Positions 1-45,251 of a stretch of 45,251 bases of DNA are shown here, piece by piece. Below the pieces are notes generated by a model that saw only the letters and a program-made list of their open reading frames with translations, did no database searches and had not been told where the DNA came from. Source of the stretch: Escherichia phage K1E. How positions within the stretch are numbered: position 1 is the stretch's first letter; the number at the start of each line of letters is the position of its first letter. The stretch is taken from sequence record NC_007637.1. The stretch is one strand, 5' to 3'. The translations under genes were made by a program, and so were the position numbers.

Positions 1-288
1 TCTCGCCCTCGCCCTCGCCGGATTTTCCCCATATGGGGCCGCGCTGCGGTTGGCTTGGGGATTGGGCTAGGCTGGGCCGTCTTCAACCTGCTGCCGCAGG
101 AAGCTCGATGGGTTGGCTGAGGGTTGCCGAGGGCTGCGCTTAGTGGTACACAAGTAGAACGCCTAGGAAGCGCTAGGGCACGCCTTAGTGTTGGACAAGG
201 TGATTGCCTTAGTGCAACCGTTTAGGGCTTACACAGGCCGTTTTAGGGCAATTCCTGAGTGTTTGACAGGGTGTGAGGGTGTGGGCTA
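1..288. repeat. Left direct terminal repeat (288 bp)
   Basis: The first 288 nt (tctcgccctcgccctcgccggattttcccc ... gggtgtgggcta) recur at 44964..45251 with a constant offset of 44963. Begins with three CTCGCC hexamers and is GC-rich. Confidence 0.85.
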
Positions 289-359
289 TCTGTTCGTTTC
301 GCTACGCTTCACTCACTGCTCCTCACTTCGCTGTCGCTCGCTACACTGCCTGTCGTGTA

Positions 360-490
360 CCTTAGGTTATTCCTTGAGGGATGGCTTAGGTTAGCCTTAG
401 TGGGCTACCTTAGTTAAAGCCTTAGTGCTTAGCTTAGTATCAACTTAGTAGTGTACCTTAGTTAGTCTTAGTGCCAGACCTTAGTGATTG
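360..490. repeat. Array of about 10 short CTTAG(T/G) repeats just inside the left terminal repeat
   Basis: CCTTAGT/CTTAGG units at roughly 361, 385, 395, 408, 420, 433, 444, 457, 467 and 478, spaced 10-13 bp. Two more copies lie inside the repeat (183, 206) and three near the right repeat (about 44797-44838). Confidence 0.6.
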
Positions 491-714
491 CATAGCTAAA
501 GCTATAAGATGCAATTAGGTCGCGGTCGGTAGACCGCTGAGAGTAGGTAATAGTGATAAGATGCAGTAGGAGGAACACCAGAAACCTAGCCATCCTAGCC
601 TATCCTAGCTCTGTATCTATTGCTTTCCTTAGTCTCACATGTTAGACAACCTAGGTTTATCTTAGTAGTTGTGACATGTATCACATAAATAATCTATCTT
701 AGTTAAATTTAGTG

Positions 715-743
715 TTGACACAGGCAATCAACAGATATACATT
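715..743 (+). promoter_or_regulatory. Candidate host sigma-70 early promoter
   Basis: Perfect -35 TTGACA at 715..720, then a 16-17 nt spacer and ATACAT/TACATT as -10; followed by an inverted repeat ctgagacgg...ctgtctcag (about 752..780). Upstream of the first early ORFs. Confidence 0.3.
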
Positions 744-884
744 AGCAATCACTGAGACGGACCTAGCAAGCTGTCTCAGGTTATAAGTAGGAGAATTGAT
801 GCGTAGGCCGTAGCTAGCGGATGTAGTCGCATGAAGGCTTGAGCAAGGGGCCGTTTAATACCTTCTTCCTCTGGAGACAAAGCT

Positions 885-915
885 TATAACATTGCTCTTT
901 AACAATTTGCTTAGT
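885..915 (+). promoter_or_regulatory. Early-region repeated element, copy 1 (core GCTCTTTAACAAT, 894..906)
   Basis: One of four copies of a conserved 13-14 nt core lying between early genes; candidate RNA processing or regulatory site. Confidence 0.35.
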
Positions 916-964
916 GTAACCTATGTATGCCGTGGTTAATTACTTATTGAATGAGGAATTAACT

Positions 965-1060
965 ATGAATTATGAAGAAATGTATGAAGTCTATTTCGAC
1001 TCATTAGATGAAGGCGAAGAAGCATTATCCTACGCTGAGTTTGTGGAGGCTTTATCATGA
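965..1060 (+). CDS. Hypothetical small acidic early protein (31 aa)
   Basis: ATG 965 with GAGGA 6 nt upstream; stop TGA 1058..1060 overlaps the next ATG (ATGA). Not in the track because it is under 60 aa. Confidence 0.3.
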   Translation: MNYEEMYEVYFDSLDEGEEALSYAEFVEALS

Positions 1061-1242
1061 TTCTGAATAACCGTGAACTGTCCGTTCTCTTCACTCTGTT
1101 ATGCTACATGATTCGTAATAACGAATTACTTACAGATGACGAGATGGCACTATATCACCGCTTTCTTAACGAAGGTTGGACAGATACAGTTAACCAGAAA
1201 CGTGACTTGATGAAGGAGTTAAGTAATGATTCAGTTGACTGA
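1057..1242 (+). CDS. Hypothetical early protein (61 aa)
   Basis: Track ORF starting at an ATG; coupled to the upstream ORF by an ATGA overlap. Confidence 0.4.
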   Translation: MILNNRELSVLFTLLCYMIRNNELLTDDEMALYHRFLNEGWTDTVNQKRDLMKELSNDSVD

Positions 1243-1381
1243 AGACCAACTAAAGCAACTCTTAGTCGACGCGTGGTTTGCTGGTCATGAAACCTCGCAA
1301 TACACGCCTAACTCTTACGGTGATGCTAACAGATATGCACGCTCTACATTAAAGGAGGTTAAAGAGGATGTATCAGCATGA
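1226..1381 (+). CDS. Hypothetical early protein (51 aa)
   Basis: ATG 1226 (aggagttaagtaATG), stop TGA 1379..1381; overlaps both neighbours; found by manual translation. Confidence 0.3.
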   Translation: MIQLTEDQLKQLLVDAWFAGHETSQYTPNSYGDANRYARSTLKEVKEDVSA

Positions 1382-1592
1382 GGTTTTCTTCGAATCAGCT
1401 AGTGAAGCTATCCGCTTCCATGATGATATGATGCAAGCTGGCGTAGGTGTTGATGTGTATCACTATTTGATAGATTACGACACTGAATATCACCGAGTTA
1501 CCTTAGTATCTGAGTATGACAACCAAGTCATTACTGAGTATCTAGGTAGTGAAGATTATGATTACGATGAAGTAATCACAACAAATCTCTAA
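1368..1592 (+). CDS. Hypothetical acidic early protein (74 aa)
   Basis: Track ORF with ATG start and AAGGAGG upstream (1352..1358). Confidence 0.45.
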   Translation: MYQHEVFFESASEAIRFHDDMMQAGVGVDVYHYLIDYDTEYHRVTLVSEYDNQVITEYLGSEDYDYDEVITTNL

Positions 1593-1654
1593 ATTAACTA
1601 TTGACAGCCACGGCATACAAGGCTACATTAAGCATCAAGACGGCGACGTCTTTA

Positions 1655-1698
1655 AACATCCCGCTCTTTAACAATCTGGCTAGTGCCTTGGTAGGCTA
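1655..1698 (+). promoter_or_regulatory. Early-region repeated element, copy 2 (core GCTCTTTAACAAT, 1663..1675)
   Basis: Core followed by ctggctagtgccttggtaggc, which resembles the dyad arm of copies 3 and 4. Confidence 0.35.
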
Positions 1699-1718
1699 AC
1701 TACTTACTAAGGTGAACT

Positions 1719-1931
1719 ATGAACTACTGCGACATCGCTCACGAATTACGCATGGAACGTGAGAAACAAGAGAAGCGGATTATCAAGAAGATGGCTGTAC
1801 TGCTTGCACACTATAAGGCAGACAAACAGCCAACACATGATGAGTTCGTGGACTTCTGTAACATGTATCTTAATGTGAGTAAGGCCACTGGTTACAGATG
1901 GCTTAAAGCACTGAATGATGGAGAATTGTAG
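1719..1931 (+). CDS. Hypothetical early protein (70 aa)
   Basis: ATG 1719 preceded by AAGGTGAACT; this same ribosome-binding context recurs at 2031 and 7406. Confidence 0.5.
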   Translation: MNYCDIAHELRMEREKQEKRIIKKMAVLLAHYKADKQPTHDEFVDFCNMYLNVSKATGYRWLKALNDGEL

Positions 1932-1936
1932 CAATA

Positions 1937-2007
1937 AGCCAGCTTAATAGCTGGCCTATCAAGGCACTAACCTAGCTCTTTAACAATCCGGTTTGTGTCT
2001 TGATAGG
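1937..2007 (+). promoter_or_regulatory. Early-region repeated element, copy 3: hairpin plus 13-bp dyad around core GCTCTTTAACAAT (1975..1987)
   Basis: Hairpin gccagc-ttaata-gctggc (1938..1955), then arms cctatcaaggcac (1955..1967) and gtgtcttgatagg (1995..2007) enclosing the core. Confidence 0.4.
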
Positions 2008-2030
2008 CTTACTAACAAAGGTGAACTATC

Positions 2031-2195
2031 ATGACTAACGCACAACGTAAACGCTATGATGCATTGCAAGAGAAACTTGCTGTTGCTTATGCCGCTTGGC
2101 AAGCTAACACAGACAAGAGCAAACACGATAAACTTTATAGTAAAGTGGTTGCAATTAATGCTAAAATAGATAAACTTGTGAATAGTATCTTATAA
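2031..2195 (+). CDS. Hypothetical early protein (54 aa)
   Basis: ATG 2031 with AAAGGTGAACT upstream; stop TAA 2193..2195; found by manual translation. Confidence 0.45.
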   Translation: MTNAQRKRYDALQEKLAVAYAAWQANTDKSKHDKLYSKVVAINAKIDKLVNSIL

Positions 2196-2206
2196 GATAG
2201 TTGCTG

Positions 2207-2272
2207 GCACTAGCCAGCCTATCAAGGCACAAGCCACGCTCTTTTAACAATATGGGTAGTCGCTTCTTAGTC
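2207..2272 (+). promoter_or_regulatory. Early-region repeated element, copy 4 (core GCTCTTTTAACAAT, 2237..2250)
   Basis: Hairpin gctggc-acta-gccagc, arm cctatcaaggcac, the core, then an imperfect partner arm gtctggatagg. Confidence 0.35.
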
Positions 2273-2345
2273 TGGATAGGTTAAACCTAGGGTATTCTTT
2301 TGAGTGCCCTATAATGTAACCTAACTAACTAATGAGGATTAAATC

Positions 2346-2672
2346 ATGGAACGCAATGCTAACGCTTACTACAATCTTCTGGCTGCAACTGTTGAAGCAT
2401 TCAACGAGCGCATTCAGTACGATGAGATCCGCGAAGGTGATGATTACTCTGATGCACTACATGAGGTTGTAGACAGCAATGTTCCAGTTTATTACAGCGA
2501 AATCTTTACTGTGATGGCTGCTGATGGCATTGATATTGAATTTGAGGATGCAGGTTTGATTCCTGATACGAAGGATGTAACCAAGATTCTACAAGCTCGC
2601 ATCTATGAGTCTCTTTATAATGATGTACCAAATGATAGTGATGTAGTTTGGTATGAAGACGAGGAAGAATAA
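2346..2672 (+). CDS. Ocr-like acidic protein (candidate DNA-mimic anti-restriction protein, 108 aa)
   Basis: Very acidic protein. The stretch IQYDEIREGDDYSDALHEVVDSNVPVYYSEIFTVMAADGIDIEFEDAGLIPDTKDVTKILQARIYESL closely parallels T7 gp0.3 (Ocr) as I remember it; needs alignment to confirm. Confidence 0.6.
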   Translation: MERNANAYYNLLAATVEAFNERIQYDEIREGDDYSDALHEVVDSNVPVYYSEIFTVMAADGIDIEFEDAGLIPDTKDVTKILQARIYESLYNDVPNDSDVVWYEDEEE

Positions 2673-2674
2673 AG

Positions 2675-2788
2675 ATGGAAAGGCAATATAACTTCATCTT
2701 CTCAGACGGTGTAACCCTGAAATGTTCCTTACGATTTGCGCAGATTCGTGAGGAAGTGCTAGGTACTACATACAAACTATTTAGCTGA
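2675..2788 (+). CDS. Hypothetical small protein (37 aa)
   Basis: ATG 2675 just after the upstream stop; weak evidence; its 3' end overlaps a promoter-like sequence. Confidence 0.2.
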   Translation: MERQYNFIFSDGVTLKCSLRFAQIREEVLGTTYKLFS

Positions 2789-2801
2789 CACTATAAGAGA
2801 A
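2779..2801 (+). promoter_or_regulatory. Weak SP6-type phage promoter-like sequence
   Basis: ATTTAGCTGACACTATAAGAG: two mismatches to the consensus, including A instead of G at +1. Confidence 0.35.
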
Positions 2802-2864
2802 GGCTTAACAAGGCGTTGCTACGGTAGCGCCTGATTAAACTTTCACTTACTAGGAGTTAAGACT

Positions 2865-3092
2865 ATGGATTTAGATAGCATCATTATGGCATTTGCTCTT
2901 ATTGGCTTAAGCTGGTGCTCCTATCACCTTTACCGTGAGTTCTTATTTGATAAAGCTAAACGCAAACTAAGAAAGGAAGGCGGTAACTACCTCTGTGTAA
3001 GAGGCGGTTTAGTCGAATATATTGCACCTAACGGCACGGAATGCGCCATTAACAAAGATGCATTTATAGAAACGTGGCATTACATCAAGTAA
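2865..3092 (+). CDS. Hypothetical small membrane protein (75 aa)
   Basis: ATG 2865 with TAGGAG upstream; hydrophobic N-terminal segment IIMAFALIGLSWCSY. Confidence 0.45.
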   Translation: MDLDSIIMAFALIGLSWCSYHLYREFLFDKAKRKLRKEGGNYLCVRGGLVEYIAPNGTECAINKDAFIETWHYIK

Positions 3093-3155
3093 CTAGCCTA
3101 TAGCCTGCCTGTGTGGGCTATGTGATATTTACTTACACTATATAAGGTGACTATT

Positions 3156-4040
3156 ATGACTACTGAAAACACCCTTCTGTCTGTTCGTGAAGCTGCAACC
3201 GCTGAAATCAAGCAGCACTTAGACAATATCGGCACTTCTTACATCAAAGTTGGCGCTTGTCTGAATGAATTACGCGGTGATTTCGAAGGTCAAAAAGACT
3301 TTTTAGCTTATGTAGAATCAGAGTTCGGCATCAAGAAGGCACAATGCTACAAGCTGATGAGTGTAGCCCGTGTCTTTGAAGGAGACGAACGCTTTAAAGG
3401 TGTGGCTATGCGTGTAATGCTGGCGCTTGTTCCTTTCGCTGATGAAAATATAATCATGGAGAAGGCCGCAGAACTCGCCGCAGATGGCAAGCTGGACACT
3501 AACGCCGTAAACGCCCTGATTGAGACTAAGAAAGAGATAAAGGCCGAAACGGTACAATCTAAGGCTGAGGCAGTAAAACCGCAGGAGAACGCGACTGAGG
3601 CCGCAGAATCACAGGAAATGCAAGCGCCGCAGGTAGTGCCACCCGCGAGCGAGCAGGAGGCCGACGAATCAGCACCATGGGAAGAGGAAAGCAAGCCGGA
3701 AGCGCCAAAGGCAGCGCCGCTGGATAACACGGCTAATACCGAAAACGCCGCTATGGCTAGCCTCTTAGCACAAATTAAGGCACTGACTGAGCAATTACAG
3801 GCAGCTAATGACCGCATCGCCTCCTTAAGTAGCGCACGCGAAAGCAAGAAGGCAGCCGCACCTATGCTGCCGCAATTCAAATCTTCCTGCTTCTATGCTC
3901 GCTTAGGGTTAAGCGCTGAGGAGGCAACGAAGAAAACAGCAGTTAACAAGGCGCGCCGCGAACTGGTTAAGCTAGGCTACGGTGAAGGACATGAAGCATG
4001 GCCCTTAATCTCTGAGGCAGTAGAAGAGTTGACTAAGTAA
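3156..4040 (+). CDS. Hypothetical early protein (294 aa) with acidic Pro/Glu/Ala-rich linker
   Basis: Track ORF starts at GTG 3147; first ATG is 3156 with AAGGTGA upstream. GC-rich low-complexity middle (about 3540..3720); sits immediately upstream of the RNA polymerase gene. Confidence 0.55.
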   Translation: MTTENTLLSVREAATAEIKQHLDNIGTSYIKVGACLNELRGDFEGQKDFLAYVESEFGIKKAQCYKLMSVARVFEGDERFKGVAMRVMLALVPFADENIIMEKAAELAADGKLDTNAVNALIETKKEIKAETVQSKAEAVKPQENATEAAESQEMQAPQVVPPASEQEADESAPWEEESKPEAPKAAPLDNTANTENAAMASLLAQIKALTEQLQAANDRIASLSSARESKKAAAPMLPQFKSSCFYARLGLSAEEATKKTAVNKARRELVKLGYGEGHEAWPLISEAVEELTK

Positions 4041-4103
4041 CCTTATCGGTGGCATCTCCTTAGGTGTCACCTATTAAGGTTTCTTTCACTAGGAGTAAAC
4101 AAG

Positions 4104-6731
4104 ATGCAAGACCTACACGCTATTCAACTTCAACTTGAAGAAGAAATGTTTAACGGCGGCATCCGTCGCTTTGAAGCGGACCAACAACGCCAGATTGCAT
4201 CCGGTAATGAATCAGACACGGCATGGAATCGCCGCTTATTGTCCGAACTAATCGCACCTATGGCGGAAGGTATTCAGGCTTACAAGGAAGAATACGAAGG
4301 CAAGAGAGGTCGTGCACCACGTGCATTAGCTTTCATTAACTGCGTAGGAAACGAAGTGGCAGCATATATCACCATGAAAATCGTTATGGATATGCTGAAT
4401 ACAGACGTTACCTTACAAGCTATCGCTATGAATGTAGCAGACCGCATCGAGGACCAAGTACGTTTTAGCAAGCTGGAAGGTCACGCAGCTAAGTACTTTG
4501 AGAAAGTGAAGAAGTCGCTTAAGGCTAGCAAGACTAAATCTTATCGTCATGCGCACAACGTAGCGGTAGTAGCTGAGAAATCTGTTGCTGACCGTGACGC
4601 GGATTTCTCCCGTTGGGAGGCATGGCCTAAAGACACCTTGCTGCAAATCGGTATGACCTTGCTCGAAATATTGGAGAATAGTGTATTCTTCAATGGTCAA
4701 CCTGTCTTCCTTCGTACCTTGCGCACTAACGGCGGAAAGCATGGTGTTTACTATTTACAGACCAGTGAACATGTTGGCGAGTGGATAACTGCATTTAAGG
4801 AACATGTAGCGCAGCTCAGCCCTGCCTATGCACCTTGCGTTATACCTCCCCGCCCTTGGGTATCACCTTTTAACGGTGGGTTTCATACTGAGAAAGTAGC
4901 AAGCCGTATTCGTCTGGTAAAAGGCAATCGTGAGCACGTCCGCAAGCTGACCAAAAAGCAAATGCCAGCCGTTTATAAGGCTGTTAACGCTTTGCAGGCA
5001 ACTAAGTGGCAGGTTAATAAAGAGGTTTTACAGGTTGTGGAGGACGTTATACGTCTAGACCTCGGCTATGGTGTACCTTCCTTTAAACCACTCATCGACC
5101 GTGAGAACAAGCCAGCTAATCCGGTGCCGTTAGAGTTCCAGCACCTGCGAGGCCGTGAACTGAAAGAAATGTTAACACCGGAACAATGGCAAGCCTTCAT
5201 CAACTGGAAAGGTGAATGCACCAAGCTGTATACCGCTGAGACTAAGCGCGGCAGCAAATCGGCGGCGACCGTCCGCATGGTAGGGCAGGCCCGTAAATAC
5301 AGCCAATTTGACGCAATATACTTCGTGTATGCTCTGGACAGCCGCAGCCGCGTCTACGCGCAATCTAGCACGCTCTCTCCGCAATCAAACGACTTAGGCA
5401 AGGCATTGCTCCGTTTTACCGAAGGGCAGCGTCTTGATAGCGCTGAGGCGCTTAAGTGGTTTTTGGTGAACGGGGCTAATAACTGGGGTTGGGATAAGAA
5501 AACTTTTGACGTGCGCACCGCTAACGTGCTGGATAGTGAATTTCAAGACATGTGCCGCGACATTGCAGCGGATCCGCTGACCTTCACTCAATGGGTAAAT
5601 GCCGACTCCCCTTACGGCTTCCTTGCATGGTGCTTTGAATATGCGCGTTATCTGGATGCACTGGATGAAGGCACGCAAGACCAATTCATGACGCACCTCC
5701 CAGTCCATCAAGATGGTAGTTGTTCTGGTATCCAGCACTACAGTGCTATGCTACGCGATGCAGTAGGTGCGAAAGCAGTAAACCTTAAGCCCTCTGACTC
5801 TCCTCAAGATATTTATGGTGCCGTTGCGCAGGTAGTAATTCAGAAGAATTATGCATACATGAATGCAGAGGATGCGGAAACCTTCACTTCTGGCAGCGTG
5901 ACTTTAACAGGTGCGGAACTGCGTAGTATGGCTAGTGCGTGGGATATGATAGGAATCACTCGCGGCCTGACCAAAAAGCCCGTAATGACACTACCTTATG
6001 GCAGCACACGTCTAACCTGCCGTGAGTCAGTGATTGATTATATCGTTGATTTAGAAGAAAAAGAGGCCCAACGGGCTATTGCGGAAGGGCGTACCGCCAA
6101 TCCTGTACACCCTTTTGATAATGACCGTAAAGACAGCCTGACACCTAGCGCAGCTTATAACTATATGACAGCTTTAATCTGGCCTTCTATCTCGGAAGTG
6201 GTTAAAGCCCCTATAGTGGCAATGAAAATGATTCGTCAGCTTGCACGTTTCGCAGCTAAAAGAAACGAAGGCTTAGAATATCCCTTACCAACTGGCTTCA
6301 TCTTGCAACAAAAGATAATGGCTACCGATATGCTCCGCGTATCCACTTGCTTGATGGGTGAAATCAAGATGAGTCTCCAGATTGAAACAGATGTAGTTGA
6401 TGAAACGGCAATGATGGGTGCGGCTGCTCCTAACTTCGTCCATGGTCACGATGCTAGCCACCTGATTCTGACTGTATGTGACCTAGTGGATAAAGGTATT
6501 ACATCCGTTGCAGTCATCCATGATTCTTTCGGTACTCATGCAGGACGTACCGCAGACCTGCGGGATAGCTTAAGGGAAGAAATGGTTAAGATGTATCAAA
6601 ACCATAATGCCCTGCAAAACCTGCTAGATGTGCACGAAGAGCGTTGGTTAGTAGACACCGGAATCCAAGTACCAGAGCAAGGGGAGTTTGACCTTAACGA
6701 AATCTTAGTTTCAGACTATTGTTTCGCATAA
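4104..6731 (+). CDS. Single-subunit DNA-dependent RNA polymerase (T7/SP6 type, 875 aa)
   Basis: AGGAG RBS; motifs [19 protein letters not shown] and C-terminal ...DYCFA parallel T7 RNAP ([19 protein letters not shown], ...FAFA). Confidence 0.95.
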
Positions 6732-6804
6732 TATTAATAGGCCATTCCTTCGGGAGTGGCTTTCTTTTACCTACTACCTGTAACATTTCATTAACATAAA
6801 ACGT

Positions 6805-6820
6805 GTCTCACATGTGAGAC
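6805..6820. repeat. Palindromic hairpin GTCTCACATGTGAGAC, copy A
   Basis: Perfect 16-bp palindrome followed by TTTATTT, immediately upstream of the promoter at 6824. Confidence 0.7.
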
Positions 6821-6823
6821 TTT

Positions 6824-6846
6824 ATTTACCGGACACTATAGGATAG
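6824..6846 (+). promoter_or_regulatory. SP6-type phage promoter (+1 G at 6841)
   Basis: ATTTACCGGACACTATAGGATAG; the transcript would begin with hairpin ccgtc-gga-gacgg. Confidence 0.75.
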
Positions 6847-6986
6847 CCGTCGGAGACGGGAAAGAAAGGGAAGATAAAGGATATAAAGGAAGTAATAGGT
6901 ATTAAAGGTTATATAGGTTATCTAGGAATACCTATTACCTTCTTCCTTCCTCTTATTACCACTTAGAGGAAGGGCAGACCTAGGTT
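6847..6986. promoter_or_regulatory. Candidate primary replication origin: AT/purine-rich dyad region between two phage promoters
   Basis: Purine-rich run, then 11-bp inverted repeat taataggtatt (6893..6903) / aatacctatta (6927..6937), then a pyrimidine-rich run. Position matches the T7 primary origin, just downstream of gene 1. Confidence 0.4.
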
Positions 6987-7002
6987 GTCTCACATGTGAG
7001 AC
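6987..7002. repeat. Palindromic hairpin GTCTCACATGTGAGAC, copy B
   Basis: Perfect 16-bp palindrome, immediately upstream of the promoter at 7008. Confidence 0.7.
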
Positions 7003-7007
7003 TTCGT

Positions 7008-7030
7008 ATTTACCGGACAGTATAGATAAG
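7008..7030 (+). promoter_or_regulatory. SP6-type phage promoter (+1 G at 7025)
   Basis: ATTTACCGGACAGTATAGATAAG; one mismatch in the core. Confidence 0.65.
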
Positions 7031-7055
7031 ATTAACTCACTTTGGAGATTTAACC

Positions 7056-7184
7056 ATGCGTAACTTTGAGAAGATGACCCGTAAAGCTAACCGTTTTGAC
7101 ATGGAAGAAGGGCAGAAGAAAGGCAAGAAGCTGAATAAACCTGTCCGTGACCGTGCATCTAAACGCGCAGCGTGGGAGTTCTAA
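7056..7184 (+). CDS. Hypothetical small basic protein (42 aa)
   Basis: ATG 7056 with GGAGA upstream; stop TAA 7182..7184; found by manual translation. Confidence 0.4.
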   Translation: MRNFEKMTRKANRFDMEEGQKKGKKLNKPVRDRASKRAAWEF

Positions 7185-7187
7185 GTT

Positions 7188-7406
7188 ATGGCTAAATACA
7201 GAATCAAGACCTGTTTAAATAGTCACGGGCAAGAGTGTTACATAGTGCAACGTAAAGTATTAGGCTTAATATGGGTCACATGTATGATGCCTATTGGATA
7301 TACTGATACAGAGGCTATCTTCTGCACCGAAAGGGATGCAAAGCAGTTTATCTCTAAGCGTAGAAAAGCTGACTCTTATCAACCCAGAACTATTAAGGTG
7401 AACTAA
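7188..7406 (+). CDS. Hypothetical protein (72 aa)
   Basis: Track ORF; its stop overlaps the primase ATG (TAATG). Confidence 0.45.
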   Translation: MAKYRIKTCLNSHGQECYIVQRKVLGLIWVTCMMPIGYTDTEAIFCTERDAKQFISKRRKADSYQPRTIKVN

Positions 7407-9394
7407 TGGCTATTATTAATAACATCCCGTGTCCTGCTTGTCAGAAGAATGGACACGATAAATCCGGCAACCACCTCATGATATTTGATGATGGTGCTGG
7501 CTATTGCAACCGTGGTCACTTCCATGATAATGGCAAGCCCTACTATCACAAGCCAGAGGGTGGCATCGAGATAACCGAATTGCCTATTACTGGCAATATC
7601 AAATATACACCTTCTCAATTCAAAGAGATGGAGAAGGAAGGGAAGATAAGCGACCCTAAGTTGCGCGCCATCGCACTTGGTGGTATGCGTATGAAAGACC
7701 GTTGGGAGGTCATGAATGAGCAAGAAAGGGCAGACCAAGAAGCAGAGTGGAAACTTGATGTTGAATGGTTCCTCACGCTTAAGCGTAAGAACCTTGTGTC
7801 CCGTCACATTCGAGGTGACATCGCAGCAATGTACGATGTGCGCGTTGGACACGATGAAGAGGGAAGAGTCAACCGTCACTATTATCCACGATATGAAAAG
7901 GGTGTGCTTGTTGGAGCAAAATGCCGGACGTTGCCGAAGGATTTTAAGTTCGGACACCTAGGTAAACTCTTTGGTATGCAAGACCTTTTCGGTATGAATA
8001 CTTTGTCTCACGTGTTAGACAAGGGAAGACGAAAGGATTGCTTGCTTATTGTGGGCGGCGAACTGGATGCACTAGCAGCACAGCAAATGCTCCTTGATTC
8101 TGCCAAGGGTACTAAGTGGGAAGGCCAGCCTTACCATGTATGGTCTGCCAATAAAGGTGAGTCTTGCCTTGAAGAGATAGTGCAAAACCGTGAGCACATA
8201 GCCCAATTCAAGAAGATTATATGGGGCTTTGATGGCGACGAGGTGGGGCAGAAGCAGAACCAACAAGCTGCTCGCCTGTTTCCTGGCAAATCCTACATCC
8301 TCGAATATCCCTCTGGTTGCAAAGATGCTAACAAGGCATTGATGGCTGGCAAGGCTAAAGAGTTTGTTGATGCTTGGTTTAATGCCAAGTCATCTGATGA
8401 AGTCTTTGGTAGCCAGATTAAATCTATCGCATCTCAAAGGGATAAGCTCAAGGCTGCACGTCCAGAGCAAGGACTATCATGGCCTTGGCCTAAGCTGAAC
8501 AAGGTAACGCTAGGTATTCGTAAGAACCAGCTTATCATTGTAGGTGCAGGCTCTGGTGTAGGTAAGACTGAGTTCCTTCGTGAAGTAGTTAAGCACCTCA
8601 TTGAAGAACACGGTGAATCTGTAGGCATCATTTCTACAGAAGACCCGATGGTCAAGGTGTCCCGTGCTTTTATCGGCAAGTGGATTGATAAGCGTATTGA
8701 GTTACCGCCAACCAACGACCCGAAAGAAGACGGATACCGTGAGGTGTTCGACTACACCGAGGAAGAAGCTAACGCTGCCATTGATTATGTGGCTGATACA
8801 GGAAAGTTATTTGTGGCTGACCTAGAAGGCGACTATTCTATGGAGAAGGTAGAGCAAACTTGCCTAGAGTTTGAGGCTATGGGCATTTCTAATATCATCA
8901 TTGATAACTTAACGGGGATTAAATTAGATGAGCGTGCTTTTGGTGGGAAGGTTGGTGCACTTGATGAATGCGTCAAACGAATTGGTACTATCAAAGACCG
9001 ACATGCGGTTACGATTTTCCTTGTCTCTCACCTTACACGTCCTCCGGCAAACCGTACCCAACACGAAGAAGGTGGCGAAGTTATCCTTTCTGACTTCCGA
9101 GGCTCAGGCGCTATCGGATTCTGGGCATCTTACGCCTTGGGGATTGAGCGTAATACAAGAGCTGAAACGCTTGACGAAAGGACTACCACGTACATCTCAT
9201 GTGTCAAAGACCGCGACCAAGGTATCTGGACTGGAACCAAGGTCATGCTTAAGGGTGACATTCAAACCGGACGTTTAATGGAACCACAAGCCCGTACTAA
9301 GTCATTTGATACAGGTGAAGCAAGGCAACAAGAAGTGCCGGATTTACCGGACACTATAGAAGAGACAACCTTTGACGATGAACAGGAGTTTTAA
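7406..9394 (+). CDS. DNA primase/helicase (T7 gp4-like, 662 aa)
   Basis: N-terminal Cys4 zinc ribbon (CPACQKNGHD...CNRGH), Walker A GAGSGVGKTEF, acidic C-terminus ...FDDEQEF ending in Phe as in T7 gp4. Confidence 0.9.
   Translation: MAIINNIPCPACQKNGHDKSGNHLMIFDDGAGYCNRGHFHDNGKPYYHKPEGGIEITELPITGNIKYTPSQFKEMEKEGKISDPKLRAIALGGMRMKDRWEVMNEQERADQEAEWKLDVEWFLTLKRKNLVSRHIRGDIAAMYDVRVGHDEEGRVNRHYYPRYEKGVLVGAKCRTLPKDFKFGHLGKLFGMQDLFGMNTLSHVLDKGRRKDCLLIVGGELDALAAQQMLLDSAKGTKWEGQPYHVWSANKGESCLEEIVQNREHIAQFKKIIWGFDGDEVGQKQNQQAARLFPGKSYILEYPSGCKDANKALMAGKAKEFVDAWFNAKSSDEVFGSQIKSIASQRDKLKAARPEQGLSWPWPKLNKVTLGIRKNQLIIVGAGSGVGKTEFLREVVKHLIEEHGESVGIISTEDPMVKVSRAFIGKWIDKRIELPPTNDPKEDGYREVFDYTEEEANAAIDYVADTGKLFVADLEGDYSMEKVEQTCLEFEAMGISNIIIDNLTGIKLDERAFGGKVGALDECVKRIGTIKDRHAVTIFLVSHLTRPPANRTQHEEGGEVILSDFRGSGAIGFWASYALGIERNTRAETLDERTTTYISCVKDRDQGIWTGTKVMLKGDIQTGRLMEPQARTKSFDTGEARQQEVPDLPDTIEETTFDDEQEF
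9342..9364 (+). promoter_or_regulatory. SP6-type phage promoter inside the 3' end of the primase/helicase gene (+1 G at 9359)
   Basis: ATTTACCGGACACTATAGAAGAG; perfect core. Confidence 0.7.
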
Positions 9395-9555
9395 TGGAAA
9401 TTATTAAACCAGTATTGAATATCGGTATTGAGATCCTATTCATGCTTGTGATCGCAGATTATGCTGCACGATATGGATTCAAGAAAGCTGTGAAACTTAT
9501 CGTTGCATCTGGTTTTCTTATGTCAATGTTCTTTATTGTAACACGCCTTATCTAG
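9394..9555 (+). CDS. Hypothetical small membrane protein (53 aa)
   Basis: ATG overlaps the primase stop (TAATG); AGGAG 5 nt upstream; two hydrophobic segments; found by manual translation. Confidence 0.45.
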   Translation: MEIIKPVLNIGIEILFMLVIADYAARYGFKKAVKLIVASGFLMSMFFIVTRLI

Positions 9556-9566
9556 TGTATTTATCA

Positions 9567-9594
9567 GGGCTTGTCTCACATGTGAGACAGGCTC
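9567..9594 (+). terminator. Palindromic hairpin (core GTCTCACATGTGAGAC, 9573..9588) with U-rich tail; terminator-like
   Basis: gggcttgtctcacatgtgagacaggctc followed by ttatta. Confidence 0.5.
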
Positions 9595-9627
9595 TTATTA
9601 AGTACATTAAATAACTGGAGATTGATT

Positions 9628-10311
9628 ATGTATAGATTAGTATTGAATGTAGGTGATTATGTTCGTAACATCAATGAAGCCTCACGTCGTTATCGTTGCC
9701 GTGGTGTAGTGGCTCGTGTAAGTGAGAACATGTATCATGTAGAATATGAGGATGGTATTAAGGCTTCTTACCACAAGAAAACAGCACATAAATATCTTGA
9801 AAAGATTGTAGAGATAAACAATCAATGTAAGTGCATACATGATGAGGTTTGCGATAAATGTGCTCGCCAGATGCTTAAGAATTTCCTAGCTCCTCTTTAT
9901 TATGGTGCTGGTCCTCAAACACTAGCAGAGTACATGGCAGAAAAGAAAACCACACTCAAGAAAGAGCGTCGCAATGTAATCACTGGTAAGACTCAAAGTG
10001 AAATGATTAAGCAATGTGGCACTGCATTAGGTGTTACACAGTTCAATACTCGTGCATTGGGTAAATCCACAGGGCAAGCTATGGTGAAAATTGGTGAAGC
10101 TATGATGCACCCAAATGTGCCTGTGCGAATCTTGGATGTTGACCATGCAATCACAGAGCATGGCACACCACGGCGTGTAGCTAATAATCATTTCGCCGAC
10201 ACTATAGAAGGTATTATTCGTAAGCAAGGGTTGAAGGGTCTTCACATCTTAAATGGTGAAGAATTACTGTACCTACCTATCGTTACTGAAGAAACCTACG
10301 TGAATATCTAA
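9628..10311 (+). CDS. Hypothetical protein (227 aa)
   Basis: Track ORF starts at TTG 9622; first ATG is 9628 with GGAG upstream. Confidence 0.55.
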   Translation: MYRLVLNVGDYVRNINEASRRYRCRGVVARVSENMYHVEYEDGIKASYHKKTAHKYLEKIVEINNQCKCIHDEVCDKCARQMLKNFLAPLYYGAGPQTLAEYMAEKKTTLKKERRNVITGKTQSEMIKQCGTALGVTQFNTRALGKSTGQAMVKIGEAMMHPNVPVRILDVDHAITEHGTPRRVANNHFADTIEGIIRKQGLKGLHILNGEELLYLPIVTEETYVNI

Positions 10312-10321
10312 GGAGTTAATC

Positions 10322-10540
10322 ATGACTAAGGTATTAATTTATATGCGTGGACCTCATAAATGCTATGCAGTTGTAGCACCAGATGGTGTCAAGACATATG
10401 GTACTTCAAAGGGGTTTGCATTAATAGGTGCCAGTCTTAGTGCAAGTTTTCAGATGGAACTTTTCGGTCATTGGACTGAAAAAGAGTTCCGTGAGGAGTT
10501 TAATGTAATCGGCAGCTTTATGGTGAAACATGCAAAATAA
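10322..10540 (+). CDS. Hypothetical protein (72 aa)
   Basis: ATG with AGGAG upstream. Confidence 0.5.
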   Translation: MTKVLIYMRGPHKCYAVVAPDGVKTYGTSKGFALIGASLSASFQMELFGHWTEKEFREEFNVIGSFMVKHAK

Positions 10541-10739
10541 ACACAGTCTTAAGATGTTTGATGGTCACGAAGACCTGCAAGCACAAATTACTAACCAAGC
10601 CTTCCTGTTTGCACAGTTAACTATGGCTGAAGCAAAGAAGAATAGCCTGACGCGCGAGCAAGTTATCAAAGAGGCAACTTGGGAGCCACACCAAGGCAAA
10701 TACATGGGCCAGAAATTAACTGTAACACGCAGTCGATAA
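10530..10739 (+). CDS. Hypothetical protein (69 aa)
   Basis: Track ORF overlapping the upstream stop; start uncertain (alternative ATG at 10554). Confidence 0.4.
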   Translation: MQNKHSLKMFDGHEDLQAQITNQAFLFAQLTMAEAKKNSLTREQVIKEATWEPHQGKYMGQKLTVTRSR

Positions 10740-10746
10740 GTAAAGG

Positions 10747-10768
10747 GTTGTCTCACACGTGAGACAGC
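10747..10768 (+). terminator. Palindromic hairpin variant GTCTCACACGTGAGAC (10750..10765); terminator-like
   Basis: ggttgtctcacacgtgagacagcc followed by tttcatc; same arms as the other copies with a different central dinucleotide. Confidence 0.45.
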
Positions 10769-10796
10769 CTTTCATCATATTGATTGGAGGTGCATT

Positions 10797-10904
10797 ATGC
10801 CACGTGATTATGATTCTGATTGGGATTTCCAAGATTCAATGAACTCAAAACCTGAACGTTCAGATGACTACTACGAAACAGAGGCAATGTATGAAAGCTA
10901 TTAA
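10797..10904 (+). CDS. Hypothetical small acidic protein (35 aa)
   Basis: ATG 10797 with GGAGG 7 nt upstream; found by manual translation. Confidence 0.35.
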   Translation: MPRDYDSDWDFQDSMNSKPERSDDYYETEAMYESY

Positions 10905-11109
10905 AGTCAGTAAGGTTTGCTCTTGCGGTAAAGGTTATCGCAGTCGTATTGATGGTAAGTGTGGGCATTGCAGGTCTAAGAAAGAGGCTGCTTTGTTTGA
11001 TAAGTACCACAATGAATTAGCATATAACTATCCTCATCTAACACCTAATTCTTTATTAGGACTTGGTTATAGGGTTAAATACTTTGGAGCAATCTATGAA
11101 ATCAATTGA
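10891..11109 (+). CDS. Hypothetical Cys-rich (zinc-ribbon-like) protein (72 aa)
   Basis: Track ORF trimmed to ATG 10891 (GAGG 6 nt upstream); CSCGKGYRSRIDGKCGHC. Confidence 0.45.
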   Translation: MKAIKVSKVCSCGKGYRSRIDGKCGHCRSKKEAALFDKYHNELAYNYPHLTPNSLLGLGYRVKYFGAIYEIN

Positions 11110-13642
11110 TTGGAAGAAGGAAGCAGAAGGCCGCATCTTAGTGATGGATTCTGAGGCTAAAGGCCTGCTGGATGCTATCCGATATGGCCACCGCGAAGAT
11201 GTGCACATCATTTGCTGCATGGATTTGCTTACTACAGAGGAGTTCCTCTTCTTTGACCCATACGAGATGCGTGACCCTGAAGCAAGAGAACGCCTAAAAG
11301 AATGGGAAGGCCATCAAGATGGAACATTGGTTGACGGTGTTAACTTCCTTAAACACTGCGAAGCCATCGTCTCACAGAACTTCCTAGGGTACGACGGCCT
11401 TCTATTTGAGAAAGCATTCCCTGATATCTGGAAAGGCTTTAACTATACCGAGAGACGCGGCAAGGGCAGACTCCGCGCTGACCTGTGTCCGGTACGCGTC
11501 ATGGATACGCTGGTCATGAGTCGCCTGTTAAACCCCGATAGACGCCTCCCTCCGCAAGCATACGCCAAAGGCATGGGTAACGTAGCCCCTCACTCAATTG
11601 AGGCGCACGGCATTCGTATAGGCCGTTATAAGCCGGAGAACGAGGATTGGTCTAAACTAACTGACCACATGGTACATCGTGTACGCGAGGACGTGGCGAT
11701 AGGCCGTGACCTATTCCTCTGGCTATTTAACGGAGAATGGACGGAGCACAAACGCCGTGGCGTGAATAAACGCACTGGCCTAGGTATTGAGACAGCCTTC
11801 CACATGGAGTCCATTGTGGCGCTGGAGATGAGCCGTCAGGCCGAGCGTGGATTCCGTCTGGATATAGATAAAGCATTAGCACGATGCGAGGAATTGGACG
11901 CTAAGATTGATGAGACAGTCGCAGCGTTCCGTCCGCACATGCCTATGCGTATCAAGTCTAAACCTTTTAAACCGGAAGAAAAGAATGAAGTATGCCAACG
12001 CGCAAATGAGTATGGAGCTAGCAACAATATACCTACTGTCCTTGACCCCTCTCACTTTCTTCACGCAGAGAGACGAGGAGATCGCAAGACAGTATGGAGT
12101 GTCACTACTAAGTCTGGTGATTGGTCGGCTAGCGTCAAGAAAGACTTTCCTCACCTTAGAGGAAACCGTAATGACACGCCAAGCATCAAGTGGATTGGCG
12201 CTTACTCGCCTGTTACTTTCGAAGAGATTCCCTTGGGTAACAGGGATACAGTTAAGCAAGTGCTCTATGATTATGGATGGAAAGGTGTTGAATTTAACGA
12301 TACCGAGCAAGCGCATCTCGATGAGCATGGCGTATTACCCAAGCCTTGGAGTGGGAAGATAAATGAAAAGTCCCTTACTTTATGGCAAGAGAGAGCCGCA
12401 CGTGAAGGTAAAACAGTCCCTGATTGGTGCTTGGGTATCGCTGCATGGTACATACTCGTATCCCGTCGTGGTCAGATCCTCAACCGTGGTGACGTTGAAG
12501 CCTTCGACCAGAAGGGGGTGTGGCCTTCGCAAGCTGGTATACGAAAGTGTCGCGGCCTTGTACCTGTAGCATTTAACAAGGAGTTAGGAATCAATGCGCA
12601 GCAATACTACGAAAGGTACGGATGCTGGCCTACGTCAGACAAGGATGACGGAGAATGGCGTGTGCCAGCTATTGCTATTAGTATTGGAACTTCTACGTTC
12701 CGTATGCGTCATCGTAACGTGGTTAATATTCCTGCCCGTGGTTTGTATCCTTTACGTGATTTATTCATAGCCGGTAAAGGTAAGCTAATCCTTGGTTGTG
12801 ATGGTGCTGGTCTTGAACTACGTGTACTGTCTCACTTCATGAATGACCCTGAATATCAAGATATTGTACTGCATGGTGACATTCACACCCATAATCAAAT
12901 GAAGGCTGGTCTTCCTAAGCGTGACATGGCGAAGACATTTATATATGCCTTCCTATATGGGTCTGGTATAGCTAACCTTGCAGCAGTATGTGGTGTTACT
13001 GAGGAAGAAATGGAGGAAGTTGTGGCAAGATTTGAGGTTGAACTACCATCTCTTGCACGTCTTCGTGAGAATGTTATCGCACAAGGTAACAAGTTTGGCT
13101 ACCTACAAGCACCTGATGGTCATTGGGGTCGCATCCGTATGTCTGGTGGTGAACTTAAAGAGCACACTATGCTTAACGTACTACTCCAGATGACTGGTTC
13201 TCTGTGTATGAAATACGCATTGGTCAGAGCGTTTGCAGTGATGCGCAAGGAAGGTGTGGCCTTAGATAGCATGGGAAACCCTTGCGGTATAGCTAACGTG
13301 CACGATGAAATCCAGATGGAAGTCCCTGAAGATGAGGTCTTGTATCTCAACTACGACTTGCCTTTCACCTTAGAAGGGTTCGAAACAGAGAAGGCTGCTG
13401 TGAAAGCAGTGTTCGATGCAGAGGAGAAACGTGTTCATGTGGATTCTGAAGGACGTATGTGGTCTGCTGCAAATCTCGTTAGCGTTGATGCTGATGCTGG
13501 TGTACTTCATTGCCAGCGTCGCTATCACCGTGCAGGGCATATCATTGCCGACGCAATGACTTGGGCGGGTCAGTATCTGAAGATGCGTTGTCCGATGGCA
13601 GGTGAGTATAAGATTGGTGCAAGTTGGAAGGAAACACACTGA
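11096..13642 (+). CDS. DNA polymerase, family A (848 aa)
   Basis: Track ORF trimmed to ATG 11096 (GGAG upstream). Exonuclease motif VMDSEAKG, motif A CDGAGLELRVL, motif B RDMAKTFIYAFLYG, motif C VHDEIQ. Confidence 0.9.
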   Translation: MKSIDWKKEAEGRILVMDSEAKGLLDAIRYGHREDVHIICCMDLLTTEEFLFFDPYEMRDPEARERLKEWEGHQDGTLVDGVNFLKHCEAIVSQNFLGYDGLLFEKAFPDIWKGFNYTERRGKGRLRADLCPVRVMDTLVMSRLLNPDRRLPPQAYAKGMGNVAPHSIEAHGIRIGRYKPENEDWSKLTDHMVHRVREDVAIGRDLFLWLFNGEWTEHKRRGVNKRTGLGIETAFHMESIVALEMSRQAERGFRLDIDKALARCEELDAKIDETVAAFRPHMPMRIKSKPFKPEEKNEVCQRANEYGASNNIPTVLDPSHFLHAERRGDRKTVWSVTTKSGDWSASVKKDFPHLRGNRNDTPSIKWIGAYSPVTFEEIPLGNRDTVKQVLYDYGWKGVEFNDTEQAHLDEHGVLPKPWSGKINEKSLTLWQERAAREGKTVPDWCLGIAAWYILVSRRGQILNRGDVEAFDQKGVWPSQAGIRKCRGLVPVAFNKELGINAQQYYERYGCWPTSDKDDGEWRVPAIAISIGTSTFRMRHRNVVNIPARGLYPLRDLFIAGKGKLILGCDGAGLELRVLSHFMNDPEYQDIVLHGDIHTHNQMKAGLPKRDMAKTFIYAFLYGSGIANLAAVCGVTEEEMEEVVARFEVELPSLARLRENVIAQGNKFGYLQAPDGHWGRIRMSGGELKEHTMLNVLLQMTGSLCMKYALVRAFAVMRKEGVALDSMGNPCGIANVHDEIQMEVPEDEVLYLNYDLPFTLEGFETEKAAVKAVFDAEEKRVHVDSEGRMWSAANLVSVDADAGVLHCQRRYHRAGHIIADAMTWAGQYLKMRCPMAGEYKIGASWKETH

Positions 13643-13758
13643 TGGACAGGTTTGATATTGTTTGCCTATTCTCCACCTTCTTTCTTATATTCCTTATGCT
13701 TGCTTGCTATGGAAGTATGCGATTAGATATACCTGATGAAGAGGAGGGTTACGATTGA
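13642..13758 (+). CDS. Hypothetical small hydrophobic protein (38 aa)
   Basis: ATG overlaps the polymerase stop (TGATG); found by manual translation. Confidence 0.3.
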   Translation: MDRFDIVCLFSTFFLIFLMLACYGSMRLDIPDEEEGYD

Positions 13759-13856
13759 TGCAGGCATCTTTTATTATTCTTGGAGTCATATTATTTATGG
13801 TAGTATTCTGGGCTTTCTCTGGCATTGACCCAGATTGTGATGGTAACTACGACTGA
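13758..13856 (+). CDS. Hypothetical small hydrophobic protein (32 aa)
   Basis: ATG overlaps the upstream stop (TGATG); GAGGAGG upstream; found by manual translation. Confidence 0.3.
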   Translation: MQASFIILGVILFMVVFWAFSGIDPDCDGNYD

Positions 13857-13866
13857 GTTATACTCA

Positions 13867-13891
13867 AGGTCACTTACGAGTGGCCTTTATG
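13867..13891 (+). terminator. Candidate hairpin terminator
   Basis: aggtcact-tacg-agtggcct (8-bp stem with one G-U pair) followed by tttatgaataa. Confidence 0.3.
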
Positions 13892-13924
13892 AATAACTTA
13901 TTCCTACTTATTTTGTCTAACATG

Positions 13925-13947
13925 ATTTACTGGACACTATAGAAGGA
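13925..13947 (+). promoter_or_regulatory. SP6-type phage promoter (+1 G at 13942)
   Basis: ATTTACTGGACACTATAGAAGGA; followed by an AT-rich leader with CTAGGT repeats. Confidence 0.8.
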
Positions 13948-14011
13948 AAGCCTAGGTAATCTAGGTTTATAAGGTAGTATAGGTAATTAAATAAATATAG
14001 GAGATATAAAT

Positions 14012-14389
14012 ATGTCTATGGTAACTACTCTGGTATTCGTGGCTCAATACTTTCGTGGTCTTGCTAATAAGTTCAAGTCCAAGGCTATCAAAGCTATTGA
14101 GGCTCGCATCGAAGCAGTACAGGCAGAGCAAGTTAAAGTTGAAGAACATCGTAGTTCTCAAATGATTGACTGTCATAACCGCTACTATGCATCTCGTGAT
14201 GAACTAAATGCACGTCAAGTCAAAGAGGTAGAAGATATGCTGGCACGTCACCAGCAAGAGCGTGACAGCCTGAAAGCTGAATTTGAAGAGAACAAGGCAT
14301 CAATTGCTCTTGTAAATCAAGCTGCATCTGACAGCCTGAAGAAAGAGATTGTTATGCTGGAAATAGAACTGGACAACTTGACTAAATAA
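14012..14389 (+). CDS. Hypothetical protein, probable coiled coil (125 aa)
   Basis: ATG with TAGGAGA upstream; heptad-like charged sequence. Confidence 0.55.
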   Translation: MSMVTTLVFVAQYFRGLANKFKSKAIKAIEARIEAVQAEQVKVEEHRSSQMIDCHNRYYASRDELNARQVKEVEDMLARHQQERDSLKAEFEENKASIALVNQAASDSLKKEIVMLEIELDNLTK

Positions 14390-14395
14390 GGAGTT

Positions 14396-14695
14396 ATGAT
14401 GGAAGAAGTGATTCAAGCTAAACATGTAGGTATCATCTTTCGTGACCTAGAGCAGCGTAAAGTTGCAGGTCACACTCGTCTGGCTAAAGAAGACGATACA
14501 GCAATCACTACTGTGGAACAAGCAGATGCCTATCGTGGTCCAGAGTTTACTCAAGGTGAAACTTGTCATCAATTGAGCCTTTCACTTTGTGACACTATGG
14601 CTAGTGTAAATGTACAAGAGGTTGAAGATGGTGAATGTGTTAGTTATGTCTACCCTCTCGATACTATTGCACGTATTAAGGTAGTTCATAAGTAA
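14396..14695 (+). CDS. Hypothetical protein (99 aa)
   Basis: ATG with AAGGAG upstream. Confidence 0.55.
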   Translation: MMEEVIQAKHVGIIFRDLEQRKVAGHTRLAKEDDTAITTVEQADAYRGPEFTQGETCHQLSLSLCDTMASVNVQEVEDGECVSYVYPLDTIARIKVVHK

Positions 14696-14716
14696 TTACT
14701 GGACACTATAGAACAA
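14694..14716 (+). promoter_or_regulatory. SP6-type phage promoter (+1 G at 14711)
   Basis: AATTACTGGACACTATAGAACAA; overlaps the upstream stop codon. Confidence 0.7.
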
Positions 14717-14864
14717 TAGGTCGGCTTAGTTCGGCCTATGATTGTAAAGTGTCGTTGATGTTGAACCATTGTGCACCTTGCACAACCCGATACCGTATCG
14801 GGCTTTCTAGTGAGCACATGCTTGTGCTCAGTACAAAGCTAACTGACAATAGGAGACTAAATAA

Positions 14865-15671
14865 ATGGCACGTGGTGATTTCGATTTTGGTGCTTCCGTA
14901 TCTAAAGCTGAAGGTAAAGTCTTTAAGAATCCAGAAGTAGGTGATCATGAAGCAGTAATCTCTGGCATCATTCATGTTGGTTCCTTCCAAGACATCTTTA
15001 AGAAAGGTAATACCACTGAAGTTAAGAAGCCAGCAAACTTTGTTCTGGTTAAGATTGTCCTGATGGGTGACGATGACAAGAACGAAGATGGTTCTCGCAT
15101 GGAACAATGGATGGCTGTGCCTCTGAAGTCTGGTGATAAGGCAACACTGACTAAGTTCCTGAATGCAGTTGACCCTAAAGAGTTGCTGGGTGGCTTCGAT
15201 GATTTTATCGGTGAATGTCTGACTGCAACTATGGTTGGCTCTGGCGACAAGAATGATGATGGTACTTTCAAGTATGTTAACTGGAAAGGCTTTGGCGGTA
15301 TGCCTGATAAGTTGAAGAAGCTTGTACTGGCTCAGGTAGAAGAGGAAGGTCTGTCTATGACAGGTCATATCACCTTCGACAAGCTGACCAAAGAAATCAT
15401 TGATGACATCCCAGCTAACTTGGTACGTCAATACTTCCTGAACGAGACACCTCGTGGTAAGAACCTGTCTGTTGCTGGCTCTCACGTAGAAGCTATTATC
15501 AAAGCTGCTCGTGAAGAAGACCCTGAATGGAAGAAGGCTAAGAAGAAAGACGAGGAAGATGCTACCCCAGCTAATCGTAAATCTCTGGATACTGGTGAGT
15601 CTGTTCCGCAGGAAGTACCTGAAGCAGAAGATACGCCTGCACCGGAGATGGATGAGGACGCGGAATATTAA
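14865..15671 (+). CDS. Hypothetical replication-associated protein with acidic C-terminal tail (268 aa); candidate ssDNA-binding protein
   Basis: AGGAGA RBS; C-terminus ...PEMDEDAEY (acidic, aromatic last residue) resembles the DNA-polymerase-binding tails of T7 gp2.5 and gp4. N-terminal DFDFGASVS motif is shared with the exonuclease. Confidence 0.4.
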   Translation: MARGDFDFGASVSKAEGKVFKNPEVGDHEAVISGIIHVGSFQDIFKKGNTTEVKKPANFVLVKIVLMGDDDKNEDGSRMEQWMAVPLKSGDKATLTKFLNAVDPKELLGGFDDFIGECLTATMVGSGDKNDDGTFKYVNWKGFGGMPDKLKKLVLAQVEEEGLSMTGHITFDKLTKEIIDDIPANLVRQYFLNETPRGKNLSVAGSHVEAIIKAAREEDPEWKKAKKKDEEDATPANRKSLDTGESVPQEVPEAEDTPAPEMDEDAEY

Positions 15672-15680
15672 GGAGAACGG

Positions 15681-15899
15681 ATGAAAGTACAAATCGTAAC
15701 TCTGCATTGCAAGAAAGGAATCACCACACTTGGCGGCAATACTTTTCACTCCTTCTCTGAAGGGGAGACATACGCCGACCTTCACTATATCTGGCGTGAC
15801 GGGCAGCACGTGGTGAACTACAGCGACCCTGCGACTGGTAAACGCCACGGCGTGTCGCTTCCGGCGCACGACATTGCTCAGGTGAACACAGTTTTATAA
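15681..15899 (+). CDS. Hypothetical protein (72 aa)
   Basis: ATG with AGGAGA upstream. Confidence 0.5.
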   Translation: MKVQIVTLHCKKGITTLGGNTFHSFSEGETYADLHYIWRDGQHVVNYSDPATGKRHGVSLPAHDIAQVNTVL

Positions 15900-15900
15900 A

Positions 15901-15916
15901 GTCTCACGTGTGAGAC
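15901..15916. repeat. Palindromic hairpin variant GTCTCACGTGTGAGAC
   Basis: Reverse complement of the 10750 variant; lies immediately upstream of the promoter at 15932. Confidence 0.6.
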
Positions 15917-15931
15917 AAATCGGTGTCCGGT

Positions 15932-15954
15932 ATTTACTGGACACTATAGAAGAG
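15932..15954 (+). promoter_or_regulatory. SP6-type phage promoter (+1 G at 15949)
   Basis: ATTTACTGGACACTATAGAAGAG; perfect core. Confidence 0.8.
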
Positions 15955-16004
15955 AAGAATTTTAATCGGCGATAATGCCATAACCAACAAAAGGAGAATT
16001 TAAT

Positions 16005-16376
16005 ATGTTCAAGATTGAAACTATCGTAAACCGTGTTGTTAAAGGTGCTGCTCTGGTATCCGTTGAGTCTTTCATTATCGTCGATGAAGCTGATCAACTG
16101 GTAGCTGGTACTAAGGCTTACGATACCCGTGAAGAAGCTCAGGCTAAGATTGACAGCATGGGTAACTTCGCTGCTGGTCTGGAGTTTGCTCGTGCTTGCT
16201 TCCCTGAGCAGGCTGACAAAGCCCAGATCGGTAAGGCTAACATCGTAGCTGAATATCTGGATTGGATTGCTGCTGGTAAACCAGTGAAAGAAGTTAAAGC
16301 TGCTGAAGAAGCTGAAGCTCCGGCAGTAGAAGTGTCTGCACCGGAAGCTCCGGTTAGCGAAGAGGAAGAGTTTTGA
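16005..16376 (+). CDS. Abundant small protein with acidic C-terminal tail ending in Phe (123 aa); candidate ssDNA-binding or polymerase accessory protein
   Basis: Strong RBS AAAGGAGA; codon usage typical of a highly expressed gene; C-terminus ...APVSEEEEF. Confidence 0.4.
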   Translation: MFKIETIVNRVVKGAALVSVESFIIVDEADQLVAGTKAYDTREEAQAKIDSMGNFAAGLEFARACFPEQADKAQIGKANIVAEYLDWIAAGKPVKEVKAAEEAEAPAVEVSAPEAPVSEEEEF

Positions 16377-16434
16377 TAATAGCAGGTGTAGCCTCTGTTA
16401 GTCCTAGTTGACTATCACGCTCACCTCATCTAAT

Positions 16435-16470
16435 GCCCTGTCTGCCTTAGTGTAGGCAGGGTCTTTTGCG
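16435..16470 (+). terminator. Candidate hairpin terminator
   Basis: ctgcct-tagtgt-aggcag stem-loop in a GC-rich context, followed by ggtcttttg. Confidence 0.35.
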
Positions 16471-16493
16471 TAATAGTTATTGGAGAATGAATT

Positions 16494-16766
16494 ATGCCGA
16501 CTATTGAATCTCGAATTGAACTGGACATTAGCTACAATGCAATCACCAGACAGTATATTGGGGTTGCCTATGATTACAAAACTGGTGAGAAGCTAGTGGA
16601 GGTGAGACAATGGGATGACTATTGGTTAAGACAGAACCTCCATGATGCGGTGTCCTCCTTCTTGAAGGAGTGGCCTACATGCGACCAAACTTCGACTTCG
16701 GAGCTACAGTATCGGAAGACAATAATCTCATCCTGTGGCCAACTGAAGGTAATCGAATCGCTTTAA
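16494..16766 (+). CDS. Hypothetical protein (90 aa as read); 3' end overlaps the exonuclease gene by 88 nt
   Basis: ATG with GGAGA upstream; the true C-terminus is uncertain. Confidence 0.3.
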   Translation: MPTIESRIELDISYNAITRQYIGVAYDYKTGEKLVEVRQWDDYWLRQNLHDAVSSFLKEWPTCDQTSTSELQYRKTIISSCGQLKVIESL

Positions 16767-17704
16767 TAGATGCTGATATGTTACCCTACATCGTAGGTTA
16801 TACAATCAGTGACATGACTTATTTACGAGCCACAACTCGTGTTAAGTCAGGACAAGTCCCATCAATCAAAGATACACCTGAGTGTAAGCAAGCATGTGAC
16901 CGTGTGAACTCCTTGCTTAACTCTTGGGTGTATGCAGCAGAGTGTGATGCAGCTAAGCTATTCATGACGAAATCAGAAGCTAACTTCCGTGTCCGCCTAG
17001 CATTCACAAAGCCTTATAAGGGTCAACGTAAGACCGAGAAGCCTCCGTTCTTCTATGAATTGCGAGAGCATCTCTTAGAGGTTCACGGTGCAATCTTGGC
17101 AGATGGTGAGGAAGCTGATGACCTCATGAGCATCGCACAATGGGATAGCCACCGCCGCTTCCAGCAAGATACAGGTAACGAGTTCGCTATCGGTAGTCCA
17201 GAGCATAAAGCATTCTCTGATACTTGCATCGTTTCCTTAGATAAGGATTTGATGATTGTTCCCGGTTGGCATCTACAGCCGGGTCAAGAGAAGAAGTGGG
17301 TAGAGCCTATGGGCTGGCTTGAGCTACGCCGTAAGGTTAATGGGCAAGTCAAAGATCTAAAAGGTGCTGGCCTCATGTTCCACTATGCACAGATGATTAT
17401 CGGTGATGATATTGATAACTATGCTGGCATACCAGGTCGTGGTGCTAAATATGCCTATGATCTTCTCAAAGATTGTAAGACAGAGAAAGAGTTGTACATG
17501 GCAGTGCTGGGTGCTTACAAGGCTAAGTTCGGGCATGGACAAGTTAAAATTAAGAATTACCGAGGTGGTTATCGTATCGGCAAAGCCTTTGACCTAATGC
17601 TTGAGTGTGGTCGCTTAGCTCACATGGCAAGATTCAAGGGTGATATATGGCGAGCCGATAAGAACCCAATCTTGTGGGGAGATGAAGGATGGCTACAAAG
17701 TTAA
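16679..17704 (+). CDS. 5'-3' exonuclease (FEN/T7 gp6-like, 341 aa)
   Basis: Track ORF starts at GTG 16670; first ATG is 16679 with AGGAG upstream; acidic active-site stretch ALIDADMLPYIVGY; lies in the replication module. Confidence 0.7.
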   Translation: MRPNFDFGATVSEDNNLILWPTEGNRIALIDADMLPYIVGYTISDMTYLRATTRVKSGQVPSIKDTPECKQACDRVNSLLNSWVYAAECDAAKLFMTKSEANFRVRLAFTKPYKGQRKTEKPPFFYELREHLLEVHGAILADGEEADDLMSIAQWDSHRRFQQDTGNEFAIGSPEHKAFSDTCIVSLDKDLMIVPGWHLQPGQEKKWVEPMGWLELRRKVNGQVKDLKGAGLMFHYAQMIIGDDIDNYAGIPGRGAKYAYDLLKDCKTEKELYMAVLGAYKAKFGHGQVKIKNYRGGYRIGKAFDLMLECGRLAHMARFKGDIWRADKNPILWGDEGWLQS

Positions 17705-18102
17705 AAGCATCTGAAGTTGCTGCTTATAAGAAAGAGTTGCTAGAGAAGCAGGGCTGGAAATGTCCTATTTGTGGAGCACCTCTTAAAGCAGTGGCCGAGA
17801 TTAACCGAGTACTAGACCATTGCCATCGCAGAGGTTACTGTAGAGCGGTACTCTGTCGTGGGTGCAATGGCGGTATCGGGAAGATAGAAAACCTAGTAAA
17901 GACTTATTGTAAGGCTGGGGATAATGAGTATTTCATTATCAAGACATTGCGAAACATTGCAGATTATCTAGACTTACATAGTAAGCCTCAGACTGATAAG
18001 ATTTATCATAAACATCAAACGGAGGCAGAGAAGCGCGAGGCTAAGAACCGTAAGGCACGCCTTGCTTATGCAAGAAAGAAGAAGGAGGTTAAAGTTGGGT
18101 AA
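17689..18102 (+). CDS. Endonuclease VII-like junction-resolving nuclease (137 aa)
   Basis: CPICGAPL...LDHCHRRGYCRAVLCRGCNGGIG matches the T4 endonuclease VII zinc/His-Me finger pattern. Confidence 0.7.
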   Translation: MATKLKASEVAAYKKELLEKQGWKCPICGAPLKAVAEINRVLDHCHRRGYCRAVLCRGCNGGIGKIENLVKTYCKAGDNEYFIIKTLRNIADYLDLHSKPQTDKIYHKHQTEAEKREAKNRKARLAYARKKKEVKVG

Positions 18103-19102
18103 GCTTCGCAGCTTGTACAAAGACTCCGAGGTACTTGATGCAATCGAGCAAGCTACCGACGAGAAAGGTAATGTTAATTACAATGAGATGGCACGGATAT
18201 TATCGTGCCACCCTGTGGGTAAGAAGATTACCCGCCAGTTGGCTAGATACTGGCATGGTCAATTCAAGAAGACCAAGAAGAATGGTGATTACTACCAGAC
18301 CCTTCTGCAAGAGGATAAGCGTATCAAGGAAGAGCGTAAGCTCAGGACTCCTGACCGCTACGAGGATTTGGCTATTGTACCATTGCCTGACTCGCCTCAT
18401 CGAAGTGTACTGGTAATCCCTGATACCCATGCACCGTATGAGCACCCAGATACCTTAGAGTTCCTTGCAGCAGTGGCAGCACGTTACCGTCCTGATACGG
18501 TGGTTCATCTTGGAGATGAGGCAGACAAACATGCCTTATCGTTCCACGATTCGGACCCAAATCTGGACAGTGCTGGCATGGAGTTAGAGAAGGCCCGTGT
18601 CTTTATGCATAAATTACACAAGATGTTTCCTGTGATGCGCCTGTGTCATTCTAATCACGGCTCTATGCACTTCCGTAAGGCAAGCGCCAAAGGTATTCCT
18701 GTACAATATCTGCGTACCTATCGTGAAGTCTTCTTTCCGCATGGGGGTGGCGACCAGTGGGATTGGCAGCATACACACGTTCTTGAGTTGCCGAATGGTG
18801 AACAGGTTGCATTTAAGCATCAACCCGCAGGCTCAGTCTTAGCAGATGCAGCGCATGAGCGCATGAACTTAGTGTGCGGTCACTTGCATGGTAAGATGTC
18901 GGTGGAGTATGCACGTAATACACATGAACAGTATTGGGCTGTGCAGGGCGGCTGTTTGATTGATGAGTCATCTCGTGCATTTGCCTATGGTCGTGAGTCC
19001 AAATACAAGCCAGCATTAGGTTGTGTGGTTATTCTGGAGGGTGTGCCGCACATTGTCCCGATGCAGACCAATAGTGACAATCGCTGGATTGGTAAGATTT
19101 AG
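18095..19102 (+). CDS. Calcineurin-like metallophosphoesterase (about 335 aa); start uncertain
   Basis: Motifs VIPDTHAPYEH, HLGDEADKH and CHSNHGS. Track ORF starts at TTG 18062; proposed start is TTG 18095 (AAGGAGG 8 nt upstream); the first in-frame ATG is at 18188. Confidence 0.55.
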   Translation: MGKLRSLYKDSEVLDAIEQATDEKGNVNYNEMARILSCHPVGKKITRQLARYWHGQFKKTKKNGDYYQTLLQEDKRIKEERKLRTPDRYEDLAIVPLPDSPHRSVLVIPDTHAPYEHPDTLEFLAAVAARYRPDTVVHLGDEADKHALSFHDSDPNLDSAGMELEKARVFMHKLHKMFPVMRLCHSNHGSMHFRKASAKGIPVQYLRTYREVFFPHGGGDQWDWQHTHVLELPNGEQVAFKHQPAGSVLADAAHERMNLVCGHLHGKMSVEYARNTHEQYWAVQGGCLIDESSRAFAYGRESKYKPALGCVVILEGVPHIVPMQTNSDNRWIGKI

Positions 19103-19119
19103 TTGACACTATAGAACAA
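19097..19119 (+). promoter_or_regulatory. SP6-type phage promoter (+1 G at 19114)
   Basis: ATTTAGTTGACACTATAGAACAA; overlaps the upstream stop codon. Confidence 0.75.
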
Positions 19120-19169
19120 AGGGTAGGTATTAGCTTACCCTTGATTGTATAGTGAATGGAGGAATTAAT

Positions 19170-19709
19170 ATGTCACAATATGTATGTGAGAAATGCGGCA
19201 ATCGATATGATAACTGCACCTGTGATTATAATAAAGGTAAAAGGATTAAATCAGGTGATTATGTTATACGACGTGCAGGCTGCCGCGACCCAGAGTGGGG
19301 CAGGGTGTGTAAACTATTAGGCAAGAAATCAGATGCAACATTCAAAGTTATAAAGGATGAGTCTGTCGGCAGCGCCATTATACTTGAAGGTATCGAAAAG
19401 CGAGAATGGTATGCACCTTATTTCGAGAGAGTGGCAACCCCACCAGTTGTACCTGAGTCTAATAACTCAAACGATAATATGGTTACGCAACCTAAGCACT
19501 ACGAGTTCTTCGATGGGGTAGAGGCAATCACTATCATTGCTCGTAGTATGACCGAGAAGCAATTTGCTGGATATTGCATGGGTAATGCTTTGAAGTATCG
19601 TCTGCGTGCAGGGAAGAAATTCAACACGGAAGAAGACCTGAAGAAAGCAGACTACTACAAAGAGCTATTCCAGAAGCATCGTCACGAATGTATTGATGAG
19701 GATATTTAA
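19170..19709 (+). CDS. Hypothetical protein with N-terminal Cys cluster (179 aa)
   Basis: Track ORF starts at GTG 19152; first ATG is 19170 with GGAGG upstream; CEKCGNRYDNCTCDY; conserved-looking C-terminal region PKHYEF...KYRLRAGKK. Confidence 0.5.
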   Translation: MSQYVCEKCGNRYDNCTCDYNKGKRIKSGDYVIRRAGCRDPEWGRVCKLLGKKSDATFKVIKDESVGSAIILEGIEKREWYAPYFERVATPPVVPESNNSNDNMVTQPKHYEFFDGVEAITIIARSMTEKQFAGYCMGNALKYRLRAGKKFNTEEDLKKADYYKELFQKHRHECIDEDI

Positions 19710-19710
19710 T

Positions 19711-19884
19711 ATGGAAGGTAAACTGTATAGAGGGTACTTCGGTAACTTATATAAAGTAAGCCCTCGCGGTTTTGTATTGACCTCTGATGATGAAGGTGCA
19801 ATGTGGTTCCTAAGTGCCTATGGTTCTGACTTAGCATACTTTAAAGAGGCAATAGTTAAAGGTGTGATGAAGGAGGTGAAATGA
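19711..19884 (+). CDS. Hypothetical small protein (57 aa)
   Basis: Track ORF starts at TTG 19693; ATG 19711 with GAGGA upstream. Confidence 0.4.
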   Translation: MEGKLYRGYFGNLYKVSPRGFVLTSDDEGAMWFLSAYGSDLAYFKEAIVKGVMKEVK

Positions 19885-20828
19885 ATATCTTCCAATTCCT
19901 AGGTCTTCCAGAAGACCACCGCAATCACCCATTCATGCTGGTGAAACATCGCGGTGAAGTACCTGAGAAGAAATTAACTTTTCCATGTTATGCACAGGTA
20001 AAACGAGATGGTATATTTAGTGCTGTGGTTGTTCGCAACGATGGTGTCGTTGGTGTCTTTGGACGCACTGGAAAGAAACTGGCTAACACGGAAACCTTGG
20101 AAGAATCTTATTCAGCTTTCCCTACTGGCATTTATCTCGGTGAGTTGCAATCTATGGCTATTGATGTCTACCTTGAAGCACTTTCTGGAGTAGTTAACCC
20201 TAACCGCACTGAGCCACTGGATTTCATAGGCCAGCAGATTAAAGACAACCTGTATATTGACTTCTTCGATATGTTAACTATTAAGGCATTCCATGATGGA
20301 TTCACTGATGTTTCTTATCTCAAACGTTACGATGCTTTACATCGTCGCATCGGCGCTCATCTTAGCGGGCACAACGCTATCCTTCCTATTACTCCTTGCC
20401 ATAATGAGCGAGAAGTTGAAGCGTTTGCGCAAGAGCAAATAGATGCAGGCCGAGAGGGTGCTGTGTTCAAACTGGACTGCGATTATGAAGCAGGCCACAA
20501 AGGTTATCGTCAAACTAAGATTGTACGCATGGTGTCTTATGACCTAACCTGTATTGGTTGGGAAGAGGGTAAAGGAAAATACAAGGGTAAGGTTGCTAAC
20601 CTGATCTTTAAATGGAAAGGAGGCAAGTCTGTTAAGGCTATGCTGGGTCGTGGCTGGTCGCATGAGGATGCAGCCCAAATGTATCACGATATTAAACACG
20701 GTGGCGAACTGAACGTCATTGGGAAAATCTTCGCTGTCAAGGCGTTGCAGGAATCTAGCAAGGGAGTCCTGAGACTTCCCAAGGTTTCTGAGTTGCGCCA
20801 CGATAAGGAGGTTCCTGATGTCTATTGA
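19881..20828 (+). CDS. ATP-dependent DNA ligase (315 aa)
   Basis: AAGGAGG RBS; adenylation motif I in AQVKRDGIF (KxDG); GREGAVFK and KGKYKGK stretches consistent with later ligase motifs. Confidence 0.7.
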   Translation: MNIFQFLGLPEDHRNHPFMLVKHRGEVPEKKLTFPCYAQVKRDGIFSAVVVRNDGVVGVFGRTGKKLANTETLEESYSAFPTGIYLGELQSMAIDVYLEALSGVVNPNRTEPLDFIGQQIKDNLYIDFFDMLTIKAFHDGFTDVSYLKRYDALHRRIGAHLSGHNAILPITPCHNEREVEAFAQEQIDAGREGAVFKLDCDYEAGHKGYRQTKIVRMVSYDLTCIGWEEGKGKYKGKVANLIFKWKGGKSVKAMLGRGWSHEDAAQMYHDIKHGGELNVIGKIFAVKALQESSKGVLRLPKVSELRHDKEVPDVY

Positions 20829-20943
20829 TTTGAACGAAGAGCAGCTTGAATTGTTAATAGAAGCCATTGAGCAATACTATTACATGTGTGGCTATCAATC
20901 AGAAGAACTAGACTCCTTATATTCACAATTAAAAGGAGGTTAA
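20818..20943 (+). CDS. Hypothetical small protein (41 aa)
   Basis: ATG 20818 with AAGGAGG upstream; found by manual translation. Confidence 0.35.
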   Translation: MSIDLNEEQLELLIEAIEQYYYMCGYQSEELDSLYSQLKGG

Positions 20944-20945
20944 TT

Positions 20946-21143
20946 ATGTCTTTTGATTCTATGAAGGCAACTCGTGCGGTTGAGGTAGCAGAGGCTATCT
21001 TCGAAACTTTATCCTGTGGTATGGAAGTACCATATACTTTACTGGCTGATGCAGAAGAGCTTGGTCTTTCTATAGAGGCCATCCAAGAGAAGGTTGAGGA
21101 ACTCTATGGTACAGACGAAGAAGAAACCGACGATTTCATTTGA
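20946..21143 (+). CDS. Hypothetical acidic protein (65 aa)
   Basis: Track ORF trimmed to ATG 20946 with AAAGGAGG upstream. Confidence 0.45.
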   Translation: MSFDSMKATRAVEVAEAIFETLSCGMEVPYTLLADAEELGLSIEAIQEKVEELYGTDEEETDDFI

Positions 21144-21276
21144 GGGTATGGAGATGCTTGAGATGATTCTCAAGCCTTCTTCTCCGAAGGTGACTAAGAC
21201 TCACGAAGAATTAATCGTAGATGAAGTGAAGCGTTACATAATGGATTGTGTCAGAGCACAACTGGTGGTCCAATGA
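21106..21276 (+). CDS. Hypothetical small protein (56 aa); start uncertain
   Basis: Track ORF starts at TTG 21094; ATG 21106 with GAGGA upstream; overlaps its neighbour. Confidence 0.25.
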   Translation: MVQTKKKPTISFEGMEMLEMILKPSSPKVTKTHEELIVDEVKRYIMDCVRAQLVVQ

Positions 21277-21734
21277 TACGTCCAGCTTCATTCTTAGATA
21301 TTCCTGAGATTATAAACCTTGGGAATAAGTACGTGGAAGAGGAAGTCAAGGTTGTAGCCCATCACTCAGCCTCATGGAATGCAGAACAAAGCGCACATAA
21401 CCTTTGTGCATCTCTTAGTAGAGAAGATTTATTCCTATGGGTGGCTGTAGATGAAGGGCAGATTGTAGGTTTTCTGTGGGCCGGCTATCATGAGTTAGCC
21501 CCTTGGACACCTGTAAGAGTTGCATCTGACATTCTCTTTTATATTGTACCAGAGAAGCGAGGGACACTGCTCGGTATGCGCCTCATCAAAGCCTTGAAGC
21601 AATGGGCTAATGATAGTGGGTGTTCCGAGGTCCGCCTGTCTATCGCTTCTGGTATTAATGAAGAACGTGTCGGACGTATGTATAAGCGACTTGGCTTTGA
21701 ACAGTTTGGCACTGTGTATAACCTGAAGTTCTAA
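21273..21734 (+). CDS. GNAT-family N-acetyltransferase (153 aa)
   Basis: Track ORF trimmed to ATG 21273 (ATGA overlap); acetyl-CoA-binding-like stretch QIVGFLW...EKRGTLLGMRLIKAL. Confidence 0.55.
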   Translation: MIRPASFLDIPEIINLGNKYVEEEVKVVAHHSASWNAEQSAHNLCASLSREDLFLWVAVDEGQIVGFLWAGYHELAPWTPVRVASDILFYIVPEKRGTLLGMRLIKALKQWANDSGCSEVRLSIASGINEERVGRMYKRLGFEQFGTVYNLKF

Positions 21735-21743
21735 GGAGATCAC

Positions 21744-21953
21744 ATGGGTATTGTAAAGAAAGCATTTAAGGCTGTCGGTCTTGCTCAAGATGCACCGCGT
21801 ATTGAAGCCAAGGTTCCTGCTCAGCAGCTTGAGCGTAAGCCTGAGACTGAAGCTGAAGATATACAGATTGGTGCAGGTGGTGATGATGCGACTGCATCTG
21901 CAAAAGGTAAGCGCGGGCTTGTCCGTCCGGTAGCTTCTAGCTTGAAGGTGTAA
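21744..21953 (+). CDS. Hypothetical small virion-associated protein (69 aa)
   Basis: AAGGAGA RBS; immediately upstream of the portal gene; basic Gly-rich C-terminus. Confidence 0.4.
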   Translation: MGIVKKAFKAVGLAQDAPRIEAKVPAQQLERKPETEAEDIQIGAGGDDATASAKGKRGLVRPVASSLKV

Positions 21954-21954
21954 T

Positions 21955-23505
21955 ATGAAACAGAGCACAGATTTGGAGTATGGAGGTAAGCGGTCTAAGA
22001 TACCTAAGCTATGGGAGAAGTTCTCCACTAAACGTAGCTCTTTCCTTGATAGGGCGAAGCATTACTCCAAATTAACCTTGCCCTATCTGATGAATGACAA
22101 AGGTGATAACGAGACTTCGCAGAACGGATGGCAAGGTGTAGGTGCTCAGGCAACTAACCACCTAGCCAACAAGCTAGCGCAAGTGCTATTCCCTGCACAG
22201 CGCTCCTTCTTCCGTGTAGACCTAACTGCACAAGGTGAGAAGGTTCTTAATCAGCGTGGCCTGAAGAAGACAGAGCTAGCTACTATCTTTGCTCAAGTGG
22301 AAACACGGGCAATGAAAGAGTTAGAGCAACGTCAATTCCGGCCTGCTGTAGTAGAAGCATTCAAGCATCTTATTGTTGCTGGTAGCTGTATGCTATACAA
22401 GCCAAGCAAAGGTGCAATCAGTGCAATCCCAATGCATCACTATGTAGTTAATCGTGACACTAATGGCGACCTGTTAGACATTATCTTACTGCAAGAAAAA
22501 TCCTTGCGTACATTTGACCCTGCTACACGTGCTGTAGTAGAGGTTGGCTTGAAAGGTAAGAAATGCAAGGAAGATGACAGCATTAAGCTGTACACACATG
22601 CTAAGTATCTTGGTGAGGGTTTTTGGGAACTCAAGCAATCTGCTGATGATATCCCTGTTGGTAAGGTAAGTAAAATCAAATCAGAAAAGCTACCATTTAT
22701 CCCGCTAACTTGGAAGCGAAGCTATGGTGAGGATTGGGGTCGTCCTTTAGCAGAGGATTACTCCGGTGATTTATTCGTTATCCAATTCTTATCTGAAGCA
22801 GTTGCCCGTGGTGCTGCACTGATGGCAGACATTAAGTACCTGATTCGTCCGGGTGCTCAGACTGATGTTGACCACTTTGTTAACTCTGGCACTGGTGAGG
22901 TTGTCACTGGTGTAGAAGAAGATATCCATATTGTACAGTTAGGTAAGTACGCAGACCTCACACCTATTAGCGCGGTTCTAGAGGTATACACTCGCCGTAT
23001 CGGTGTAGTCTTCATGATGGAGACAATGACACGTCGTGACGCTGAACGTGTTACTGCTGTAGAAATCCAGCGAGATGCGTTAGAAATTGAGCAGAACATG
23101 GGTGGTGTATATTCCCTCTTTGCTACTACTATGCAATCGCCAGTAGCGATGTGGGGTCTGCTGGAGGCAGGAGACTCCTTCACTAGTGACCTAGTGGACC
23201 CTGTGATTATCACAGGTATTGAAGCTTTAGGACGCATGGCTGAGTTGGATAAACTGGCAAACTTTGCTCAGTACATGTCACTGCCATTACAATGGCCTGA
23301 GCCTGTACTAGCTGCTGTGAAATGGCCTGACTATATGGATTGGGTACGAGGTCAAATCTCTGCTGAACTGCCGTTCCTTAAATCGGCTGAAGAGATGGAA
23401 CAAGAACAGGAAGCACAGATGCAAGCACAGCAAGCACAGATGCTTGAAGAAGGTGTGGCTAAGGCCGTGCCGGGTGTAATTCAACAAGAACTTAAGGAGG
23501 CGTAA
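21955..23505 (+). CDS. Portal (head-tail connector) protein (516 aa)
   Basis: WQGVGAQATNHLANKL and RVTAVEIQRDALEIEQNMGGVYS parallel T7 gp8 (WQAVGARGLNNLASKL; RVTAEEIRYVASELE...GGVYS). Confidence 0.85.
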   Translation: MKQSTDLEYGGKRSKIPKLWEKFSTKRSSFLDRAKHYSKLTLPYLMNDKGDNETSQNGWQGVGAQATNHLANKLAQVLFPAQRSFFRVDLTAQGEKVLNQRGLKKTELATIFAQVETRAMKELEQRQFRPAVVEAFKHLIVAGSCMLYKPSKGAISAIPMHHYVVNRDTNGDLLDIILLQEKSLRTFDPATRAVVEVGLKGKKCKEDDSIKLYTHAKYLGEGFWELKQSADDIPVGKVSKIKSEKLPFIPLTWKRSYGEDWGRPLAEDYSGDLFVIQFLSEAVARGAALMADIKYLIRPGAQTDVDHFVNSGTGEVVTGVEEDIHIVQLGKYADLTPISAVLEVYTRRIGVVFMMETMTRRDAERVTAVEIQRDALEIEQNMGGVYSLFATTMQSPVAMWGLLEAGDSFTSDLVDPVIITGIEALGRMAELDKLANFAQYMSLPLQWPEPVLAAVKWPDYMDWVRGQISAELPFLKSAEEMEQEQEAQMQAQQAQMLEEGVAKAVPGVIQQELKEA

Positions 23506-24425
23506 TGTCTTTCTCATTTACTGAACCGTCAACCACTCATCCTACTGCTGAAGAAAATCCGGTAGAAACCAAGGAGGTAACAACTGATGCTGCTACTACT
23601 GATGTTCCTGCTGATGCTGGCACTGCTGTACAAGATGACAATGCTGGTGCACAATCTACTGAAGACGCCGGAGGAGAAGCTTCTGGACAGCCTTCAGAAG
23701 AAGGAGACAATGGCGGAGAGAATGGTGAATCTAAGCCAGATGATACCGCGACCGACACTGAGGAAGTGCAGTACTTCTTCGGAGAATATGAAGTAACAGT
23801 AGATATACCACAGGATGTTACGGATAGCCTTAAAGAGAAGGGTATTGATGCTAAGCAGGTTGCCAAGGAACTCTATGCCAAAGATGGCAAGTTTGAGCTG
23901 TCTGATGCAACCAAGCAGAAATTGTATGATGCTTTTGGCAAGTTTGCGGTAGATGCTTACCTGTCAGGTCTTAAGGCTCAAAATGAAGCCTTCTTCCTGA
24001 AAGAAGCCAACGCAGCTAAAGAGTTGGAAGCAGCTAATACCCAACGCTTCTCTGATGTTTCTAAGGAAATTGGTGGAGAAGAAGGTTGGTCCCGTCTTGA
24101 GGCGTGGGCGCTTGAAACGCTATCCAATGACGAACTCACGGCATTCAATGCGGTGATGGAGTCTGGCAACCAATACCTCCAGCAATATGCTGTGCGTGAA
24201 CTAGAAAGCCGCCGTAAAGCTGCACAGGGTGATGACAAGCCAAACTTGATTGAGCCATCTGCACCTGCTGCCGCATCTGAGGATAATGGACCTCTGTCTC
24301 GCGAGCAGTATCTCCGTGAGATGATGACGCTGGGTTCCCGCTTCGGTACAGACAAGAAAGCTGCTGCTGAGTATCAGGCTAAGCTGGATGCTCGCCGCCG
24401 TGCGGGTATGGCTCGCGGACTTTAA
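23505..24425 (+). CDS. Capsid assembly scaffolding protein (306 aa)
   Basis: Acidic, Ala/Glu-rich protein between the portal and major capsid genes; TAATG coupling to the portal gene. Confidence 0.6.
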   Translation: MSFSFTEPSTTHPTAEENPVETKEVTTDAATTDVPADAGTAVQDDNAGAQSTEDAGGEASGQPSEEGDNGGENGESKPDDTATDTEEVQYFFGEYEVTVDIPQDVTDSLKEKGIDAKQVAKELYAKDGKFELSDATKQKLYDAFGKFAVDAYLSGLKAQNEAFFLKEANAAKELEAANTQRFSDVSKEIGGEEGWSRLEAWALETLSNDELTAFNAVMESGNQYLQQYAVRELESRRKAAQGDDKPNLIEPSAPAAASEDNGPLSREQYLREMMTLGSRFGTDKKAAAEYQAKLDARRRAGMARGL

Positions 24426-24430
24426 TCAGT

Positions 24431-24453
24431 ATTTACTGGACACTATAGAAGGG
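24431..24453 (+). promoter_or_regulatory. SP6-type phage promoter for the major capsid gene (+1 G at 24448)
   Basis: ATTTACTGGACACTATAGAAGGG; the transcript would start with hairpin gggaga-aatg-tctccc (24451..24466). Confidence 0.8.
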
Positions 24454-24501
24454 AGAAATGTCTCCCTAAATTATCAATTTGATTTATAAGGAGGTTTATT
24501 A

Positions 24502-25704
24502 ATGTCTACGCCGAATAACCTGACCAACGTTGCAGTTTCCGCTTCCGGTGAGGTAGACAGCCTTCTCATTGAGAAATTCAATGGTAAGGTAAATGAGCAG
24601 TACCTGAAAGGTGAGAATATCATGTCTTACTTCGATGTTCAGACTGTAACTGGTACTAACACTGTAAGCAACAAGTACTTGGGTGAAACCGAGTTGCAGG
24701 TTCTAGCACCGGGCCAGTCTCCGGCTGCAACCTCCACTCAGGCCGATAAAAACCAGCTGGTAATTGATGCCACTGTTATCGCGCGTAACACCGTTGCACA
24801 CCTGCATGATGTACAGGGTGATATTGACAGCCTGAAACCGAAGCTGGCTACCAACCAAGCTAAGCAGCTTAAGAAGATGGAAGACGAGATGCTTATTCAG
24901 CAGATGCTGCTGGGCGGTATTGCCAACACTCAGGCCAAGCGCACAAATCCTCGTGTGAAAGGTCATGGCTTCTCTGTAAACGTAGAGGTCAATGAAGGAG
25001 AAGCACTGGTTAACCCACAGTATGTAATGGCAGCTGTAGAGTTTGCTCTGGAGCAGCAGCTTGAGCAGGAAGTTGATATCTCTGATGTAGCTATTCTGAT
25101 GCCATGGCGTTACTTCAACGTACTGCGTGACGCAGACCGTATTGTTGATAAGAGCTACACGATTAGCCAGTCCGGTGCTACTATCCAGGGCTTCGTACTG
25201 TCTTCCTACAATTGTCCGGTGATCCCGTCTAACCGCTTCCCTAAATATTCTCAGGGGCAGAAACATCACCTTTTGTCTAACGAAGATAACGGCTATCGTT
25301 ATGACCCGATTGCAGAAATGAACGGTGCTATCGCTGTTCTGTTCACTGCTGATGCATTGCTGGTTGGTCGCTCTATCGACGTAATTGGTGATATCTTCTA
25401 TGAGAAGAAAGAGAAGACCTACTACATCGACACCTTCATGTCAGAAGGTGCAATCCCTGACCGTTGGGAGGCTGTGTCGGTTGTTACTACCAAGCGTCAA
25501 AGCACTGGAGCAGTTGACTCTGGTAATGCTGCACAGCACACTCAGGTTCTGAACCGTGCACAGCGCAAAGCTGTCTACGTTAAGAATGCTGCCCCTGCAG
25601 GTGCTTTCGCTGCTGCTAGCTTGTCTGCTGAAGACTTGGTTGCTGCTGTACGTGCAGTGATGGCTAATGACATTAAGCCGACTGCAATGAAACCTACTGA
25701 GTAA
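24502..25704 (+). CDS. Major capsid protein (400 aa)
   Basis: Strong promoter and RBS (AAGGAGG), position after the scaffold gene, followed by a strong terminator. Confidence 0.8.
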   Translation: MSTPNNLTNVAVSASGEVDSLLIEKFNGKVNEQYLKGENIMSYFDVQTVTGTNTVSNKYLGETELQVLAPGQSPAATSTQADKNQLVIDATVIARNTVAHLHDVQGDIDSLKPKLATNQAKQLKKMEDEMLIQQMLLGGIANTQAKRTNPRVKGHGFSVNVEVNEGEALVNPQYVMAAVEFALEQQLEQEVDISDVAILMPWRYFNVLRDADRIVDKSYTISQSGATIQGFVLSSYNCPVIPSNRFPKYSQGQKHHLLSNEDNGYRYDPIAEMNGAIAVLFTADALLVGRSIDVIGDIFYEKKEKTYYIDTFMSEGAIPDRWEAVSVVTTKRQSTGAVDSGNAAQHTQVLNRAQRKAVYVKNAAPAGAFAAASLSAEDLVAAVRAVMANDIKPTAMKPTE

Positions 25705-25712
25705 TACCTATG

Positions 25713-25748
25713 CCCTATCTACCTTGCGTAGGTAGGGTTCTTTTTGTT
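25713..25748 (+). terminator. Hairpin terminator after the major capsid gene
   Basis: ccctatcta-ccttgcg-taggtaggg (9-bp stem with one G-U pair) followed by ttctttttgtt. Confidence 0.6.
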
Positions 25749-25758
25749 AGGAGGATTC

Positions 25759-26496
25759 ATGCCTGTAATTAGACAAACCAGTAAAGTAGGACATATGATG
25801 GAAGATGTGGCCTTCCAGATTATTGATAGTAAGCTGGAAGCGGTAAACTTGTGTATGCGAGCTATTGGTCGTGAGGGTGTGGATTCTCTCGACTCAGGTG
25901 ACTTGGACGCAGAAGATGCAAGCAAGATGATCGACATCGTATCCCAGCGATTCCAGTACAACAAAGGAGGTGGCTGGTGGTTCAATCGTGAACCAAACTG
26001 GCAGATTGCACCTGATACCAATGGTGAAGTCAATCTACCTAACAACTGCCTAGCAGTATTGCAGTGTTATGCTTTGGGTGAGAAGAAAGTACCCATGACT
26101 ATGCGAGCAGGTAAGCTCTACTCTACATGGAGTCATACCTTTGATATGCGTAAGCATGTGAATGCTAATGGTATGATTCGTCTTACCTTACTTACCTTAC
26201 TTCCATATGAGCATCTACCTACTAGTGTAATGCAGGCTATTGCCTATCAAGCTGCTGTAGAGTTTATTGTGTCTAAGGATGCAGATCAGACTAAGCTAGC
26301 CACTGCACAGCAGATTGCCACTCAGCTTCTAATGGATGTGCAATCAGAACAAATGTCACAAAAGCGATTGAATATGCTTGTACATAATCCTACGCAGCGT
26401 CAGTTCGGTATTATGGCAGGTGGTTCTCAGAATGTACCTGCTTACTCTCATTCACCATATGACAGTTGGGCACTTCGTCCGTGGGAGGATCGTTAA
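25759..26496 (+). CDS. Tail tubular protein A (T7 gp11-like, 245 aa)
   Basis: Track ORF trimmed to ATG 25759 (AGGAGG upstream); ...IGREGVDSLDSGDLDAEDASKMIDIVSQRFQYNKGGGWWFN resembles T7 gp11. Confidence 0.7.
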   Translation: MPVIRQTSKVGHMMEDVAFQIIDSKLEAVNLCMRAIGREGVDSLDSGDLDAEDASKMIDIVSQRFQYNKGGGWWFNREPNWQIAPDTNGEVNLPNNCLAVLQCYALGEKKVPMTMRAGKLYSTWSHTFDMRKHVNANGMIRLTLLTLLPYEHLPTSVMQAIAYQAAVEFIVSKDADQTKLATAQQIATQLLMDVQSEQMSQKRLNMLVHNPTQRQFGIMAGGSQNVPAYSHSPYDSWALRPWEDR

Positions 26497-28898
26497 TGGA
26501 AGTACAAGGTTCATTAGGGAGGCAAATCCAAGGGATTAGCCAGCAACCTCCAGCGGTACGTCTTGATGGTCAATGTACGACTATGGTGAACATGGTCCCT
26601 GATGTAGTGAATGGAACTCAATCCCGCATGGGTACAACTCACATTGCTAAGCTCTTGGATGAAGGTACAGATAATATGGCAACGCACCATTATCGCAGGG
26701 GTGAGGGGGATGAAGAGTATTTCTTCACCTTAAAGAAGGGGCAAGTGCCAGAGATATTTGATAAGCATGGACGCAAGTGCAATGTCATCTCTCAAGATGC
26801 ACCTATGACCTACCTTTCTGAAGTTGTTAACCCTAGGGAAGATGTGCAATTCATGACTATAGCTGATGTTACTTTTATGCTTAACCGTAGGAAAGTGGTT
26901 AAAGTTAGTAATAGGAAGTCACCTAAAGTTGGAGATAAAGCCATTGTGTTTTGTGCATATGGTCAATACGGTACATCTTATTCTATCATAATTAATGGAA
27001 CTACAGCTGCTAGTTTTAAAACACCAGATGGGGGAAGTGCAGAACATGTTGAACAAATACGAACGGAACGTATCACTTCTGAATTGTACTCCAAGTTGCA
27101 GCAATGGAGTGGTGTGAATGACTATGAAATACAAAGAGATGGTACGAGCATATTTATAGAGAGACGCGATGGTAAAAGTTTCACAGTAACAACTACCGAT
27201 GGTGCAAAAGGTAAGGACTTAGTGGCTATCAAGAATAAAGTTAGCTCTACTGACCTACTCCCTTCTCGTGCGCCTGCTGGTTATAAAGTACAAGTGTGGC
27301 CTACTGGCAGCAAACCTGAGTCTCGTTACTGGCTGCAAGCTGAGCCTAAAGAGGGAAACCTTGTGTCTTGGAAAGAAACAATAGCTGCTGATGTATTACT
27401 TGGGTTTGATAAAGGCACAATGCCTTACATTATTGAACGTACAGGTATCATCGACGGCATAGCTCAATTCAAGATAAGACAAGGTGATTGGGAAGATCGT
27501 AAAGTAGGGGATGACTTGACTAACCCTATGCCCTCTTTTATTGATGAGGAAGTACCCCAGACAATAGGTGGAATGTTCATGGTGCAGAACCGCCTATGCT
27601 TTACAGCAGGTGAAGCGGTTATTGCTTCTCGTACATCATACTTCTTCGATTTCTTTCGTTATACGGTTATCTCTGCATTGGCAACTGACCCATTTGATAT
27701 TTTCTCAGATGCGAGTGAAGTCTACCAGCTAAAACATGCAGTGACCTTAGATGGCGCTACCGTATTGTTCTCTGATAAGTCACAATTCATACTGCCAGGA
27801 GATAAGCCTTTAGAGAAGTCAAATGCATTGCTTAAGCCTGTTACAACATTTGAAGTGAACAATAAAGTGAAGCCAGTAGTAACTGGTGAATCGGTAATGT
27901 TTGCCACTAATGATGGTTCTTACTCTGGTGTACGAGAGTTCTATACGGACTCTTATAGTGACACTAAGAAGGCACAAGCAATCACAAGTCATGTGAATAA
28001 ACTCATCGAAGGTAACATTACCAACATGGCAGCAAGCACCAATGTCAATAGGCTACTTGTCACTACTGATAAGTATCGTAACATAATTTACTGCTATGAT
28101 TGGTTATGGCAAGGTACAGACCGTGTACAATCAGCATGGCATGTATGGGAGTGGCCTATGGGTACAAAGGTGCGAGGTATGTTTTATTCTGGTGAATTAC
28201 TTTATCTACTCCTTGAGCGAGGCGATGGCGTCTATCTGGAGAAGATGGACATGGGTGATGCACTAACCTATGGTTTGAATGACCGCATCAGAATGGATAG
28301 GCAAGCAGAGTTGATCTTCAAGCATTTTAAAGCAGAAGATGAATGGATATCTGAACCACTTCCTTGGACTCCTACTAACCCAGAACTTTTGGATTGCATC
28401 TTAATAGAAGGGTGGGATTCATATATTGGAGGTTCTTTCCTGTTCAAATATAAACCTAGTGATAACACCTTGTCTACAACCTTTGACATGCATGATGATA
28501 ACCACGTAAAAGCGAAGGTTATTGTTGGTCAGATTTACCCTCAAGAGTTTGAACCTACACCTGTAGTTATCAGAGATAGGCAAGACCGTGTATCCTATAT
28601 TGATGTACCTGTTGTGGGGTTGGTTCACCTTAATCTTGATATGTATCCTGATTTCTCCGTGGAAGTTAAGAATGTGAAGAGTGGTAAAGTACGCAGGGTG
28701 CTAGCGTCAAACCGTATAGGTGGTGCTCTCAACAACACAGTAGGTTATGTTGAACCAAGGGAGGGTGTCTTCAGATTCCCACTGAGGGCTAAGAGTACGG
28801 ATGCTGTTTATCGTATTATTGTAGAATCACCTCATACATTCCAGCTTCGCGATATTGAGTGGGAAGGGAGCTACAATCCAACCAAAAGGAGGGTCTAA
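26496..28898 (+). CDS. Tail tubular protein B (T7 gp12-like, 800 aa)
   Basis: Track ORF trimmed to ATG 26496 (TAATG overlap, GGGAGG upstream); GISQQP motif near the N-terminus as in T7 gp12. Confidence 0.8.
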   Translation: MEVQGSLGRQIQGISQQPPAVRLDGQCTTMVNMVPDVVNGTQSRMGTTHIAKLLDEGTDNMATHHYRRGEGDEEYFFTLKKGQVPEIFDKHGRKCNVISQDAPMTYLSEVVNPREDVQFMTIADVTFMLNRRKVVKVSNRKSPKVGDKAIVFCAYGQYGTSYSIIINGTTAASFKTPDGGSAEHVEQIRTERITSELYSKLQQWSGVNDYEIQRDGTSIFIERRDGKSFTVTTTDGAKGKDLVAIKNKVSSTDLLPSRAPAGYKVQVWPTGSKPESRYWLQAEPKEGNLVSWKETIAADVLLGFDKGTMPYIIERTGIIDGIAQFKIRQGDWEDRKVGDDLTNPMPSFIDEEVPQTIGGMFMVQNRLCFTAGEAVIASRTSYFFDFFRYTVISALATDPFDIFSDASEVYQLKHAVTLDGATVLFSDKSQFILPGDKPLEKSNALLKPVTTFEVNNKVKPVVTGESVMFATNDGSYSGVREFYTDSYSDTKKAQAITSHVNKLIEGNITNMAASTNVNRLLVTTDKYRNIIYCYDWLWQGTDRVQSAWHVWEWPMGTKVRGMFYSGELLYLLLERGDGVYLEKMDMGDALTYGLNDRIRMDRQAELIFKHFKAEDEWISEPLPWTPTNPELLDCILIEGWDSYIGGSFLFKYKPSDNTLSTTFDMHDDNHVKAKVIVGQIYPQEFEPTPVVIRDRQDRVSYIDVPVVGLVHLNLDMYPDFSVEVKNVKSGKVRRVLASNRIGGALNNTVGYVEPREGVFRFPLRAKSTDAVYRIIVESPHTFQLRDIEWEGSYNPTKRRV

Positions 28899-29620
28899 TG
28901 GCTATAGGTTCAGCCGTTATGGCTGGTATGTCTTCTATTGGTAGCATGTTTGCAGGCAGTGGTGCAGCAGCCGCTGCTGGAGGTGCTGCCGCAGGTGGCG
29001 GAGGTTTGCTAGGTTCACTAGGTGGATTCCTAAGTGGCTCCACTGCTGGTTTCTCTAATGCTGGCCTTCTTGGTGCTGGCCTTCAAGGGTTAGGCTTGAT
29101 TGGTGATCTATTTGGTGGAAGTGATGAAGCCAAGGCGATGAAGAAAGCACAAGAAGAGCAATGGCGGCAGCAGCTTATTGCTACACAAGAGGCGTACAAG
29201 ACAGTGGCAGACGCAGAACGTTCTGCTGCTAAACAATATCATGCAGATGCAATCAGTAATCAGGCTTCACTGCTACAGCAGCGAGCACAGGTTGCATTAC
29301 TTGCTGGGGCTACTGGTACTGGTGGTAATTCTGTGTCCTCTATGCTTAATGACTTAGCAGCAGATGGCGGCAGGAACCAGAGTACCATCATTGATAACTA
29401 TGAGAATCAGAAGATTAATTTCACCAACCAACTTAAGTCTATCCAACGTGGTGGTCAGATGCAGATGCGTGAGTTTAAGAAGCCTTCTGCTATGAGTACC
29501 TTGGTTCAAGGTATTCCAAGTCTGGCATCTGCCTATGTAACTGGTAGTAAGTCTGGCAAGGCATTGGGTAAAGCCTTAACTGATTCTCGTACATATTCAT
29601 CTGGAACAAGAGGTATTTAA
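28898..29620 (+). CDS. Internal virion protein, Gly/Ala-rich (240 aa)
   Basis: Track ORF trimmed to ATG 28898 (TAATG overlap, AAAGGAGGG upstream); position matches the T7 gp13/gp14 region. Confidence 0.55.
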   Translation: MAIGSAVMAGMSSIGSMFAGSGAAAAAGGAAAGGGGLLGSLGGFLSGSTAGFSNAGLLGAGLQGLGLIGDLFGGSDEAKAMKKAQEEQWRQQLIATQEAYKTVADAERSAAKQYHADAISNQASLLQQRAQVALLAGATGTGGNSVSSMLNDLAADGGRNQSTIIDNYENQKINFTNQLKSIQRGGQMQMREFKKPSAMSTLVQGIPSLASAYVTGSKSGKALGKALTDSRTYSSGTRGI

Positions 29621-32568
29621 TGGCAATTGAGCGACAAGCAGTACAAGGTCTGCCACAAGTGCAGGCCACTTCTCCTAATGTCATGACCTTTGCACCTCAA
29701 CAAGTGGGAGGTGTGGAGGCTGGCGTGGCTTCTACCTCCGGTAGTAGGTTTATCGAAGACCTTATTCGTGCAGCCAGCAGTGTGGCTGATGTTACCACTG
29801 GTATCCTTAATCAGAAGATTGAGGAAGATAAGGTTGTTCAAATGGAACGGGCATATAACGGACTAATGCCTTCTGAGGATGCAACTCGTGGTGGCGCTCG
29901 TGCTAACATGCTTGTCAAAGCTCAACTGCTAGCTAATGATGAAGCAGCACGAATGAAAGACATGGCTACTCGTTTCCAAGGGACGGATGACGAGTGGACA
30001 CAACTTATGGTTGACTCTCGTAATGAGATGCAGAATAAGCTGTTCCAGCAATACCCTGAGTTGCAAGGTGACAAAGATACTATGCGTATGGTCACTAATG
30101 TCTTCCAAGAACAGCAGCCTCAGATTTGGGCTACACGAACCCAGCATAAACTTGACCGTGAACAAGCAGACCGGGAGGATACCTTTGACGGGCGAGTGGC
30201 TTCTACTTGGGATCCTAATATTGACCCTGAAGCATCTGGCTATGCTTTACAGGAACGAATCCGCGAAGGTCTTACTCAAGGATTACTACCTGAACAGATG
30301 CACAAGAAGTTAGTCCAGCGAGCAATTTCACTTGCACAAGGCGGTGATGTTAGCATGGCTGAAGCCCTGAAGTATGTGAAGGACGATAAGGGTGTTTCTG
30401 TTTATGCTAAGAATCCACAGCTTATCACAGCCATCACTAGTGGTAATGCAGTTTGGGCTAGGAATAATGTAGCTGATGTAACTCGTATGTCTTTCGAAGT
30501 TAAAGAATCATACCTTGCAGGTGATTTAACTGATGAAGAATTGTTGGAACGAGCACAGCACATTAATAATCTGACAGGTAACTCTGTCTTCTCTAATCCA
30601 GAACTAGAGGCACTGATGCGCCAACGGGCTAAGCAGAATGCAGAGCTAGGTGCAATGCAGGATATGCGACGTGAGCTTTACTCCGACCGCCTGACTGGCT
30701 TCCAAGGTAAGACTGATAAAGAGAAGAAGGCTTACATTGATGTTATCAAACAGGATAGCCAACTTTATGCAGACCAGCAAATCAAACAACGTGGCTTGGA
30801 CCCTTACAGTCAAGAGGCTGAAGCTATTCGTGGTGCAGTGGAAGTGCAGCGCCTGCAATTCATGAACTCCAAAGGTTTAGTGGATGATACCTTTGAATCT
30901 CGTATCAAGGCTATGGAATCCATGCTATCACCTGAGCACTTTGCTAAAGGTGAACCACAGGAGTTAATGACCATTCGTCAGTTGTGGGAGCAGTTACCTG
31001 AAGAAAGTCGAGGTGTCTTCGGTGACACTGTGAACGGTTATATGGATAACTACAATACTGCATTACAAATGGGAGAGACACCTTTGCAGGCTGCAAGGTT
31101 TGCCCGTGAAGCACAGCAGAAATTCTCTCGTACTGAGAAGGAAACCAAGAAGTTCAACTCCGCTATTGGAGATGCACTGGATGAGGTATCTGGTGCTGGC
31201 TGGTTTGATGGTAAAACCGAGGTGTCAGACTTAGGTAAAGCTATTGCGGAAGAAGAGTTACGAGCTAAGGCCAATATGTTGTGGTCTAGCGGTATGCGTA
31301 ACATGGATTCTATCAAGAAGGCTTTAATCACTTGGGGCAATAAACGCTACACTCAATCAGAGGATGCAAAGACTTCCGGTGGCTATTTCATTAAAGGTGA
31401 TTACACTTCTGCATCTGATATGCTTATGTCAGTTGGGAAAGGTGTAAACCCTACCGATGTCCCTCTGGCGCTTGGTAGGTATGTAGAAACACAGATGCCA
31501 GAATTGAAGAAGGAGCTTCAAGAGTGGGAAACTAAGGATGATGTGTACATTGATTACAATGAACAGAAAGGAACTTTTGTGATTCGTGCTGGTGCAGCAG
31601 GTCGCCCTCTTTCTGGAGTAATCCCTGTAACTTCTTTGGATACCACTTCACTACTGGATTCTGCCTATCAGAAGAAAGTAGAAGAACGAGATAAAGGCGA
31701 GTATGTTCATCCCTATCGTACAGATATCGGTGCACAAGAACCAATGCCAGCTAAGCCAACTGCCAAAGATATTGGTAAATTAGGATTAGCTAACTTCCTC
31801 ATGTCTTCTGCTTTTGCTTCTGGTGAGAATCTACCTTCTAACTTCGAGATTAACTATCGAGGCAATATGCAACAATTCTATGACAAGCTAGCTATGGATG
31901 AGAATAAAGATAAAGTTGGCTTTAATAAGGCAACTGGAACCTTTACTCCATATAAAGACGCTCACGGTGAGTCTATCGGTTACGGTCATTTCTTAACGGA
32001 AGAAGAGAAGCGAGACGGGTATATTAAGATTGGCGATGAACTAGTTCCCTATCGAGGGTCTATGTCTCAGCTTACAGAGAGTAAGGCTCGCGCTCTTATG
32101 GAGCAAGATGCTAGGAAGCATGTGCCTCCTACTCGTGACTGGAAGATTCCGTTTGACCAGATGCATCCTGCACAGCAACGTGGCTTGATGGATTTAACCT
32201 ACAATTTAGGTAAAGGTGGAATCCAGAACTCACCGCGTGCTCTTGCTGCATTCAAAGCTGGTAAGCTTACGGAAGGCTTTATCGAAATGCTGGGTACTGC
32301 ATCAAGTGAAGGTAAACGTATTCCGGGCCTACTGAAGCGACGCGCTGAGGCATACAATATGGCAGCTGCTGGTGGTGTACCTAAGATCACAGAAGTGGAG
32401 ACGAGGGAAGATGGCTCTATGTGGGTTAAGTTTGGTGGACCTATGCCAGCAGGCTCTGTTTCTGCGTGGACGCATAAACGTATTGGAGCCGATGGCTGGT
32501 ATCAGGTTTATGAGGCTGCACCTACCAAGTTAGCTAAAGACTCTAAGGTAGGTAAAGTTAAATTGTAG
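29620..32568 (+). CDS. Internal virion protein with C-terminal lysozyme-like (T4 lysozyme/GH24-type) domain (982 aa)
   Basis: GESIGYGHFLTEEEK, QRGLMDLTYNLGKGG and KRIPGLLKRRAEAYN parallel T4 lysozyme (YYTIGIGHLLTK, RCALINMVFQMGETG, NRAKRVITTFRTG). Confidence 0.65.
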   Translation: MAIERQAVQGLPQVQATSPNVMTFAPQQVGGVEAGVASTSGSRFIEDLIRAASSVADVTTGILNQKIEEDKVVQMERAYNGLMPSEDATRGGARANMLVKAQLLANDEAARMKDMATRFQGTDDEWTQLMVDSRNEMQNKLFQQYPELQGDKDTMRMVTNVFQEQQPQIWATRTQHKLDREQADREDTFDGRVASTWDPNIDPEASGYALQERIREGLTQGLLPEQMHKKLVQRAISLAQGGDVSMAEALKYVKDDKGVSVYAKNPQLITAITSGNAVWARNNVADVTRMSFEVKESYLAGDLTDEELLERAQHINNLTGNSVFSNPELEALMRQRAKQNAELGAMQDMRRELYSDRLTGFQGKTDKEKKAYIDVIKQDSQLYADQQIKQRGLDPYSQEAEAIRGAVEVQRLQFMNSKGLVDDTFESRIKAMESMLSPEHFAKGEPQELMTIRQLWEQLPEESRGVFGDTVNGYMDNYNTALQMGETPLQAARFAREAQQKFSRTEKETKKFNSAIGDALDEVSGAGWFDGKTEVSDLGKAIAEEELRAKANMLWSSGMRNMDSIKKALITWGNKRYTQSEDAKTSGGYFIKGDYTSASDMLMSVGKGVNPTDVPLALGRYVETQMPELKKELQEWETKDDVYIDYNEQKGTFVIRAGAAGRPLSGVIPVTSLDTTSLLDSAYQKKVEERDKGEYVHPYRTDIGAQEPMPAKPTAKDIGKLGLANFLMSSAFASGENLPSNFEINYRGNMQQFYDKLAMDENKDKVGFNKATGTFTPYKDAHGESIGYGHFLTEEEKRDGYIKIGDELVPYRGSMSQLTESKARALMEQDARKHVPPTRDWKIPFDQMHPAQQRGLMDLTYNLGKGGIQNSPRALAAFKAGKLTEGFIEMLGTASSEGKRIPGLLKRRAEAYNMAAAGGVPKITEVETREDGSMWVKFGGPMPAGSVSAWTHKRIGADGWYQVYEAAPTKLAKDSKVGKVKL

Positions 32569-32582
32569 TACCTAACTCAAGG

Positions 32583-32604
32583 CTTGTCTCACATGTGAGA
32601 CAGG
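32583..32604 (+). terminator. Palindromic hairpin (core GTCTCACATGTGAGAC, 32586..32601); terminator-like
   Basis: cttgtctcacatgtgagacagg followed by tcttta. Confidence 0.5.
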
Positions 32605-32632
32605 TCTTTATGATAGGCACTATGGAGGAACT

Positions 32633-35600
32633 ATGGAACAAGATATTAAGACTAATTGGGCTGGATATGTCCAGTCTACTCCTGAGCCGTTTTCTATTGA
32701 GGCGGCTCCGGTATCGGCTCCTACGATACGCCAGCGTAATGAGTTACAAGAGCAAGTTCTTGAAGCCAAAGCTGATGCGGACATCTTAGGTGCTGTAGGT
32801 GCTGCCTTCCAGAATGAATGGTTGGCATTCGGAGGTAAGCGATGGTATGACCGTGCCACTGCTGATTTCACACCCCAACCTGACTTTGAAATCCAACCAG
32901 AGCAACGTGAAGCACTACGTTTCAAATATGGTACGGATATGATGCAGACAATCACTGAGGGTGTTCGTTCTGAGGATGAATTGAACTTCCGTATTCAGAA
33001 TGCTGATGAAGACCTTGAGCGCAATAAGCGCATTGCTCAGGCTGGATGGGCCGGCTCTGTGGCAACGATTGGCGCTGCTGTGCTTGACCCAGTGGGTTGG
33101 GTTGCCTCTATTCCAACCGGTGGTGCAGCTAAAGTTGGACTCGTAGGCCGTGCTGTGCGTGGCGCTATCGCCGCTGGCGTGAGTAATGCCGCTATTGAAT
33201 CCGTATTGGTCCAAGGTGACATGACTCGTGATTTAGATGACATTATGGTAGCACTAGGTTCCGGTATGGCTATGGGTGGCGTTATTGGAGCTGTAGCGCG
33301 TGGTAGGGCCACTAAGCTCAGTGAGCAAGGGGATGACAGGGCTGCGAGCATTGTGCGCAGTGCAGACGCAGGGGACCGCTATGTGCGTGCTGTTGCTGAT
33401 GACAGTATCGGTGCGATGCGTGTTAAGGGCGAAGAGGTACTCACTGAGGGTGCATTTGATATCTCTAGCAAAGGTGAAGATTTGCTGAAAACCCTACAGC
33501 GGGAAGGTAATGCAATTGATATGACACCTCGCCGCTGGGCCGGAACTATGTCTGCCCTTGGGACTGTCGTGCACTCCTCTCAGGATGCTAGTGTTCGTGG
33601 CCTCGGTGCTCGCCTGTTTGAGTCTCCGCAAGGTTTAGGTATGCAAAAGGCATCTGCCAGTCTTATGCAGAATACCAACTTGAATCGACTGAAGTCTGCT
33701 GATATGAACCGTTTCAATGACGGGTTTGACTTATGGCTCAAAGAAAATAATATCAATCCAGTTGCAGGCCATACTAACTCTCACTATGTGCAGCAATATA
33801 ATGAGAAGGTATGGGAAGCTGTACGCATCGGTATGGATGAGGCTACGCCTAAGTCTATCCGTATGGCAGCAGAGGGGCAGCAAGCTATGTATCGTGAAGC
33901 ATTAGCATTACGTCAACGCTCTGGTGAAGCTGGGTTTGAAAAGGTTAAAGCAGATGATAAGTACATGCCTGATATTTTTGACAGTATGAAGGCTCGTCGT
34001 CAATTCGGTATGCACGATAAAGAAGATATCATTGAGTTATTCTCTCGTGCTTATCAGAACGGCGCTCGTAAAATTCCAAAAGAAGTAGCGGATGAAATTG
34101 CACGAGCACAAGTAAACCGTGTTGTGGATGCCACTCTGACAGGACGTATGAGTTTCGAAAAGGCTATGTCTGGTCAGACTAAAGCAGAGTATGAAGCAAT
34201 AATGCGCAAGGCAGGCTTCAGTGATGAAGAAATTGAAAAGATGGTAGAAGCTCTGGATAATAAAGAAACCAAAGATAATATCTCTAACCGAGCTAAGATG
34301 AGTTTAGGCTTAGATGTTACTCAAGAGTACAATGGCATTCGTATGCGTGACTTTATGAATACTAACGTGGAAGAGTTAACAGATAACTACATGAAGGAAG
34401 CGGCAGGTGGTGCTGCCTTGGCTCGTCAAGGTTTCTCTACCTATCAGGCTGCACTTAATGCAATTGACCTTGTAGAGCGAAATGCACGAAATGCAGCTAA
34501 AGATACAAAAGCACACGCACAATTTGAAGCGGAGTCTGCTAAGATTCGTCAATCAGAGCCTGATTACAAGAAGGCACAAGAGAAGATTGAAGAGCTAAAG
34601 AAGCGACTTAAATTGAAAGAGAAAGATGAAGCAGCAGGTCTGGCTATTGATGAAGAAATCCGTCAGATGCGAGAAGGGCTTCGCTTGATTATGGGTAAAT
34701 CTATCGATGCAGACCCACAGGCTTTGTCTACTAAAATGCTGCGTCGTGGTCGTGACATCACAGGCGTACTTCGCTTAGGTCAGATGGGTTTCGCACAGCT
34801 AGGTGAACTTGCTAACTTCATGGGTGAGTTTGGTATTGCTGCAACCACTATAGCTTTAGGTAAGCAATTCCGCTTTACATCTAAGGCTTTGCGGAGCGGT
34901 GATGGCTTCTTCCGAGATAAGAACTTGGCAGAAGTAGAGAGGATGGTAGGTTACATTGGTGAGGATAACTGGCTAACAACCAAGGGTGCACGTCCAGATG
35001 AGTTTGGTGATGTAACCACAGTAAAAGGAATGATGGCTCACTTTGACCAATCCATGAACTCAATACGTCGTGCTCAAACCAACCTATCACTCTTCCGCAT
35101 GGCACAGGGTTCTCTGGAGCGAATGACCAATAGGCAAATAGCTTTGTCTTTCATTGACCACCTTGAAGGCAAGAAGATTATTCCTCAGAAGAAACTGGAG
35201 GAACTTGGTCTTACTCAGGAGTTCATGACTAACCTACAGAAGCACTATGATGCTAACTCTAAAGGTTCTGGCTTGCTTGGCTTTGATACAATGCCTTATG
35301 CCATGGGTGAAACTTTAGCTAATGCTATTCGTCGTAAGTCAGGTCTAATTATCCAACGTAACTTCATTGGTGATGAAGGTATCTGGATGAACAAAGCACT
35401 AGGTAAGACATTTGCACAGCTTAAGTCATTCTCTCTTGTATCTGGTGAGAAGCAATTTGGTCGAGGGATTCGCCACGATAAAATTGGTCTTGCTAAGAAG
35501 ACAGCTTACGGGTTTGCTTTGGGTTCAATAGTGTATGCGGCAAAAGCCTATGTGAACTCTATTGGGCGAGAAGACCAAGATGAATATTTGGAAGAGAAGT

Positions 35601-35941
35601 TATCGCCTAAAGGGTTGGCCTTTGGTGCAATGGGTATGATGAGTACAACTGCTGTATTTAGTCTAGGTGGAGATTTCTTAGGTGGCCTAGGTGTTCTACC
35701 TTCTGAGTTAGTACAATCCCGTTATGAGGCTGGCTTTCAGACTAAAGGTTTGATAGACCAAATACCACTAGTAGGTGTTGGTCAAGATGCATATCGTTTA
35801 GCAGATTCTATAACTAAATATGCAGAGGGTGATACAGAAGGTGTAGATGTGGCACGTAGGGCTTTACGCTTAGTGCCTCTAACTAATGTAATAGGAATCC
35901 AGAACGCATTGCGTTATGGCTTAGATGAACTGGAGGATTGA
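32633..35941 (+). CDS. Large internal virion protein (T7 gp16-like ejection protein, 1102 aa)
   Basis: GGAGG RBS; size and position between the lysozyme-domain protein and the tail-fiber adaptor. Confidence 0.6.
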   Translation: MEQDIKTNWAGYVQSTPEPFSIEAAPVSAPTIRQRNELQEQVLEAKADADILGAVGAAFQNEWLAFGGKRWYDRATADFTPQPDFEIQPEQREALRFKYGTDMMQTITEGVRSEDELNFRIQNADEDLERNKRIAQAGWAGSVATIGAAVLDPVGWVASIPTGGAAKVGLVGRAVRGAIAAGVSNAAIESVLVQGDMTRDLDDIMVALGSGMAMGGVIGAVARGRATKLSEQGDDRAASIVRSADAGDRYVRAVADDSIGAMRVKGEEVLTEGAFDISSKGEDLLKTLQREGNAIDMTPRRWAGTMSALGTVVHSSQDASVRGLGARLFESPQGLGMQKASASLMQNTNLNRLKSADMNRFNDGFDLWLKENNINPVAGHTNSHYVQQYNEKVWEAVRIGMDEATPKSIRMAAEGQQAMYREALALRQRSGEAGFEKVKADDKYMPDIFDSMKARRQFGMHDKEDIIELFSRAYQNGARKIPKEVADEIARAQVNRVVDATLTGRMSFEKAMSGQTKAEYEAIMRKAGFSDEEIEKMVEALDNKETKDNISNRAKMSLGLDVTQEYNGIRMRDFMNTNVEELTDNYMKEAAGGAALARQGFSTYQAALNAIDLVERNARNAAKDTKAHAQFEAESAKIRQSEPDYKKAQEKIEELKKRLKLKEKDEAAGLAIDEEIRQMREGLRLIMGKSIDADPQALSTKMLRRGRDITGVLRLGQMGFAQLGELANFMGEFGIAATTIALGKQFRFTSKALRSGDGFFRDKNLAEVERMVGYIGEDNWLTTKGARPDEFGDVTTVKGMMAHFDQSMNSIRRAQTNLSLFRMAQGSLERMTNRQIALSFIDHLEGKKIIPQKKLEELGLTQEFMTNLQKHYDANSKGSGLLGFDTMPYAMGETLANAIRRKSGLIIQRNFIGDEGIWMNKALGKTFAQLKSFSLVSGEKQFGRGIRHDKIGLAKKTAYGFALGSIVYAAKAYVNSIGREDQDEYLEEKLSPKGLAFGAMGMMSTTAVFSLGGDFLGGLGVLPSELVQSRYEAGFQTKGLIDQIPLVGVGQDAYRLADSITKYAEGDTEGVDVARRALRLVPLTNVIGIQNALRYGLDELED

Positions 35942-36903
35942 TGAGTTATACTTTCACAGAACATATAGCCAACGGTACGCAAGTAACCTATCCCTTTAGC
36001 TTTGCTGGCAGGGATAAAGGCTATCTTCGTGCCTCAGATGTGATAGTGGAATCTCTTCAAGGTAACACTTGGATTGAGATTACATCTGGCTGGCAATTAA
36101 CTGGTACGCATCAAATCACTTTTGATGTAGCACCCGTTGCAGGTTTGAAGTTCCGTATTCGAAGGGAAGTACAAAAGGAATATCCATACGCTGAGTTTGA
36201 CCGTGGTGTTACCTTGGATATGAAGTCTTTAAATGGTTCTTTCATTCATATACTGGAGATTACACAGGAGTTACTTGATGGGTTTTATCCAGAAGGATAC
36301 TTCATTAAGCAGAATGTAAGCTGGGGCGGCAATAAGATTACTGACCTAGCTGATGGTGAGAATCCAAAAGATGCAGTAAATAAATCACAGCTAGATGCTA
36401 TCGACAAGAAGCATACTGATTGGAACTCTGCACAAGATATAGAGATTGCTGGTATTAAGAGAGGGATGGTGTCTGGTGTGTCGCATCGAACTATTCCTTG
36501 GTATATGGTTGCCTCCGGTGGAGAGCAAATCATTCGACCACCTTACTCATTTGATGATGCTATGGTGTTTATAAACGGTGTATTCCAGCATGAACTAGCA
36601 GGTGCAGTATCCGTGGGGTATGATGTTATAACCCTGTCCAAGCCATTACAGGCTGGGGATGAAGTTTATGTGCTTATCGGTAGTCGCTTAACCCCACCTA
36701 CAAGTGCGGATACTATCCTCTTTACACAAGCAGTGAGTGAAGGCACACAATCTATCGACATTGTAACGGCTTTCCAACGTCTTGATGTATACTTGGATGG
36801 CCTGTATCAACCTAATAATGCTTATGAAATCGTAGGGTCTACTATCACTTTCAGTGAGCCATTACCTGAGTGTGTCGTAAGTATGAAGCTACAACTAGTG
36901 TAA
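35941..36903 (+). CDS. Tail fiber N-terminal-like adaptor protein (320 aa)
   Basis: Track ORF starts at TTG 35938; ATG 35941 with GGAGG upstream; TYPFSFAGRDKGYL and LADGENPKDAVNKSQL parallel the tail-binding N-terminal domain of T7 gp17. Confidence 0.7.
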   Translation: MSYTFTEHIANGTQVTYPFSFAGRDKGYLRASDVIVESLQGNTWIEITSGWQLTGTHQITFDVAPVAGLKFRIRREVQKEYPYAEFDRGVTLDMKSLNGSFIHILEITQELLDGFYPEGYFIKQNVSWGGNKITDLADGENPKDAVNKSQLDAIDKKHTDWNSAQDIEIAGIKRGMVSGVSHRTIPWYMVASGGEQIIRPPYSFDDAMVFINGVFQHELAGAVSVGYDVITLSKPLQAGDEVYVLIGSRLTPPTSADTILFTQAVSEGTQSIDIVTAFQRLDVYLDGLYQPNNAYEIVGSTITFSEPLPECVVSMKLQLV

Positions 36904-36912
36904 GGAGGTGAG

Positions 36913-37107
36913 ATGATTAACTCCGAACTGGTAGATAGTGGTGTGAAGCTTGCGCCACCTGCATTAGTCTCAGGTGGGTACTTCCTCGGTATCAGTTGGG
37001 ATAATTGGGTGTTAATAGCAACATTCATTTATACCGTGTTGCAAATTGGAGACTGGTTTTATACCAAGATTAAACTATGGAGGAAGAACCGTGAGCGTCC
37101 ACAATAA
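36913..37107 (+). CDS. Holin (T7 gp17.5-like, 64 aa)
   Basis: AAGGAGG RBS; single transmembrane segment NWVLIATFIYTVLQIGDWFYTKIKLWRK parallels T7 gp17.5 as I remember it. Confidence 0.65.
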   Translation: MINSELVDSGVKLAPPALVSGGYFLGISWDNWVLIATFIYTVLQIGDWFYTKIKLWRKNRERPQ

Positions 37108-37390
37108 ACATGCAGCTACAGAAGATGAGGTTGGCATCCTGCATGGTGCTATTACCAAAATCTTTAATAAGAAAGCACAGGCAATACTGGACACTATAGA
37201 AGAAGACCCAGATGCAGCACTGCATTTAGTCTCTGGTAAAGACATTGGAGCTATGTGTAAGTGGGTTCTTGATAATGGTATTACCGCTACACCTGCTGCA
37301 CAGCAGGAGGAGTCCAAGCTATCTAAGCGCCTCAAGGCTATCCGAGAGGCATCAAGTGGCAAGATTATTCAATTCACTAAGGAGGATTGA
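37091..37390 (+). CDS. Putative terminase small subunit (99 aa from GTG start)
   Basis: Track ORF starts at TTG 37046 inside the holin gene; proposed start is GTG 37091 with GGAGG 7 nt upstream; position matches T7 gene 18. Confidence 0.45.
   Translation: MSVHNKHAATEDEVGILHGAITKIFNKKAQAILDTIEEDPDAALHLVSGKDIGAMCKWVLDNGITATPAAQQEESKLSKRLKAIREASSGKIIQFTKED
37182..37204 (+). promoter_or_regulatory. Weak SP6-type promoter-like sequence inside coding sequence (+1 G at 37199)
   Basis: CAATACTGGACACTATAGAAGAA; perfect core with mismatches at -17 to -15. Confidence 0.4.
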
Positions 37391-38556
37391 TGGCTAAGGC
37401 AAGAGAATCACAAGCGGAGGCTCTTGCCAGATGGGAGATGCTACAGGAGTTACAGCAGACCTTTCCTTACACAGCGGAAGGTTTGCTTCTCTTTGCAGAC
37501 ACAGTTATTCATAACTTAATTGCAGGCAACCCTCATCTGATTCGTATGCAGGCTGATATCTTGAAGTTCCTATTCTACGGACACAAGTATCGCCTCATCG
37601 AAGCGCCTCGTGGTATCGCTAAGACAACACTATCAGCAATCTATACAGTATTCCGTATCATTCATGAACCGCATAAGCGTATCATGGTTGTATCCCAAAA
37701 CGCCAAGCGAGCAGAGGAAATCGCAGGTTGGGTAGTTAAAATCTTCCGTGGCCTAGACTTTCTTGAGTTTATGCTACCGGACATCTACGCAGGGGACCGT
37801 GCCTCAGTTAAGGCATTTGAGATTCATTACACCCTACGTGGCAGTGACAAGTCGCCTTCTGTGTCTTGTTACTCAATCGAAGCAGGTATGCAGGGTGCGC
37901 GTGCAGATATCATCCTAGCAGATGACGTTGAGTCAATGCAGAATGCTCGTACAGCGGCAGGACGTGCCTTGCTTGAGGAACTGACCAAGGAGTTTGAATC
38001 TATTAACCAGTTTGGTGATATTATCTACCTTGGTACTCCTCAGAACGTAAACTCTATCTACAATAACCTACCTGCTCGTGGTTACTCTGTTCGTATCTGG
38101 ACTGCACGTTATCCCTCAGTGGAGCAGGAGCAATGCTATGGTGACTTCCTTGCACCTATGATTGTGCAGGATATGAAGGACAACCCAGCACTTCGCTCAG
38201 GGTATGGCTTGGATGGCAATAGTGGTGCCCCTTGTGCACCTGAAATGTATGATGATGATGTGCTGATTGAGAAGGAAATCTCGCAGGGTGCGGCTAAGTT
38301 CCAGCTTCAGTTCATGCTTAACACTCGCATGATGGATGCTGACCGCTATCCGCTACGCCTGAACAACCTCATCTTCACTTCATTCGGTACAGAGGAAGTC
38401 CCTGTGATGCCTACGTGGAGCAATGATTCCATCAATATTATTGGCGATGCACCGAAGTATGGCAATAAGCCTACAGACTTCATGTATCGACCTGTGGCTC
38501 GCCCGTATGAATGGGGCGCTGTCACTCGTAAGATTATGTATATTGACCCTGCTGGT
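37390..38556 (+). CDS. Terminase large subunit, exon 1 (389 codons)
   Basis: ATG 37390 with AAGGAGG upstream; Walker A-like PRGIAKTT and Walker B ADIILADDVE; similarity to T7 gp19 stops at ...IDPAG, where an insertion begins. Confidence 0.85.
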
Positions 38557-39311
38557 AAACACCTCTGCCAGCGTAAAACCCTCTTAATTCGGTGGAACTC
38601 TCACTGAGACAATACCGAGCGAAGCCTGTTGCAATAACAGGAACGTGTAGAGACTAACTGTAAGGCCAAGCGGTCTGAAACAGAGGGAGGCGCAAGCCTA
38701 AGATATAGTCCGACCTACTAGGTGACTAGTAGAAGTTAAAGTAGCGAATTAACGTAACAATTGAAGGGAGTTAAATATGACAGAGCATAAAGTTTATCAT
38801 ATTCGTGTTGTTGGTGAAACTGATGTAATGCAAGGTTATATTGGTGTAACCTCCGATATTAAGAAGCGTATGAGAGAGCACAAGTGTGCAGGCCGTCTTT
38901 GTGATGGCCGCGAGTACGTTATCTTATTCACTGGTAGCAAAGAAGAGTGTTATGCACTAGAAGAGAAGCTACGCCCACATGACAACATGGGTTGGAATAA
39001 GGGTAAAGGTGGTTATCGCAAAGCAGGTAACATCGAGAAAGGTGAACGCATAAGTATTGCCACTGAAATCAAGAAAGGACAGCACTTGTCTGTTGCCACT
39101 GAGTTCAAGAAAGGCATGACACCTTACAACAAAGGTACTGGCAAAGATTACATATTCACTTCTCCAGATGGTGAAGAGTTTCTTGTAACTTGCATTACTG
39201 ACTTCTGTAAAGAGCACAACCTAACACCTCAGAATATGCGTAAGGTGGCACGTGGTTTACGTAAACACCACAAGGGTTGGCTCGCACGTCACGTTCAAAC
39301 CGGGAGGTAAG
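38557..39311 (+). mobile_element. Group I intron (candidate, self-splicing) carrying a homing endonuclease gene
   Basis: Conserved elements in canonical order: P AATTCGGTGGAA (38586..38597), Q AATACCGAGC (38611..38620), R GTAGAGACTAACTG (38647..38660), S AAGATATAGTCC (38700..38711). P1 pairing of exon GCTGGT (38551..38556) with GCCAGC (38567..38572). The 3' boundary is uncertain: G39311 or G39302. Confidence 0.75.
38777..39310 (+). CDS. GIY-YIG homing endonuclease (I-TevI-like, 177 aa) encoded within the intron
   Basis: AAGGGAG RBS; N-terminal KVYHIRVV...GYIGVTSDIKKRMREH (GIY-YIG with conserved Arg/Glu); central repeated GERISIATEIKKG / HLSVATEFKKG units; basic C-terminal DNA-binding-like region. 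Confidence 0.8.
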   Translation: MTEHKVYHIRVVGETDVMQGYIGVTSDIKKRMREHKCAGRLCDGREYVILFTGSKEECYALEEKLRPHDNMGWNKGKGGYRKAGNIEKGERISIATEIKKGQHLSVATEFKKGMTPYNKGTGKDYIFTSPDGEEFLVTCITDFCKEHNLTPQNMRKVARGLRKHHKGWLARHVQTGR

Positions 39312-40034
39312 AATGGGGATGAAACGGGTGTGGCTATCGTCTTCCTGCACGGCACATTCATTTATGTGTATCAGTGCTTTGGTGTGCCGGGAGGATACCG
39401 CGAATCGTCCCTGAATCGCATTGTGCAGGCCGCAAAGCAGGCAGGTGTTAAAGAGGTATTCATTGAAAAGAACTTTGGTCATGGCGCGTTTGAGGCCGTT
39501 ATAAAGCCATACTTTGAACGAGAGTGGCCTGTGACTCTGGAGGAAGATTACGCCACCGGACAGAAAGAGTTGCGTATCATTGAAACACTAGAGCCACTAA
39601 TGGCGGCCCACAGGCTCATCTTCAACGCAGAGATGGTCAAGTCTGATTTTGAGTCGGTACAGCACTATCCGCTTGAGCTACGCATGTCATACAGCCTTTT
39701 CAATCAAATGTCGAACATCACGATTGAGAAGAACAGCCTACGACACGATGACCGCTTAGACGCTCTGTATGGCGCTATACGGCAATTAACTTCTCAGATA
39801 GACTATGACGAGGTTACACGGATTAATCGCCTCAGAGCGCAGGAGATGCGCGATTACATCCATGCTATGAACACACCTCACCTCCGTAGGGCAATGCTCT
39901 ATGGAGATTATGGCACTGAGCGAAGAGTAACCAACACTTCCGTGGCTATGCAGCAAAGAGTATACGGTCAGAATTACAGGAGTAAATCGGCAAGCAGAAA
40001 TACACTTTCTGCAAGGATTTCAAGGACTTATTAA
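39312..40034 (+). CDS. Terminase large subunit, exon 2 (240 codons; may instead begin at 39303)
   Basis: NGDETGVAIVFLHG...EKNFGHGAFEAV...QKELRIIETLEPLMAAHRLIFN...HDDRLDAL parallels the C-terminal nuclease domain of T7 gp19. Confidence 0.85.
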   Translation, partial: NGDETGVAIVFLHGTFIYVYQCFGVPGGYRESSLNRIVQAAKQAGVKEVFIEKNFGHGAFEAVIKPYFEREWPVTLEEDYATGQKELRIIETLEPLMAAHRLIFNAEMVKSDFESVQHYPLELRMSYSLFNQMSNITIEKNSLRHDDRLDALYGAIRQLTSQIDYDEVTRINRLRAQEMRDYIHAMNTPHLRRAMLYGDYGTERRVTNTSVAMQQRVYGQNYRSKSASRNTLSARISRTY

Positions 40035-40055
40035 TTACCGGACACTATAGAAGGA
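40033..40055 (+). promoter_or_regulatory. SP6-type phage promoter (+1 G at 40050)
   Basis: AATTACCGGACACTATAGAAGGA; followed by an AT/purine-rich leader that shares AGGTTATATAGGTATT with the 6847..6986 region. Confidence 0.75.
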
Positions 40056-40198
40056 AGGCCCAGATAATAAGAGAAATAACAAGGATAATATAGGTTAACC
40101 TAGGTTATATAGGTATTCCTTAGTATGGGTGTACTCCTGTACACCCTATTCCTTACTTCCTTACTATACTTACATAATAGGAGAGAGAGAGAGAGAGA

Positions 40199-40477
40199 AT
40201 GTCTAATAGTTATAGTACACAACCTCTTACAGGTAAGTCTGCTCGTAAGCAGATACAACCTGTTAGTGAAGCCCTTATGCTTCCTGTAGTTTACGAGGAC
40301 ACTGTTGAGAAGAAAGGTGATGTTATTAATGATGCCACCAAATCAGGTAAGCAGAAAGGGGCCATGGTGTGTCTTGATACACATGATAACCTGGTTATTG
40401 CTATCGCAGTTGATGGCAAAGAAGATTCCAATTGGTTGACAGCTAATAAAGCGGTCACTACTATTACCCCAGCTTAA
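40199..40477 (+). CDS. Hypothetical protein (92 aa), paralog of the next gene
   Basis: ATG 40199 preceded by AGGA plus a (GA)9 run; shares SGKQKGAMV and overall layout with the 40490 product. Confidence 0.55.
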   Translation: MSNSYSTQPLTGKSARKQIQPVSEALMLPVVYEDTVEKKGDVINDATKSGKQKGAMVCLDTHDNLVIAIAVDGKEDSNWLTANKAVTTITPA

Positions 40478-40489
40478 GAGGAGAGTTAC

Positions 40490-40777
40490 ATGTCTAAATA
40501 TGGAACCGCAGGTACTGTTACTGGTCAGGCTTTTCGAGTAAAAACTGTACAAACCACTGCAACGGCAATCCCTTTGCCTATTGTTGCTGAAGCAGACCTT
40601 AAGAAGAAAGATCATCCTATCAACATTAAACACCTCTCTGGTAAACAGAAAGGTGCCATGGTTGCTGTAGAGAAAACAGACCAATCCTTGTACATCGCTA
40701 TTGCACGTGGGAGTGAACCCACCGACAAGTGGGATGCAACTACTATGGAGTTGGACCCTGTAACACCTGCGGCTTAA
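40490..40777 (+). CDS. Hypothetical protein (95 aa), paralog of the previous gene
   Basis: AGGAGAG RBS; shared motifs LSGKQKGAMVAV and IAIA. Confidence 0.55.
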   Translation: MSKYGTAGTVTGQAFRVKTVQTTATAIPLPIVAEADLKKKDHPINIKHLSGKQKGAMVAVEKTDQSLYIAIARGSEPTDKWDATTMELDPVTPAA

Positions 40778-40797
40778 TTGTAAAGACGAGGTCAATA

Positions 40798-41142
40798 GTG
40801 CTTAACAAACACTTCAAGCGCCGTGAGTTCGCTTGCCGTTGTGGGTGCGGTACATCCACAGTAGATGCTGAGTTACTACAGGTAGTCACAGATGTACGTG
40901 AGCACTTTGGTGCTCCTGTAGTTATTACTTCTGGACACCGCTGTGCTAAGCACAATGCTAATGTGGGAGGTGCTAAGAACTCCATGCATCTTACTGGTAA
41001 GGCTGCTGACATTAAGGTACAAGGTATTACACCTTACCGTGTATGGTCCTATCTAACAGCACGCTACCCCAATAAATATGGCATTGGGTCTTATCCTAAT
41101 TTCACCCACATTGATGTAAGAGAGGGATGTGCACGATGGTAA
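40798..41142 (+). CDS. Endolysin, zinc peptidase M15-like (114 aa from GTG start)
   Basis: VVITSGHRCAKHNANVGGAKNSMHLTGKAADI...FTHIDV fits the M15 zinc-binding pattern. Track ORF starts at GTG 40729 inside the upstream gene; proposed start is GTG 40798 with GAGG upstream. Confidence 0.6.
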   Translation: MLNKHFKRREFACRCGCGTSTVDAELLQVVTDVREHFGAPVVITSGHRCAKHNANVGGAKNSMHLTGKAADIKVQGITPYRVWSYLTARYPNKYGIGSYPNFTHIDVREGCARW

Positions 41143-41250
41143 GATGTATTGAATGGTGCGAGCGCATGGTTGCTCAAGCTGCCGAGGATGGCAACTATGA
41201 TGACTGGAAGAACTACTCTGACTTGTTAGCTCAATGGAAAGGGAGATGCA

Positions 41251-41400
41251 ATGAAAAAGCTGTTTAAGTCTAAGAAAGTGGTAGGTGCACTGGTTGCACT
41301 AGTGATTGCTCTTGTTTCTGTAGGTCTTGGCGTAGACCTAGGTGAAGGTGCGGAAGGTTCCGTCACTGACGTGGTATGCCAAGTAATCACCTGTGAATAA
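41251..41400 (+). CDS. Hypothetical small membrane protein (49 aa); lysis-cassette component
   Basis: ATG 41251 with GGGAG upstream; basic N-terminus followed by a hydrophobic segment; found by manual translation. Confidence 0.35.
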   Translation: MKKLFKSKKVVGALVALVIALVSVGLGVDLGEGAEGSVTDVVCQVITCE

Positions 41401-41614
41401 GGTGCTAGAGGTGGTAGCAGGTCTTATTGGCCTGCTGCTTGCCGCTAAGAAGAAGAAGGAAGAGAAGGAGGCACAAAGTGAGGCGAATCATGCTAGCGAC
41501 AATCCTGCTGATTGGTTCACTGATCACTTCAGGGTGTCAGACGGCGTTACCAGAGAATCCAAAGGTGAAGCCTCTGAAGCCGACGCTTACGGCAGTCTAC
41601 GAGGTGGACGATAA
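41393..41614 (+). CDS. Putative i-spanin (Rz-like, 73 aa); start uncertain
   Basis: GTG start; N-terminal transmembrane segment VLEVVAGLIGLLLAA followed by a charged region; overlaps the o-spanin candidate in another frame. Confidence 0.35.
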   Translation: MNKVLEVVAGLIGLLLAAKKKKEEKEAQSEANHASDNPADWFTDHFRVSDGVTRESKGEASEADAYGSLRGGR

Positions 41615-41687
41615 AGTCTGCTTCAGTAAGCCTGACGCTACAAAATTAGGTCTGTACATTCTCTCGCTAGAACGCGGGTATAATTAA
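41490..41687 (+). CDS. Putative o-spanin (Rz1-like lipoprotein, 65 aa)
   Basis: Track ORF trimmed to ATG 41490; signal peptide ending ...LITSGC (lipobox-like) followed by Pro-rich PENPKVKPLKP; overlaps the i-spanin candidate. Confidence 0.5.
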   Translation: MLATILLIGSLITSGCQTALPENPKVKPLKPTLTAVYEVDDKVCFSKPDATKLGLYILSLERGYN

Positions 41688-41716
41688 TACATAGTTTTAT
41701 GTATCAGTGTCTTACG

Positions 41717-41739
41717 ATTTACTGGACACTATAGAAGAG
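41717..41739 (+). promoter_or_regulatory. SP6-type phage promoter upstream of the tailspike region (+1 G at 41734)
   Basis: ATTTACTGGACACTATAGAAGAG; perfect core. Confidence 0.8.
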
Positions 41740-41818
41740 ATAAGATAGTGCCGTTCTTTTGAGCGGCCTATTACTAGCCAATCTTCATAGGGAGGGTTGG
41801 GAAGTAATAGGAGAGTAT

Positions 41819-42154
41819 ATGGCTAAGTTAACTAAACCCAAGACAACGGGCTTACTACATAGAGATACTGTACTAGCTACCTTATTAGATAATTTACTAT
41901 CTAAAAGGCGTGTTACATTTGAAGGTGTAGTTCCAAGTGAAGATACTAAAATTGAGATAGAAGTACCTACAGCATGGGATTTAGATTCTTCGTGGGCATC
42001 ACTTGTATCATTAAGTACACCTACACTTTGTACAGCTTGGATTACTAAAGTGTCAGATACTAGATTAGAAGTACATGTGTTCCATACAGCACAAGTTGAA
42101 ATAGACATAGATGTAGATGTTTACATTCTAGGTAAACACATTGTCAGTGCGTAA
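41819..42154 (+). CDS. Hypothetical protein (111 aa) upstream of the tailspike gene
   Basis: Track ORF starts at an upstream ATG (41759); ATG 41819 has AGGAGA upstream; AT-rich composition. Confidence 0.45.
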   Translation: MAKLTKPKTTGLLHRDTVLATLLDNLLSKRRVTFEGVVPSEDTKIEIEVPTAWDLDSSWASLVSLSTPTLCTAWITKVSDTRLEVHVFHTAQVEIDIDVDVYILGKHIVSA

Positions 42155-42221
42155 GCACTGCTTTTCGCGCAACTTTTCTTAAAGGTTATCATGATGGTAG
42201 CCTTTCAGAAAAGGAGGTTAC

Positions 42222-44657
42222 ATGATTCAAAGACTAGGTTCTTCATTAGTTAAATTCAAGAGTAAAATAGCAGGTGCAATCTGGCGTAACTTGGATGACA
42301 AGCTCACCGAGGTTGTATCGCTTAAAGATTTTGGAGCCAAAGGTGATGGTAAGACAAACGACCAAGATGCAGTAAATGCAGCGATGGCTTCAGGTAAGAG
42401 AATTGACGGTGCTGGTGCTACTTACAAAGTATCATCTTTACCTGATATGGAGCGATTCTATAACACCCGCTTCGTATGGGAACGTTTAGCAGGTCAACCT
42501 CTTTACTATGTGAGTAAAGGTTTTATCAATGGTGAACTCTATAAAATCACGGATAACCCTTATTACAATGCTTGGCCTCAAGACAAAGCGTTTGTATATG
42601 AGAACGTGATATATGCACCTTACATGGGTAGCGACCGTCATGGTGTTAGTCGTCTGCATGTATCATGGGTTAAGTCTGGTGACGATGGTCAAACATGGTC
42701 TACTCCAGAGTGGTTAACTGATATGCATCCAGATTACCCTACAGTGAACTATCATTGTATGAGTATGGGTGTATGTCGCAACCGTCTGTTTGCCATGATT
42801 GAAACACGTACTTTAGCCAAGAACGAACTAACCAATTGTGCATTGTGGGATCGCCCTATGTCTCGTAGTCTGCATCTTACTGGTGGTATCACTAAGGCTG
42901 CAAATCAGAGATATGCAACAATCCATGTACCTGATCACGGACTCTTCGTTGGTGATTTTGTTAACTTCTCTAACTCTGCGGTAACAGGTGTATCTGGTGA
43001 TATGAAGGTTGCAACAGTAATAGATAAGGACAACTTCACGGTTCTTACACCTAACCAGCAGACTTCAGATTTGAATAACGCTGGAAAGAATTGGCACATG
43101 GGTACTTCTTTCCATAAGTCTCCGTGGCGTAAGACAGATCTTGGTCTAATCCCTCGTGTCACAGAGGTGCATAGCTTTGCTACTATTGATAACAATGGCT
43201 TTGTTATGGGCTATCATCAAGGTGATGTAGCTCCACGAGAAGTTGGGCTTTTCTACTTCCCTGATGCTTTCAATAGCCCATCTAATTATGTTCGTCGTCA
43301 GATACCATCTGAGTATGAACCAGATGCGGCAGAGCCATGCATCAAGTACTATGACGGTGTATTATACCTTATCACTCGTGGTACTCGTGGCGACCGACTA
43401 GGAAGCTCTCTGCATCGTAGTAGAGATATAGGTCAGACTTGGGAGTCACTAAGATTTCCACATAATGTGCATCATACTACTTTACCGTTTGCTAAGGTAG
43501 GAGATGACCTTATTATGTTTGGTTCAGAACGTGCAGAAAATGAATGGGAAGCAGGTGCACCAGATGATCGTTACAAGGCATCTTATCCTCGTACCTTCTA
43601 TGCACGATTGAATGTAAACAATTGGAATGCAGATGATATTGAATGGGTTAACATCACAGACCAAATCTATCAGGGTGACATTGTGAACTCTAGTGTAGGT
43701 GTAGGTTCTGTTGTAGTTAAAGACAGCTTCATTTACTATATCTTTGGTGGTGAAAACCATTTCAACCCAATGACTTATGGTGACAACAAAGACAAAGACC
43801 CATTTAAAGGTCATGGACACCCTACTGATATATACTGCTATAAGATGCAGATTGCAAATGACAATCGTGTATCTCGTAAGTTTACATATGGTGCAACTCC
43901 AGGTCAAGCTATACCTACTTTCATGGGTACTGATGGAATACGAAATATCCCTGCACCTTTGTATTTCTCAGATAACATTGTTACAGAGGATACTAAAGTT
44001 GGACACTTAACACTTAAAGCAAGCACAAGTGCCAATATACGATCTGAAATGCAGATGGAAGGTGAGTATGGCTTTATTGGCAAGTCTGTTCCAAAGGACA
44101 AACCAACAGGTCAACGTTTGATTATTTGTGGTGGAGAAAGGACTTCATCATCTTCAGGTGCACAGATAACTTTGCACGGTTCTAATTCAAGTAAGGCTAA
44201 GCGTATCACTTATAACGGAAACGAGCACCTATTCCAAGGTGCACCAATCATGCCTGCTGTAGATAACCAGTTTGCTGCTGGTGGACCTAGTAACCGATTC
44301 ACTACCATCTACCTAGGCAGTGACCCTGTTACAACTTCAGATGCTGACCACAAGTACGGTATCTCTAGTATTAATACCAAGGTGTTAAAGGCTTGGAGCA
44401 GGGTTGGTTTTAAACAGTATGGTTTGAATAGTGAAGCAGAGAGGAACCTTGATAGCATACACTTCGGTGTCTTGGCTCAGGATATTGTAGCTGCTTTTGA
44501 AGCTGAAGGGTTGGATGCCATTAAGTATGGAATTGTGTCCTTCGAAGAAGGTAGGTATGGTGTGAGATATAGTGAAGTTCTAATCCTAGAGGCTGCCTAT
44601 ACTCGCCATCGTCTTGATAAATTAGAGGAGATGTATGCCACTAATAAAATCAGTTAA
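42222..44657 (+). CDS. Tailspike endosialidase (endo-N-acetylneuraminidase) with C-terminal intramolecular chaperone domain (811 aa)
   Basis: AAGGAGG RBS; sialidase Asp-boxes SGDDGQTW and SRDIGQTW; C-terminal region (about 44300..44657) resembles tailspike chaperone (S74-type) domains; overall sequence recognised from memory as K1-phage endosialidase. Confidence 0.8.
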   Translation: MIQRLGSSLVKFKSKIAGAIWRNLDDKLTEVVSLKDFGAKGDGKTNDQDAVNAAMASGKRIDGAGATYKVSSLPDMERFYNTRFVWERLAGQPLYYVSKGFINGELYKITDNPYYNAWPQDKAFVYENVIYAPYMGSDRHGVSRLHVSWVKSGDDGQTWSTPEWLTDMHPDYPTVNYHCMSMGVCRNRLFAMIETRTLAKNELTNCALWDRPMSRSLHLTGGITKAANQRYATIHVPDHGLFVGDFVNFSNSAVTGVSGDMKVATVIDKDNFTVLTPNQQTSDLNNAGKNWHMGTSFHKSPWRKTDLGLIPRVTEVHSFATIDNNGFVMGYHQGDVAPREVGLFYFPDAFNSPSNYVRRQIPSEYEPDAAEPCIKYYDGVLYLITRGTRGDRLGSSLHRSRDIGQTWESLRFPHNVHHTTLPFAKVGDDLIMFGSERAENEWEAGAPDDRYKASYPRTFYARLNVNNWNADDIEWVNITDQIYQGDIVNSSVGVGSVVVKDSFIYYIFGGENHFNPMTYGDNKDKDPFKGHGHPTDIYCYKMQIANDNRVSRKFTYGATPGQAIPTFMGTDGIRNIPAPLYFSDNIVTEDTKVGHLTLKASTSANIRSEMQMEGEYGFIGKSVPKDKPTGQRLIICGGERTSSSSGAQITLHGSNSSKAKRITYNGNEHLFQGAPIMPAVDNQFAAGGPSNRFTTIYLGSDPVTTSDADHKYGISSINTKVLKAWSRVGFKQYGLNSEAERNLDSIHFGVLAQDIVAAFEAEGLDAIKYGIVSFEEGRYGVRYSEVLILEAAYTRHRLDKLEEMYATNKIS

Positions 44658-44963
44658 GCAATCTGCTGCACGCCAGAACACATAAGAACTTATACAATCA
44701 GGACGTGACCCTAAGCAGGCATACGCCATTGCCAAGGATGTACAACGTCGTGCCATGAAGAAACCTTCTGCATCTTCTGCGTAAGCAGGTTAATATCTTA
44801 GTGTACACAAGGGCAGACTTAGGTTTGCTCTTAGTGTAATCCAAGGAGGTAACATGCAAGAGGAGAATTGGGATGTGTAATGTTGGATATGGAGAAGGTT
44901 GAACCTCAGTGTTGTACAAGGATTAACCAAAGTAAAAATTTTGATATAGGCGTGTGTCAGCTC

Positions 44964-45251
44964 TCTCGCCCTCGCCCTCGCCGGATTTTCCCCATATGGG
45001 GCCGCGCTGCGGTTGGCTTGGGGATTGGGCTAGGCTGGGCCGTCTTCAACCTGCTGCCGCAGGAAGCTCGATGGGTTGGCTGAGGGTTGCCGAGGGCTGC
45101 GCTTAGTGGTACACAAGTAGAACGCCTAGGAAGCGCTAGGGCACGCCTTAGTGTTGGACAAGGTGATTGCCTTAGTGCAACCGTTTAGGGCTTACACAGG
45201 CCGTTTTAGGGCAATTCCTGAGTGTTTGACAGGGTGTGAGGGTGTGGGCTA
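44964..45251. repeat. Right direct terminal repeat (288 bp)
   Basis: Copy of 1..288 running to the last base of the window; matched by eye over the visible stretches. Confidence 0.85.

Follow-up and report, generated by a model that had tools for sequence, protein, structure and literature searches.

Candidate promoters for the phage RNA polymerase inside the primase/helicase and small terminase genes of Escherichia phage K1E

The window analysed here is the whole of sequence record NC_007637.1 (45,251 bp), the complete genome of an SP6/K1E-like podophage with 288-bp terminal repeats. A single-subunit RNA polymerase gene of the T7/SP6 type lies at 4104..6731 on the + strand (PF00940, PF14700; phrog_414, E = 4.8e-290), and the genome carries 13 copies of a 23-bp promoter (−17 to +6) for the phage's single-subunit enzyme. 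Judged from sequence, the product of 4104..6731 is the polymerase predicted to read all 13; its specificity-loop region varies between lineages whose promoters differ. Every promoter match is on the + strand, as are all of the identified genes. Allowing up to three mismatches, the 23-mer gave 8 matches in the genome and 0 in 100 shuffles; the 12-mer core, with at most one mismatch, gave 11 matches against a shuffle mean of 0.34. A weight matrix trained on nine promoters, with the tested sites left out, identified the 13 sites at 17.5–39.4 bits, the next-ranking position in the genome scoring 3.7 bits. The minimum score among the nine training promoters was 30.6 bits. No promoter features are annotated in the public records of SP6, K1-5, ACG-C91 or LL11.

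The canonical promoters outside gene interiors, all on the + strand, are distributed between 6824 and 41739. A pair lies 3′ of the RNA polymerase gene (6824..6846 and 7008..7030) and another copy lies 3′ of the DNA polymerase gene (13925..13947); the copy at 15932..15954 was found both as a 23-mer match and by the weight matrix. The promoter at 24431..24453 is 5′ of a 400-codon ORF (24502..25704) whose positional counterpart in SP6 carries the annotation major capsid protein, and that at 41717..41739 is 5′ of ORF 41759..42154 and of ORF 42222..44657, which sits where K1-5 has its tail spike gene and ACG-C91 its endosialidase gene. Positions −17 and −16 share bases with the stop codon of ORF 14396..14695 in the promoter at 14694..14716, and with the large terminase stop codon in that at 40033..40055; the promoter at 19097..19119 overlaps ORF 18062..19102 at its final two codons and stop. 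These three belong to the same family as the copies at 9342..9364 (site 1) and 37182..37204 (site 2) and likewise share bases with a gene, but the overlap with stop or final codons is only 2–6 nt, whereas sites 1 and 2 are embedded in coding sequence by their whole 23 bp.

A review of phage RNA polymerases describes a two-part promoter layout, with an AT-rich region at −17 to −13, a specificity region at −12 to −8, TATA at −4 to −1 and a G at +1. Site 1 agrees with every part of this layout. Site 2 agrees with it from −14 to +5; it has a C at −17 and an A at both −16 and −15, four of the five positions from −17 to −13 still being A or T.

Site 1 (+ strand; ATTTACCGGACACTATAGAAGAG) lies in the primase/helicase gene, which occupies 7406..9394 on the + strand and has 662 codons (phrog_239, DNA primase/helicase; Pfam DnaB_C). 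The site begins 53 nt from the gene end, counting the stop codon, and the predicted +1 is the G at 9359, 33 nt 5′ of the stop. It comprises codons 646–653, read in frame as D646-L-P-D-T-I-E-E653. Alignment of the protein to T7 gp4 structures stops at residue 607, and site 1 falls in the acidic C-terminal tail beyond. At 38.9 bits it ranks third in the genome, and the preliminary description, which had reported a promoter with a perfect core in this gene, was accurate as to position and wording. The predicted 5′ leader of a site-1 transcript (9359..9393, + strand; 35 nt), read from the sequence, is still helicase coding DNA and holds a Shine-Dalgarno sequence, AGGAG (9384..9388), for the next gene, whose start overlaps the helicase stop as TAATG. 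This first gene 3′ of site 1 (9394..9555, + strand; phrog_15806) encodes a 53-aa hydrophobic protein.

The orthologous position in the helicase tail, 27–42 nt before the stop, carries a promoter of the phage's own type in eight phages (K1E, SP6, PST_H2, MidiMira, phD2B, PP1, FBKp16 and Era103), the seven other than K1E coming from six additional named genera and from a Klebsiella group that is unassigned. Over positions −13 to −4, these sites have 0–1 mismatches to their own consensus compared with 2–7 to the consensus of a differing promoter type; for SP6 and PST_H2, whose promoters are of a single type, cross mismatches over the same positions are 0–1. The residues encoded at −12 to −5 vary with the promoter (LPD, LGD, LET, IGA, LGR, IVAG, PPS). 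The invariant TATAGAAG/C always encodes Ile-Glu and always as ATA GAA, even though just 16% of Ile codons in the K1E genome are ATA. In the relative NIC06P3, an HNH endonuclease gene has been inserted and the helicase tail is a different one, yet the original promoter and its leader are retained in another frame. Within the genus, core diversity at site 1 is 0.014; the flanks show 0.081, the genome averages 0.077 and the remaining promoters range from 0 to 0.02. K1-5 has a T at −7 of site 1. Judged from these comparisons, site 1 is very probably an active middle-gene promoter under selection. A search of the literature other than the primary genome papers returned no description of covariation between helicase tail and promoter across genera.

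Site 2 (+ strand; CAATACTGGACACTATAGAAGAA) lies in the small terminase subunit gene (phrog_891, PF11123). The mechanically called ORF is 37046..37390, but relatives annotate a 300-nt gene and start at a GTG, which corresponds to 37091 and gives a gene of 99 codons at 37091..37390 on the + strand. The site reads in frame as A31-I-L-D-T-I-E-E38, and its predicted +1 is the G at 37199. The first gene 3′ of it is that of the large terminase subunit (37387..40034, + strand; two exons, 37387..38556 and 39303..40034), which starts 188 nt 3′ of the +1. Site 2 agrees with the consensus at every one of the 17 positions between −12 and +5 but departs from it at −17, −16, −15 and +6; the bases at −17 and −15 are matched by no other promoter in the genome. 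Its score of 25.0 bits is below those of all nine training sites and is the lowest among the well-formed sites. A second promoter, in the putative small terminase gene and slightly weaker than that in the helicase gene, had also been proposed, and both the presence of the sequence and its weaker match (25.0 versus 38.9 bits) were borne out.

Site 2 was found only in Vectrevirus, which forms one specificity group, and was absent from all the other genera compared. The latter have a similar peptide, ILD[A/V]IEE, encoded by DNA unlike a promoter; the peptide is therefore older than the promoter sequence. Relative to the nearest outgroups, site 2 shows at least six or seven substitutions, every one of them towards the consensus, and the probability of its codon choice given the peptide LDTIE is ∼0.0025. 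Core diversity across 32 Vectrevirus sequences is 0.015, the level of accepted promoters, and third-position diversity is 0.035 compared with 0.167 over the remainder of the small terminase gene. Two natural variants occur, one altering −8 (D to G) and one altering −7. Site 2 is the sole phage promoter between 24431 and 40033. Taking these comparisons together, site 2 probably initiates transcription, and whether it is kept by selection is, in our estimation, evenly balanced. That the promoters constrain the amino acid sequence at both sites, as had been suggested, holds for site 1, where the residues covary with promoter type; it extends only weakly to site 2, where the peptide is older and where Thr35 and the codon choices are the only features that sequence comparison ties to the promoter.

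A further promoter-like site, ATTTCGCCGACACTATAGAAGGT, lies inside a gene at 10190..10212 on the + strand (ORF 9622..10311) and scores 17.5 bits. K1-5 and gene 11 of SP6 both have it conserved; its within-genus core diversity is 0.010, and it was missing from the list in the preliminary description.

Synonymous constraint within the genus was examined with 9, later 19–21 and later 25–32 sequences. Third positions in the cores of sites 1 and 2 were four to five times less diverse than those in the remainder of their genes. The windows are very short, and the test was non-significant at both sites, 13 of 95 windows in the small terminase gene and 60 of 656 in the helicase gene being equally conserved; this measure was therefore dropped as proof of selection. 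A hairpin 5′ in the transcript, directly after +1, was also discarded as a promoter criterion: it is frequent at intergenic promoters but absent at site 1 (z = +0.5), and the one that follows the +1 of site 2 (z = −1.8) is not retained in K1-5. Matches to sigma-70-like promoters around the two sites were no more frequent than in shuffles, an Rfam search gave no match at either, and neither has a terminator-like hairpin. Such hairpins were at background in 24000..42500 (16 versus 12.3) and above it in 6500..16500 (16 versus 6.4). A strong one lies at 25712..25738 on the + strand, 3′ of the capsid-position ORF 24502..25704; from there to the next phage promoter, site 2, is 11.4 kb. A metagenome scan for the terminase locus, using the upstream flank TTYAAYAARAARGCACAGGC as a DNA pattern that excluded the promoter itself, returned 58 loci, of which 9 were terminase genes and the remainder chance matches.

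Sites 1 and 2 are, with good confidence, best read as promoters recognised by the single-subunit RNA polymerase that the phage itself encodes, written into the coding DNA of a compact, one-direction genome. By analogy with T7 and SP6 biochemistry, the polymerase would bind the DNA duplex between −17 and −5, with its N-terminal domain on the AT-rich −17 to −13 region and its specificity loop on −12 to −8; it would then melt the TATA at −4 to −1 and take the G of TATAG as its start. Within the subfamily, site 1 would be an ancient promoter for middle genes, adding to the transcription of what follows the helicase gene: the gene for the 53-aa membrane protein, then ORF 9622..10311 and the region of the DNA polymerase. 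The helicase ends in an acidic tail that is probably flexible and would accept the residues dictated by the promoter specificity region, such that a change of polymerase specificity in a lineage would change promoter and tail residues together. In T7, it is this C-terminal tail that binds DNA polymerase. Site 2 would be a younger, Vectrevirus-specific promoter that arose where the conserved peptide ILD[A/V]IEE was already a few substitutions from a promoter core, and it may boost large terminase transcription towards the end of the 11-kb promoter-free stretch behind the terminator of the capsid-position gene. We tentatively propose, at slightly less than even chances, a broader picture in which, throughout Molineuxvirinae, the helicase tail co-evolves with the promoter embedded in it as one dual-coding unit, each switch in polymerase specificity rewriting three or four tail residues, and in which site 2 is a newborn promoter within a conserved terminase domain, where some seven directed substitutions, Ala to Thr among them, made it out of a pre-adapted peptide.

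Site 2 could instead be a cryptic by-product, the terminase peptide happening to lie near the promoter sequence and the match being completed by drift or hitch-hiking, in which case the polymerase may bind without gain to the phage. The restriction of site 2 to one genus in which the peptide is the older element would fit this account, as would its off-consensus AT-rich upstream part and low score, the natural variants at −8 and −7 and the non-significant constraint test. There is also a precedent in MidiMira gp36, where an SP6-type LGDTI string persists although it is mismatched to MidiMira's own promoters, showing that coding constraint alone can preserve a promoter-like string. Drift, however, does not readily explain why all of the six or more outgroup differences point towards the consensus or why the codon choice is so improbable given the peptide, and the core is as conserved over the 32 Vectrevirus sequences as in accepted promoters. 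We regard this account as unlikely, though a serious contender.

Far less probable is that neither site is a promoter and that both merely encode a DTIEE peptide motif with a chance resemblance to one. D-T-I-E-E is indeed encoded at both sites in the same reading phase, but shuffles yielded no such matches, the rare ATA codon is fixed in every lineage and NIC06P3 keeps its promoter out of frame. Moreover, the DNA of site 1 tracks each phage's promoter type while the amino acids change, and for that site a chance resemblance is therefore already contradicted; overall we give it almost no weight. It is also improbable, if a little less so, that site 1 is conserved mainly for another role, in transcription-primed DNA replication or as a recombination joint between gene modules. 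The boundary of the NIC06P3 insert falls at the promoter, and replication origins in T7 use phage promoters; against this, a Shine-Dalgarno sequence and start codon lie 25–35 nt 3′ of the +1, site 1 behaves like the other middle promoters and the pair at 6824 and 7008 corresponds better in position to the T7 primary origin.

Reading sites 1 and 2 as promoters has small practical consequences. Recoding or codon-optimising the primase/helicase or small terminase gene would destroy or create polymerase start sites, and the two promoters should therefore be annotated; the cases at stake are the refactoring of therapeutic K1-specific phages and helicase expression under control of the K1E or SP6 polymerase. 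The helicase-tail site also shows cleanly, in nature, how a DNA signal can evolve jointly with a protein sequence on shared bases, and it could mark the promoter specificity of a new phage from its helicase gene alone.

The closest known counterpart of site 1 is the promoter in SP6 gene 10, the primase/helicase gene (NC_004831, 8411..8433), which occupies the orthologous tail position in the same phase (ELGDTIEE) and has the same TATAGAAGAG initiation region. The two differ in the specificity bases at −12 to −9 (GGTG in SP6, CCGG in K1E), which encode Gly in SP6 and Pro in K1E, and in the distance from +1 to the next gene start (173 nt in SP6, 35 nt in K1E). SP6 also has an internal promoter-like site in the late structural gene gp36 (LGDTIG, NC_004831 29393), again encoding D-T-I in the same phase; it lies in a different gene, however, and unlike site 1 it stayed SP6-type in MidiMira despite the changed polymerase specificity. 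In T7, the class II promoter phi4c (start 12671 of NC_001604) is likewise a promoter for the phage polymerase inside gene 4, the primase/helicase gene, but it has a different sequence, belongs to a different subfamily (Studiervirinae) and lies ∼590 nt from the gene end within the helicase domain, whereas site 1 is in the tail past the gp4-aligned region. Site 1 and phi4c do not share a position and are analogous, not orthologous. As phi4c illustrates, intragenic promoters for the phage polymerase are already known in T7-like phages, and the arrangement in K1E is an ordinary one.

Exact 288-bp direct terminal repeats at 1..288 and 44964..45251 mark the 45,251-bp window as the whole linear genome of an SP6/K1E-type podophage. 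All identified genes lie on the + strand, including that for the single-subunit RNA polymerase (RNAP; 4104..6731, +), and the nearest records in a search of the phage collection were Vectrevirus genomes, with identity of up to 97.9%. The 23-mer promoter occurred eight times at three or fewer mismatches (shuffles, 0) and its 12-mer core 11 times at one mismatch or fewer (shuffles, 0.34), in every case on the + strand. A weight matrix trained on nine sites, with the tested sites left out, gave 13 sites at 17.5–39.4 bits; the rest of the genome scored 3.7 bits or less. Such promoters have an AT-rich −17 to −13 segment, an identity region at −12 to −8 and a melting TATA (review, PMC11617373), and experimental use of the K1E polymerase with its promoter is on record (PMC6412113). 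Several accepted promoters (14694, 19097 and 40033) share bases with the stop or last codons of the upstream genes; overlap between promoter and coding sequence is normal for this genome. At most intergenic promoters (13925, 14694, 19097, 24431 and 41717) a stable stem-loop lies 5–15 nt past +1 (stability z = −1.9 to −4.0); by the same z-score test, the intragenic 9342 and 10190 have no stable stem-loop after +1.

The preliminary description had placed a promoter at the end of the primase/helicase gene, and the sequence ATTTACCGGACACTATAGAAGAG is indeed present at 9342..9364 (site 1), inside an ORF (7406..9394) that matches phrog_239 primase/helicase and Pfam DnaB_C. It scored 38.9 bits, ranking third by weight matrix, and spans residues 646–653 of 662 (DLPDTIEE) in the acidic tail VPDLPDTIEETTFDDEQEF. 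Both here and in the small terminase gene (site 2), a Glu codon begins with the predicted +1 G, so that the core GAC ACT ATA GAA GA reads D-T-I-E-E at both sites. The predicted site 1 transcript begins 33 nt 5′ of the helicase stop codon. Its 35-nt leader is helicase coding sequence throughout and holds AGGAG at 9384..9388, and the start ATG of the following gene lies within an overlapping TAATG. The final 50 or so nucleotides of the helicase ORF would thus serve together as protein-coding sequence, promoter, leader and ribosome-binding site. A structure alignment with T7 gp4 ends at residue 607 and the Pfam DnaB_C match at 604, placing the promoter-encoded residues beyond the folded helicase core. 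The C-terminal tail of T7 gp4 binds DNA polymerase and, by analogy, we infer that the K1E tail would be its flexible counterpart.

The helicase-tail region was compared across the complete genomes of 11 relatives and 36 loci on viral contigs. In almost every lineage compared there is a promoter at the homologous codons, 27–42 nt before the helicase stop, and it matches the phage's own promoter type. Where the K1E-like (Vectrevirus) sequence encodes DLPDTIEE, SP6 (Zindervirus) has AATTAGGTGACACTATAGAAGAG (ELGDTIEE), PST_H2 (Zindervirus) ATTTAGGGGACACTATAGAACAA (DLGDTIEQ), MidiMira (Acadevirus, Proteus) AATTAGAGACCACTATAGAAGAA (ELETTIEE), phD2B (Tuodvirus, Lelliottia) AAATAGGGGCTACTATAGAACAG (EIGATIEQ), PP1 (Axomammavirus, Pectobacterium) ACTTAGGGCGGACTATAGAACAA (DLGRTIEQ), FBKp16 and pKV-BS375 (Klebsiella, genus unassigned) CAATAGTGGCGGGTATAGAAGAG (PIVAGIEE) and Era103 (Eracentumvirus, Erwinia) AATTACCACCCAGCATAGAAGAA (ELPPSIEE). 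Scored over −13 to −4 against the consensus of the same genome's other promoters, the tail sites had 0–1 mismatches, compared with 2–7 to the consensus of a phage of a different type; SP6 and PST_H2 have one common type (0–1 differences). The same lineages differ in the part of the RNAP that precedes the conserved PNFVH motif, a region that we take to be the specificity loop. In a metagenomic clade further removed (53% identity), the helicase tail carries AAACCCGGACTACAG and a nearby promoter reads AAACCCGGACTATAG; at a single locus (L028), no promoter was found in the helicase tail or in the 1.5 kb downstream.

At the specificity bases of the tail promoters, the encoded residues vary freely; TATAGAA is invariant and is always read as Ile-Glu, ATA GAA. 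As ATA accounts for only 16% of Ile codons in the window genome, its fixation in eight phages would not be explained by a purely protein-level motif. On these sequence comparisons, site 1 is very probably a real, selected promoter, and they argue that it is ancient and that its presence shapes the helicase tail. That tail residues covary with promoter specificity across genera is a modest evolutionary observation of which we found no description.

Vectrevirus NIC06P3 has an HNH endonuclease gene (17913..18400) inserted between the helicase and the old tail promoter. The helicase now has a different tail, without a promoter, and the old promoter is intact together with its leader and Shine-Dalgarno sequence. 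Read in another frame, this promoter closes the HNH ORF (...WTIYRTL*), whose stop codon falls within TATAG. In this natural experiment a DNA element was retained through a change of coding role, consistent with the site 1 comparison. Elsewhere in NIC06P3 (4575..4597), the SP6-type promoter ATTTAGGTGACACTATAGAAGAG occupies a position at which the other Vectrevirus genomes carry a K1E-type promoter, the orthologue of window 41717; this suggests that a module was imported along with its foreign promoter.

Promoter-like strings may also persist for coding reasons. SP6 gp36 contains an internal promoter-like LGDTIG site, TTAGGTGACACTATAGGTG (29393..29415), common to PST_H2. MidiMira keeps the SP6-type version (29516), mismatched to its own promoters and polymerase, and so coding constraint alone can preserve such strings without promoter function. 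Klebsiella phages instead have an own-type site within the gene after gp36, and the set of internal late-gene promoters appears to turn over from lineage to lineage.

The second, slightly weaker promoter of the preliminary description, CAATACTGGACACTATAGAAGAA, was likewise found, at 37182..37204 inside the small terminase gene (phrog_891, PF11123; 37091..37390, from the 300-nt gene in relatives' annotation). It scored 25.0 bits against 38.9 for site 1, losing score only at −17 to −15 and +6. Site 2 is present in all Vectrevirus sequences (n = 32 in a pooled alignment that includes five new metagenomic sequences found by a probe without the promoter) and absent from every other genus compared. 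The other genera encode the same helix, FNKKAQAIL-D-[A/V]-IE-[E/G/D]-DPD, in DNA unlike their own promoters, for example ATC TTA GAT GCA ATC GAG in PST_H2. Six or seven substitutions, all towards consensus and one an Ala-to-Thr replacement, separate such outgroup sequence from ATA CTG GAC ACT ATA GAA, and given the peptide LDTIE the codon choice has a probability of ∼0.0025. Within Vectrevirus, diversity of the −12 to +3 core is 0.015 at site 2, 0.014 at site 1 and 0–0.02 at accepted promoters (genome mean, 0.077); two sequences have changes in site 2, at −7 or, with Gly in place of Asp, at −8. Third-position diversity at site 2 is 0.035 versus 0.167 elsewhere in the gene, a sign of constraint that is suggestive only because 13 of 95 same-size windows are equally low. 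No phage promoter other than site 2 occurs between 24431 and 40033. A strong terminator-like hairpin (25712) lies upstream of site 2, the large terminase gene starts 188 nt downstream, and boosting terminase expression would be a reasonable candidate role. Site 2 is probably an active, genus-specific promoter of uncertain selective value, and its apparent birth is another modest evolutionary observation not found described. The proposal that promoter function constrains the amino acids fits site 1, where tail residues follow promoter type, and is only weakly supported for site 2.

The large terminase gene is interrupted relative to K1-5 by a 746-nt insertion (38557..39302) holding a group I intron (RF00028, 63.6 bits, Rfam match 38525..38732) and an endonuclease ORF (38777..39310) whose matches are HNH, GIY-YIG and NUMOD-like. 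The same split occurs in PST_H2 and phD2B and is lacking in SP6 and K1-5. A third in-gene promoter-like site absent from the preliminary description, ATTTCGCCGACACTATAGAAGGT (10190..10212, ORF 9622..10311, 17.5 bits), is kept in K1-5 and SP6 gene 11 and was not found in the more distant genera compared. Upstream of the RNAP gene, the early region has two atypical promoter-like sites, 2779..2801 and 3127..3149. The former, with A replacing G at +1 and a strong hairpin after it (−17.1 kcal/mol, z = −3.8), is kept in K1-5, other Vectrevirus genomes and PST_H2. After the RNAP gene, identical 16-nt palindromes, GTCTCACATGTGAGAC (6805..6820 and 6987..7002), lie 3–5 nt upstream of promoters 6824 and 7008. 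The pair, which could be a regulatory or replication-origin element, occupies the position of T7 phi1.1A/B.

Textbook T7 biology includes phage-polymerase promoters within coding sequence. In the T7 record, phi4c (12671) lies within gene 4 (11565..13265) and phi4.3 begins in the last bases of gene 4.2. Site 1 is in the helicase tail and phi4c in the helicase domain, and the two are therefore analogous rather than orthologous; the SP6 gene 10 promoter at 8411 is orthologous to site 1. Features of this kind are already known, and the finding is ordinary.

Follow-up and report, generated by a model that had tools for sequence, protein, structure and literature searches.

A conserved gene pair downstream of the DNA polymerase gene

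Two very short, hydrophobic reading frames lie between the DNA polymerase gene of Escherichia phage K1E and the terminator-like hairpin that follows it. They raise the question of whether frames of this size are genes at all and, if so, what their products might do in the infected cell. The analysis covers the whole 45,251-nucleotide stretch of sequence record NC_007637.1, referred to here as the window, in which the locus has the following features.

11063..13642, plus strand: DNA polymerase gene (K1-5 gene 13), from the ORF list; DNA polymerase in the K1-5, fTuEco01 and LL11 annotation
13626..13632, plus strand: Shine-Dalgarno-like GGAAGGA for ORF-A, in the last polymerase codons (W-K-E)
13642..13758, plus strand: ORF-A (K1-5 gene 13.5, phrog_15860), 38 residues, one TM helix predicted, acidic tail IPDEEEGYD
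13741..13748, plus strand: strong Shine-Dalgarno GAGGAGGG for ORF-B, within the EEEG codons of ORF-A
13758..13856, plus strand: ORF-B (K1-5 gene 14, SP6 gp15, phrog_4539), 32 residues, one TM helix predicted, tail DPDCDGNYD
13851..13903, plus strand: terminator-like stem-loop closing the transcription unit, core hairpin 13866-13887
13925..13945, plus strand: SP6-type phage promoter ATTTACTGGACACTATAGAAG, beginning the next transcription unit (gene 15)

The sequence and the ORF list place the polymerase stop codon, TGA, at 13640-13642, where it overlaps the ORF-A start. ORF-A runs from an ATG at 13642 (context cacTGATGgac) to a TGA at 13756-13758, and ORF-B from an ATG at 13758 (context gatTGATGcag) to a TGA at 13854-13856. 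The products are MDRFDIVCLFSTFFLIFLMLACYGSMRLDIPDEEEGYD and MQASFIILGVILFMVVFWAFSGIDPDCDGNYD, the second of which contains neither Lys nor Arg. The sequence-only reading had described frames of 38 and 32 codons joined by TGATG stop/start overlaps; both the lengths and the overlaps, of ORF-A with the polymerase stop and of ORF-B with the ORF-A stop, are borne out.

Hydrophobicity and overlap alone are nevertheless weak evidence for genes, because the window is rich in TM-grade small ORFs and in T[AG]ATG contexts. Seven of its 70 small plus-strand ATG-ORFs are TM-grade, four of the seven lying in wrong frames inside genes, and 19% of all ATGs have a T[AG]ATG context. In favour of the two ORFs, accepted gene pairs at 7406, 23505 and 29620 are joined by a 1-nt overlap of this kind. 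Fusion of ORF-A to the polymerase by a -1 frameshift was considered and rejected: the frame is open from 13612, but 13612-13642 contains no X_XXY_YYZ slippery site.

Identity and range

The sequence-only reading implied that these ORFs had been overlooked, which is not the case; their annotation dates back to the genome papers of K1-5 (13.5/14) and SP6 (gp15), and they have PHROG families. ORF-A and ORF-B are identical to K1-5 gp13.5 (AAR90054) and gp14 (AAR90055), and ORF-B is 87.5% identical to SP6 gp15 (NP_853575). ORF-A matches phrog_15860 with E = 2.8e-30 over residues 1-38 of 38, and ORF-B matches phrog_4539 with E = 3.7e-17 over residues 1-28. Both fill the K1-5 13.5/14 - SP6 15 slot: they follow the polymerase and precede the terminator, and each start codon overlaps the stop codon before it. 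These are the same genes in the same post-polymerase position with the same stop/start overlap, and no difference is seen. They are thus already known and do not constitute a new kind of element; novelty is low since they are already catalogued as hypothetical genes. Both PHROG families are labelled unknown function, and all records call the genes hypothetical or of unknown function.

Outside Vectrevirus and Zindervirus neither family is found; the window itself is a Vectrevirus of the K1-5/K1E type and matches the Vectrevirus phage fTuEco01 at 99.8% DNA identity. A search of 1.84 billion representatives returned one cluster and one 29-residue relative (P0003) but no homologue with a known function, and Pfam, NCBIfam, PADLOC and PDB gave no match to either peptide (PADLOC and NCBIfam, 0 families at E <= 1). 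Neither 5,426 E. coli genomes nor 72,556 plasmids yielded a match that would indicate a host or plasmid origin. Two ~450-residue NhaA antiporters fall in the 90% cluster of ORF-A; their presence is a clustering artefact, as BLASTP aligns neither at E <= 100. The 1638-residue protein P0002, which matches the ORF-B tail, is a repeat protein ('SGIAPDWEGE') without a Pfam domain, and we regard this as a chance motif match. Paralogy of ORF-A and ORF-B is likewise unsupported, as hhalign aligns only their last 8 residues (PDxxxxYD; probability 1.3%, E = 0.041).

Comparison of relatives shows that ORF-A and ORF-B come and go as independent plug-in modules with exact junctions. Phages carry both, ORF-A only, ORF-B only or neither, and the polymerase stop and the terminator are accordingly 214, 116, 98 or 0 nt apart, respectively. 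Four relatives (Mt1B1_P10, ULINTec6, L006 and P0009) have pseudogenised copies. A degenerate-pattern scan for other contexts found nine IMG/VR and three metagenome contigs, all with the order polymerase, ORF-A where present, ORF-B and terminator. On this distribution both genes are dispensable and accessory, and the frequent loss and pseudogenisation mean that any benefit is conditional. A general rule of tiny TM ORFs after polymerase genes is not supported; the pair in the L039 group is not constrained in frame, its pN/pS being 1.15, a value based on few substitutions.

Selection on the coding sequences

Conservation in related phages, which the sequence-only reading had proposed as a check, is clear: full-length matches are found in 66 phage records for ORF-A and 67 for ORF-B, with length kept exactly. 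In-frame pN/pS is 0.21 for ORF-A (bootstrap 0.11-0.39) and 0.24 for ORF-B (bootstrap 0.11-0.44), with none of 2000 bootstraps reaching 1, whereas shifted frames give 0.72-1.23. It is this conservation that lifts the two ORFs above chance, and the comparative evidence confirms them as genuine coding genes under purifying selection. Judged by pN/pS, the constraint is as tight as on the adjoining polymerase codons, the last 120 of which have a value of 0.23. An RNA element in place of a protein is disfavoured by the synonymous/non-synonymous pattern and by a search of Rfam, in which no family matched.

The strongest constraint, as estimated from the same comparisons, is on the C-terminal half of the helix, which would lie in the outer leaflet, and on the acidic tail. 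Tail pN/pS falls to 0.11 in ORF-A and 0.02 in ORF-B while synonymous divergence there is normal (pS 0.32-0.40). Invariant positions are L9, L15, L18, M19, A21-S25 and D32-D38 in ORF-A, and in ORF-B include W18, F20-G22, D24-D26 and D28-D32. In A-only phages, DEEEGYD is retained despite synonymous changes that weaken the Shine-Dalgarno sequence for ORF-B, which is unneeded there. The ORF-A tail is therefore selected as protein.

Translation signals and transcription unit

The operon position and the geometry of the overlaps and ribosome-binding sites can be read directly from the sequence. GGAAGGA upstream of ORF-A forms an anti-SD duplex of -5.7 kcal/mol at a spacing of 8-9 nt, and every relative keeps it; the corresponding site in B-only phages reads GGAAGGAG, with -8.8 kcal/mol. 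The ORF-B site, ~10 nt 5' of its ATG, has an energy of -12.5 kcal/mol, which places it among the strongest 1% of the window background. The stem-loop downstream has an MFE of -18.6 kcal/mol (z = -4.5; 0 of 200 shuffles fold equally well), its core hairpin being AAGGUCACU-UACG-AGUGGCCUU, followed by UAUG. Directly 3' of the last cistron, a GTTATAyTCAAGG motif is present in all four gene architectures.

The SP6-type promoter pattern occurs 10 times in the window, always on the plus strand, with 0.01 expected by chance, and the nearest promoter upstream of 13925..13945 is at 9342. A minus-strand ORF at 13694-13825 was discounted, as the ten promoters, like every gene, lie on the plus strand. ORF-A and ORF-B are the final two cistrons of the middle (DNA-metabolism) unit, which starts with the 9342 promoter and extends as far as the hairpin at ~13866-13887. 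Each is presumably translated, probably by re-initiation at the 1-nt stop/start overlap aided by its own Shine-Dalgarno sequence. Re-initiation at the overlaps would tie ORF-A and ORF-B output to translation of the DNA polymerase. The literature searched yielded no Ribo-seq, MS or other expression or functional data on either ORF.

Predicted structure and topology

Both peptides have a 21-residue uncharged span with a mean Kyte-Doolittle hydropathy of 2.0-2.5. AlphaFold2 models each as a single helix, comprising residues 3-28 of ORF-A and 2-21 of ORF-B, followed by a non-helical tail of low confidence. The models thus show the single-helix architecture that the sequence-only reading had attributed to these membrane peptides, with one predicted hydrophobic helix in each, and both would be expected to insert into the membrane. 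We infer that each product is a bitopic inner-membrane peptide with a ~21-residue helix and a tail, 10-12 residues long, that is flexible and highly acidic.

Charge rules make an N-in/C-out orientation the most likely for both peptides, which would leave the tails on the periplasmic side. Subtracting the N-flank charge from the C-flank charge gives -5 to -7 for every variant. In ORF-A the main positive charge is N-terminal (R/K3, retained in all variants but one), and several variants have Q in place of R27. ORF-B is without Lys and Arg, and therefore the classical positive-inside rule is silent on it. The LL11 record, the work of independent annotators, labels both ORFs 'TMD N in C out'.

Possible functions of the peptides

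The model that we favour, and to which we would give an even chance, is that ORF-A and ORF-B are dispensable small-protein genes, coupled to the polymerase, whose products are modulators lodged in the inner membrane and active on its periplasmic side. Each peptide would bind a membrane-embedded or periplasm-facing partner and alter its activity. This mode of action, like that of other small membrane proteins of bacteria and phages, is suggested by where the constraint is strongest, namely in the tail and in the half of the helix that would lie in the outer leaflet. Bacterial single-TM proteins of the MgrB and AcrZ type, of 50 residues or fewer, are presumed to bind a larger membrane protein (PMC7267776; 10.1101/438515). 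The K1E peptides are alike in size, in their single TM helix and in their short extramembrane tail, but the resemblance is one of kind only. There is no sequence similarity, and ORF-A and ORF-B are phage-encoded and have no basic residues next to the helix.

As to the partner and the biological role, the leading guess, a tentative one that we would sooner expect to fail than to hold, is that the peptides exclude superinfecting phage or condition the host envelope during replication. It is chosen because of when the genes are expressed, their dispensability and where the constrained residues lie. T4 Imm and HK97 gp15 are phage inner-membrane superinfection-exclusion proteins, and are similarly small, anchored in the membrane, produced before lysis and not required under laboratory conditions; they differ in showing no homology to ORF-A and ORF-B, which are much smaller.

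An alternative, which we consider unlikely, is that one or both are holin-, antiholin- or toxin-like peptides that tune lysis time or collapse the membrane potential. The K1E genome itself offers a parallel in the 49-residue phrog_4712 'holin' ORF (41251-41400), which has the same gross build of one TM helix and an acidic C-terminal tail, but the N-terminus there is basic (MKKLFKSKK) and the gene lies in the late region. Small single-TM depolarisers are known, DinQ being an example (PMC3567139). Neither peptide, however, matches a holin PHROG or Pfam family, their only PHROG matches being the two families of unknown function, and both lack the basic cytoplasmic domain typical of holins. Their genes belong to the polymerase operon, apart from the late lysis genes; the lysis genes of SP6-like phages are in the late region (PMC4640515), and two holin-type genes are already present, at 36913-37107 (phrog_920) and 41251-41400. 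Peptides of this type could be envisaged to act in host shut-off, or to block the PMF-dependent DNA entry of competitors.

More doubtful still is the opposite topology, in which tail-anchored N-out/C-in peptides use acidic, Tyr-containing tails to imitate replisome tails, dock on the polymerase and so hold the replisome at the membrane or regulate it there. The genes are always directly 3' of the polymerase gene and translationally coupled to it, and ORF-B has no basic residue to fix its topology. Several replication proteins in the window have acidic tails with an aromatic end (primase/helicase ...DDEQEF, a 268-residue protein ...MDEDAEY and a 123-residue protein ...SEEEEF). In T7, according to PMC12339929 and its refs 41-42, acidic C-terminal tails bind the front basic patch of the polymerase and a terminal Phe is essential. 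The tails of T7 gp2.5 and gp4 resemble those of ORF-A and ORF-B in being short, disordered and strongly acidic, with a conserved aromatic residue, and in being encoded beside the polymerase gene. In the K1E peptides, however, the aromatic residue is penultimate, the tails ending in Tyr-Asp (...GYD and ...NYD), and the tail is carried on a TM helix and predicted to be periplasmic, with the charge difference in every variant predicting C-out. The constant gene position may reflect vertical inheritance within a narrow clade, and the genes are dispensable, many relatives with the same polymerase having neither.

A broader proposal, to which we give equally little weight, treats the peptides as tail-presenting adaptors in place of generic membrane effectors: either (a) cytoplasmic, Tyr-containing tails that mimic those of the replisome would dock the co-translated polymerase at the inner membrane, or (b) the invariant DPDxDGNYD tail of ORF-B would form a minimal DxDxDG site for divalent cations, anchored in the membrane and facing the periplasm. 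The ORF-B tail fits the pattern D-x-[DNS]-x-[DNS]-G, with DPD(C/Y)DG invariant in 12 variants and DPNNDG in the 29-residue relative P0003; ORF-A (DIPDEEEG) lies outside it. A complete loop has 12 residues with Glu/Asp at position 12, and ORF-B ends at loop position 9, in a tail of low pLDDT. Searches of Pfam and PDB for EF-hand-like or Ca-binding similarity gave no match to this tail even at E <= 1-10. Version (a), if true, would imply a membrane-tethered replication factory in a phage of the T7 supergroup, and either the polymerase-docking or the cation-binding reading would be of wider interest.

That the peptides have no function of their own, the frames being chance or relic or only the act of translation mattering (for example by carrying ribosomes to the terminator), is very improbable: the K1E genome contains many hydrophobic small ORFs and T[AG]ATG contexts by chance and the cassette is often missing or broken, but the in-frame constraint is polymerase-like beside near-neutral shifted frames, the tails hardly vary although their codons diverge synonymously, length is exact in 66-67 records and no Rfam family is found.

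Implications for SP6-like phages

To genes already on record, the present analysis of polymerase-coupled, putative inner-membrane modulators adds the level and location of constraint, the modular organisation with exact junctions, and the confinement to Vectrevirus and Zindervirus. K1-5, K1E and SP6-type phages serve as therapeutic and engineering chassis. Since genes 13.5 and 14 are dispensable yet selected, they are cheap targets for deletion and function tests, for example of superinfection exclusion or of host-range effects.

Gene layout and prior annotation

Two small genes, ORF-A and ORF-B (A and B), follow the DNA polymerase gene directly.

Features around A and B (the three ORFs from the sequence and the mechanical ORF list)
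11063-13642, + strand: DNA polymerase ORF, 859 codons, ending in TGA
13642-13758, + strand: ORF-A, 38 aa, MDRFDIVCLFSTFFLIFLMLACYGSMRLDIPDEEEGYD
13758-13856, + strand: ORF-B, 32 aa, MQASFIILGVILFMVVFWAFSGIDPDCDGNYD
13866-13887: stem-loop directly 3' of ORF-B, core with a UACG loop, -18.6 kcal/mol, z = -4.5
13925-13945, + strand: SP6-type promoter, perfect match, 3' of the stem-loop

The first base of the A start codon is the A of the polymerase TGA, and the A TGA overlaps the B ATG with the same geometry; the TGATG overlaps and the 38- and 32-codon lengths described in the sequence-only reading are borne out by the sequence and the ORF list. One-nucleotide stop/start overlaps also occur at the accepted gene pairs at 7406, 23505 and 29620 of the window. 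The Shine-Dalgarno sequence of A (GGAAGGA, -5.7 kcal/mol) lies within the final polymerase codons, and that of B (GAGGAGGG, -12.5 kcal/mol, in the top 1% of the window) within the EEEG codons of A. The DEEEGYD peptide is kept in phages with A only, where synonymous changes weaken the Shine-Dalgarno sequence of B.

Since the stem-loop and a promoter lie beyond B and the preceding SP6-type promoter is at 9342, the polymerase transcription unit ends with A and B as its final cistrons. Scanning the whole window with ATTTACTGGACACTATAGAAG (up to three mismatches allowed) gave ten SP6-type promoter matches, at 6824, 9342, 13925, 14694, 15932, 19097, 24431, 37182, 40033 and 41717; by chance, 0.01 would be expected. 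All ten are on the + strand, and they provide a ready transcription map for the window.

Over this region the window shares 99.8% identity with Escherichia phage fTuEco01 and 98.4% with K1-5, relatives of the genus Vectrevirus in the SP6 group. Exactly these ORFs are genes 13.5 (A) and 14 (B) in the K1-5 record and hypothetical proteins in that of fTuEco01, while the LL11 record marks a ribosome-binding site for each and notes 'TMD N in C out' for both. SP6 has B only, as gp15, directly overlapping the polymerase stop, and the UAB_Phi78 genome paper enters 'Unknown' for its own copy and notes its similarity to SP6 Gp15 (PMC4837284). PHROG places A in phrog_15860 and B in phrog_4539, both labelled unknown function. 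The pair had been presented as overlooked; given these annotations it is not, and novelty is low: a narrow phage clade already has A and B on record as hypothetical genes.

Gene 15 (14012-14389, + strand) is commonly labelled 'polysaccharide chain length determinant protein' (phrog_7450 and many GenBank records). No Pfam family passed the cut-offs, the best hit (E = 0.0037) scoring 17.8 bits where 33.5 bits are required, and the N-terminus of the product has one short hydrophobic stretch, seemingly too short for a membrane span; the label looks unreliable.

Conservation and selection

Hydrophobicity and overlap, taken alone, are weak evidence for coding. Transmembrane-grade sequences are encoded by 7 of the 70 small + strand ATG-ORFs in the window, four of the seven in wrong frames inside genes, and 19% of all ATGs have a T[AG]ATG context. 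At the level of sequence, conservation settles that A and B are more than chance. Present in related phages, where the sequence-only reading had proposed to look, A was found by tblastn in 66 and B in 67 of 50,697 phage records, full length every time. Among unique nucleotide sequences (18 for A, 13 for B), in-frame pN/pS is 0.21 for A (bootstrap 0.11-0.39) and 0.24 for B (0.11-0.44), against 0.72-1.23 in the two shifted frames, which upholds the coding interpretation; the last 120 polymerase codons of the same genomes give 0.23. The lowest values are those of the short acidic C-terminal tails (0.11 for A residues 27-38, 0.02 for B residues 24-32), where synonymous divergence is normal (pS 0.32-0.40), so what is conserved in the tails is protein rather than an RNA signal or a terminator. 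An Rfam search of the region returned no family matches.

Peptide architecture and topology

Each peptide has an uncharged span of 21 residues, and AlphaFold2 with family alignments predicts a single helix in each, spanning residues 3-28 of A and 2-21 of B; the tails are non-helical, with pLDDT about 60. B contains no Lys or Arg. All variants of A but one keep the N-side R/K3, and several have Q in place of R27. In all variants the C flank is more negative than the N flank, by 5 to 7 charges, which predicts an N-in/C-out orientation for both, in agreement with the LL11 annotators. Invariant residues (L18, M19, A21-S25 and D32-D38 in A; V15, V16, W18, F20-G22, D24-D26 and D28-D32 in B) are concentrated in the C-terminal half of the helix and the tail.

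Distribution, gain and loss

Relatives' loci, 76 from IMG/VR, were anchored on the polymerase C-terminus. Close relatives show four exact architectures.

Distance from polymerase stop to terminator motif
Neither gene: 0 nt
B only, e.g. SP6: 98 nt
A only, e.g. CrRp3 and Raoultella P3a: 116 nt
A and B: 214 nt

Some copies are broken: Mt1B1_P10 has a stop in frame, ULINTec6 and locus L006 have frameshifts, and protein P0009 is a 61-aa fusion. In NTNC80A an inserted HNH homing endonuclease separates A from the polymerase gene (locus L084, 86-514). We conclude from these architectures, broken copies and insertion that A and B are accessory modules, gained and lost independently. Paralogy of A and B is not demonstrable, as PDxxxxYD alone aligns (probability 1.3%).

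B belongs to a very small family. Against 1.84 billion representatives, a profile search yielded one cluster and a 29-aa relative keeping WAFTGIDPNNDGNYD, and a degenerate-DNA scan found the family in 9 viral and 3 metagenome contigs, in the same slot only. No matches to A or B were found in E. coli genomes (5,426) and plasmids (72,556), or in Pfam, NCBIfam, PADLOC and PDB. Two ~450-aa Na+/H+ antiporters (P0031, P0032) share a 90%-identity cluster with the 38-aa A; BLASTP gave no NhaA alignment to A, so this membership is an artefact of the protein collection and the NhaA link was rejected.

The slot 3' of the polymerase gene is an insertion hot spot within the clade, holding, depending on the relative, an HNH homing endonuclease, an 87-aa ORF beyond the terminator or unrelated ORFs of 153-194 aa.

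Loci showing slot insertions
L084 86-514 (NTNC80A); L092 657-917; L090 657-917; L085 676-936
L012/L013 2786-3370; L018 3057-3590; L019 2819-3352; L016 2755-3225; L025 2731-3192

Distant relatives (~56% polymerase identity) carry an unrelated pair of tiny hydrophobic ORFs, 30 and 32 aa, directly after the polymerase (L039 2727-2921; L041-L043; L052 3003-3197; L054 2729-2923), and also a 249-aa ORF downstream. For the second ORF of this pair the in-frame pN/pS of 1.15 comes from very few substitutions, and three loci have a frameshift in the first; coding status is not supported for the pair. Erwinia phage Era103 has a 32-aa hydrophobic ORF ~640 nt past the polymerase stop (L031 3359-3457), with no PHROG matches, whose end (...GIEPSYD) recalls the ...NYD and ...GYD tails of B and A, a likeness by ending alone.

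Proposed role

It is doubtful that A and B are lysis-timing or membrane-depolarising peptides: although their build is common to the phrog_4712 small holin, they have neither holin homology nor a basic domain and lie in the wrong operon. They would be made alongside the replication genes, well ahead of the late lysis genes (see also PMC4640515).

Holin-type genes of the late lysis region
36913-37107: phrog_920
41251-41400, + strand: second holin-type gene, 49-aa ORF MKKLFKSKKVVGALVALVIALVSVGLGVDLGEGAEGSVTDVVCQVITCE in an otherwise non-coding gap, phrog_4712 'holin' (E = 1.4e-26), likewise under the 60-aa ORF cut-off

In T7, an acidic tail with a terminal aromatic residue is the mark of DNA polymerase partners. 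Such tails occur on three proteins of the window.

Acidic tails with a terminal aromatic residue
7406-9394, + strand: primase/helicase (...DDEQEF)
14865-15671, + strand: 268-aa protein (...MDEDAEY, phrog_862)
16005-16376, + strand: 123-aa protein (...SEEEEF, phrog_4429)

A C-in orientation, in which the acidic, Tyr-containing tails of A and B mimic those of replication proteins such as the primase/helicase and dock on the polymerase in the manner of T7 gp2.5 (PMC12339929), is less probable still, since charge rules disfavour C-in and the aromatic residue of the A and B tails is not terminal. By its sequence the B tail is a candidate cation-binding site, fitting the DxDxDG pattern, and B's one distant relative varies as permitted (D to N at position 3); the A tail, however, does not fit, and profile and structure similarity (Pfam, PDB) lend a calcium site no support. 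Functionless ORFs are the least credible reading, excluded by the pN/pS selection test.

We show that A and B are real genes under selection, co-transcribed and coupled through their overlaps, that each encodes a hydrophobic peptide with one helix and an acidic tail, and that both are dispensable. The peptides would insert N-in/C-out into the inner membrane and, like other small membrane proteins, may act by binding a partner on the side where their constrained residues would lie, the outer leaflet or the periplasmic face. With their replication-gene timing and laboratory dispensability, superinfection exclusion or envelope conditioning fits best, and we tentatively suggest it as their possible role.

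Follow-up and report, generated by a model that had tools for sequence, protein, structure and literature searches.

A co-varying N-terminal peptide in a probable SSB and a FEN-type exonuclease of phage K1E and its relatives

A short N-terminal peptide with the core F-[DNE]-[FYM]-G-[AG] is common to two otherwise unrelated proteins of Escherichia phage K1E, a probable SSB and a 5′–3′ exonuclease. The peptide lies in a disordered region and was found at the N terminus of these two families only. Across hundreds of related phages it is conserved in both families and its two copies vary together; in distant relatives they are replaced or lost together, and they follow phage lineage rather than host. 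The window referred to below is the whole stretch of DNA analysed, 45,251 nt in length.

The two motif copies and their carriers

The features concerned all lie on the plus strand of the window:

11102–13642, plus strand: DNA polymerase, 846 aa, a candidate receptor, the divergence of which is tracked by peptide divergence
14865–15671, plus strand: gene A, 268 aa, homologue of K1-5 gp16 and SP6 gp18
14865–14918, plus strand: disordered N tail of gene A, residues 1–18, pLDDT < 50 in AlphaFold
14880–14903, plus strand: motif copy 1, FDFGASVS, gene A residues 6–13, inside the disordered N tail
15546–15668, plus strand: C tail of gene A, acidic and disordered, last residues ...PEMDEDAEY with a conserved terminal Y/F
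16665–16670, plus strand: ribosome-binding site AAGGAG, 8 nt upstream of the exonuclease start, which it fixes at ATG 16679
16679–17704, plus strand: 5′–3′ exonuclease of the FEN family, 341 aa, T7 gp6 homologue, the 'exonuclease' of K1-5
16691–16714, plus strand: motif copy 2, FDFGATVS, exonuclease residues 5–12

Read directly from the DNA, gene A starts with MARGDFDFGASVS at ATG 14865, with AGGAG upstream at 14851–14855, and the exonuclease starts with MRPNFDFGATVS at ATG 16679. GTG 16670, an alternative exonuclease start, overlaps the ribosome-binding site, and MRPNF is the exonuclease start in K1-5 and the clustered homologues. The two motif copies differ by a single amino acid (TCC Ser vs. 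ACA Thr); three of their eight codons are identical and four differ synonymously (GAT/GAC, TTT/TTC, GGT/GGA, and TCT/TCG), in agreement with the preliminary description of this DNA.

Among 52 crude plus-strand genes, compared over their first 20 residues, the gene A/exonuclease pair gave the top N-terminal match in the window (7/8), the runner-up pair reaching 5/8. A maximum of at least 7/8 had a probability of 0.0067 in 3000 shuffles, which bears out the earlier claim that FDFGA(S/T)VS is common to the N-termini of two otherwise different proteins. A six-frame translation of the 45-kb window contains FDFG twice, once at each of these N-termini. When the gene A and exonuclease family alignments were compared with hhalign, a single N-terminal match of 32 columns emerged (E = 7.7e-5, probability 62%), so that the similarity reaches weakly past the 8-mer.

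Gene A is labelled "hypothetical" in 214 of the 214 phage records carrying the family. Its structure model is OB-fold-like with both the N and C tails disordered, pLDDT being below 50 at residues 228–258 and 266–268 of the C tail. The acidic disordered C tail ends in an aromatic residue, which is a hallmark of phage and bacterial SSBs, and Y/F is terminal or penultimate in the full-length homologues. Based on the OB-fold-like model, the disordered tails, and the acidic tail ending in Y/F, the gene A product is probably the phage SSB, with ssDNA binding predicted. The closest structural neighbour is PrgE. By sequence, no homologue of solved structure was found in PDB and no similarity to T7 gp2.5 was detectable (hhalign probability 0.08%), and membership of gene A in the gp2.5 family was therefore rejected. 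A 123-aa protein near gene A also has an acidic tail, ending ...SEEEEF.

The exonuclease matches phrog_107 (E 5.7e-73) and carries the FEN family hallmarks, that is, acidic metal-binding residues (xDxD strand, EADD, and DKD) and the H3TH GDxxDNxxG; D31, D33, D90, E145, D147, D148, D188, K189, D190, G242, D243, D246, and N247 are invariant in 39 sequences. The hhalign match to T7 gp6 had an E of 3.3e-6, over exonuclease residues 95–321 only, and Pfam PF01367 scored only 24 bits, under the 40-bit cut-off; no PDB sequence match was found at E ≤ 0.01. About 24 residues precede the first catalytic strand (RIALIDAD) as an N-terminal extension.

Conservation and co-variation in related phages

The preliminary description had proposed a search for the motif in orthologues of related phages, its absence there counting against it. 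The core F-[DNE]-[FYM]-G-[AG] was present within the first 20 residues in 45 of the 46 gene A homologue clusters and in 115 of the 120 exonuclease homologue clusters, and was kept to about 36% identity in both families. F6, G9, and A10 of gene A are invariant in 30 homologues, as are F5 and G8 of the exonuclease in 39. In the homologue clusters the F is located at position 2–12 from the N terminus, and the core is kept while the flanks vary. The peptide thus displays the general features of a short linear docking motif, namely a short conserved core, a disordered region (pLDDT < 50), variable flanks, and a variable distance from the terminus. The window, 3 complete genomes, and 79 viral loci (83 in all) contained no third protein family with the N-terminal motif, and the remaining regex matches were all internal, such as the pol motif FIYAFLYGSG and the primase DFxFGHLG. 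A literature search found no paper joining 'FDFG' to bacteriophage and exonuclease.

Within genomes, the two copies carry matched variants, FDFGA/FDFGA, FDYGG/FDYGG, FNYG/FNYG, and WDE[TG]/WDE[TG]. The gene pairs read DNFDFGAE/DNFDFGAE in the Klebsiella phage Roth32, FDYGGEVAE/FDYGGEVSE in Marinomonas CPG1g, FNYGTEE/FNYGCKEE in locus L063, and FNAGA/FNYGA in Vibrio BD1. At 8 variable positions in 15 lineages, within-genome identities were 3.4 vs. 2.28 (permutation p = 4.5e-4). Partial Mantel tests of peptide vs. peptide, with 4–7 core proteins controlled, gave r values of 0.26–0.41 (p ≤ 6e-4). Among distant relatives, replacement was concerted in the L057/L086 lineage, where WDE[TG] stands at the equivalent position in both proteins, and absence was concerted in L072/L073, which have an exonuclease beginning with the catalytic strand and an SSB-like protein without the motif. 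An apparent Lys-rich likeness between the outermost N-termini of L057 did not recur in its relative L086 and was discounted.

The same codon was used at 44 of the 86 identical-residue positions in the 15 lineages, compared with 40.9 expected from codon usage. Because codon sharing between the copies shows no excess, gene conversion is unlikely and was rejected as the source of the similarity, and the conservation of the motif is not a DNA-level effect. This upholds the earlier proposal of selection at the protein level. The preliminary description had further suggested a shared interaction or targeting peptide. An interaction peptide is supported indirectly by the disordered tail, the co-variation, the joint replacement or loss, and the restriction to two families, while targeting found no support.

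The proposed docking site and its candidate receptors

The conservation of the motif, and its matched changes in the two proteins, are best read as pointing to one common site in the phage replisome. The N-terminal peptide would be a short linear docking motif, F-[DNE]-[FYM]-G-[AG]-x-[VIL], held in a flexible tail about 10 residues before the folded domain of two otherwise unrelated carriers, the probable SSB (gene A, K1-5 gp16) and the FEN-type 5′–3′ exonuclease, and both copies would be read by the same phage-encoded replisome site; we give this reading an even chance. If one site reads both copies, the SSB and exonuclease would therefore be recruited to, or compete for, one place, and the exonuclease may be brought in or handed over at SSB-covered lagging-strand gap filling and RNA primer removal. 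We infer protein binding by the motif, a receptor common to both copies, and the candidates for its identity. A wider proposal, somewhat more tentative, is that F-[DNE]-[FYM]-G-[AG] may represent a new class of replisome-organising peptide in the probably clamp-less SP6-like and Colwellvirinae podophages, in which one phage pocket, possibly on the DNA polymerase, would bind SSB and flap exonuclease in turn by way of their identical tails, and that gene A may be the long-missing SSB of the group.

Among the candidate receptors, evolutionary-rate tracking weakly favours the DNA polymerase, which we regard as possible but rather doubtful. Both peptides tracked pol divergence (partial Mantel r 0.49 and 0.55, p 2e-4, six other proteins controlled), also after collapse to 17 lineages, and their tracking of the SSB core, exonuclease core, helicase, and ligase was about 0. 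As a caveat on pol as receptor, the signal sits in its conserved parts and not in its lineage-specific middle, and the tracking may reflect pol being the best clock instead of a true coupling. W449, P510, and W519 of pol, otherwise invariant, change in the WDE lineage, which is no more than a lead. Another phage protein as receptor appears fairly unlikely, and a direct pairing of the two peptides with each other still less probable. The conserved acidic-tail protein of about 120 aa encoded between both genes (16005–16376) was rejected, since it was not detected in the motif-bearing L042, L058, L060, L063–L066, L068, L070, and L071. The GNAT acetyltransferase (21246–21734) is conserved in every motif-bearing lineage; as a tail-recognising enzyme it was rejected because the SSB peptide does not track GNAT (r 0.06), and N-terminal acetylation of the tails by it is disfavoured because the motif stands at no fixed distance from the N terminus.

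An SSB core as receptor is unlikely in our judgement, and equally so its fuller form, in which the SSB N tail would dock on a neighbouring SSB core in a cooperative filament and the exonuclease would copy the peptide to dock on SSB-coated DNA. There are precedents, as the PrgE N tail binds the neighbouring monomer on ssDNA and a 12-residue deletion leaves the protein monomeric (PMC11137577), while the T4 gp32 N-terminal peptide mediates cooperativity and its removal raises RNase H affinity (PMC3012046). In L057/L086, the lineage with the motif replaced in both carriers, the SSB core is the component that is unusually divergent, with an identity of 0.25 vs. 0.35–0.41 in lineages whose pol, helicase, and exonuclease have diverged to a similar degree. 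However, an AlphaFold2 model of SSB–SSB–exonuclease peptide, built on a paired 29-row alignment, left the tails unplaced with no confident docking (pLDDT 25–40 for the SSB N tails and about 51 for the exonuclease peptide), and neither peptide showed a significant partial correlation with SSB-core divergence (r −0.09 to 0.14), even though the core carries enough signal to track helicase (r 0.81). Docking on a neighbour core and co-evolution with it, the marks of a gp32 B-domain or PrgE-type tail, were thus not found for the gene A tail, and the SSB core stays only a minor rival.

A receptor supplied by the host, such as its beta sliding clamp, SSB, or a polymerase, is quite unlikely. T7 recruits host thioredoxin, NFDFGA is loosely like clamp-binding motifs such as QL[SD]LF or QLSLPL, and a scan of 17 proteins from the early and replication regions against Pfam, PHROGs, and, for some of them, NCBIfam showed no sliding-clamp homologue. 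However, the canonical Q and the terminal hydrophobics are missing, and the PIP-box or beta-clamp consensus (Qxxhxxaa or QL[SD]LF) does not describe a peptide with no conserved Q, invariant F and G, and A or G at position 5. Motif variants also track phage lineage and not host taxon: Vibrio phages carry three variants (FDYGG, FDFGAE, and FN[AY]GA), while the peptides of the V. cholerae phage JSF38 are nearly identical to those of the Klebsiella phage Roth32. Host-specific adaptation was therefore rejected as the cause of the variants and the host clamp is disfavoured as receptor; moreover, a conserved host pocket would not predict within-genome co-variation.

It is improbable that the peptide acts in cis as a pseudo-substrate, its aromatic-acid-aromatic residues mimicking a dinucleotide and filling the protein's own ssDNA site until DNA displaces it. 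Both proteins are counted as ssDNA binders, the tether is short and alike in both (about 14–15 residues separate the F from the conserved aromatic that precedes strand 1), and in T7 gp2.5 and E. coli SSB the acidic or aromatic tails are known to fold back onto the OB groove. However, AlphaFold placed the tail nowhere in cis, and co-variation of the copies is left unexplained, because two unrelated folds would constrain the peptide differently. Coincidence, or a remnant of common descent without shared function, is hardly credible: although the motif is short and the 32-column hhalign match has a modest probability of 62%, the window shuffle (P = 0.007), the conservation to about 36% identity in both families, the significant co-variation, and the concerted replacement have effectively refuted it already.

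Significance and comparison with known systems

Phages of the SP6/K1-5 type serve in therapy and supply enzymes, yet their replication machinery is mostly inferred from T7. A co-evolving peptide on a probable SSB and a flap exonuclease offers a cheap and concrete experimental handle, and could reveal how a probably clamp-less replisome coordinates Okazaki-fragment maturation; if the proposed docking is true, a simple competitive hand-off between SSB and exonuclease would link primer removal with gap filling. The variants found in nature, FDFGA, FDYGG, FNYG, and WDE[TG], provide a ready specificity series for a receptor search. The peptide may also shed light on compatibility barriers in mosaic phage genomes and, if the receptor is essential, could be a template for phage replication inhibitors.

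In T4, the FEN nuclease RNase H has an N-terminal PIP-box peptide, the polymerase has the same motif type at its C terminus, and both bind the gp45 clamp (PMC3012046). As here, a short terminal peptide is common to unrelated replication proteins, and RNase H carries its copy N-terminally, immediately before the first catalytic strand (PMC3012046), as the K1E exonuclease does. In contrast, the T4 consensus is Qxxhxxaa vs. F-[DNE]-[FYM]-G-[AG] here, the second carrier is the gp43 polymerase (C terminus) vs. an SSB-like protein, and the T4 receptor is the gp45 clamp, whereas here the scanned proteins include no clamp homologue and the receptors are candidates. To our knowledge, T7-supergroup phages are without a sliding clamp.

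Acidic C tails are another point of comparison; that of E. coli SSB ends in ...DDDIPF, and the T7 gp2.5 and gp4 tails bind the gp5 polymerase. These tails are disordered and dock on a replisome hub, and the gene A C tail (...MDEDAEY) is similar, whereas the K1E motif is N-terminal, hydrophobic and not acidic, with an invariant glycine, and shared with a nuclease. We know of no nuclease carrying a copy of an SSB tail. The T4 gp32 B-domain and the PrgE N tail are disordered N tails on OB-fold ssDNA binders, as predicted for gene A, and in T4 the gp32 tail and FEN nuclease compete at the SSB core (PMC3012046). Unlike in T4 gp32 and PrgE, docking on the SSB core is unsupported for the K1E motif.

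Within the same supergroup, the match between the exonuclease and its T7 homologue gp6 starts only at K1E residue 95, and T7 gp6 has, as far as we know, neither the N-terminal extension nor the motif. Gene A lies in the replication-gene cluster with a gp2.5-like tail chemistry, yet no detectable sequence similarity to T7 gp2.5. Taken together, the peptide fits no known motif and resembles, in its logic, a PIP-box or an SSB tail.

Carriers of the motif in the K1E genome

The window is a near-complete K1-5/K1E-like Vectrevirus genome (Autographiviridae, Molineuxvirinae), and many K1-5/K1E-like phages are 94–98% identical to its region 14700–17800. The K1-5 gene order is kept: RNA polymerase, primase-helicase, DNA polymerase, small genes, gp16 (gene A), gp17, gp18, gp19, exonuclease, endonuclease VII and metallophosphoesterase. 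The features considered here are:

7406–9394, primase-helicase
11102–13642 (+), DNA polymerase
14865–15671 (+), gene A (motif at 14880–14903)
16005–16376 (+), ~120-aa protein (phrog_4429, K1-5 gp18), located between gene A and the exonuclease; homologues in related viral loci at L001:22545–22904, L002:42870–43223 (-) and L003:14945–15301
16679–17704 (+), exonuclease (motif at 16691–16714)
21246–21734 (+), GNAT acetyltransferase (PF00583, phrog_1249), immediately before the portal gene

AGGAG lies 9 nt ahead of the gene A start codon (ATG 14865), and the product begins MARGDFDFGASVS; for the exonuclease, AAGGAG lies 8 nt ahead of ATG 16679, and the protein begins MRPNFDFGATVS. Both N termini read as in the preliminary description. 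The GTG at 16670 called by the ORF finder overlaps the exonuclease ribosome-binding site, and homologues begin MRPNF. The synonymous differences noted there were also found, as 4 of the 8 motif codons differ synonymously, 3 are identical and 1 encodes S vs. T. Across the six reading frames of the window, FDFG is seen just at these two places. When the N-terminal 20 residues of 52 crude genes were compared, the gene A/exonuclease pair scored 7/8 (shuffling, P = 0.0067), and the next best pair 5/8.

Several other elements were observed. A 90-aa ORF at 16494–16766 (phrog_10319; "DNA repair protein" in the K1-5 annotation) shares 88 nt, read in another frame, with the start of the exonuclease gene, so the motif DNA at 16691–16714 is dual-coding if both genes are real. 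A 377-aa ORF antisense to gene A (14736–15869, -) is probably a side effect of codon bias. A perfect palindrome, GTCTCACGTGTGAGAC (15901–15916), and then an SP6/K1-5-type promoter-like sequence, ATTTACTGGACACTATAGAAGAG (15932–15954), lie upstream of gp18, and the related TGGACACTATAGAACAA (14700–14716) lies upstream of gene A. The early region encodes an Ocr-like DNA-mimic anti-restriction protein (2346–2672, +; PF08684, E 4e-32).

The exonuclease is a FEN-type 5′-3′ nuclease that matches phrog_107 and has the invariant acidic and H3TH residues. Its hhalign match to T7 gp6 (E 3.3e-6) runs only from residue 95 on, and about 24 residues precede its first catalytic strand (RIALIDAD). No Pfam family covers gene A, which falls in phrog_862 ("unknown function"), is "hypothetical" in 214 of 214 phage records encoding a homologue, and has no sequence similarity to T7 gp2.5 or to solved chains. 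AlphaFold2 (30-sequence alignment) predicted a confident beta-rich core at residues 20–227, with pLDDT < 50 at residues 1–18 and in the C tail (228–258, 266–268). This tail is acidic with a conserved terminal Y/F, and an acidic tail ending in an aromatic Y/F is a hallmark of T7 gp2.5 and bacterial SSB tails. Because of its predicted fold, tail chemistry and genomic position, gene A is taken as the probable SSB of the K1-5/K1E phage group, giving an annotation to a widespread "hypothetical" protein. Residues 20–103 also gave a weak, sub-threshold NCBIfam match to NF046043, "phage replication initiation protein, NGO0469 family" (E 3.5e-4, 20 bits vs. a cut-off of 75).

Conservation and concerted variation of the motif

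Counted as F-x-[FYMWHAL]-G within the first 20 residues, in homologue clusters of a large protein collection, the motif was kept in 45 of 46 gene-A and 115 of 120 exonuclease clusters. The single gene-A exception is N-terminally truncated; of the five exonuclease exceptions, four come from truncation or a wrong start, leaving one that truly lacks the motif. Neither the F nor the G varies in either alignment, where identity to the window proteins falls as low as 39% (gene A) and 45% (exonuclease); the consensus is F-[DNE]-[FYM(A)]-G-[AG]-[ED]-[VIL], with F at 2–12 residues from the N terminus. Comparing the two families profile to profile gave one match, confined to the 32 N-terminal columns (E 7.7e-5, probability 62%). 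An aromatic-x-x-G just before strand 1 is presumably present in T4 RNase H too; if so, that element is part of the FEN fold, and the shared module comprises only the first ~8 residues.

In three distant complete genomes (Klebsiella phage Roth32, Pseudomonas phage BUCT553, Vibrio phage AS51), exactly two genes each carry the motif N-terminally, the gene-A homologue and the exonuclease. A loose regex, run on another 79 viral loci (each ±10 kb of an exonuclease homologue), likewise matched N-terminally in no third family, the remaining matches being internal to polymerase or primase. The primase-helicase segment LPKDF[KSRNM]FGHLGK (near nt 7940 here and at the corresponding position in relatives) superficially resembles DFDFG; it never stands at an N terminus and shows no co-variation, always reading F-x-F-G-H even in FDYGG lineages. 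No mention of the motif was found in the literature searched.

N-terminal peptides of the two proteins, by genome or locus
Genome or locus; SSB-like protein; exonuclease
Roth32; DNFDFGAEL; DNFDFGAEV
BUCT553; FDYGGAVAE; FNYGGEIAE
AS51; FDYGGEVAE; FDYGGGIAE
Locus L063; FNYGTEE; FNYGCKEE
Locus L060; FDFGVEV; FDFGIEL
Marinomonas CPG1g; FDYGGEVAE; FDYGGEVSE
Vibrio BD1; FNAGA; FNYGA
Locus L057; ..KSWDETESSGADFFKLPQG; ..PQWDEGEQIQLKVWPTEG
Locus L086; ..GGDWDETDAGGKDFFKLPAG; ..ATEWDEGNHSGFTKWEKTG

The likeness of the two copies within a genome exceeds what the family consensus requires. At eight variable positions, identities averaged 3.40 within vs. 2.28 between genomes in 15 lineages (exonuclease cores < 60% identical; permutation p = 4.5e-4; p = 0.002 with 11 lineages), an excess that is not predicted by independent drift from a common ancestral peptide on any tree. 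The peptides tracked each other in partial Mantel tests controlled for 4–7 core proteins (r 0.26–0.41, p <= 6e-4). Identical residues shared the same codon in 44 of 86 cases vs. 40.9 expected; recent gene conversion is thus rejected, and the concerted pattern reflects selection on the peptides, as had been proposed.

In the divergent L057/L086 lineage (the WDE lineage), neither protein has the canonical motif; both have W-D-E-[TG] at the equivalent distance from the fold, with additional WD[IV]D repeats upstream in the exonuclease. In L072/L073, the exonuclease has no residues ahead of the catalytic strand, and the SSB-like protein, a weak HMM match, lacks the motif in its tail. The earlier observation is confirmed, and its suggestion of a shared interaction peptide is supported. 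The motif, which is conserved, statistically solid and directly testable, is probably a functional shared docking peptide, a mechanism that we infer.

At the other end of these proteins, the L057 (from about 9938) and L086 (3302–4429) exonucleases terminate in ...EEDDIPF and ...EKEIPF, resembling the bacterial SSB C-terminal tip DDDIPF, and the motif-less SSB-like protein of L072 in ...EGEDIPW. From these sequences, the nuclease also seems to have taken over a C-terminal tail of SSB type in the WDE/L072 lineages.

Candidate receptors

Vibrio phages carry variants as different as FDYGG (AS51), FDFGAE (JSF38) and FN[AY]GA (BD1), and the JSF38 peptides are nearly those of Klebsiella phage Roth32. 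The variable positions track phage lineage, not host, which argues for a phage-encoded receptor; it is about as likely as not that both copies address a single common one.

Evolutionary-rate tracking (pairwise similarity matrices of 27–36 related loci, partial Mantel) resolved two divergence blocks, SSB core with primase-helicase and exonuclease core with DNA polymerase (partial r 0.81 each). Given the gene order helicase, polymerase, SSB, exonuclease, these incongruent blocks are not contiguous, and they suggest either mosaic exchange or pairs that co-adapted (SSB with helicase, exonuclease with polymerase). Both peptides, the SSB's own tail among them, tracked the polymerase (p 2e-4; partial r 0.49 and 0.55), with no change after collapsing to 17 lineages, and showed no tracking of SSB core, exonuclease core, helicase or ligase. 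Tracking of the portal was 0.25–0.40. The GNAT acetyltransferase, conserved in all motif-bearing lineages examined, gave 0.06 with the SSB peptide and 0.31 with the exonuclease peptide, and is not specifically linked to the former.

These rates disfavor the SSB core as receptor and weakly favor the polymerase. Docking on the SSB core has good precedents, as the PrgE N tail binds the adjacent monomer on ssDNA (PMC11137577), and the N-terminal peptide of T4 gp32 mediates cooperativity, its removal raising RNase H affinity (PMC3012046). However, when SSB-SSB-exonuclease(1–16) was modeled as a single AlphaFold chain (29-row alignment paired by genome), no confident docking was obtained, with both SSB N tails at pLDDT 25–40 and the exonuclease peptide at ~51 with isolated bridges, making this receptor improbable. 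Within the polymerase, however, the signal comes from the conserved N and C parts, not from the K1-5-specific middle (277–555), and this protein may simply be the least noisy clock. Both WDE-lineage members alter three polymerase residues, W449 (to Y), P510 (to D/H) and W519 (to Y/F), which are near-invariant in 35 canonical-motif lineages and lie in a region without T7 gp5 counterpart; as a pointer to the receptor these changes are a lead only. DNA polymerase is a tentative candidate.

The ~120-aa protein is 43–47% identical across distant lineages, and its acidic tail always has a terminal or near-terminal F (...SEEEEF, ...EDETF, ...EEETFE, ...EDEEF), a tail of the T7 gp2.5/gp4 polymerase-binding type. 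Because no homologue was detected in several lineages that carry the motif, it is not an obligate partner.

Comparison with known docking peptides

In logic, the motif is like hub-docking peptides such as the T4 PIP boxes (RNase H N terminus, gp43 C terminus), bacterial clamp-binding motifs and SSB C-terminal tips, although its sequence fits none of them and no sliding clamp was found among the proteins scanned. The second carrier here is the SSB-like protein itself.

Follow-up and report, generated by a model that had tools for sequence, protein, structure and literature searches.

The 88-nt overlap between a small open reading frame (ORF) and the 5'-3' exonuclease gene of a K1-5-like phage is probably a product of 3'-elongation, in which a small gene without a stop codon of its own ends at the first chance stop in the +1 frame of the exonuclease gene. 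We infer that the overlap arose and persists in this way with no selection, or weak selection at most; coupling or interference between the two translations is not needed for the explanation, and both proteins are presumably made. The functional part of the small gene would comprise about 60 residues, and its Lys-Glu-Trp codons (AAGGAG TGG) would double as the ribosome-binding site (RBS) of the exonuclease and the start of its spacer. Lacking a stop, the small gene would let ribosomes run through the exonuclease start in the +1 frame to the first chance stop, the position of which would be set only by the synonymous codons that the exonuclease uses at a few Leu, Ile, or Val positions. In the window, the whole 45,251-nt stretch of DNA analyzed here, TTA-ATA at exonuclease codons 29-30 would give the 88 nt and a 30-residue tail with no frameshift fusion, and the exonuclease would be made separately, from its own strong RBS at ATG 16679.

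The Phage and the Locus

The 2.2 kb surrounding the overlap are 99.7% identical in DNA to Escherichia phage vB_EcoA_fTuEco01 and 93-98% identical to K1-5, K1E, and ACG-C91. On sequence grounds, the window is assigned to a K1-5-like phage of the genus Vectrevirus in the subfamily Molineuxvirinae, which is the SP6/K1-5 branch of the T7 supergroup. The local gene order begins with a gene for a protein with an acidic C-terminus (14865-15671), followed by a 72-aa ORF and gene 18 (16005-16376). Between gene 18 and the small ORF there is a terminator-like hairpin (16435-16469, + strand) with an 11-bp stem and a 6-nt loop followed by CTTTTGC; the hairpin itself spans 16435-16462, to which the T-run is added. 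The region 16425-16500 folds at -25 kcal/mol (z = -3.1), and the structure is retained with a different sequence in PP1 and in K13PH07C1S/PmP19. The small ORF (16494-16766, + strand) codes for 90 aa from an ATG start to a TAA stop at 16764-16766. The exonuclease gene (16679-17704, + strand; 341 aa) is the counterpart of K1-5 gene 20 and SP6 gp21, and downstream of it are the genes for endonuclease VII (17689-18102) and then a metallophosphoesterase.

Thirteen sites of the form TAC(T/C)GGACACTATAG were found against 1.4 expected, and from their likeness to the SP6 promoter we take them to be phage promoters. The one nearest upstream of the small ORF is TACTGGACACTATAG at 15935-15949 (+ strand), and the next is at 19100. 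Because no promoter-like site lies between 15935 and 19100, gene 18, the small ORF, the exonuclease, and endonuclease VII are probably transcribed together.

Geometry of the Overlap and Its Occurrence in Related Phages

The first-pass annotation had described a small ORF with a good RBS that reads through the exonuclease start in another frame and overlaps the exonuclease gene by 88 nt, and this description holds in every part. The RBS of the small ORF is GGAG at 16482-16485 (+ strand), 8 nt before ATG 16494, and the stretch TAGTTATTGGAGAATGAATTATG at this RBS is nearly invariant across relatives. The exonuclease starts at ATG 16679, and the overlap (16679-16766, + strand) covers its first 29 codons and 1 further nt, all of which the small ORF reads in the +1 frame; seen from the other side, the exonuclease frame is shifted by minus one relative to that of the small ORF. 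The exonuclease has an RBS of its own, AAGGAG at 16665-16670 (+ strand), with an 8-nt spacer to ATG 16679, and the same bases encode Lys58-Glu59 of the small protein. Nearly all relatives have AAGGAG or GAGGAG, then TGGCCTAC, then ATG. At exonuclease Leu29-Ile30 (TTA ATA, 16763-16768, + strand), the junction of the two codons supplies the TAA stop of the small ORF; in relatives with CTC ATA G at these positions the stop comes 3 nt later and the overlap is 91 nt. At Leu17-Ile18 (CTC ATC, 16727-16732, + strand), a synonymous change of the Leu17 codon to NTA or NTG would stop the small ORF at an overlap of 52 nt.

A comparison of this junction in related genomes, which had been proposed as a check, found it kept in the same phase in 29 of 29 distinct relatives, these being the relatives, down to 47% exonuclease identity, that have a start-to-stop small gene directly upstream of the exonuclease. 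The overlap lengths in the relatives are 52 (the minimum), 55, 88, 91, 94, 118, and 139 nt, and wherever a start-to-stop small gene directly precedes the exonuclease gene, its end lies beyond the exonuclease start. Exonucleases at 41-48% identity have no such upstream ORF, and the junctions there are ordinary or absent. In the annotated genome of K1-5, 19 of 51 junctions overlap; the one of 88 nt heads the list, followed by those of 38, 29, and 23 nt. The overlap is more than an annotation accident.

The Small Gene

The small ORF matches PHROG 10319 at E = 2.7e-41, with residues 1-90 aligned on profile positions 1-101 of 101, and its product is 97% identical to the K1-5 protein. It also sits where the K1-5 gene 19 family is found, between gene 18 and the exonuclease and reading into the exonuclease start. 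According to tblastn searches, 119 phage records contain the small gene, at identities between 99% and about 30%, with the ORF open in more than 100 genomes; the hosts of these phages include Escherichia, Salmonella, Klebsiella, Citrobacter, Pectobacterium, Proteus, and Raoultella. The body of the small ORF (16494-16673, + strand; residues 1-60, MPTIESR...LKEW) is the part that appears to be selected and folded. Upstream of the exonuclease RBS, its dN/dS is 0.14-0.45 at dS of 0.4-1.9, as measured within cassette types. AlphaFold2, run on a 25-sequence alignment, gives a pLDDT of 82-96 for residues 1-60, and the model consists of a short helix, three strands, and a helix at residues 42-59 ending at ...LKEW. 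The small ORF is thus a real gene, the first 60 residues of which are under purifying selection.

That the small ORF is instead a chance open frame, made up of spacer and the +1 frame of the exonuclease, is hardly credible. It is true that about half of the public annotations omit it, e.g., those of fTuEco01, ACG-C91, SP6, and PP1, that it matches no Pfam family, and that one metagenomic contig (L010) carries it frameshifted and another lineage (L047) is without its body. The chance reading is, however, already contradicted by the signal of selection, with such low dN/dS at near-saturated dS, and it is further opposed by the frame staying open in more than 100 genomes at identities down to 30%, by the retention of RBS and start, and by the confident fold prediction.

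Alignments of the small protein show a hypervariable cassette between conserved ends. The near-invariant MPTIESR start stands beside the near-invariant RBS region. The middle, 50-65 residues long, is hypervariable and comes in at least six types that have only a strand-strand-strand-helix pattern in common. The constant end reads L(K/E)EW and then PTCDQTSTSELQYRKTIISSCGQLKVIESL; it is made of the exonuclease RBS (AAG GAG TGG), the spacer, and exonuclease codons 1-29 in the +1 frame, and it is conserved because the same bases serve the exonuclease. By all appearances, this is a fast-evolving accessory gene, the counterpart of K1-5 gene 19, that is swapped between phages as a cassette.

The function of the small protein was searched for in Pfam, in PADLOC, and by a PDB profile search, and these gave no match apart from generic fold matches. 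A profile search of 1.8 billion protein representatives returned only the same phage family and short spurious stretches in long repetitive proteins. The label "DNA repair protein" given to the K1-5 protein in RefSeq found no support from Pfam, PDB, or PADLOC, and literature searches on the expression of the small gene or the exonuclease brought up nothing relevant.

The Start of the Exonuclease Gene

A misplaced exonuclease start had been offered as one way to account for the overlap. This is contradicted by the retention of the ATG together with AAGGAG, by the in-frame stops found upstream of it in relatives, and by codons 2-29, which evolve as coding sequence. In the window, the exonuclease frame is open from 16646, and GTG 16670 and ATG 16679 are the only starts before the conserved N-terminus. 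The tblastn alignments (26 loci, then more distant ones) begin at exonuclease residue 1-2, and the start in the aligned loci is ATG, or GTG in the single case of L053, after AAGGAG or GAGGAG. There is an in-frame stop directly before the exonuclease start in L053, one codon separates stop and start in L055, and in L044 the stop of an HNH gene overlaps the exonuclease start as ATGA. Across the overlap (codons 2-29), pN/pS in the exonuclease frame is 0.22-0.26, and the N-terminus MRPNFDFGATVSEDNNLILWPTEGNRIALIDAD aligns across 11 lineages. ATG 16679 is thus the right start.

The exonuclease itself matches PHROG 107 at 5.7e-73, aligned from residue 4, and Pfam 5_3_exonuc (SAM fold) at 5.5e-05, a value below Pfam's cut-off; it is annotated as an exonuclease in K1-5, SP6, and fTuEco01. 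Both marks of a 5'-3' exonuclease of the T7 gp6 or FEN-like kind, a profile match and a conserved N-terminus from the proposed ATG, are present.

Two other starts were considered and rejected. GTG 16670, with which the overlap would be 97 nt, lies inside the RBS and is ATG, TTG, or absent in relatives. ATG 16778 has no RBS, and a start there would cost the protein its conserved 33 N-terminal residues, among them the LIDAD strand, which presumably carries the catalytic aspartates as in FEN-type nucleases. In the records of CrRp3 and K1-ULIP33, the exonuclease start is placed downstream so that no overlap results; because the start at ATG 16679 is supported by conservation and selection, these non-overlapping starts are likely gene-caller artefacts.

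The Tail of the Small Protein

The first-pass annotation had also suggested that the true C-terminus of the small protein is shorter. As a statement about the reading frame this fails, since there is no stop before 16764; as a statement about the protein it captures something, since the conserved, folded part ends at Trp60 (16673) and the 30-residue tail behind it appears to be unselected. The tail (16674-16766, + strand) comprises residues 61-90, PTCDQTSTSELQYRKTIISSCGQLKVIESL, plus the TAA at 16764-16766. Its pN/pS is 1.09 in its own frame against 0.22-0.26 for the same bases in the exonuclease frame. Such estimates are biased in overlapping frames, and what counts here is how the two frames differ, not either value taken by itself. 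The tail undergoes radical changes (SS to CC, I to T) at places where the change in the exonuclease is Ile/Leu or silent. The AlphaFold2 model has a pLDDT of about 48 in the tail, which is probably disordered.

The length and even the identity of the tail are dispensable in relatives. A synonymous change of Leu17 to NTA cuts it to 17-18 residues in lineages with several cassette types (CrRp3, L047, L053, P0005, P0007, P0014, P0017, P0018, and P0022). In L044 and L045, an HNH_3 endonuclease gene (Pfam 7.9e-13) is inserted precisely at the exonuclease ATG and draws on the existing AAGGAG site; the small ORF there continues after LKEW into TCNSKNTCEQPLLLTKKVLVASCGKLEQREEFV, a tail of unrelated sequence that shares about 100 nt with the HNH gene. 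The intact junction, without the HNH gene, reads AAGGAGTGGCCTACATGCGACC.

A tail with a function of its own, e.g., a constant region, a degradation tag, or a binding peptide under true dual coding, is very unlikely. What speaks for it is that Vectrevirus and SP6-like phages, for all the differences between their cassette bodies, have almost the same tail sequence PTCDQTSTSELQYRKTIISSCGQLKV, and that the synonymous divergence of the exonuclease between these two groups is lowered in codons 2-29. Against this stand the contrast in pN/pS between the two frames, the radical tail changes that accompany conservative or silent exonuclease changes, the low model confidence, the repeated truncation, and the full replacement in L044 and L045. 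The exonuclease synonymous sites, which are the second codon positions of the tail, are also unsuppressed among the deep lineages: synonymous differences number 187 of 391 (0.48) in codons 2-29 vs. 1805 of 3358 (0.54) elsewhere. The pattern is not that of an overprinted, dual-coding segment, with no suppression of synonymous variation among deep lineages and with tails truncated or replaced. It is that of 3'-elongation: the downstream frame is under purifying selection, the upstream frame is not, and the stop position varies. The tail would accordingly be described as an unselected, or at most weakly selected, appendage, a passenger that results from reading the N-terminal codons of the exonuclease in a different frame.

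Cassette Exchange and the Conserved Flanks

The lowered synonymous divergence deserves a closer look. Between Vectrevirus and SP6-like phages, exonuclease synonymous differences are about 0.12 in codons 2-29 vs. about 0.50 elsewhere and downstream. The cassettes have also been exchanged among phage backbones. In BP12B (L008), the exonuclease of which is SP6-like (83% identity), the cassette is of the window type (96%); an SP6-type cassette stands next to a Vectrevirus exonuclease (97%) in L016 and L020; and a single exonuclease residue distinguishes L025 from L026, but their cassette bodies are only 32% identical. In the comparison of the window with SP6, the block of low divergence extends to about nucleotide 62 of the exonuclease gene and falls short of the small-ORF stop codon. 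Among the deep lineages, the synonymous suppression is largely gone. The low divergence was rejected as proof of dual coding, as the phylogenies of cassette and backbone disagree and the signal is lost among deep lineages. We attribute it to cassette exchange through the flanks, which may be homogenized because exchange must run through conserved flanks; a constraint on the tail or the RNA would look alike. The conserved flanks would then act as homology arms for cassette exchange.

These features can be assembled into a more purposeful reading, in which the stop-less 3' end is a selected design: a swappable cassette slot, with read-through of the exonuclease start setting its expression and with HNH-driven co-conversion. 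One arm of the slot would comprise the terminator, the RBS, and MPTIESR, and the other the exonuclease start; the expression of the exonuclease would be set by interference or unmasking, and the HNH homing endonuclease that some relatives carry at the junction would drive the exchange. We regard such a design as quite unlikely.

Recoding

Recoding at the junction had been another suggestion, and it found no support. A programmed -1 frameshift within 16646-16766 would fuse the small protein to the exonuclease, perhaps alongside the separate products. The geometry is suitable: relative to the small ORF, the exonuclease reads in the -1 frame, this frame opens at 16646, ahead of the ATG, and the phase is identical in every relative. 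An internal RBS-like sequence is present in the window as well; such a sequence can stimulate frameshifting in dnaX, and the frameshift fusion of T7 gene 10A/10B is formed alongside a separate product. The 121-nt two-frame region of the window, however, has no slippery heptamer of the X XXY YYZ form and no homopolymer of 4 or more. A scan of the two-frame region in 13 lineages found nothing shared, the candidates in the relatives being weak, A-site-only ones at differing positions. Nor was a stimulatory structure found: the fold of 16630-16720 around the exonuclease start is no better than shuffles (z = -0.43), and an Rfam search gave no match there. In L053 the frame is closed directly before the start, and in L055 one codon upstream of it, which makes a fusion to the full exonuclease impossible in those phages. 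Taken together, a programmed frameshift is extremely unlikely. One apparent case of natural entry into the exonuclease from the other frame, in P0023/L064, was set aside; the frame change coincides with a stretch of seven Gs, and the contig has a coverage of 2.6x.

Possible Coupling and Regulation

Tight coupling of the two translations, also proposed at first, fares differently in its two forms. Termination-reinitiation is unlikely, since it works over a few nt and the small-ORF stop lies 85-88 nt past the exonuclease ATG here and 52-139 nt past it in relatives. A weak form of coupling may exist, in which ribosomes reading through the exonuclease start interfere with it or unmask it.

The overlap could thus be kept for regulation, with translation of the small ORF opening (coupling) or occluding (interference) the exonuclease RBS and ATG, with exonuclease output made dependent on the upstream gene, and with early stops selected against. 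Several observations lean this way. The shortest overlap is 52 nt, with no stop before the exonuclease start in any lineage that has the small gene directly upstream; the read-through arrangement persists where the HNH gene replaces the downstream gene; and the cassette-less L047 has a 31-codon leader ORF (MPTIESR...) that still crosses the exonuclease start. The sequence CTCCTT (16655-16660), which is part of the window-type cassette, can pair with the AAGGAG site. This CTCCTT is, however, missing from the other cassette types, and the RNA structure around the start is neither significant nor conserved. The exonuclease has a strong RBS of its own, its homologs at 41-48% identity do without an upstream ORF, and the overlap of T7 genes 5.9 and 6 is only 14 nt. 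The stop position also drifts freely, unlike what would be seen in a tuned coupling device. Regulation is in our judgment unlikely, and we keep it under consideration mainly because of a possible mild avoidance of early stops, i.e., frames that stay open somewhat longer than synonymous codon choice would predict, as described below.

The Length of the Overlap Compared with Chance

The overlap length expected by chance was obtained by simulation, in which the exonuclease codons were redrawn as synonymous codons according to the codon usage of the window and the first stop in the small-ORF frame was scored. The simulated overlaps have a median of 52 nt, and the probability of 88 nt or more is 0.18. 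The hot spots of the simulated stops match those observed, namely Leu17-Ile18, giving 52 or 55 nt, and Leu29-Ile30, giving 88 or 91 nt, with the site at 52 nt being the commonest. The length of 88 nt, which had been called unusual, is unremarkable and is what chance predicts.

In some relatives the frame is open for longer than the simulation expects, with P = 0.054 for SP6, 0.061 for PP1, 0.017 for K13PH07C1S, and 0.051 for L055. Fisher combination over seven lineages, a hand calculation on lineages that are not fully independent, puts p at about 0.03, a hint that early stops in the small-ORF frame are mildly selected against.

Comparison with Known Gene Pairs

The gene pair and its overlap are already known, being annotated in K1-5. 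In the RefSeq record NC_008152, gp22 ("DNA repair protein", 15152-15424, 273 nt) and gp23 (exonuclease, from 15337) have the same 88-nt overlap. K1-5 genes 19 and 20 are the orthologous pair, with the small protein and the exonuclease each 97% identical to those of the window, the same phase, the same flanking genes (gene 18 upstream, endonuclease VII downstream), and nothing materially different. The genome paper of UAB_Phi78 lists an equivalent pair, with orf27 at 15165-15476 and gp21 from 15383 (PMC4837284). Among viruses, only a minority of overlaps, 16% of instances, exceed 50 nt, yet at least one such overlap is present in 61% of the genomes of dsDNA viruses (Schlub and Holmes 2020, PMC7017920).

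Fonseca, Harris, and Posada (2013, PMC3887535) reported that 3'-elongation to the first in-frame stop in the neighboring gene explains the lengths of unidirectional overlaps without selection. The present case is alike in that the codon content of the neighbor sets the length and no selection on the tail is needed. It differs in one respect: overlaps of this phase ("phase 2" in PMC3887535) usually collapse to a 4-nt ATGA, whereas the one described here is long and old, reaching down to 47% exonuclease identity. It stays long, with no collapse to ATGA, because the second codon of the exonuclease starts with C or T in all relatives.

Within the Autographiviridae, T7 genes 5.9 and 6 are likewise a small, non-essential gene directly upstream of, and overlapping, a 5'-3' exonuclease gene, the difference being that the T7 overlap is 14 nt. 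One might speculate from this analogy that the small protein, like T7 gp5.9, acts as an inhibitor of a host protein. The -1 fusions of T7-like phages (gene 10A/10B and the "possible gene 5.5-5.7" in the T7 record) resemble the present pair in the -1 offset and in the upstream ORF passing the downstream start; they differ in that there is no slippery site or stimulator here and the exonuclease has a separate strong start. As an overlap, then, the junction is ordinary, and it tells us nothing new about translation.

Annotation of this group of phages is inconsistent at the junction, in that about half of the records omit the small gene and some cut the conserved N-terminus of the exonuclease. 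For annotation, ATG 16679 and its equivalents should be retained, and so should the small gene; for structural or functional studies of the small protein, only the first 60 or so residues should be used. K1-5-like phages are used in therapy and engineering, and the small-gene body is among their most variable and horizontally exchanged loci, which would fit a role in host interaction. More notable than the overlap are the hypervariable, swappable body of the small gene and the HNH insertion at the same junction.

Exchange of the small-gene body between conserved flanks

The body of the small gene that overlaps the exonuclease gene (16494-16673 in the window; also seen in the loci of its relatives L008 (BP12B), L016, L020, L021, L025 and L026) is found in at least six types between conserved flanks. 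Cassette types are common to SP6-like and K1-5-like backbones, and in the pair L025 and L026 the exonucleases are one residue apart, whereas the identity of their cassettes is only 32%. The body acts as an exchangeable, hypervariable cassette.

In one relative, locus L047, the cassette is missing altogether, and the body is thus dispensable. A 31-codon ORF, MPTIESRYLIVSEVKCAHTSTSVRRYPKTTT, is all that is left at 1457-1552 of this locus, and it still runs 52 nt into the exonuclease gene; the locus is an unoccupied site or else the scar of a deletion. In L044 (1022-1498) and also in L045, an HNH_3 homing-endonuclease-like gene has been inserted exactly at the exonuclease ATG. The inserted gene uses the ribosome-binding site of the exonuclease, and its end overlaps the start of the displaced exonuclease gene as ATGA. 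If homing takes place here, it may drive co-conversion of the neighbouring cassette.

The overlap and the exonuclease start

In two public annotations the exonuclease is made to start further downstream, by 19 codons in CrRp3 (L022, at 1743) and by 33 codons in K1-ULIP33 (L023, at 1806), apparently in order to avoid the overlap. These starts cut off the conserved N-terminus of the exonuclease and are likely mis-annotations. The frame of the small ORF is changed in two metagenomic relatives: by a 1-nt deletion at about 2580 in L010, and in L064 by a G7 run (733-739) at the ribosome-binding site, which makes the ORF enter the exonuclease gene in the other frame. The change in L064 may be an assembly error, since the coverage is only 2.6x.

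At 16655-16670 the window-type cassette carries a CTCCTT (16655-16660) exactly complementary to the AAGGAG site of the exonuclease, with a 4-nt loop between them. The remaining cassette types lack this anti-site, and local folding is not significant.

Sequences upstream of the small ORF

At 16435-16469, downstream of gene 18 and ahead of the small ORF, there is a strong hairpin with a stem of 11 bp and a loop of 6 nt, and after it CTTTTGC. Pectobacterium phage PP1 and Klebsiella/Proteus phages (L024-L026) retain the structure, although their stems differ in sequence. A terminator or attenuator preceding the exonuclease gene block is its probable role.

The products of gene 18 (16005-16376, ...SEEEEF) and of 14865-15671 (...EMDEDAEY) both end in an acidic run and an aromatic last residue, and these ends may be comparable to the C-terminal tails with which T7 gp2.5 and gp4 bind the polymerase.

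The sequence CCTAGTTGACTATCACGCTCA at 16403-16423 is similar to a phage promoter-like site, TAGTTGACACTATAG, at 19100, and from its sequence it looks decayed. It is contained in an insert of about 57 nt found in only some Vectrevirus genomes. The pattern TAGGNNACACTATAG, with up to two mismatches, occurs at 13 sites against 1.4 expected.

Follow-up and report, generated by a model that had tools for sequence, protein, structure and literature searches.

Here we have analyzed a metallophosphoesterase (MPE) gene and its neighbors in the 45,251-nt record of Escherichia phage K1E (NC_007637.1), the whole of which is referred to below as the window; all features described lie on its + strand unless stated. 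The window is a Vectrevirus (SP6/K1E/K1-5-like) genome, 97% identical to Mt1B1_P10 and ACG-C91, and over positions 17600-19400 it is 88-97% identical to the Vectrevirus sequences (Mt1B1_P10, ACG-C91, K1E, K1-5, mutPK1A2) and ~80% identical to SP6. The upstream genes encode, in order, a primase-helicase, a family-A DNA polymerase, an SSB-like protein accompanied by small ORFs, and a 5'-3' exonuclease (16670-17704), after which the order runs from endonuclease VII (endoVII; 17689-18102, 137 aa; Pfam PF02945, E 6.7e-13; PHROG_423, E 1.9e-46) to the MPE gene (18095-19102, 335 codons and a TAG stop at 19100-19102), a phage promoter, a gp1.7-type nucleotide kinase and an ATP-dependent DNA ligase; the primase-helicase, polymerase, exonuclease and ligase ORFs of this module were scanned with profiles. 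The adjacency to endoVII reported in the first-pass annotation proves to be an overlap, the last 8 nt of the endoVII gene, which ends in TAA at 18100-18102, lying within the start of the MPE gene. At the other end, the MPE stop codon is overlapped by an SP6-type phage promoter (19099-19116; TTAGTTGACACTATAGAA), one of nine matches to the consensus in the window where 0.03 would be expected by chance, so that MPE is the last gene of its own transcription unit.

The gene product is a 335-aa calcineurin-type metallophosphoesterase that is, on sequence grounds, catalytically competent. A profile search, the route to a subfamily proposed in the first-pass annotation, assigns it to PHROG_221 ('metallo-phosphoesterase'; E 1.5e-105, profile positions 13-358 of 367), and homologs of ~335 aa and an AlphaFold2 model (pLDDT 87.8, pTM 0.84) with the four-layer alpha/beta sandwich fold agree with this gene model. 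The family is divergent, with Pfam Metallophos (PF00149) passing marginally at 22.1 bits against a gathering cutoff of 21.5. Within the catalytic domain (residues 103-335; 18401-19099), the phosphoesterase motifs described as clear at first pass are all five present and invariant across an alignment of 51 homologs: motif I (D110-T-H112, both metal ligands; 18422-18430), motif II (G140-D141-E-A-D144-K-H146; 18512-18532), which contributes the bridging Asp and family-specific residues and in which G140, D141, E142, D144 and H146 are the invariant positions, motif III (S186-N187-H188; 18650-18658), a family variant of GNH[D/E], motif IV (H242; 18818-18820) and motif V (G262-H263-L-H265; 18878-18889), which aligns with the GHTH of Bxb1 gp47. 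All seven ligands of a binuclear metal center are thereby accounted for (D110, H112, D141, N187, H242, H263, H265), and further family-specific residues, including P114, H117, E142, D144, H146, W222 and W224, are likewise invariant. As the seven ligands and the catalytic H188 never vary, the MPE does not appear, as far as can be read from its residues, to be the inactive homolog that the first-pass annotation had allowed for.

A second line of evidence bears on the same residues. Four homologs carry inserts of ~300 aa placed exactly within motif I (PDLH/C, the slash marking the junction), motif II (GDE/C; P0121, P0155) or motif III (GNH/C; P0266), each of which starts with Cys, includes a TxxH block and has a terminal Asn with Cys as the next residue. 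Inteins would be expected to show these features; two of the inserts align from the junction Cys to NCBIfam intein_Nterm at sub-threshold scores, and a PDB search with an intein-like insert returned nothing. Inteins target essential active sites, so these putative inteins in motifs I-III would be an independent sign of the catalytic importance of the motifs.

Translation of the MPE is predicted to begin at TTG 18095-18097, a start that the comparative data fix. The first-pass annotation had proposed this non-ATG start from the strong ribosome binding site before it, and the proposal stands: the Shine-Dalgarno AAGGAGG lies at 18082-18088, inside the endoVII coding sequence, with a 6-nt spacer to the TTG. 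The + strand of the window has 22 copies of AGGAGG and the - strand three, and 16 of the 22 have a start codon 3-10 nt downstream; given this strand bias and the usual position ahead of a start codon, the AAGGAGG at 18082 is no chance match, and its AGGAGG at 18083 is the only one of the 22 to stand before a TTG at the head of a long ORF. The position reads as a possible start codon in every relative examined: in 27/27 IMG/VR relatives the homologous codon is only ever TTG, GTG or ATG, and the GGAGG ahead of it is kept. In SP6-like genomes the frame is open for 50 codons ahead of the equivalent position, none of which is a start codon of any type, and in two other lineages (L063/L066) a TAA stands directly upstream of a GTG start.

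The protein sequence itself points to the same codon. Apart from one 229-aa record, database homologs spanning 87% to 48% identity have lengths of 329-348 aa, and their alignments begin at the TTG position, residue 12 of a 346-aa ORF that opens at 18062. Homologs down to 44% identity retain this N-terminus, which across 45 distinct lineages takes the form M-x(1-4)-K-[LI]-R-x-x-[FY]; in these lineages 172-188 codons separate the start from the SNHGS motif. Codons 4-31, which fall in a stretch that the SP6 record treats as intergenic, show 8-14 synonymous against 0-2 non-synonymous differences relative to SP6-type and Proteus-phage relatives, the signature of purifying selection on the codons upstream of Met32. 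No structure is predicted for the initiation region (z +0.32).

Public annotations use three different starts: the TTG (K1-5 and mutPK1A2 RefSeq), the equivalent of an upstream in-frame ATG at 18068-18070 (Mt1B1_P10 GenBank) and the equivalent of the internal Met32 ATG at 18188-18190 (SP6 RefSeq). It is very unlikely that translation starts mainly at either ATG, giving 344 or 304 aa, respectively, even though ATG is the preferred initiator and each of the two is the choice of one public record, as neither has a Shine-Dalgarno sequence at usable spacing. ATG 18068 has just an AAGG 12 nt upstream, reads TAC in SP6-like genomes and is barred by an upstream stop in the L063/L066 relatives; it may nonetheless act as an additional, minor start in the K1E genome. 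A start at ATG 18188 would discard 31 upstream codons that are conserved as protein and under purifying selection. The first-pass annotation, which had kept ATG 18188 in view as a possible start, was right that this codon has no ribosome binding site and mistaken in calling it the first in-frame ATG, since ATG 18068 lies 27 nt upstream of the TTG. ATG 18188 also sits in a local hairpin (z -1.84), which we considered as a regulatory element and rejected, given its marginal stability and lack of conservation in SP6.

The non-ATG start is a local rather than a family-wide trait; the latter idea was rejected, as most of the distant lineages begin with ATG, which is the start in ~35/45 distinct lineages. 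It is chiefly the SP6 clade, with its endoVII overlap, that uses TTG or GTG, joined by a few other lineages, among them KpV74 and Gaspode with their annotated TTG; two of the four 'TTG' calls in our lineage survey (L100, L110) were artefacts of its nearest-start rule.

N-terminal to the catalytic core, the TTG-started protein has a domain of ~80 aa (residues 1-82; 18095-18340) with helices at residues 10-20, 29-37 and 47-57 and a further helix at 71-80, a three-helix arrangement that resembles DNA-binding helix-turn-helix (HTH) domains and from which we infer that the domain binds DNA. Other members of the family carry different, weak HTH-type N-termini. A library-wide profile search returned 3108 cluster representatives, many of which consist of a ~235-aa catalytic domain alone and others of which bear different N-terminal extensions; cluster look-ups supplied no name for any of the homologs with the catalytic domain alone.

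Homologs of the MPE are found in 642 public phage records, mostly Autographiviridae of 40-47 kb and including many therapeutic phages of Klebsiella and E. coli K1. The orthologs SP6 gp23 and K1-5 gp22 belong to an SP6/K1-5 clade within which identity is 77-99%, and the MPEs of KP34-like and Phimunavirus phages, at ~43-50% identity, show no difference in kind. Names in public records disagree, ranging from 'metalloprotease' (AY288927.2) through 'phosphatase 2a-like' and 'hypothetical' to 'metallo-phosphoesterase', the last being used for homologs in other Molineuxvirinae, Drulisvirus and Phimunavirus phages. Our literature searches found no functional study of an SP6-, K1-5- or KP34-type MPE.

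The neighborhood is largely retained across this range. An endoVII homolog accompanies the MPE in 72/85 related loci, nearly always within ~1 kb upstream (match starts 365-1026 nt apart), and usually has a 5'-3' exonuclease ahead of it; the exonuclease-endoVII-MPE order is kept even where the proteins are only 25-46% identical. Among the 50 loci whose MPE is less than 52% identical to that of the window, endoVII, itself only 30-46% identical, is present in 38, whereas the nucleotide kinase is present in one and is thus not syntenic. The MPE follows endoVII in Phimunavirus and lies directly downstream of the DNA polymerase gene in the Drulisvirus KpV74. Autographiviridae genomes are broadly collinear, however, and for this reason the retained gene order argues only weakly for a functional link between the genes.

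Evidence on function also comes from the profile family. The MPE is, by profile assignment, an SP6-clade member of PHROG_221, which also holds the mycobacteriophage protein Bxb1 gp47 (E 4.5e-116, profile positions 110-363). Aligning the MPE family with gp47 in hhalign gives a probability of 84% (E 7e-6, 190 columns), and an HMM built from the MPE catalytic domain and 79 stand-alone homologs gives 40.7 bits for gp47 and 8.0 bits for a lambda phosphatase control. The two proteins can be aligned over the whole catalytic domain, with D110 of the MPE matching D10 of gp47, and share the same best structural neighbors, DP1 and Mre11; gp47 likewise sits in a replication module, among polymerase, primase, endoVII, exonuclease and helicase genes. 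The differences are also clear: identity to the MPE is only ~23%, and the link rests on profiles; motif I of gp47 reads DTQ, with Q for H, where the window MPE has DTH; and the mycobacteriophage MPEs comprise the catalytic domain only (~255 aa), without the N-terminal HTH-like domain. L5 gp54 is reportedly a further member of the mycobacteriophage cluster-A MPE group.

Two members of this wider group have been characterized. Bxb1 gp47 is the integrase directionality factor and is required for replication; its exonuclease activity was weak, with contamination not ruled out by the authors, who proposed a proofreading exonuclease by analogy with PolD DP1, and a virtual pulldown found no partner for it (PMC11795197). 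In a lytic Autographiviridae phage a directionality factor would be unexpected, and the regions examined of four close relatives have no annotated integrase. A10ZJ24 gp48, which its authors aligned with the Bxb1 MPE, is an early-expressed phosphodiesterase and dsDNA nuclease that degrades host DNA. Phage DNA replication in M. tuberculosis depends on it, D10G, D41V and H175D each inactivate it, and it has been reported as anti-defence through silencing of host defence-gene expression (PMC12287305). D10 and D41 of gp48 align with D110 and D141 of the MPE, the D10-D110 correspondence being made by numbering, and H175 corresponds to H263 or H265.

The generic phosphodiesterases YfcE and MJ0936 score nearly as high as DP1 in the structure search, so that the fold of the MPE does not reveal its substrate, and PDB sequence searches, whether with the single protein or with a 51-sequence profile, found no relative. 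Identity to archaeal PolD DP1 (PDB 5IHE) and Mre11/SbcD is 12-15% (13% to 5ihe_A). We rejected membership of other families: PolD DP1, in that the OB fold and DP2-binding region are missing and the only extra domain is the HTH-like one; Mre11/SbcD, in that there is no capping domain C-terminal to the MPE core; and the ligase-associated phosphoesterase PdeM (TIGR04123), the only, far sub-threshold, match in NCBIfam, at 18.8 bits against a cutoff of 150 with just the motif I-II region aligned. The annotations of this module in four close relatives include no Rad50/SbcC partner.

From these relationships we infer an enzymatic activity, DNA as its substrate and a biological role for the MPE, and the reading that we favor, as reasonably probable by analogy, is that the TTG-started protein is a Mn/Mg-dependent DNA phosphodiesterase (nuclease) supporting phage DNA replication. 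The AAGGAGG inside the 3' end of endoVII would drive initiation at TTG 18095, which the 8-nt overlap probably couples to the termination of endoVII translation. The N-terminal HTH-like domain would bind DNA, and the C-terminal core, with its ligands D110, H112, D141, N187, H242, H263 and H265 and catalytic H188, would cleave DNA phosphodiester bonds in a Mn2+/Mg2+-dependent manner during the middle (DNA-metabolism) phase of infection. Working with the neighboring 5'-3' exonuclease and endonuclease VII, the MPE may serve in the breakdown of host DNA, in the processing of replication and recombination intermediates, or in both, either of which would aid phage DNA replication. Of the three functions between which the first-pass annotation had left the choice, namely nuclease, phosphatase and anti-defence enzyme, the evidence favors the first, and the other two are disfavored for the reasons that follow.

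An improbable alternative is that the MPE acts on small molecules, either as an anti-defence phosphodiesterase degrading immune signalling nucleotides (cyclic di- or oligonucleotides, cCMP/cUMP) or as a nucleotide-salvage enzyme feeding the adjacent kinase. Degradation of signalling nucleotides is without specific support; PADLOC gave no match, which says little on anti-defence given that its library is made up of defence-system proteins. For salvage, the adjacency of the kinase is offset by the phage promoter that separates it from the MPE and by its loss of synteny in divergent lineages. An HTH-like N-terminal domain would be unexpected in such an enzyme, and the characterized relatives act on DNA. 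It is also improbable that the MPE assists the phage DNA polymerase as an accessory 3'-5' exonuclease subunit devoted to proofreading or end trimming, as the proposal for gp47 would have it. The N-terminal part of the window polymerase contains Exo I-like (VMDSEAKGL) and Exo II-like (QNFLGYD) strings, which make an intrinsic proofreader likely and dedicated proofreading by the MPE less so; Pfam detected no exonuclease domain in this family-A polymerase. The missing OB-fold and DP2-binding domains of DP1, together with the partnerless virtual pulldown of gp47, weigh further against an accessory subunit. Finally, a lambda-PP-type Ser/Thr/Tyr protein phosphatase that reprograms host proteins is a most unlikely reading, given that the GDxHG, GDxVDRG and GNHE signatures are absent (the MPE has PDTHA, GDEADKH and SNHG) and that lambda PP scores a mere 4.7-8.0 bits against the family HMMs, even if the lambda Ser/Thr phosphatase (NinI) and the PPP phosphatases share the calcineurin-like superfamily fold, the former is phage-encoded, and Vibrio and Aeromonas phage homologs were named 'phosphatase 2a-like' at source.

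The favored reading of the MPE as a DNA nuclease can be carried further, in a speculative form that we put forward tentatively and regard as more doubtful than the nuclease assignment itself. T7 endonuclease I is the host-DNA-degrading endonuclease of T7, and no homolog of it was found in the window. The conserved, overlapping endoVII-MPE pair of the non-T7 Autographiviridae could conceivably form a two-nuclease cassette in which the HTH-bearing MPE degrades the host chromosome, takes the place of T7 endonuclease I and, by shutting off host defence genes as reported for A10ZJ24 gp48, acts as a general anti-defence factor. If this were so, a toxic nuclease would be held at a low level in the SP6 clade by its TTG/GTG start and by translational coupling.

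Widely conserved in SP6/K1E-like phages, the MPE gene is an ordinary one and represents no new kind of system; the gene, its name and, for K1-5 and the mutPK1A2 RefSeq, its TTG start are already in some public records. What is new here is the resolved gene model, the domain architecture and a specific functional hypothesis. The main practical value lies in annotation, with three starts and several names in public circulation and an SP6 RefSeq model from which 31 conserved codons are missing. Beyond this, a gene present in 642 phage records is tied to the Bxb1 gp47/A10ZJ24 gp48 family, which gives a testable hypothesis for these phages: that the MPE may be an HTH-tethered DNA nuclease acting in replication or host-DNA breakdown.

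Four members of the metallophosphoesterase (MPE) family (homologues P0121, P0155, P0157 and P0266) carry intein-like inserts of ~300 aa. The inserts occupy three different sites, every one within a catalytic motif: motif I (equivalent to 18422-18430 in the window), motif II (18512-18520) or motif III (18650-18658). All four share the same layout, with a Cys in first position, an internal TxxH block and a terminal Asn followed by Cys; furthermore, two of the four match the NCBIfam model intein_Nterm, below threshold, in alignments that begin exactly at the junction.

The gene has also been found both fused and split. At ~3776-4822 of locus L067 (IMGVR_UViG_2595698666_000001, 44.4 kb), the first ~75 aa of endonuclease VII (endoVII) are joined in frame to MPE residue 62 onward as a single ORF, which looks like a deletion that took out the C-terminal half of endoVII together with the HTH-like domain of MPE; this fusion could either exist naturally or result from faulty assembly. 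In GenBank entry KY435490.1, itself named 'Escherichia phage K1E', the gene is divided into two proteins (UniProt A0A2I4Q1Z7 and A0A2I4Q1Y4) of 104 aa and 237 aa, the former corresponding to the N-terminal domain (TMt 0.95 against the predicted model of the window protein) and the latter to the catalytic domain. The split comes from a frameshift or an error in sequencing, and its position coincides by chance with the domain boundary. Several other public records contain annotation errors: the gp23 model of SP6 (RefSeq NC_004831.2, 16519-17433) is 31 codons too short, the MPE model of Mt1B1_P10 (GenBank MT496971.1) begins 9 codons too early, AY288927.2 labels the MPE protein a 'metalloprotease', and the RefSeq record of mycobacteriophage Bxb1 places the label 'recombination directionality factor' on gp46 instead of gp47.

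Mosaicism was observed in four Klebsiella-phage relatives (L024 and L026-L028; L059, L061 and L062 are the same contigs as three of these, not additional relatives), where the catalytic domain is near that of the window and the start region is far off. Their first ~30 MPE codons are strongly diverged (17-18 of 28 codons non-synonymous relative to the window), the MPE gene starts with ATG, and a gene other than endoVII precedes it. Within the window, a 7-bp hairpin (UGGCACG...CGUGCCA, 18189-18210) shares bases with the internal ATG at 18188; its stability exceeds that of shuffled sequence by only a small margin (z -1.84), and SP6 has not conserved it.

Among the neighbouring genes, the family-A DNA polymerase (11063-13642) had no Pfam match in its first ~540 aa even at E up to 10, nor did phmmer align the T7 gp5 exonuclease domain to them; strings resembling Exo I and Exo II can nonetheless be seen close to the N-terminus. 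Pfam likewise returned no match for a 268-aa SSB-like ORF (14865-15671) or a 123-aa ORF (16005-16376), whose C-termini read DEDAEY and EEEEF, respectively. In T7, gp2.5 and gp4 dock onto DNA polymerase by way of acidic C-terminal tails that end in an aromatic residue.

What the first reader, a model, noticed from the sequence alone, without database searches (positions are those of the whole stretch)
21273..21734. GNAT acetyltransferase between the replication and structural modules
The acetyl-CoA-binding-like motif is recognisable. GNAT enzymes in phages can modify host proteins, antibiotics or small molecules, and T7 itself has none.
Basis: partly seen in the sequence, partly recalled or inferred. 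Interest (0 to 1): 0.4.

Follow-up and report, generated by a model that had tools for sequence, protein, structure and literature searches.

The report
Conserved phage GNAT acetyltransferase gene
The stretch is a real, well-conserved acetyltransferase gene of a K1E/SP6-like coliphage that public records already annotate; its substrate is unknown, and phage T7 carries a stripped-down relative of the same fold at the same genome position.

Summary
Observation confirmed. Window 21273-21734 (+) is a 153-aa ORF. It passes three Pfam GNAT models and PHROG 1249 'acetyltransferase' (2.5e-54). Its AlphaFold model (pLDDT 95.4) has the canonical GNAT topology and matches 848 PDB GNAT chains. Ka/Ks is 0.03-0.08.

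The window is a Vectrevirus (K1E-like). The protein is 100% identical to annotated 'putative acetyltransferase' proteins, so the gene itself is already known. No experimental function was found.

What I add:
- The gene keeps one slot, GNAT, then a gp7.3-like small protein, then portal, in all 29 related viral loci and in 5 other relatives checked.
- LUZ19 Rac, the only characterised phage GNAT of this kind, sits in the same slot.
- More distant members of the family sit at the head of internal-virion-protein operons, in SIO1 and in metagenomic phage contigs.

Best reading: an active acetyl-CoA-dependent N-acetyltransferase made with the head and tail genes. It most likely acts on protein amino groups, with virion/ejection proteins the leading candidates. 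Rac-like host takeover and polyamine acetylation are live rivals. Antibiotic-resistance identities are rejected.

The parts
21273..21734 (+). GNAT N-acetyltransferase CDS (153 aa), member of PHROG 1249
   Evidence: 100% identical to the mutPK1A2 and vB_EcoP_C 'putative acetyltransferase'. Ka/Ks 0.03-0.08.
21543..21575 (+). Motif A: end of strand b4 and the b4-a3 pyrophosphate-binding loop (residues 91-101, IVPEKRGTLLG)
   Evidence: Conservation in 71 relatives: P93 66/71, R96 70/71, G97 62/71, G/A101 64/71. Position in the model taken.
21666..21698 (+). Motif B: helix a4 with the predicted catalytic Tyr137 (residues 132-142, RVGRMYKRLGF)
   Evidence: Y137 is Tyr in 56/71 and Phe in 8/71; G141 70/71. 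Y137 aligns with the catalytic Y128 of Dpa (PMC10267138) and with the 'LYK' Tyr of SSAT2.
21094..21276 (+). Upstream small ORF (60 aa, PHROG 6507, unknown function). Its TGA overlaps the GNAT ATG (ATGA).
   Evidence: Conserved next to the GNAT in Vectrevirus and SP6-like loci.
21744..21953 (+). gp7.3-like small virion/tail-assembly protein (69 aa). It starts 9 nt after the GNAT stop and has its own GGAG ribosome-binding site.
   Evidence: PHROG 1320 'host range and adsorption protein' 3.9e-11. Lys-rich 'MGIVKKAFKAV' N-terminus like T7 gp7.3 'MGKKVKKAVKKV'. Present after the GNAT in all 29 viral loci.
21955..23505 (+). Portal (head-tail connector), first large structural gene of the same transcription unit
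19881..20828 (+). DNA ligase, last recognisable DNA-metabolism gene upstream (marks the module boundary)
19097..19114 (+). Phage-RNAP promoter (ATTTAGTTGACACTATAG). Nearest promoter upstream of the GNAT.
   Evidence: 14 matches against 0.57 expected. No promoter match lies between 19114 and 24431.
24431..24448 (+). Next phage promoter (ATTTACTGGACACTATAG), just before the major capsid gene
25712..25738 (+). Terminator-like hairpin after the major capsid gene (counterpart of T7 Tphi)
   Evidence: 11-bp stem followed by a T-run.

Best explanation
Window 21273-21734 encodes a genuine, catalytically equipped GCN5-related N-acetyltransferase that is a near-universal gene of SP6/K1E-like podophages.

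Shown:
- It has the full GNAT fold, a conserved acetyl-CoA loop (P93, R96, G97, G101) and the motif B tyrosine (Y137).
- It is under strong purifying selection.
- No phage promoter match separates it from ligase upstream or from the gp7.3-like, portal and scaffold genes downstream.
- Its start codon overlaps the stop of the preceding ORF.
- It occupies the 'gene 7 slot' that also holds LUZ19 Rac and T7 gp7.

Inferred mechanism: the enzyme binds acetyl-CoA across the b4-a3 loop and transfers the acetyl group to a primary amine held in a pocket lined by the near-invariant acidic residues D9, E23 and D86. Y137 would protonate the leaving CoA thiolate.

Inferred target: protein amino groups, either Lys epsilon or N-terminal alpha, rather than antibiotics. 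The leading candidates are the small Lys-rich ejected or tail-assembly proteins and internal virion proteins encoded beside it. Acetylation of these would tune particle assembly or infectivity, giving a 'host-range'-type phenotype like T7 gene 7.

My probabilities: real GNAT enzyme about 0.9; protein substrate of any kind about 0.5-0.55; virion/ejection-protein target about 0.3.
For: Identity as a GNAT.

Purifying selection.

Prevalence: near-universal in the clade, with 135 phage records carrying a GNAT >=60% identical against 145 with a portal >=60% identical.

Operon context.

Fixed synteny, GNAT then gp7.3-like then portal, is seen in:
- 29/29 IMG/VR loci, the metagenomic loci L005-L008 and ECBP5;
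- the Rac family: LUZ19, KNP, Henninger, phiB1_1, MR8, Axy23 and LIMEzero;
- JG068, per PMC3765740.

Links between the slot-7 families:
- Window family against Rac family, hhalign probability 96.2%, E 2e-9, 121 columns.
- PHROG 1249 is Rac's only second PHROG hit.
- T7 gp7 family against Rac family, probability 88%, E 3e-6.
- T7 gp7 has a GNAT fold.

Link to virion proteins:
- PHROG 1249 members in SIO1, L009, L060 and L061 sit between the tail tube B/'tail appendage' gene and 'internal virion protein' genes.
- Hardies et al. call that position the IVP-A assembly-protein slot (PMC4819975).
- The gp7.3-like neighbours share a Lys-rich MGKK..KKA.K N-terminus.
- T7 gene 7 is annotated 'host range'.
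Against: - No substrate is shown for this protein or any relative. Even for Rac no acetylated peptide was found.
- Gene adjacency in a T7-like genome partly reflects timing rather than function.
- The family's best sequence-profile match to a solved structure is a polyamine acetyltransferase, Dpa, at 1e-12. Rac's best is thialysine/SSAT. This points at small amines as much as at proteins.
- Fold neighbours span every substrate class.
- The relation to Rac is no closer than GNAT-superfamily level by sequence. BLASTP gives E 4.7, and the window protein does not hit PHROG 3986.
- The Hardies claim that T7 gp13 is GNAT-like could not be reproduced here.
- Phages with both a slot-7 GNAT and gp13 exist, for example KNP, so the GNAT is not simply a displaced IVP-A.
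Confidence: 0.45

Rival explanations
1. Rac-like host takeover. The enzyme acetylates host proteins at the middle-to-late switch and so shuts down host functions. [quoted passage not shown]
For: - Same genomic slot, and profile-level homology to Rac.
- The Rac phenotype needs its predicted acetyl-CoA pocket (PMC7552054).
- Timing fits, because the gene is transcribed by the phage RNAP before and with late genes.
Against: - The alpha-cleavage is genus-specific. LKA1 has a GNAT in the same place and leaves alpha intact.
- Rac had no effect on growth in P. putida.
- The window protein lacks the Rac family's invariant D-x-H-V-G motif and has a full C-terminal a4-b6-b7 that Rac and gp7 appear to lack.
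- Family members in marine Zobellviridae phages sit inside the tail/IVP block, which is an odd place for a host shut-off gene.
Confidence: 0.2
2. Polyamine or small-amine acetyltransferase. The enzyme neutralises putrescine, cadaverine or spermidine during DNA replication and packaging. This would either tune DNA condensation or counter polyamine accumulation that inhibits phage replication.
For: - The family profile's best PDB hit is the polyamine acetyltransferase Dpa (8a9o, E 1.1e-12, full length). SSAT2 also scores at 1e-8.
- The Rac family's best hits are thialysine acetyltransferase and SSAT1.
- D86 and Y137 align with Dpa D80 and catalytic Y128, and Y20 aligns with Y21 (PMC10267138).
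- The near-invariant acidic residues D9, E23 and D86 suit a cationic substrate.
- Polyamines inhibit phage replication in P. aeruginosa (10.1101/2022.04.01.486733).
Against: - Only 3 of Dpa's 7 active-centre residues are kept. D81, E116, Y25 and Y65 are not.
- The similarity is 50 bits, which is superfamily-level and no equivalog.
- E. coli already has SpeG.
- It does not explain why the gene is glued to virion-protein genes in two different slots.
Confidence: 0.22
3. Anti-defence enzyme. It would inactivate a host immune protein by acetylation, as AcrVA5 does to Cas12a, or detoxify an antiphage small molecule such as an aminoglycoside.
For: - The AcrVA5 precedent, from my own knowledge and cited in PMC7552054.
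- Weak partial NCBIfam matches to AAC(6') models.
Against: - The gene is a near-universal, syntenic, slowly turning-over gene across phages of Escherichia, Salmonella, Klebsiella, Proteus, Erwinia, Vibrio, Pseudomonas and Roseobacter. Anti-defence genes are usually patchy accessory genes in early regions.
- PADLOC gives no meaningful hit.
- AAC(6') scores are 13-30 bits against cut-offs of 140-325.
Confidence: 0.07
4. Antibiotic or herbicide-type resistance enzyme (phosphinothricin/methionine-sulfoximine, arsinothricin or aminoglycoside acetyltransferase) carried as a moron.
For: PDB sequence hits to PA4866 and phosphinothricin N-acetyltransferases at E 7e-5 to 1e-3, and NCBIfam ArsN1 at 30 bits.
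Against: - All NCBIfam equivalog scores are far below their cut-offs: ArsN1a 30.4 against 170, AAC_6p_group_E 29.7 against 140, RimI 25.6 against 86.4.
- The gene is a core gene of strictly lytic phages, which have no reason to protect the host.
Confidence: 0.03
5. Non-catalytic assembly factor. The GNAT fold would serve only as a scaffold or chaperone for small virion proteins, as may be true of T7 gp7.
For: T7 gp7 keeps the fold but loses the motif A loop conservation and helix a4. This shows the slot tolerates a non-canonical protein.
Against: In the window's family the acetyl-CoA loop residues and Y137 are among the most conserved positions. That is not expected if catalysis were dispensable.
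Confidence: 0.05

Closest known systems
Annotated 'acetyltransferase' of Vectrevirus/Zindervirus phages (K1E, K1-5, mutPK1A2, SP6 and relatives); PHROG 1249
   Same: It is this gene. It is 100% identical to the mutPK1A2 and vB_EcoP_C protein and 75% identical to SP6, with the same length and the same neighbours.
   Different: Nothing differs. No function is published for any member in the literature I could search.
LUZ19 Rac (gp28), PHROG 3986, phiKMV-like and Ghunavirus phages
   Same: - GNAT-fold gene in the same slot, directly upstream of a small virion protein and the portal.
- Profile-profile probability 96%, E 2e-9.
- Made at the middle/late boundary.
   Different: - No pairwise similarity.
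- Rac has its own invariant D-x-H-V-G motif and a short C-terminus that aligns with the b5-b6 hairpin of T7 gp7 rather than with a4-b6-b7.
- Rac's RpoA-cleavage phenotype is specific to Phikmvvirus.
T7 gp7 ('host range'), PHROG 2746
   Different: - 133 aa with no Pfam GNAT hit.
- No a4 or catalytic Tyr, and the motif A loop is not conserved and is partly deleted in Berlinvirus.
- Only marginal similarity to the window family: probability 34%, E 4e-4.
IVP-A-slot acetyltransferases of SIO1/VpV262-like podophages (Hardies et al. 2016), and T7 gp13
   Same: The SIO1 protein and the metagenomic relatives are in the same PHROG 1249 (2e-36, 5e-37). They have the same length and Pfam hits.
   Different: - They lie after tail tube B, at the head of the internal-virion-protein operon, not before the portal.
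- T7 gp13 (Pfam Phage_T7_Gp13) itself shows no detectable similarity to the window family here.
Polyamine acetyltransferases Dpa (8a9o) and SSAT1/2
   Same: Best profile match to solved structures. The catalytic Tyr and the b4 Asp align.
   Different: About 20% identity. Four of seven Dpa active-centre residues are not kept. Oligomeric state and the b-strand swap are unknown for the phage protein.
AcrVA5 (GNAT anti-CRISPR)
   Same: A mobile-element-encoded (prophage-region) GNAT that acetylates a protein lysine. This rests on my own knowledge and on the citation in PMC7552054.
   Different: Not compared by sequence here. AcrVA5 is a patchy accessory gene of prophages, whereas this gene is a syntenic core gene of lytic podophages.

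Membership tests
GNAT superfamily (Pfam Acetyltransf_1 / _7 / _10) | Profile score above the curated gathering cut-off | tested here: met
   41.1 against 20.7, 39.0 against 27, and 26.4 against 23.6 bits.
GNAT superfamily | Mixed alpha/beta fold b1-a1-a2-b2-b3-b4-a3-b5-a4-b6(-b7) | tested here: met
   AF2 model with pLDDT 95.4 and exactly this order. 848 PDB chains match at E<=1e-3, and all 50 listed are GNAT/N-acetyltransferase entries, TM up to 0.81.
GNAT superfamily | Motif A pyrophosphate loop Q/R-x-x-G-x-G/A after b4 | tested here: inconclusive
   The sequence is R96-G97-T98-L99-L100-G101. R, G97 and G/A101 are conserved (70/71, 62/71, 64/71), but the central Gly is L/R/A in this family. 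The loop is present but the textbook pattern is not strictly met.
GNAT superfamily | Catalytic Tyr (general acid) in a4 / motif B | tested here: met
   Y137 is Tyr in 56/71 relatives. It aligns with Dpa Y128 and the SSAT2 'LYK' Tyr.
GNAT superfamily | Binds acetyl-CoA and transfers acetyl to an amine | not testable with these tools
   Needs biochemistry.
PHROG 1249 (phage 'acetyltransferase') | Full-length profile match | tested here: met
   E 2.5e-54, residues 1-151 on profile positions 9-155 of 180.
Rac family (LUZ19 gp28; PHROG 3986) | Sequence membership in the family profile | tested here: not met
   The window protein does not hit PHROG 3986 at E<=0.01. BLASTP against Rac gives E 4.7. 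Only profile-profile similarity is seen, at probability 96%.
Rac family | Invariant D-x-H-V-G motif in the b3-b4 region | tested here: not met
   Rac alignment invariants are D76, H78, V79, G80. The window has 'HELAPWTPVRVASD' there.
Rac family | Slot directly upstream of a small virion protein and the portal | tested here: met
Rac family | Induces cleavage of host RNAP alpha subunit | not testable with these tools
   Needs infection or expression experiments. It is genus-specific even among Rac homologues.
T7 gp7 family (PHROG 2746) | Sequence membership | tested here: not met
   hhalign of the window family against the gp7 family gives probability 34%, E 4e-4 over 76 columns. No PHROG 2746 hit.
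Aminoglycoside 6'-N-acetyltransferases (NCBIfam AAC_6p models) | Score above the equivalog cut-off | tested here: not met
   The best is 29.7 bits against a cut-off of 140. The others are 13-21 against 225-325.
Phosphinothricin / arsinothricin N-acetyltransferases (ArsN1, PAT) | Score above the equivalog cut-off | tested here: not met
   ArsN1a 30.4 against 170; ArsN1b 26.9 against 210.
RimI (ribosomal protein S18 alanine N-acetyltransferase) | Score above the equivalog cut-off | tested here: not met
   TIGR01575 scores 25.6 against 86.4.
Polyamine acetyltransferases (Dpa/SSAT type) | Acidic substrate pocket residues (Dpa Y21, Y25, Y65, D80, D81, E116) plus catalytic Tyr | tested here: inconclusive
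   Three of seven are kept: Y20, D86 and Y137. D81, E116, Y25 and Y65 are not (PMC10267138). The family has other invariant acidic residues, D9 and E23.
Known anti-phage defence / GNAT toxin components (PADLOC) | Match to any PADLOC model | tested here: not met
   Only PDC-M11A at E 0.036, 10.9 bits.

The most novel reading that the evidence does not exclude
The gene is one branch of an old GNAT-fold lineage that belongs to the virion-assembly/ejection apparatus of T7-supergroup and related podophages. That lineage would have three forms:
- full enzymes in SP6-like phages and in the IVP-A slot of SIO1-like phages;
- truncated but still acetyl-CoA-dependent Rac in phiKMV-like and Ghunavirus phages;
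- a catalytically eroded relic in T7, gp7, the unexplained 'host range' gene.

Its ancestral job would be acetylation of the small Lys-rich ejected proteins (gp7.3/IVP-B class), or of host proteins met on entry. Rac's host-RNAP effect would then be a derived side branch.
Probability: 0.3. Interest if true: 0.55.

Novelty: already known. Interest (0 to 1): 0.3.

Why it matters
As a gene call it changes nothing, because databases already name it an acetyltransferase.

It matters modestly for three reasons.

1. A catalytically intact GNAT is kept in essentially every SP6/K1E-like phage, a group used for therapy and capsule-depolymerase work. Nobody knows what it acetylates.

2. The slot analysis ties together three proteins that have been treated separately: this enzyme, LUZ19 Rac and T7 gp7. 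It also gives T7 gene 7, a gene annotated only as 'host range' whose biochemical role I found no account of, a fold and a testable hypothesis.

3. The association with ejected and internal virion protein genes in two different genome positions suggests that post-translational acetylation, or polyamine neutralisation, is part of podophage particle biology. That would be a new theme if shown.

Tried and rejected
**Searches that led nowhere**
- The search for related loci with the 71-sequence alignment failed because the alignment was too diverse. I redid it with 9 closer sequences.
- The search for homologous proteins with Rac returned only one protein. I built the Rac family from GenBank phage records instead.
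- Literature searches found no experimental work on the SP6-like GNAT, no report that T7 gp7 is GNAT-like, and no phage GNAT anti-defence paper matching my terms.
- Two searches failed on term syntax.

**Ideas tested and rejected**
- T7 gp13 as a relative of the window family. hhalign gave probability 0.4-1.4% and Pfam gives only Phage_T7_Gp13. The Hardies HHpred claim therefore stays a literature claim.
- The slot-7 GNAT as a displaced IVP-A that replaces gp13. LUZ19 and Vectrevirus lack gp13, but KNP has both. There is no strict complementarity.
- Resistance-enzyme identities (AAC(6'), ArsN1/PAT, RimI, MshD). All are far below their equivalog cut-offs.
- Defence or toxin components. PADLOC gave nothing.
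- A role in K1 capsule (polysialic acid) O-acetylation. The gene is equally conserved in phages of Salmonella, Klebsiella, Proteus, Vibrio and Pseudomonas, and it is a soluble N-acetyltransferase fold.

**Limits**
- Fold neighbours as a guide to substrate were uninformative. Naa60, PAT/BAR, Dpa, AAC(6') and ArsN all score alike.
- BFVD did not return T7 gp7 or gp13 among the top 50.
Full report
**1. What is there**

Window 21273-21734 (+) is an ORF of 153 codons. The ATG is at 21273 and the TAA at 21732-21734. The ATG overlaps the TGA of the preceding 60-codon ORF (ATGA, 21273-21276). A longer TTG start at 21246 exists, but every homologue is about 153 aa and begins MIR.

The antisense ORF 21495-22028 listed by the ORF finder has no support, and I treat it as chance.

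The window is a Vectrevirus (Autographiviridae, Molineuxvirinae; K1E/K1-5/SP6-like). The surrounding 25 kb is 95-96% identical to phages vB_EcoP_R and mutPK1A2. The protein is 100% identical to the 'putative acetyltransferase' of mutPK1A2 and vB_EcoP_C.

**2. Is it a GNAT?**

Yes, by every test available.

- **Profiles.** Three Pfam GNAT models score above their gathering cut-offs: 41.1 against 20.7, 39.0 against 27, and 26.4 against 23.6 bits. PHROG 1249 'acetyltransferase' matches end to end at E 2.5e-54.
- **Structure.** An AlphaFold2 model built on 71 diverse relatives has pLDDT 95.4 and pTM 0.90. Its order of elements is the canonical b1-a1-a2-b2-b3-b4-a3-b5-a4-b6-b7. Foldseek finds 848 PDB chains at E<=1e-3, and all 50 listed matches are GNAT/N-acetyltransferase entries. 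It also finds 190 viral GNAT models in BFVD.
- **Conserved residues.** The most conserved positions across the 71 relatives are those a working enzyme needs:
  - P93, R96, G97 and G/A101 in the b4-a3 acetyl-CoA loop;
  - Y137 in 'LYxxLGF' (Tyr in 56/71);
  - G141 and G146;
  - three acidic residues, D9, E23 and D86.
- **One deviation.** The loop is R-G-T-L-L-G, so the central glycine of the textbook R-x-x-G-x-G/A is missing in this family.
- **Selection.** Ka/Ks against relatives is 0.03-0.08 wherever Ks is unsaturated.

**3. Context in the window**

Matches to the phage promoter consensus (ATTTACyGGACACTATAG) number 14, against 0.57 expected. One lies at 19097 and the next at 24431. None lies between them.

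Strong terminator-like hairpins lie at 16435 and 25712.

By this scan the GNAT therefore shares a transcription unit with these genes:
- a gp1.7-like gene;
- ligase;
- three small ORFs;
- the gp7.3-like gene (21744-21953, PHROG 1320 'host range and adsorption protein');
- portal;
- scaffold.

**4. Distribution and synteny**

- tblastn finds the protein in 248 phage records. Identity is 75% in SP6, 62-73% in Klebsiella and Proteus SP6-likes, 30-44% in Pectobacterium, Erwinia, Vibrio, P. syringae, Ralstonia, Marinomonas and Yersinia podophages, and 28% in roseophage SIO1.
- 145 records have a portal >=60% identical to the window's, and 135 have a GNAT >=60% identical. The gene is close to universal in the SP6-like clade. 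It diverges faster than the portal, for example 75% against 87% and 40% against 58%.
- An exhaustive search of 1.8 billion cluster representatives gives 255 clusters at E<=1e-10 and 2899 at E<=1e-3, nearly all about 150 aa.
- In all 29 IMG/VR loci recovered, the order is GNAT, then a gp7.3-like small ORF, then portal, then scaffold. The same order holds in two independent metagenomic relatives at 33-37% identity, each seen on two contigs (L005/L006 and L007/L008), and in phage ECBP5.

**5. The same slot in other Autographiviridae**

*LUZ19 Rac.* The only functionally studied phage GNAT of this kind is LUZ19 Rac (gp28). [quoted passage not shown] Mutating its predicted acetyl-CoA pocket abolishes the effect. 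No direct substrate was found, and the effect is confined to Phikmvvirus (PMC7552054).

Rac lies directly upstream of a small virion protein and the portal. Every Rac homologue I fetched does the same:
- KNP and Henninger (Ghunavirus, Studiervirinae);
- phiB1_1, MR8 and Axy23 (Krylovirinae);
- LIMEzero.

JG068 gp29 does too, according to PMC3765740.

Pairwise, the window protein and Rac are unrelated (BLASTP E 4.7). Profile against profile they align over 121 columns at probability 96.2%, E 2e-9. PHROG 1249 is Rac's only PHROG hit besides its own family. That level of similarity is what any two GNAT families might show. I therefore call them positional counterparts with the same fold, not demonstrated orthologues.

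*T7 gp7.* In Ghunavirus the Rac-type gene sits between the gp6.7-like and gp7.3-like genes. That is exactly where T7 has gene 7 ('host range').

- T7 gp7 gives no Pfam hit.
- BLASTP against KNP gp32 gives E 2e-4.
- A 33-sequence gp7 alignment matches the Rac family at probability 88%, E 3e-6 over 100 collinear columns.
- It matches the window family marginally, at probability 34%, E 4e-4.
- Its AlphaFold2 model (pLDDT 93.9, pTM 0.86) is b1-a1-a2-b2-b3-b4-a3-b5-b6.

So gp7 is a GNAT fold without helix a4 and its tyrosine. Its motif A loop is not conserved and is partly deleted in Berlinvirus. It is probably not a canonical enzyme.

**6. A second slot**

The SIO1 homologue belongs to PHROG 1249 at E 2e-36, and the metagenomic relative on L009 does so at 5e-37. 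On L060 and L061, contigs carrying more distant family representatives, the gene directly downstream of the GNAT is an 'internal virion protein' (PHROG 418). None of these four lies upstream of a portal. In SIO1 and L009 the GNAT follows the tail tube B/'tail appendage' gene.

Hardies et al. described this position in phiRIO-1/SIO1-like phages as the counterpart of T7 IVP-A (gp13). They describe gp13 as a non-virion assembly protein that matches acetyltransferases by HHpred (PMC4819975). I could not reproduce a gp13-GNAT link with the shallow alignments I could build.

Vectrevirus and LUZ19 have no gp13-like gene after tail tube B. KNP has both a slot-7 GNAT and gp13, so the two are not simply alternatives.

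What remains is that this GNAT family is found in two places, and both are the 5' edge of a block of ejected or internal virion protein genes. The gp7.3-like neighbours share a Lys-rich N-terminus from T7 to the window (MGKKVKKAVKK and MGIVKKAFKAV).

**7. What does it acetylate?**

This is unknown, and the tools cannot show it.

- **Resistance enzymes.** NCBIfam equivalog models for AAC(6'), ArsN1, RimI and MshD all fail by wide margins. PADLOC is empty. I reject antibiotic-resistance and defence-toxin identities.
- **Fold neighbours.** They cover N-terminal acetyltransferases, PAT/BAR, polyamine and aminoglycoside enzymes about equally.
- **Profile against PDB sequences.** The family's best match is the A. 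baumannii polyamine acetyltransferase Dpa (E 1.1e-12). The Rac family's best is thialysine acetyltransferase/SSAT1.
- **Dpa active centre.** In the Dpa alignment, Y137 aligns with the catalytic Y128, D86 with D80 and Y20 with Y21. The other four Dpa active-centre residues are not kept (PMC10267138).

A cationic amine substrate is likely given D9, E23 and D86. Whether it is a lysine, a protein N-terminus or a free polyamine is open.

Polyamines matter to phages in both directions. They aid packaging, and they inhibit replication in P. aeruginosa. The polyamine reading is therefore a serious rival.

**8. Verdict**

- The gene is ordinary as an annotation, with an unknown substrate.
- I commit to an active acetyl-CoA-dependent N-acetyltransferase (about 0.9). 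I favour protein amino groups as the substrate (about 0.5) and virion/ejection proteins as the leading target (about 0.3).
- The rivals are Rac-like host takeover (about 0.2) and polyamine acetylation (about 0.22).
- The most useful by-product is that T7 gp7, LUZ19 Rac and this enzyme share a fold and a genome slot.

Noticed in passing
[not shown]
   Followed up: yes
window 21744-21953; also T7 gp7.3 (L003:2536-2835), KNP gp33, MR8 gp36, L007:5458-5730: The small proteins encoded right after the slot-7 GNAT share a Lys-rich 'MGKK(I/V)KKA(V/F)K' N-terminus and a 'G(K/R)(K/R)(S/G)L...(I/L)N(I/V)'-type C-terminus across subfamilies. They are candidate acetylation targets. Not tested.
   Followed up: partly
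window 26466-29620: There is no room for a gp13 (IVP-A)-like gene between tail tube B (26466-28898) and the IVP-B-like ORF (28859-29620, PHROG 805). LUZ19 also lacks one, while T7 and KNP have one.
   Followed up: partly
L028:3974-4435 (SIO1), L009:1263-1712, L060:147-599, L061:248-718: Relatives of the window GNAT lie after the tail tube B/'tail appendage' gene and before internal virion protein genes, not before the portal (SIO1 and L009 confirmed as PHROG 1249). This is a second conserved slot for the family.
   Followed up: yes
window 40199-40477 and 40490-40777: Two tandem paralogous ORFs (92 and 95 aa) match PHROG 2725, labelled 'acetyl-CoA acetyltransferase'. They cover only positions 4-100 of a 238-position profile and have no Pfam domain. 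The label, also used for K1E gp42 in PMC4837284, looks unreliable. They lie just upstream of the Peptidase_M15 endolysin (40729-41142).
   Followed up: partly
window 2779, 6824, 7008, 9342, 10190, 13925, 14694, 15932, 19097, 24431, 40033, 41717 (+ strand): A set of phage-RNAP promoter-like sites with consensus ATTTACyGGACACTATAG (14 matches against 0.57 expected). Strong terminator-like hairpins lie at 16435-16462 and 25712-25738.
   Followed up: partly
window 19152-19709: A 185-aa ORF with an N-terminal Cys-rich stretch (CEKCGNRYDNCTC) and a C-terminal domain in PHROG 1689/2585 'nucleotide kinase'. It is annotated 'similar to T7 gp1.7' in mutPK1A2 and is the first gene after the 19097 promoter.
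   Followed up: no
window 21273-21734 against 21955-23505, across L039-L058: The GNAT diverges faster than the adjacent portal in the same genomes (for example 75% against 87%, 67% against 71%, 40% against 58% identity), although Ka/Ks stays low.
   Followed up: no
window 21156-21175: An 8-bp hairpin (GCTTGAGA-TGAT-TCTCAAGC) followed by a pyrimidine-rich run lies inside the ORF just upstream of the GNAT. The terminator scan flagged it. It is probably chance.
   Followed up: no
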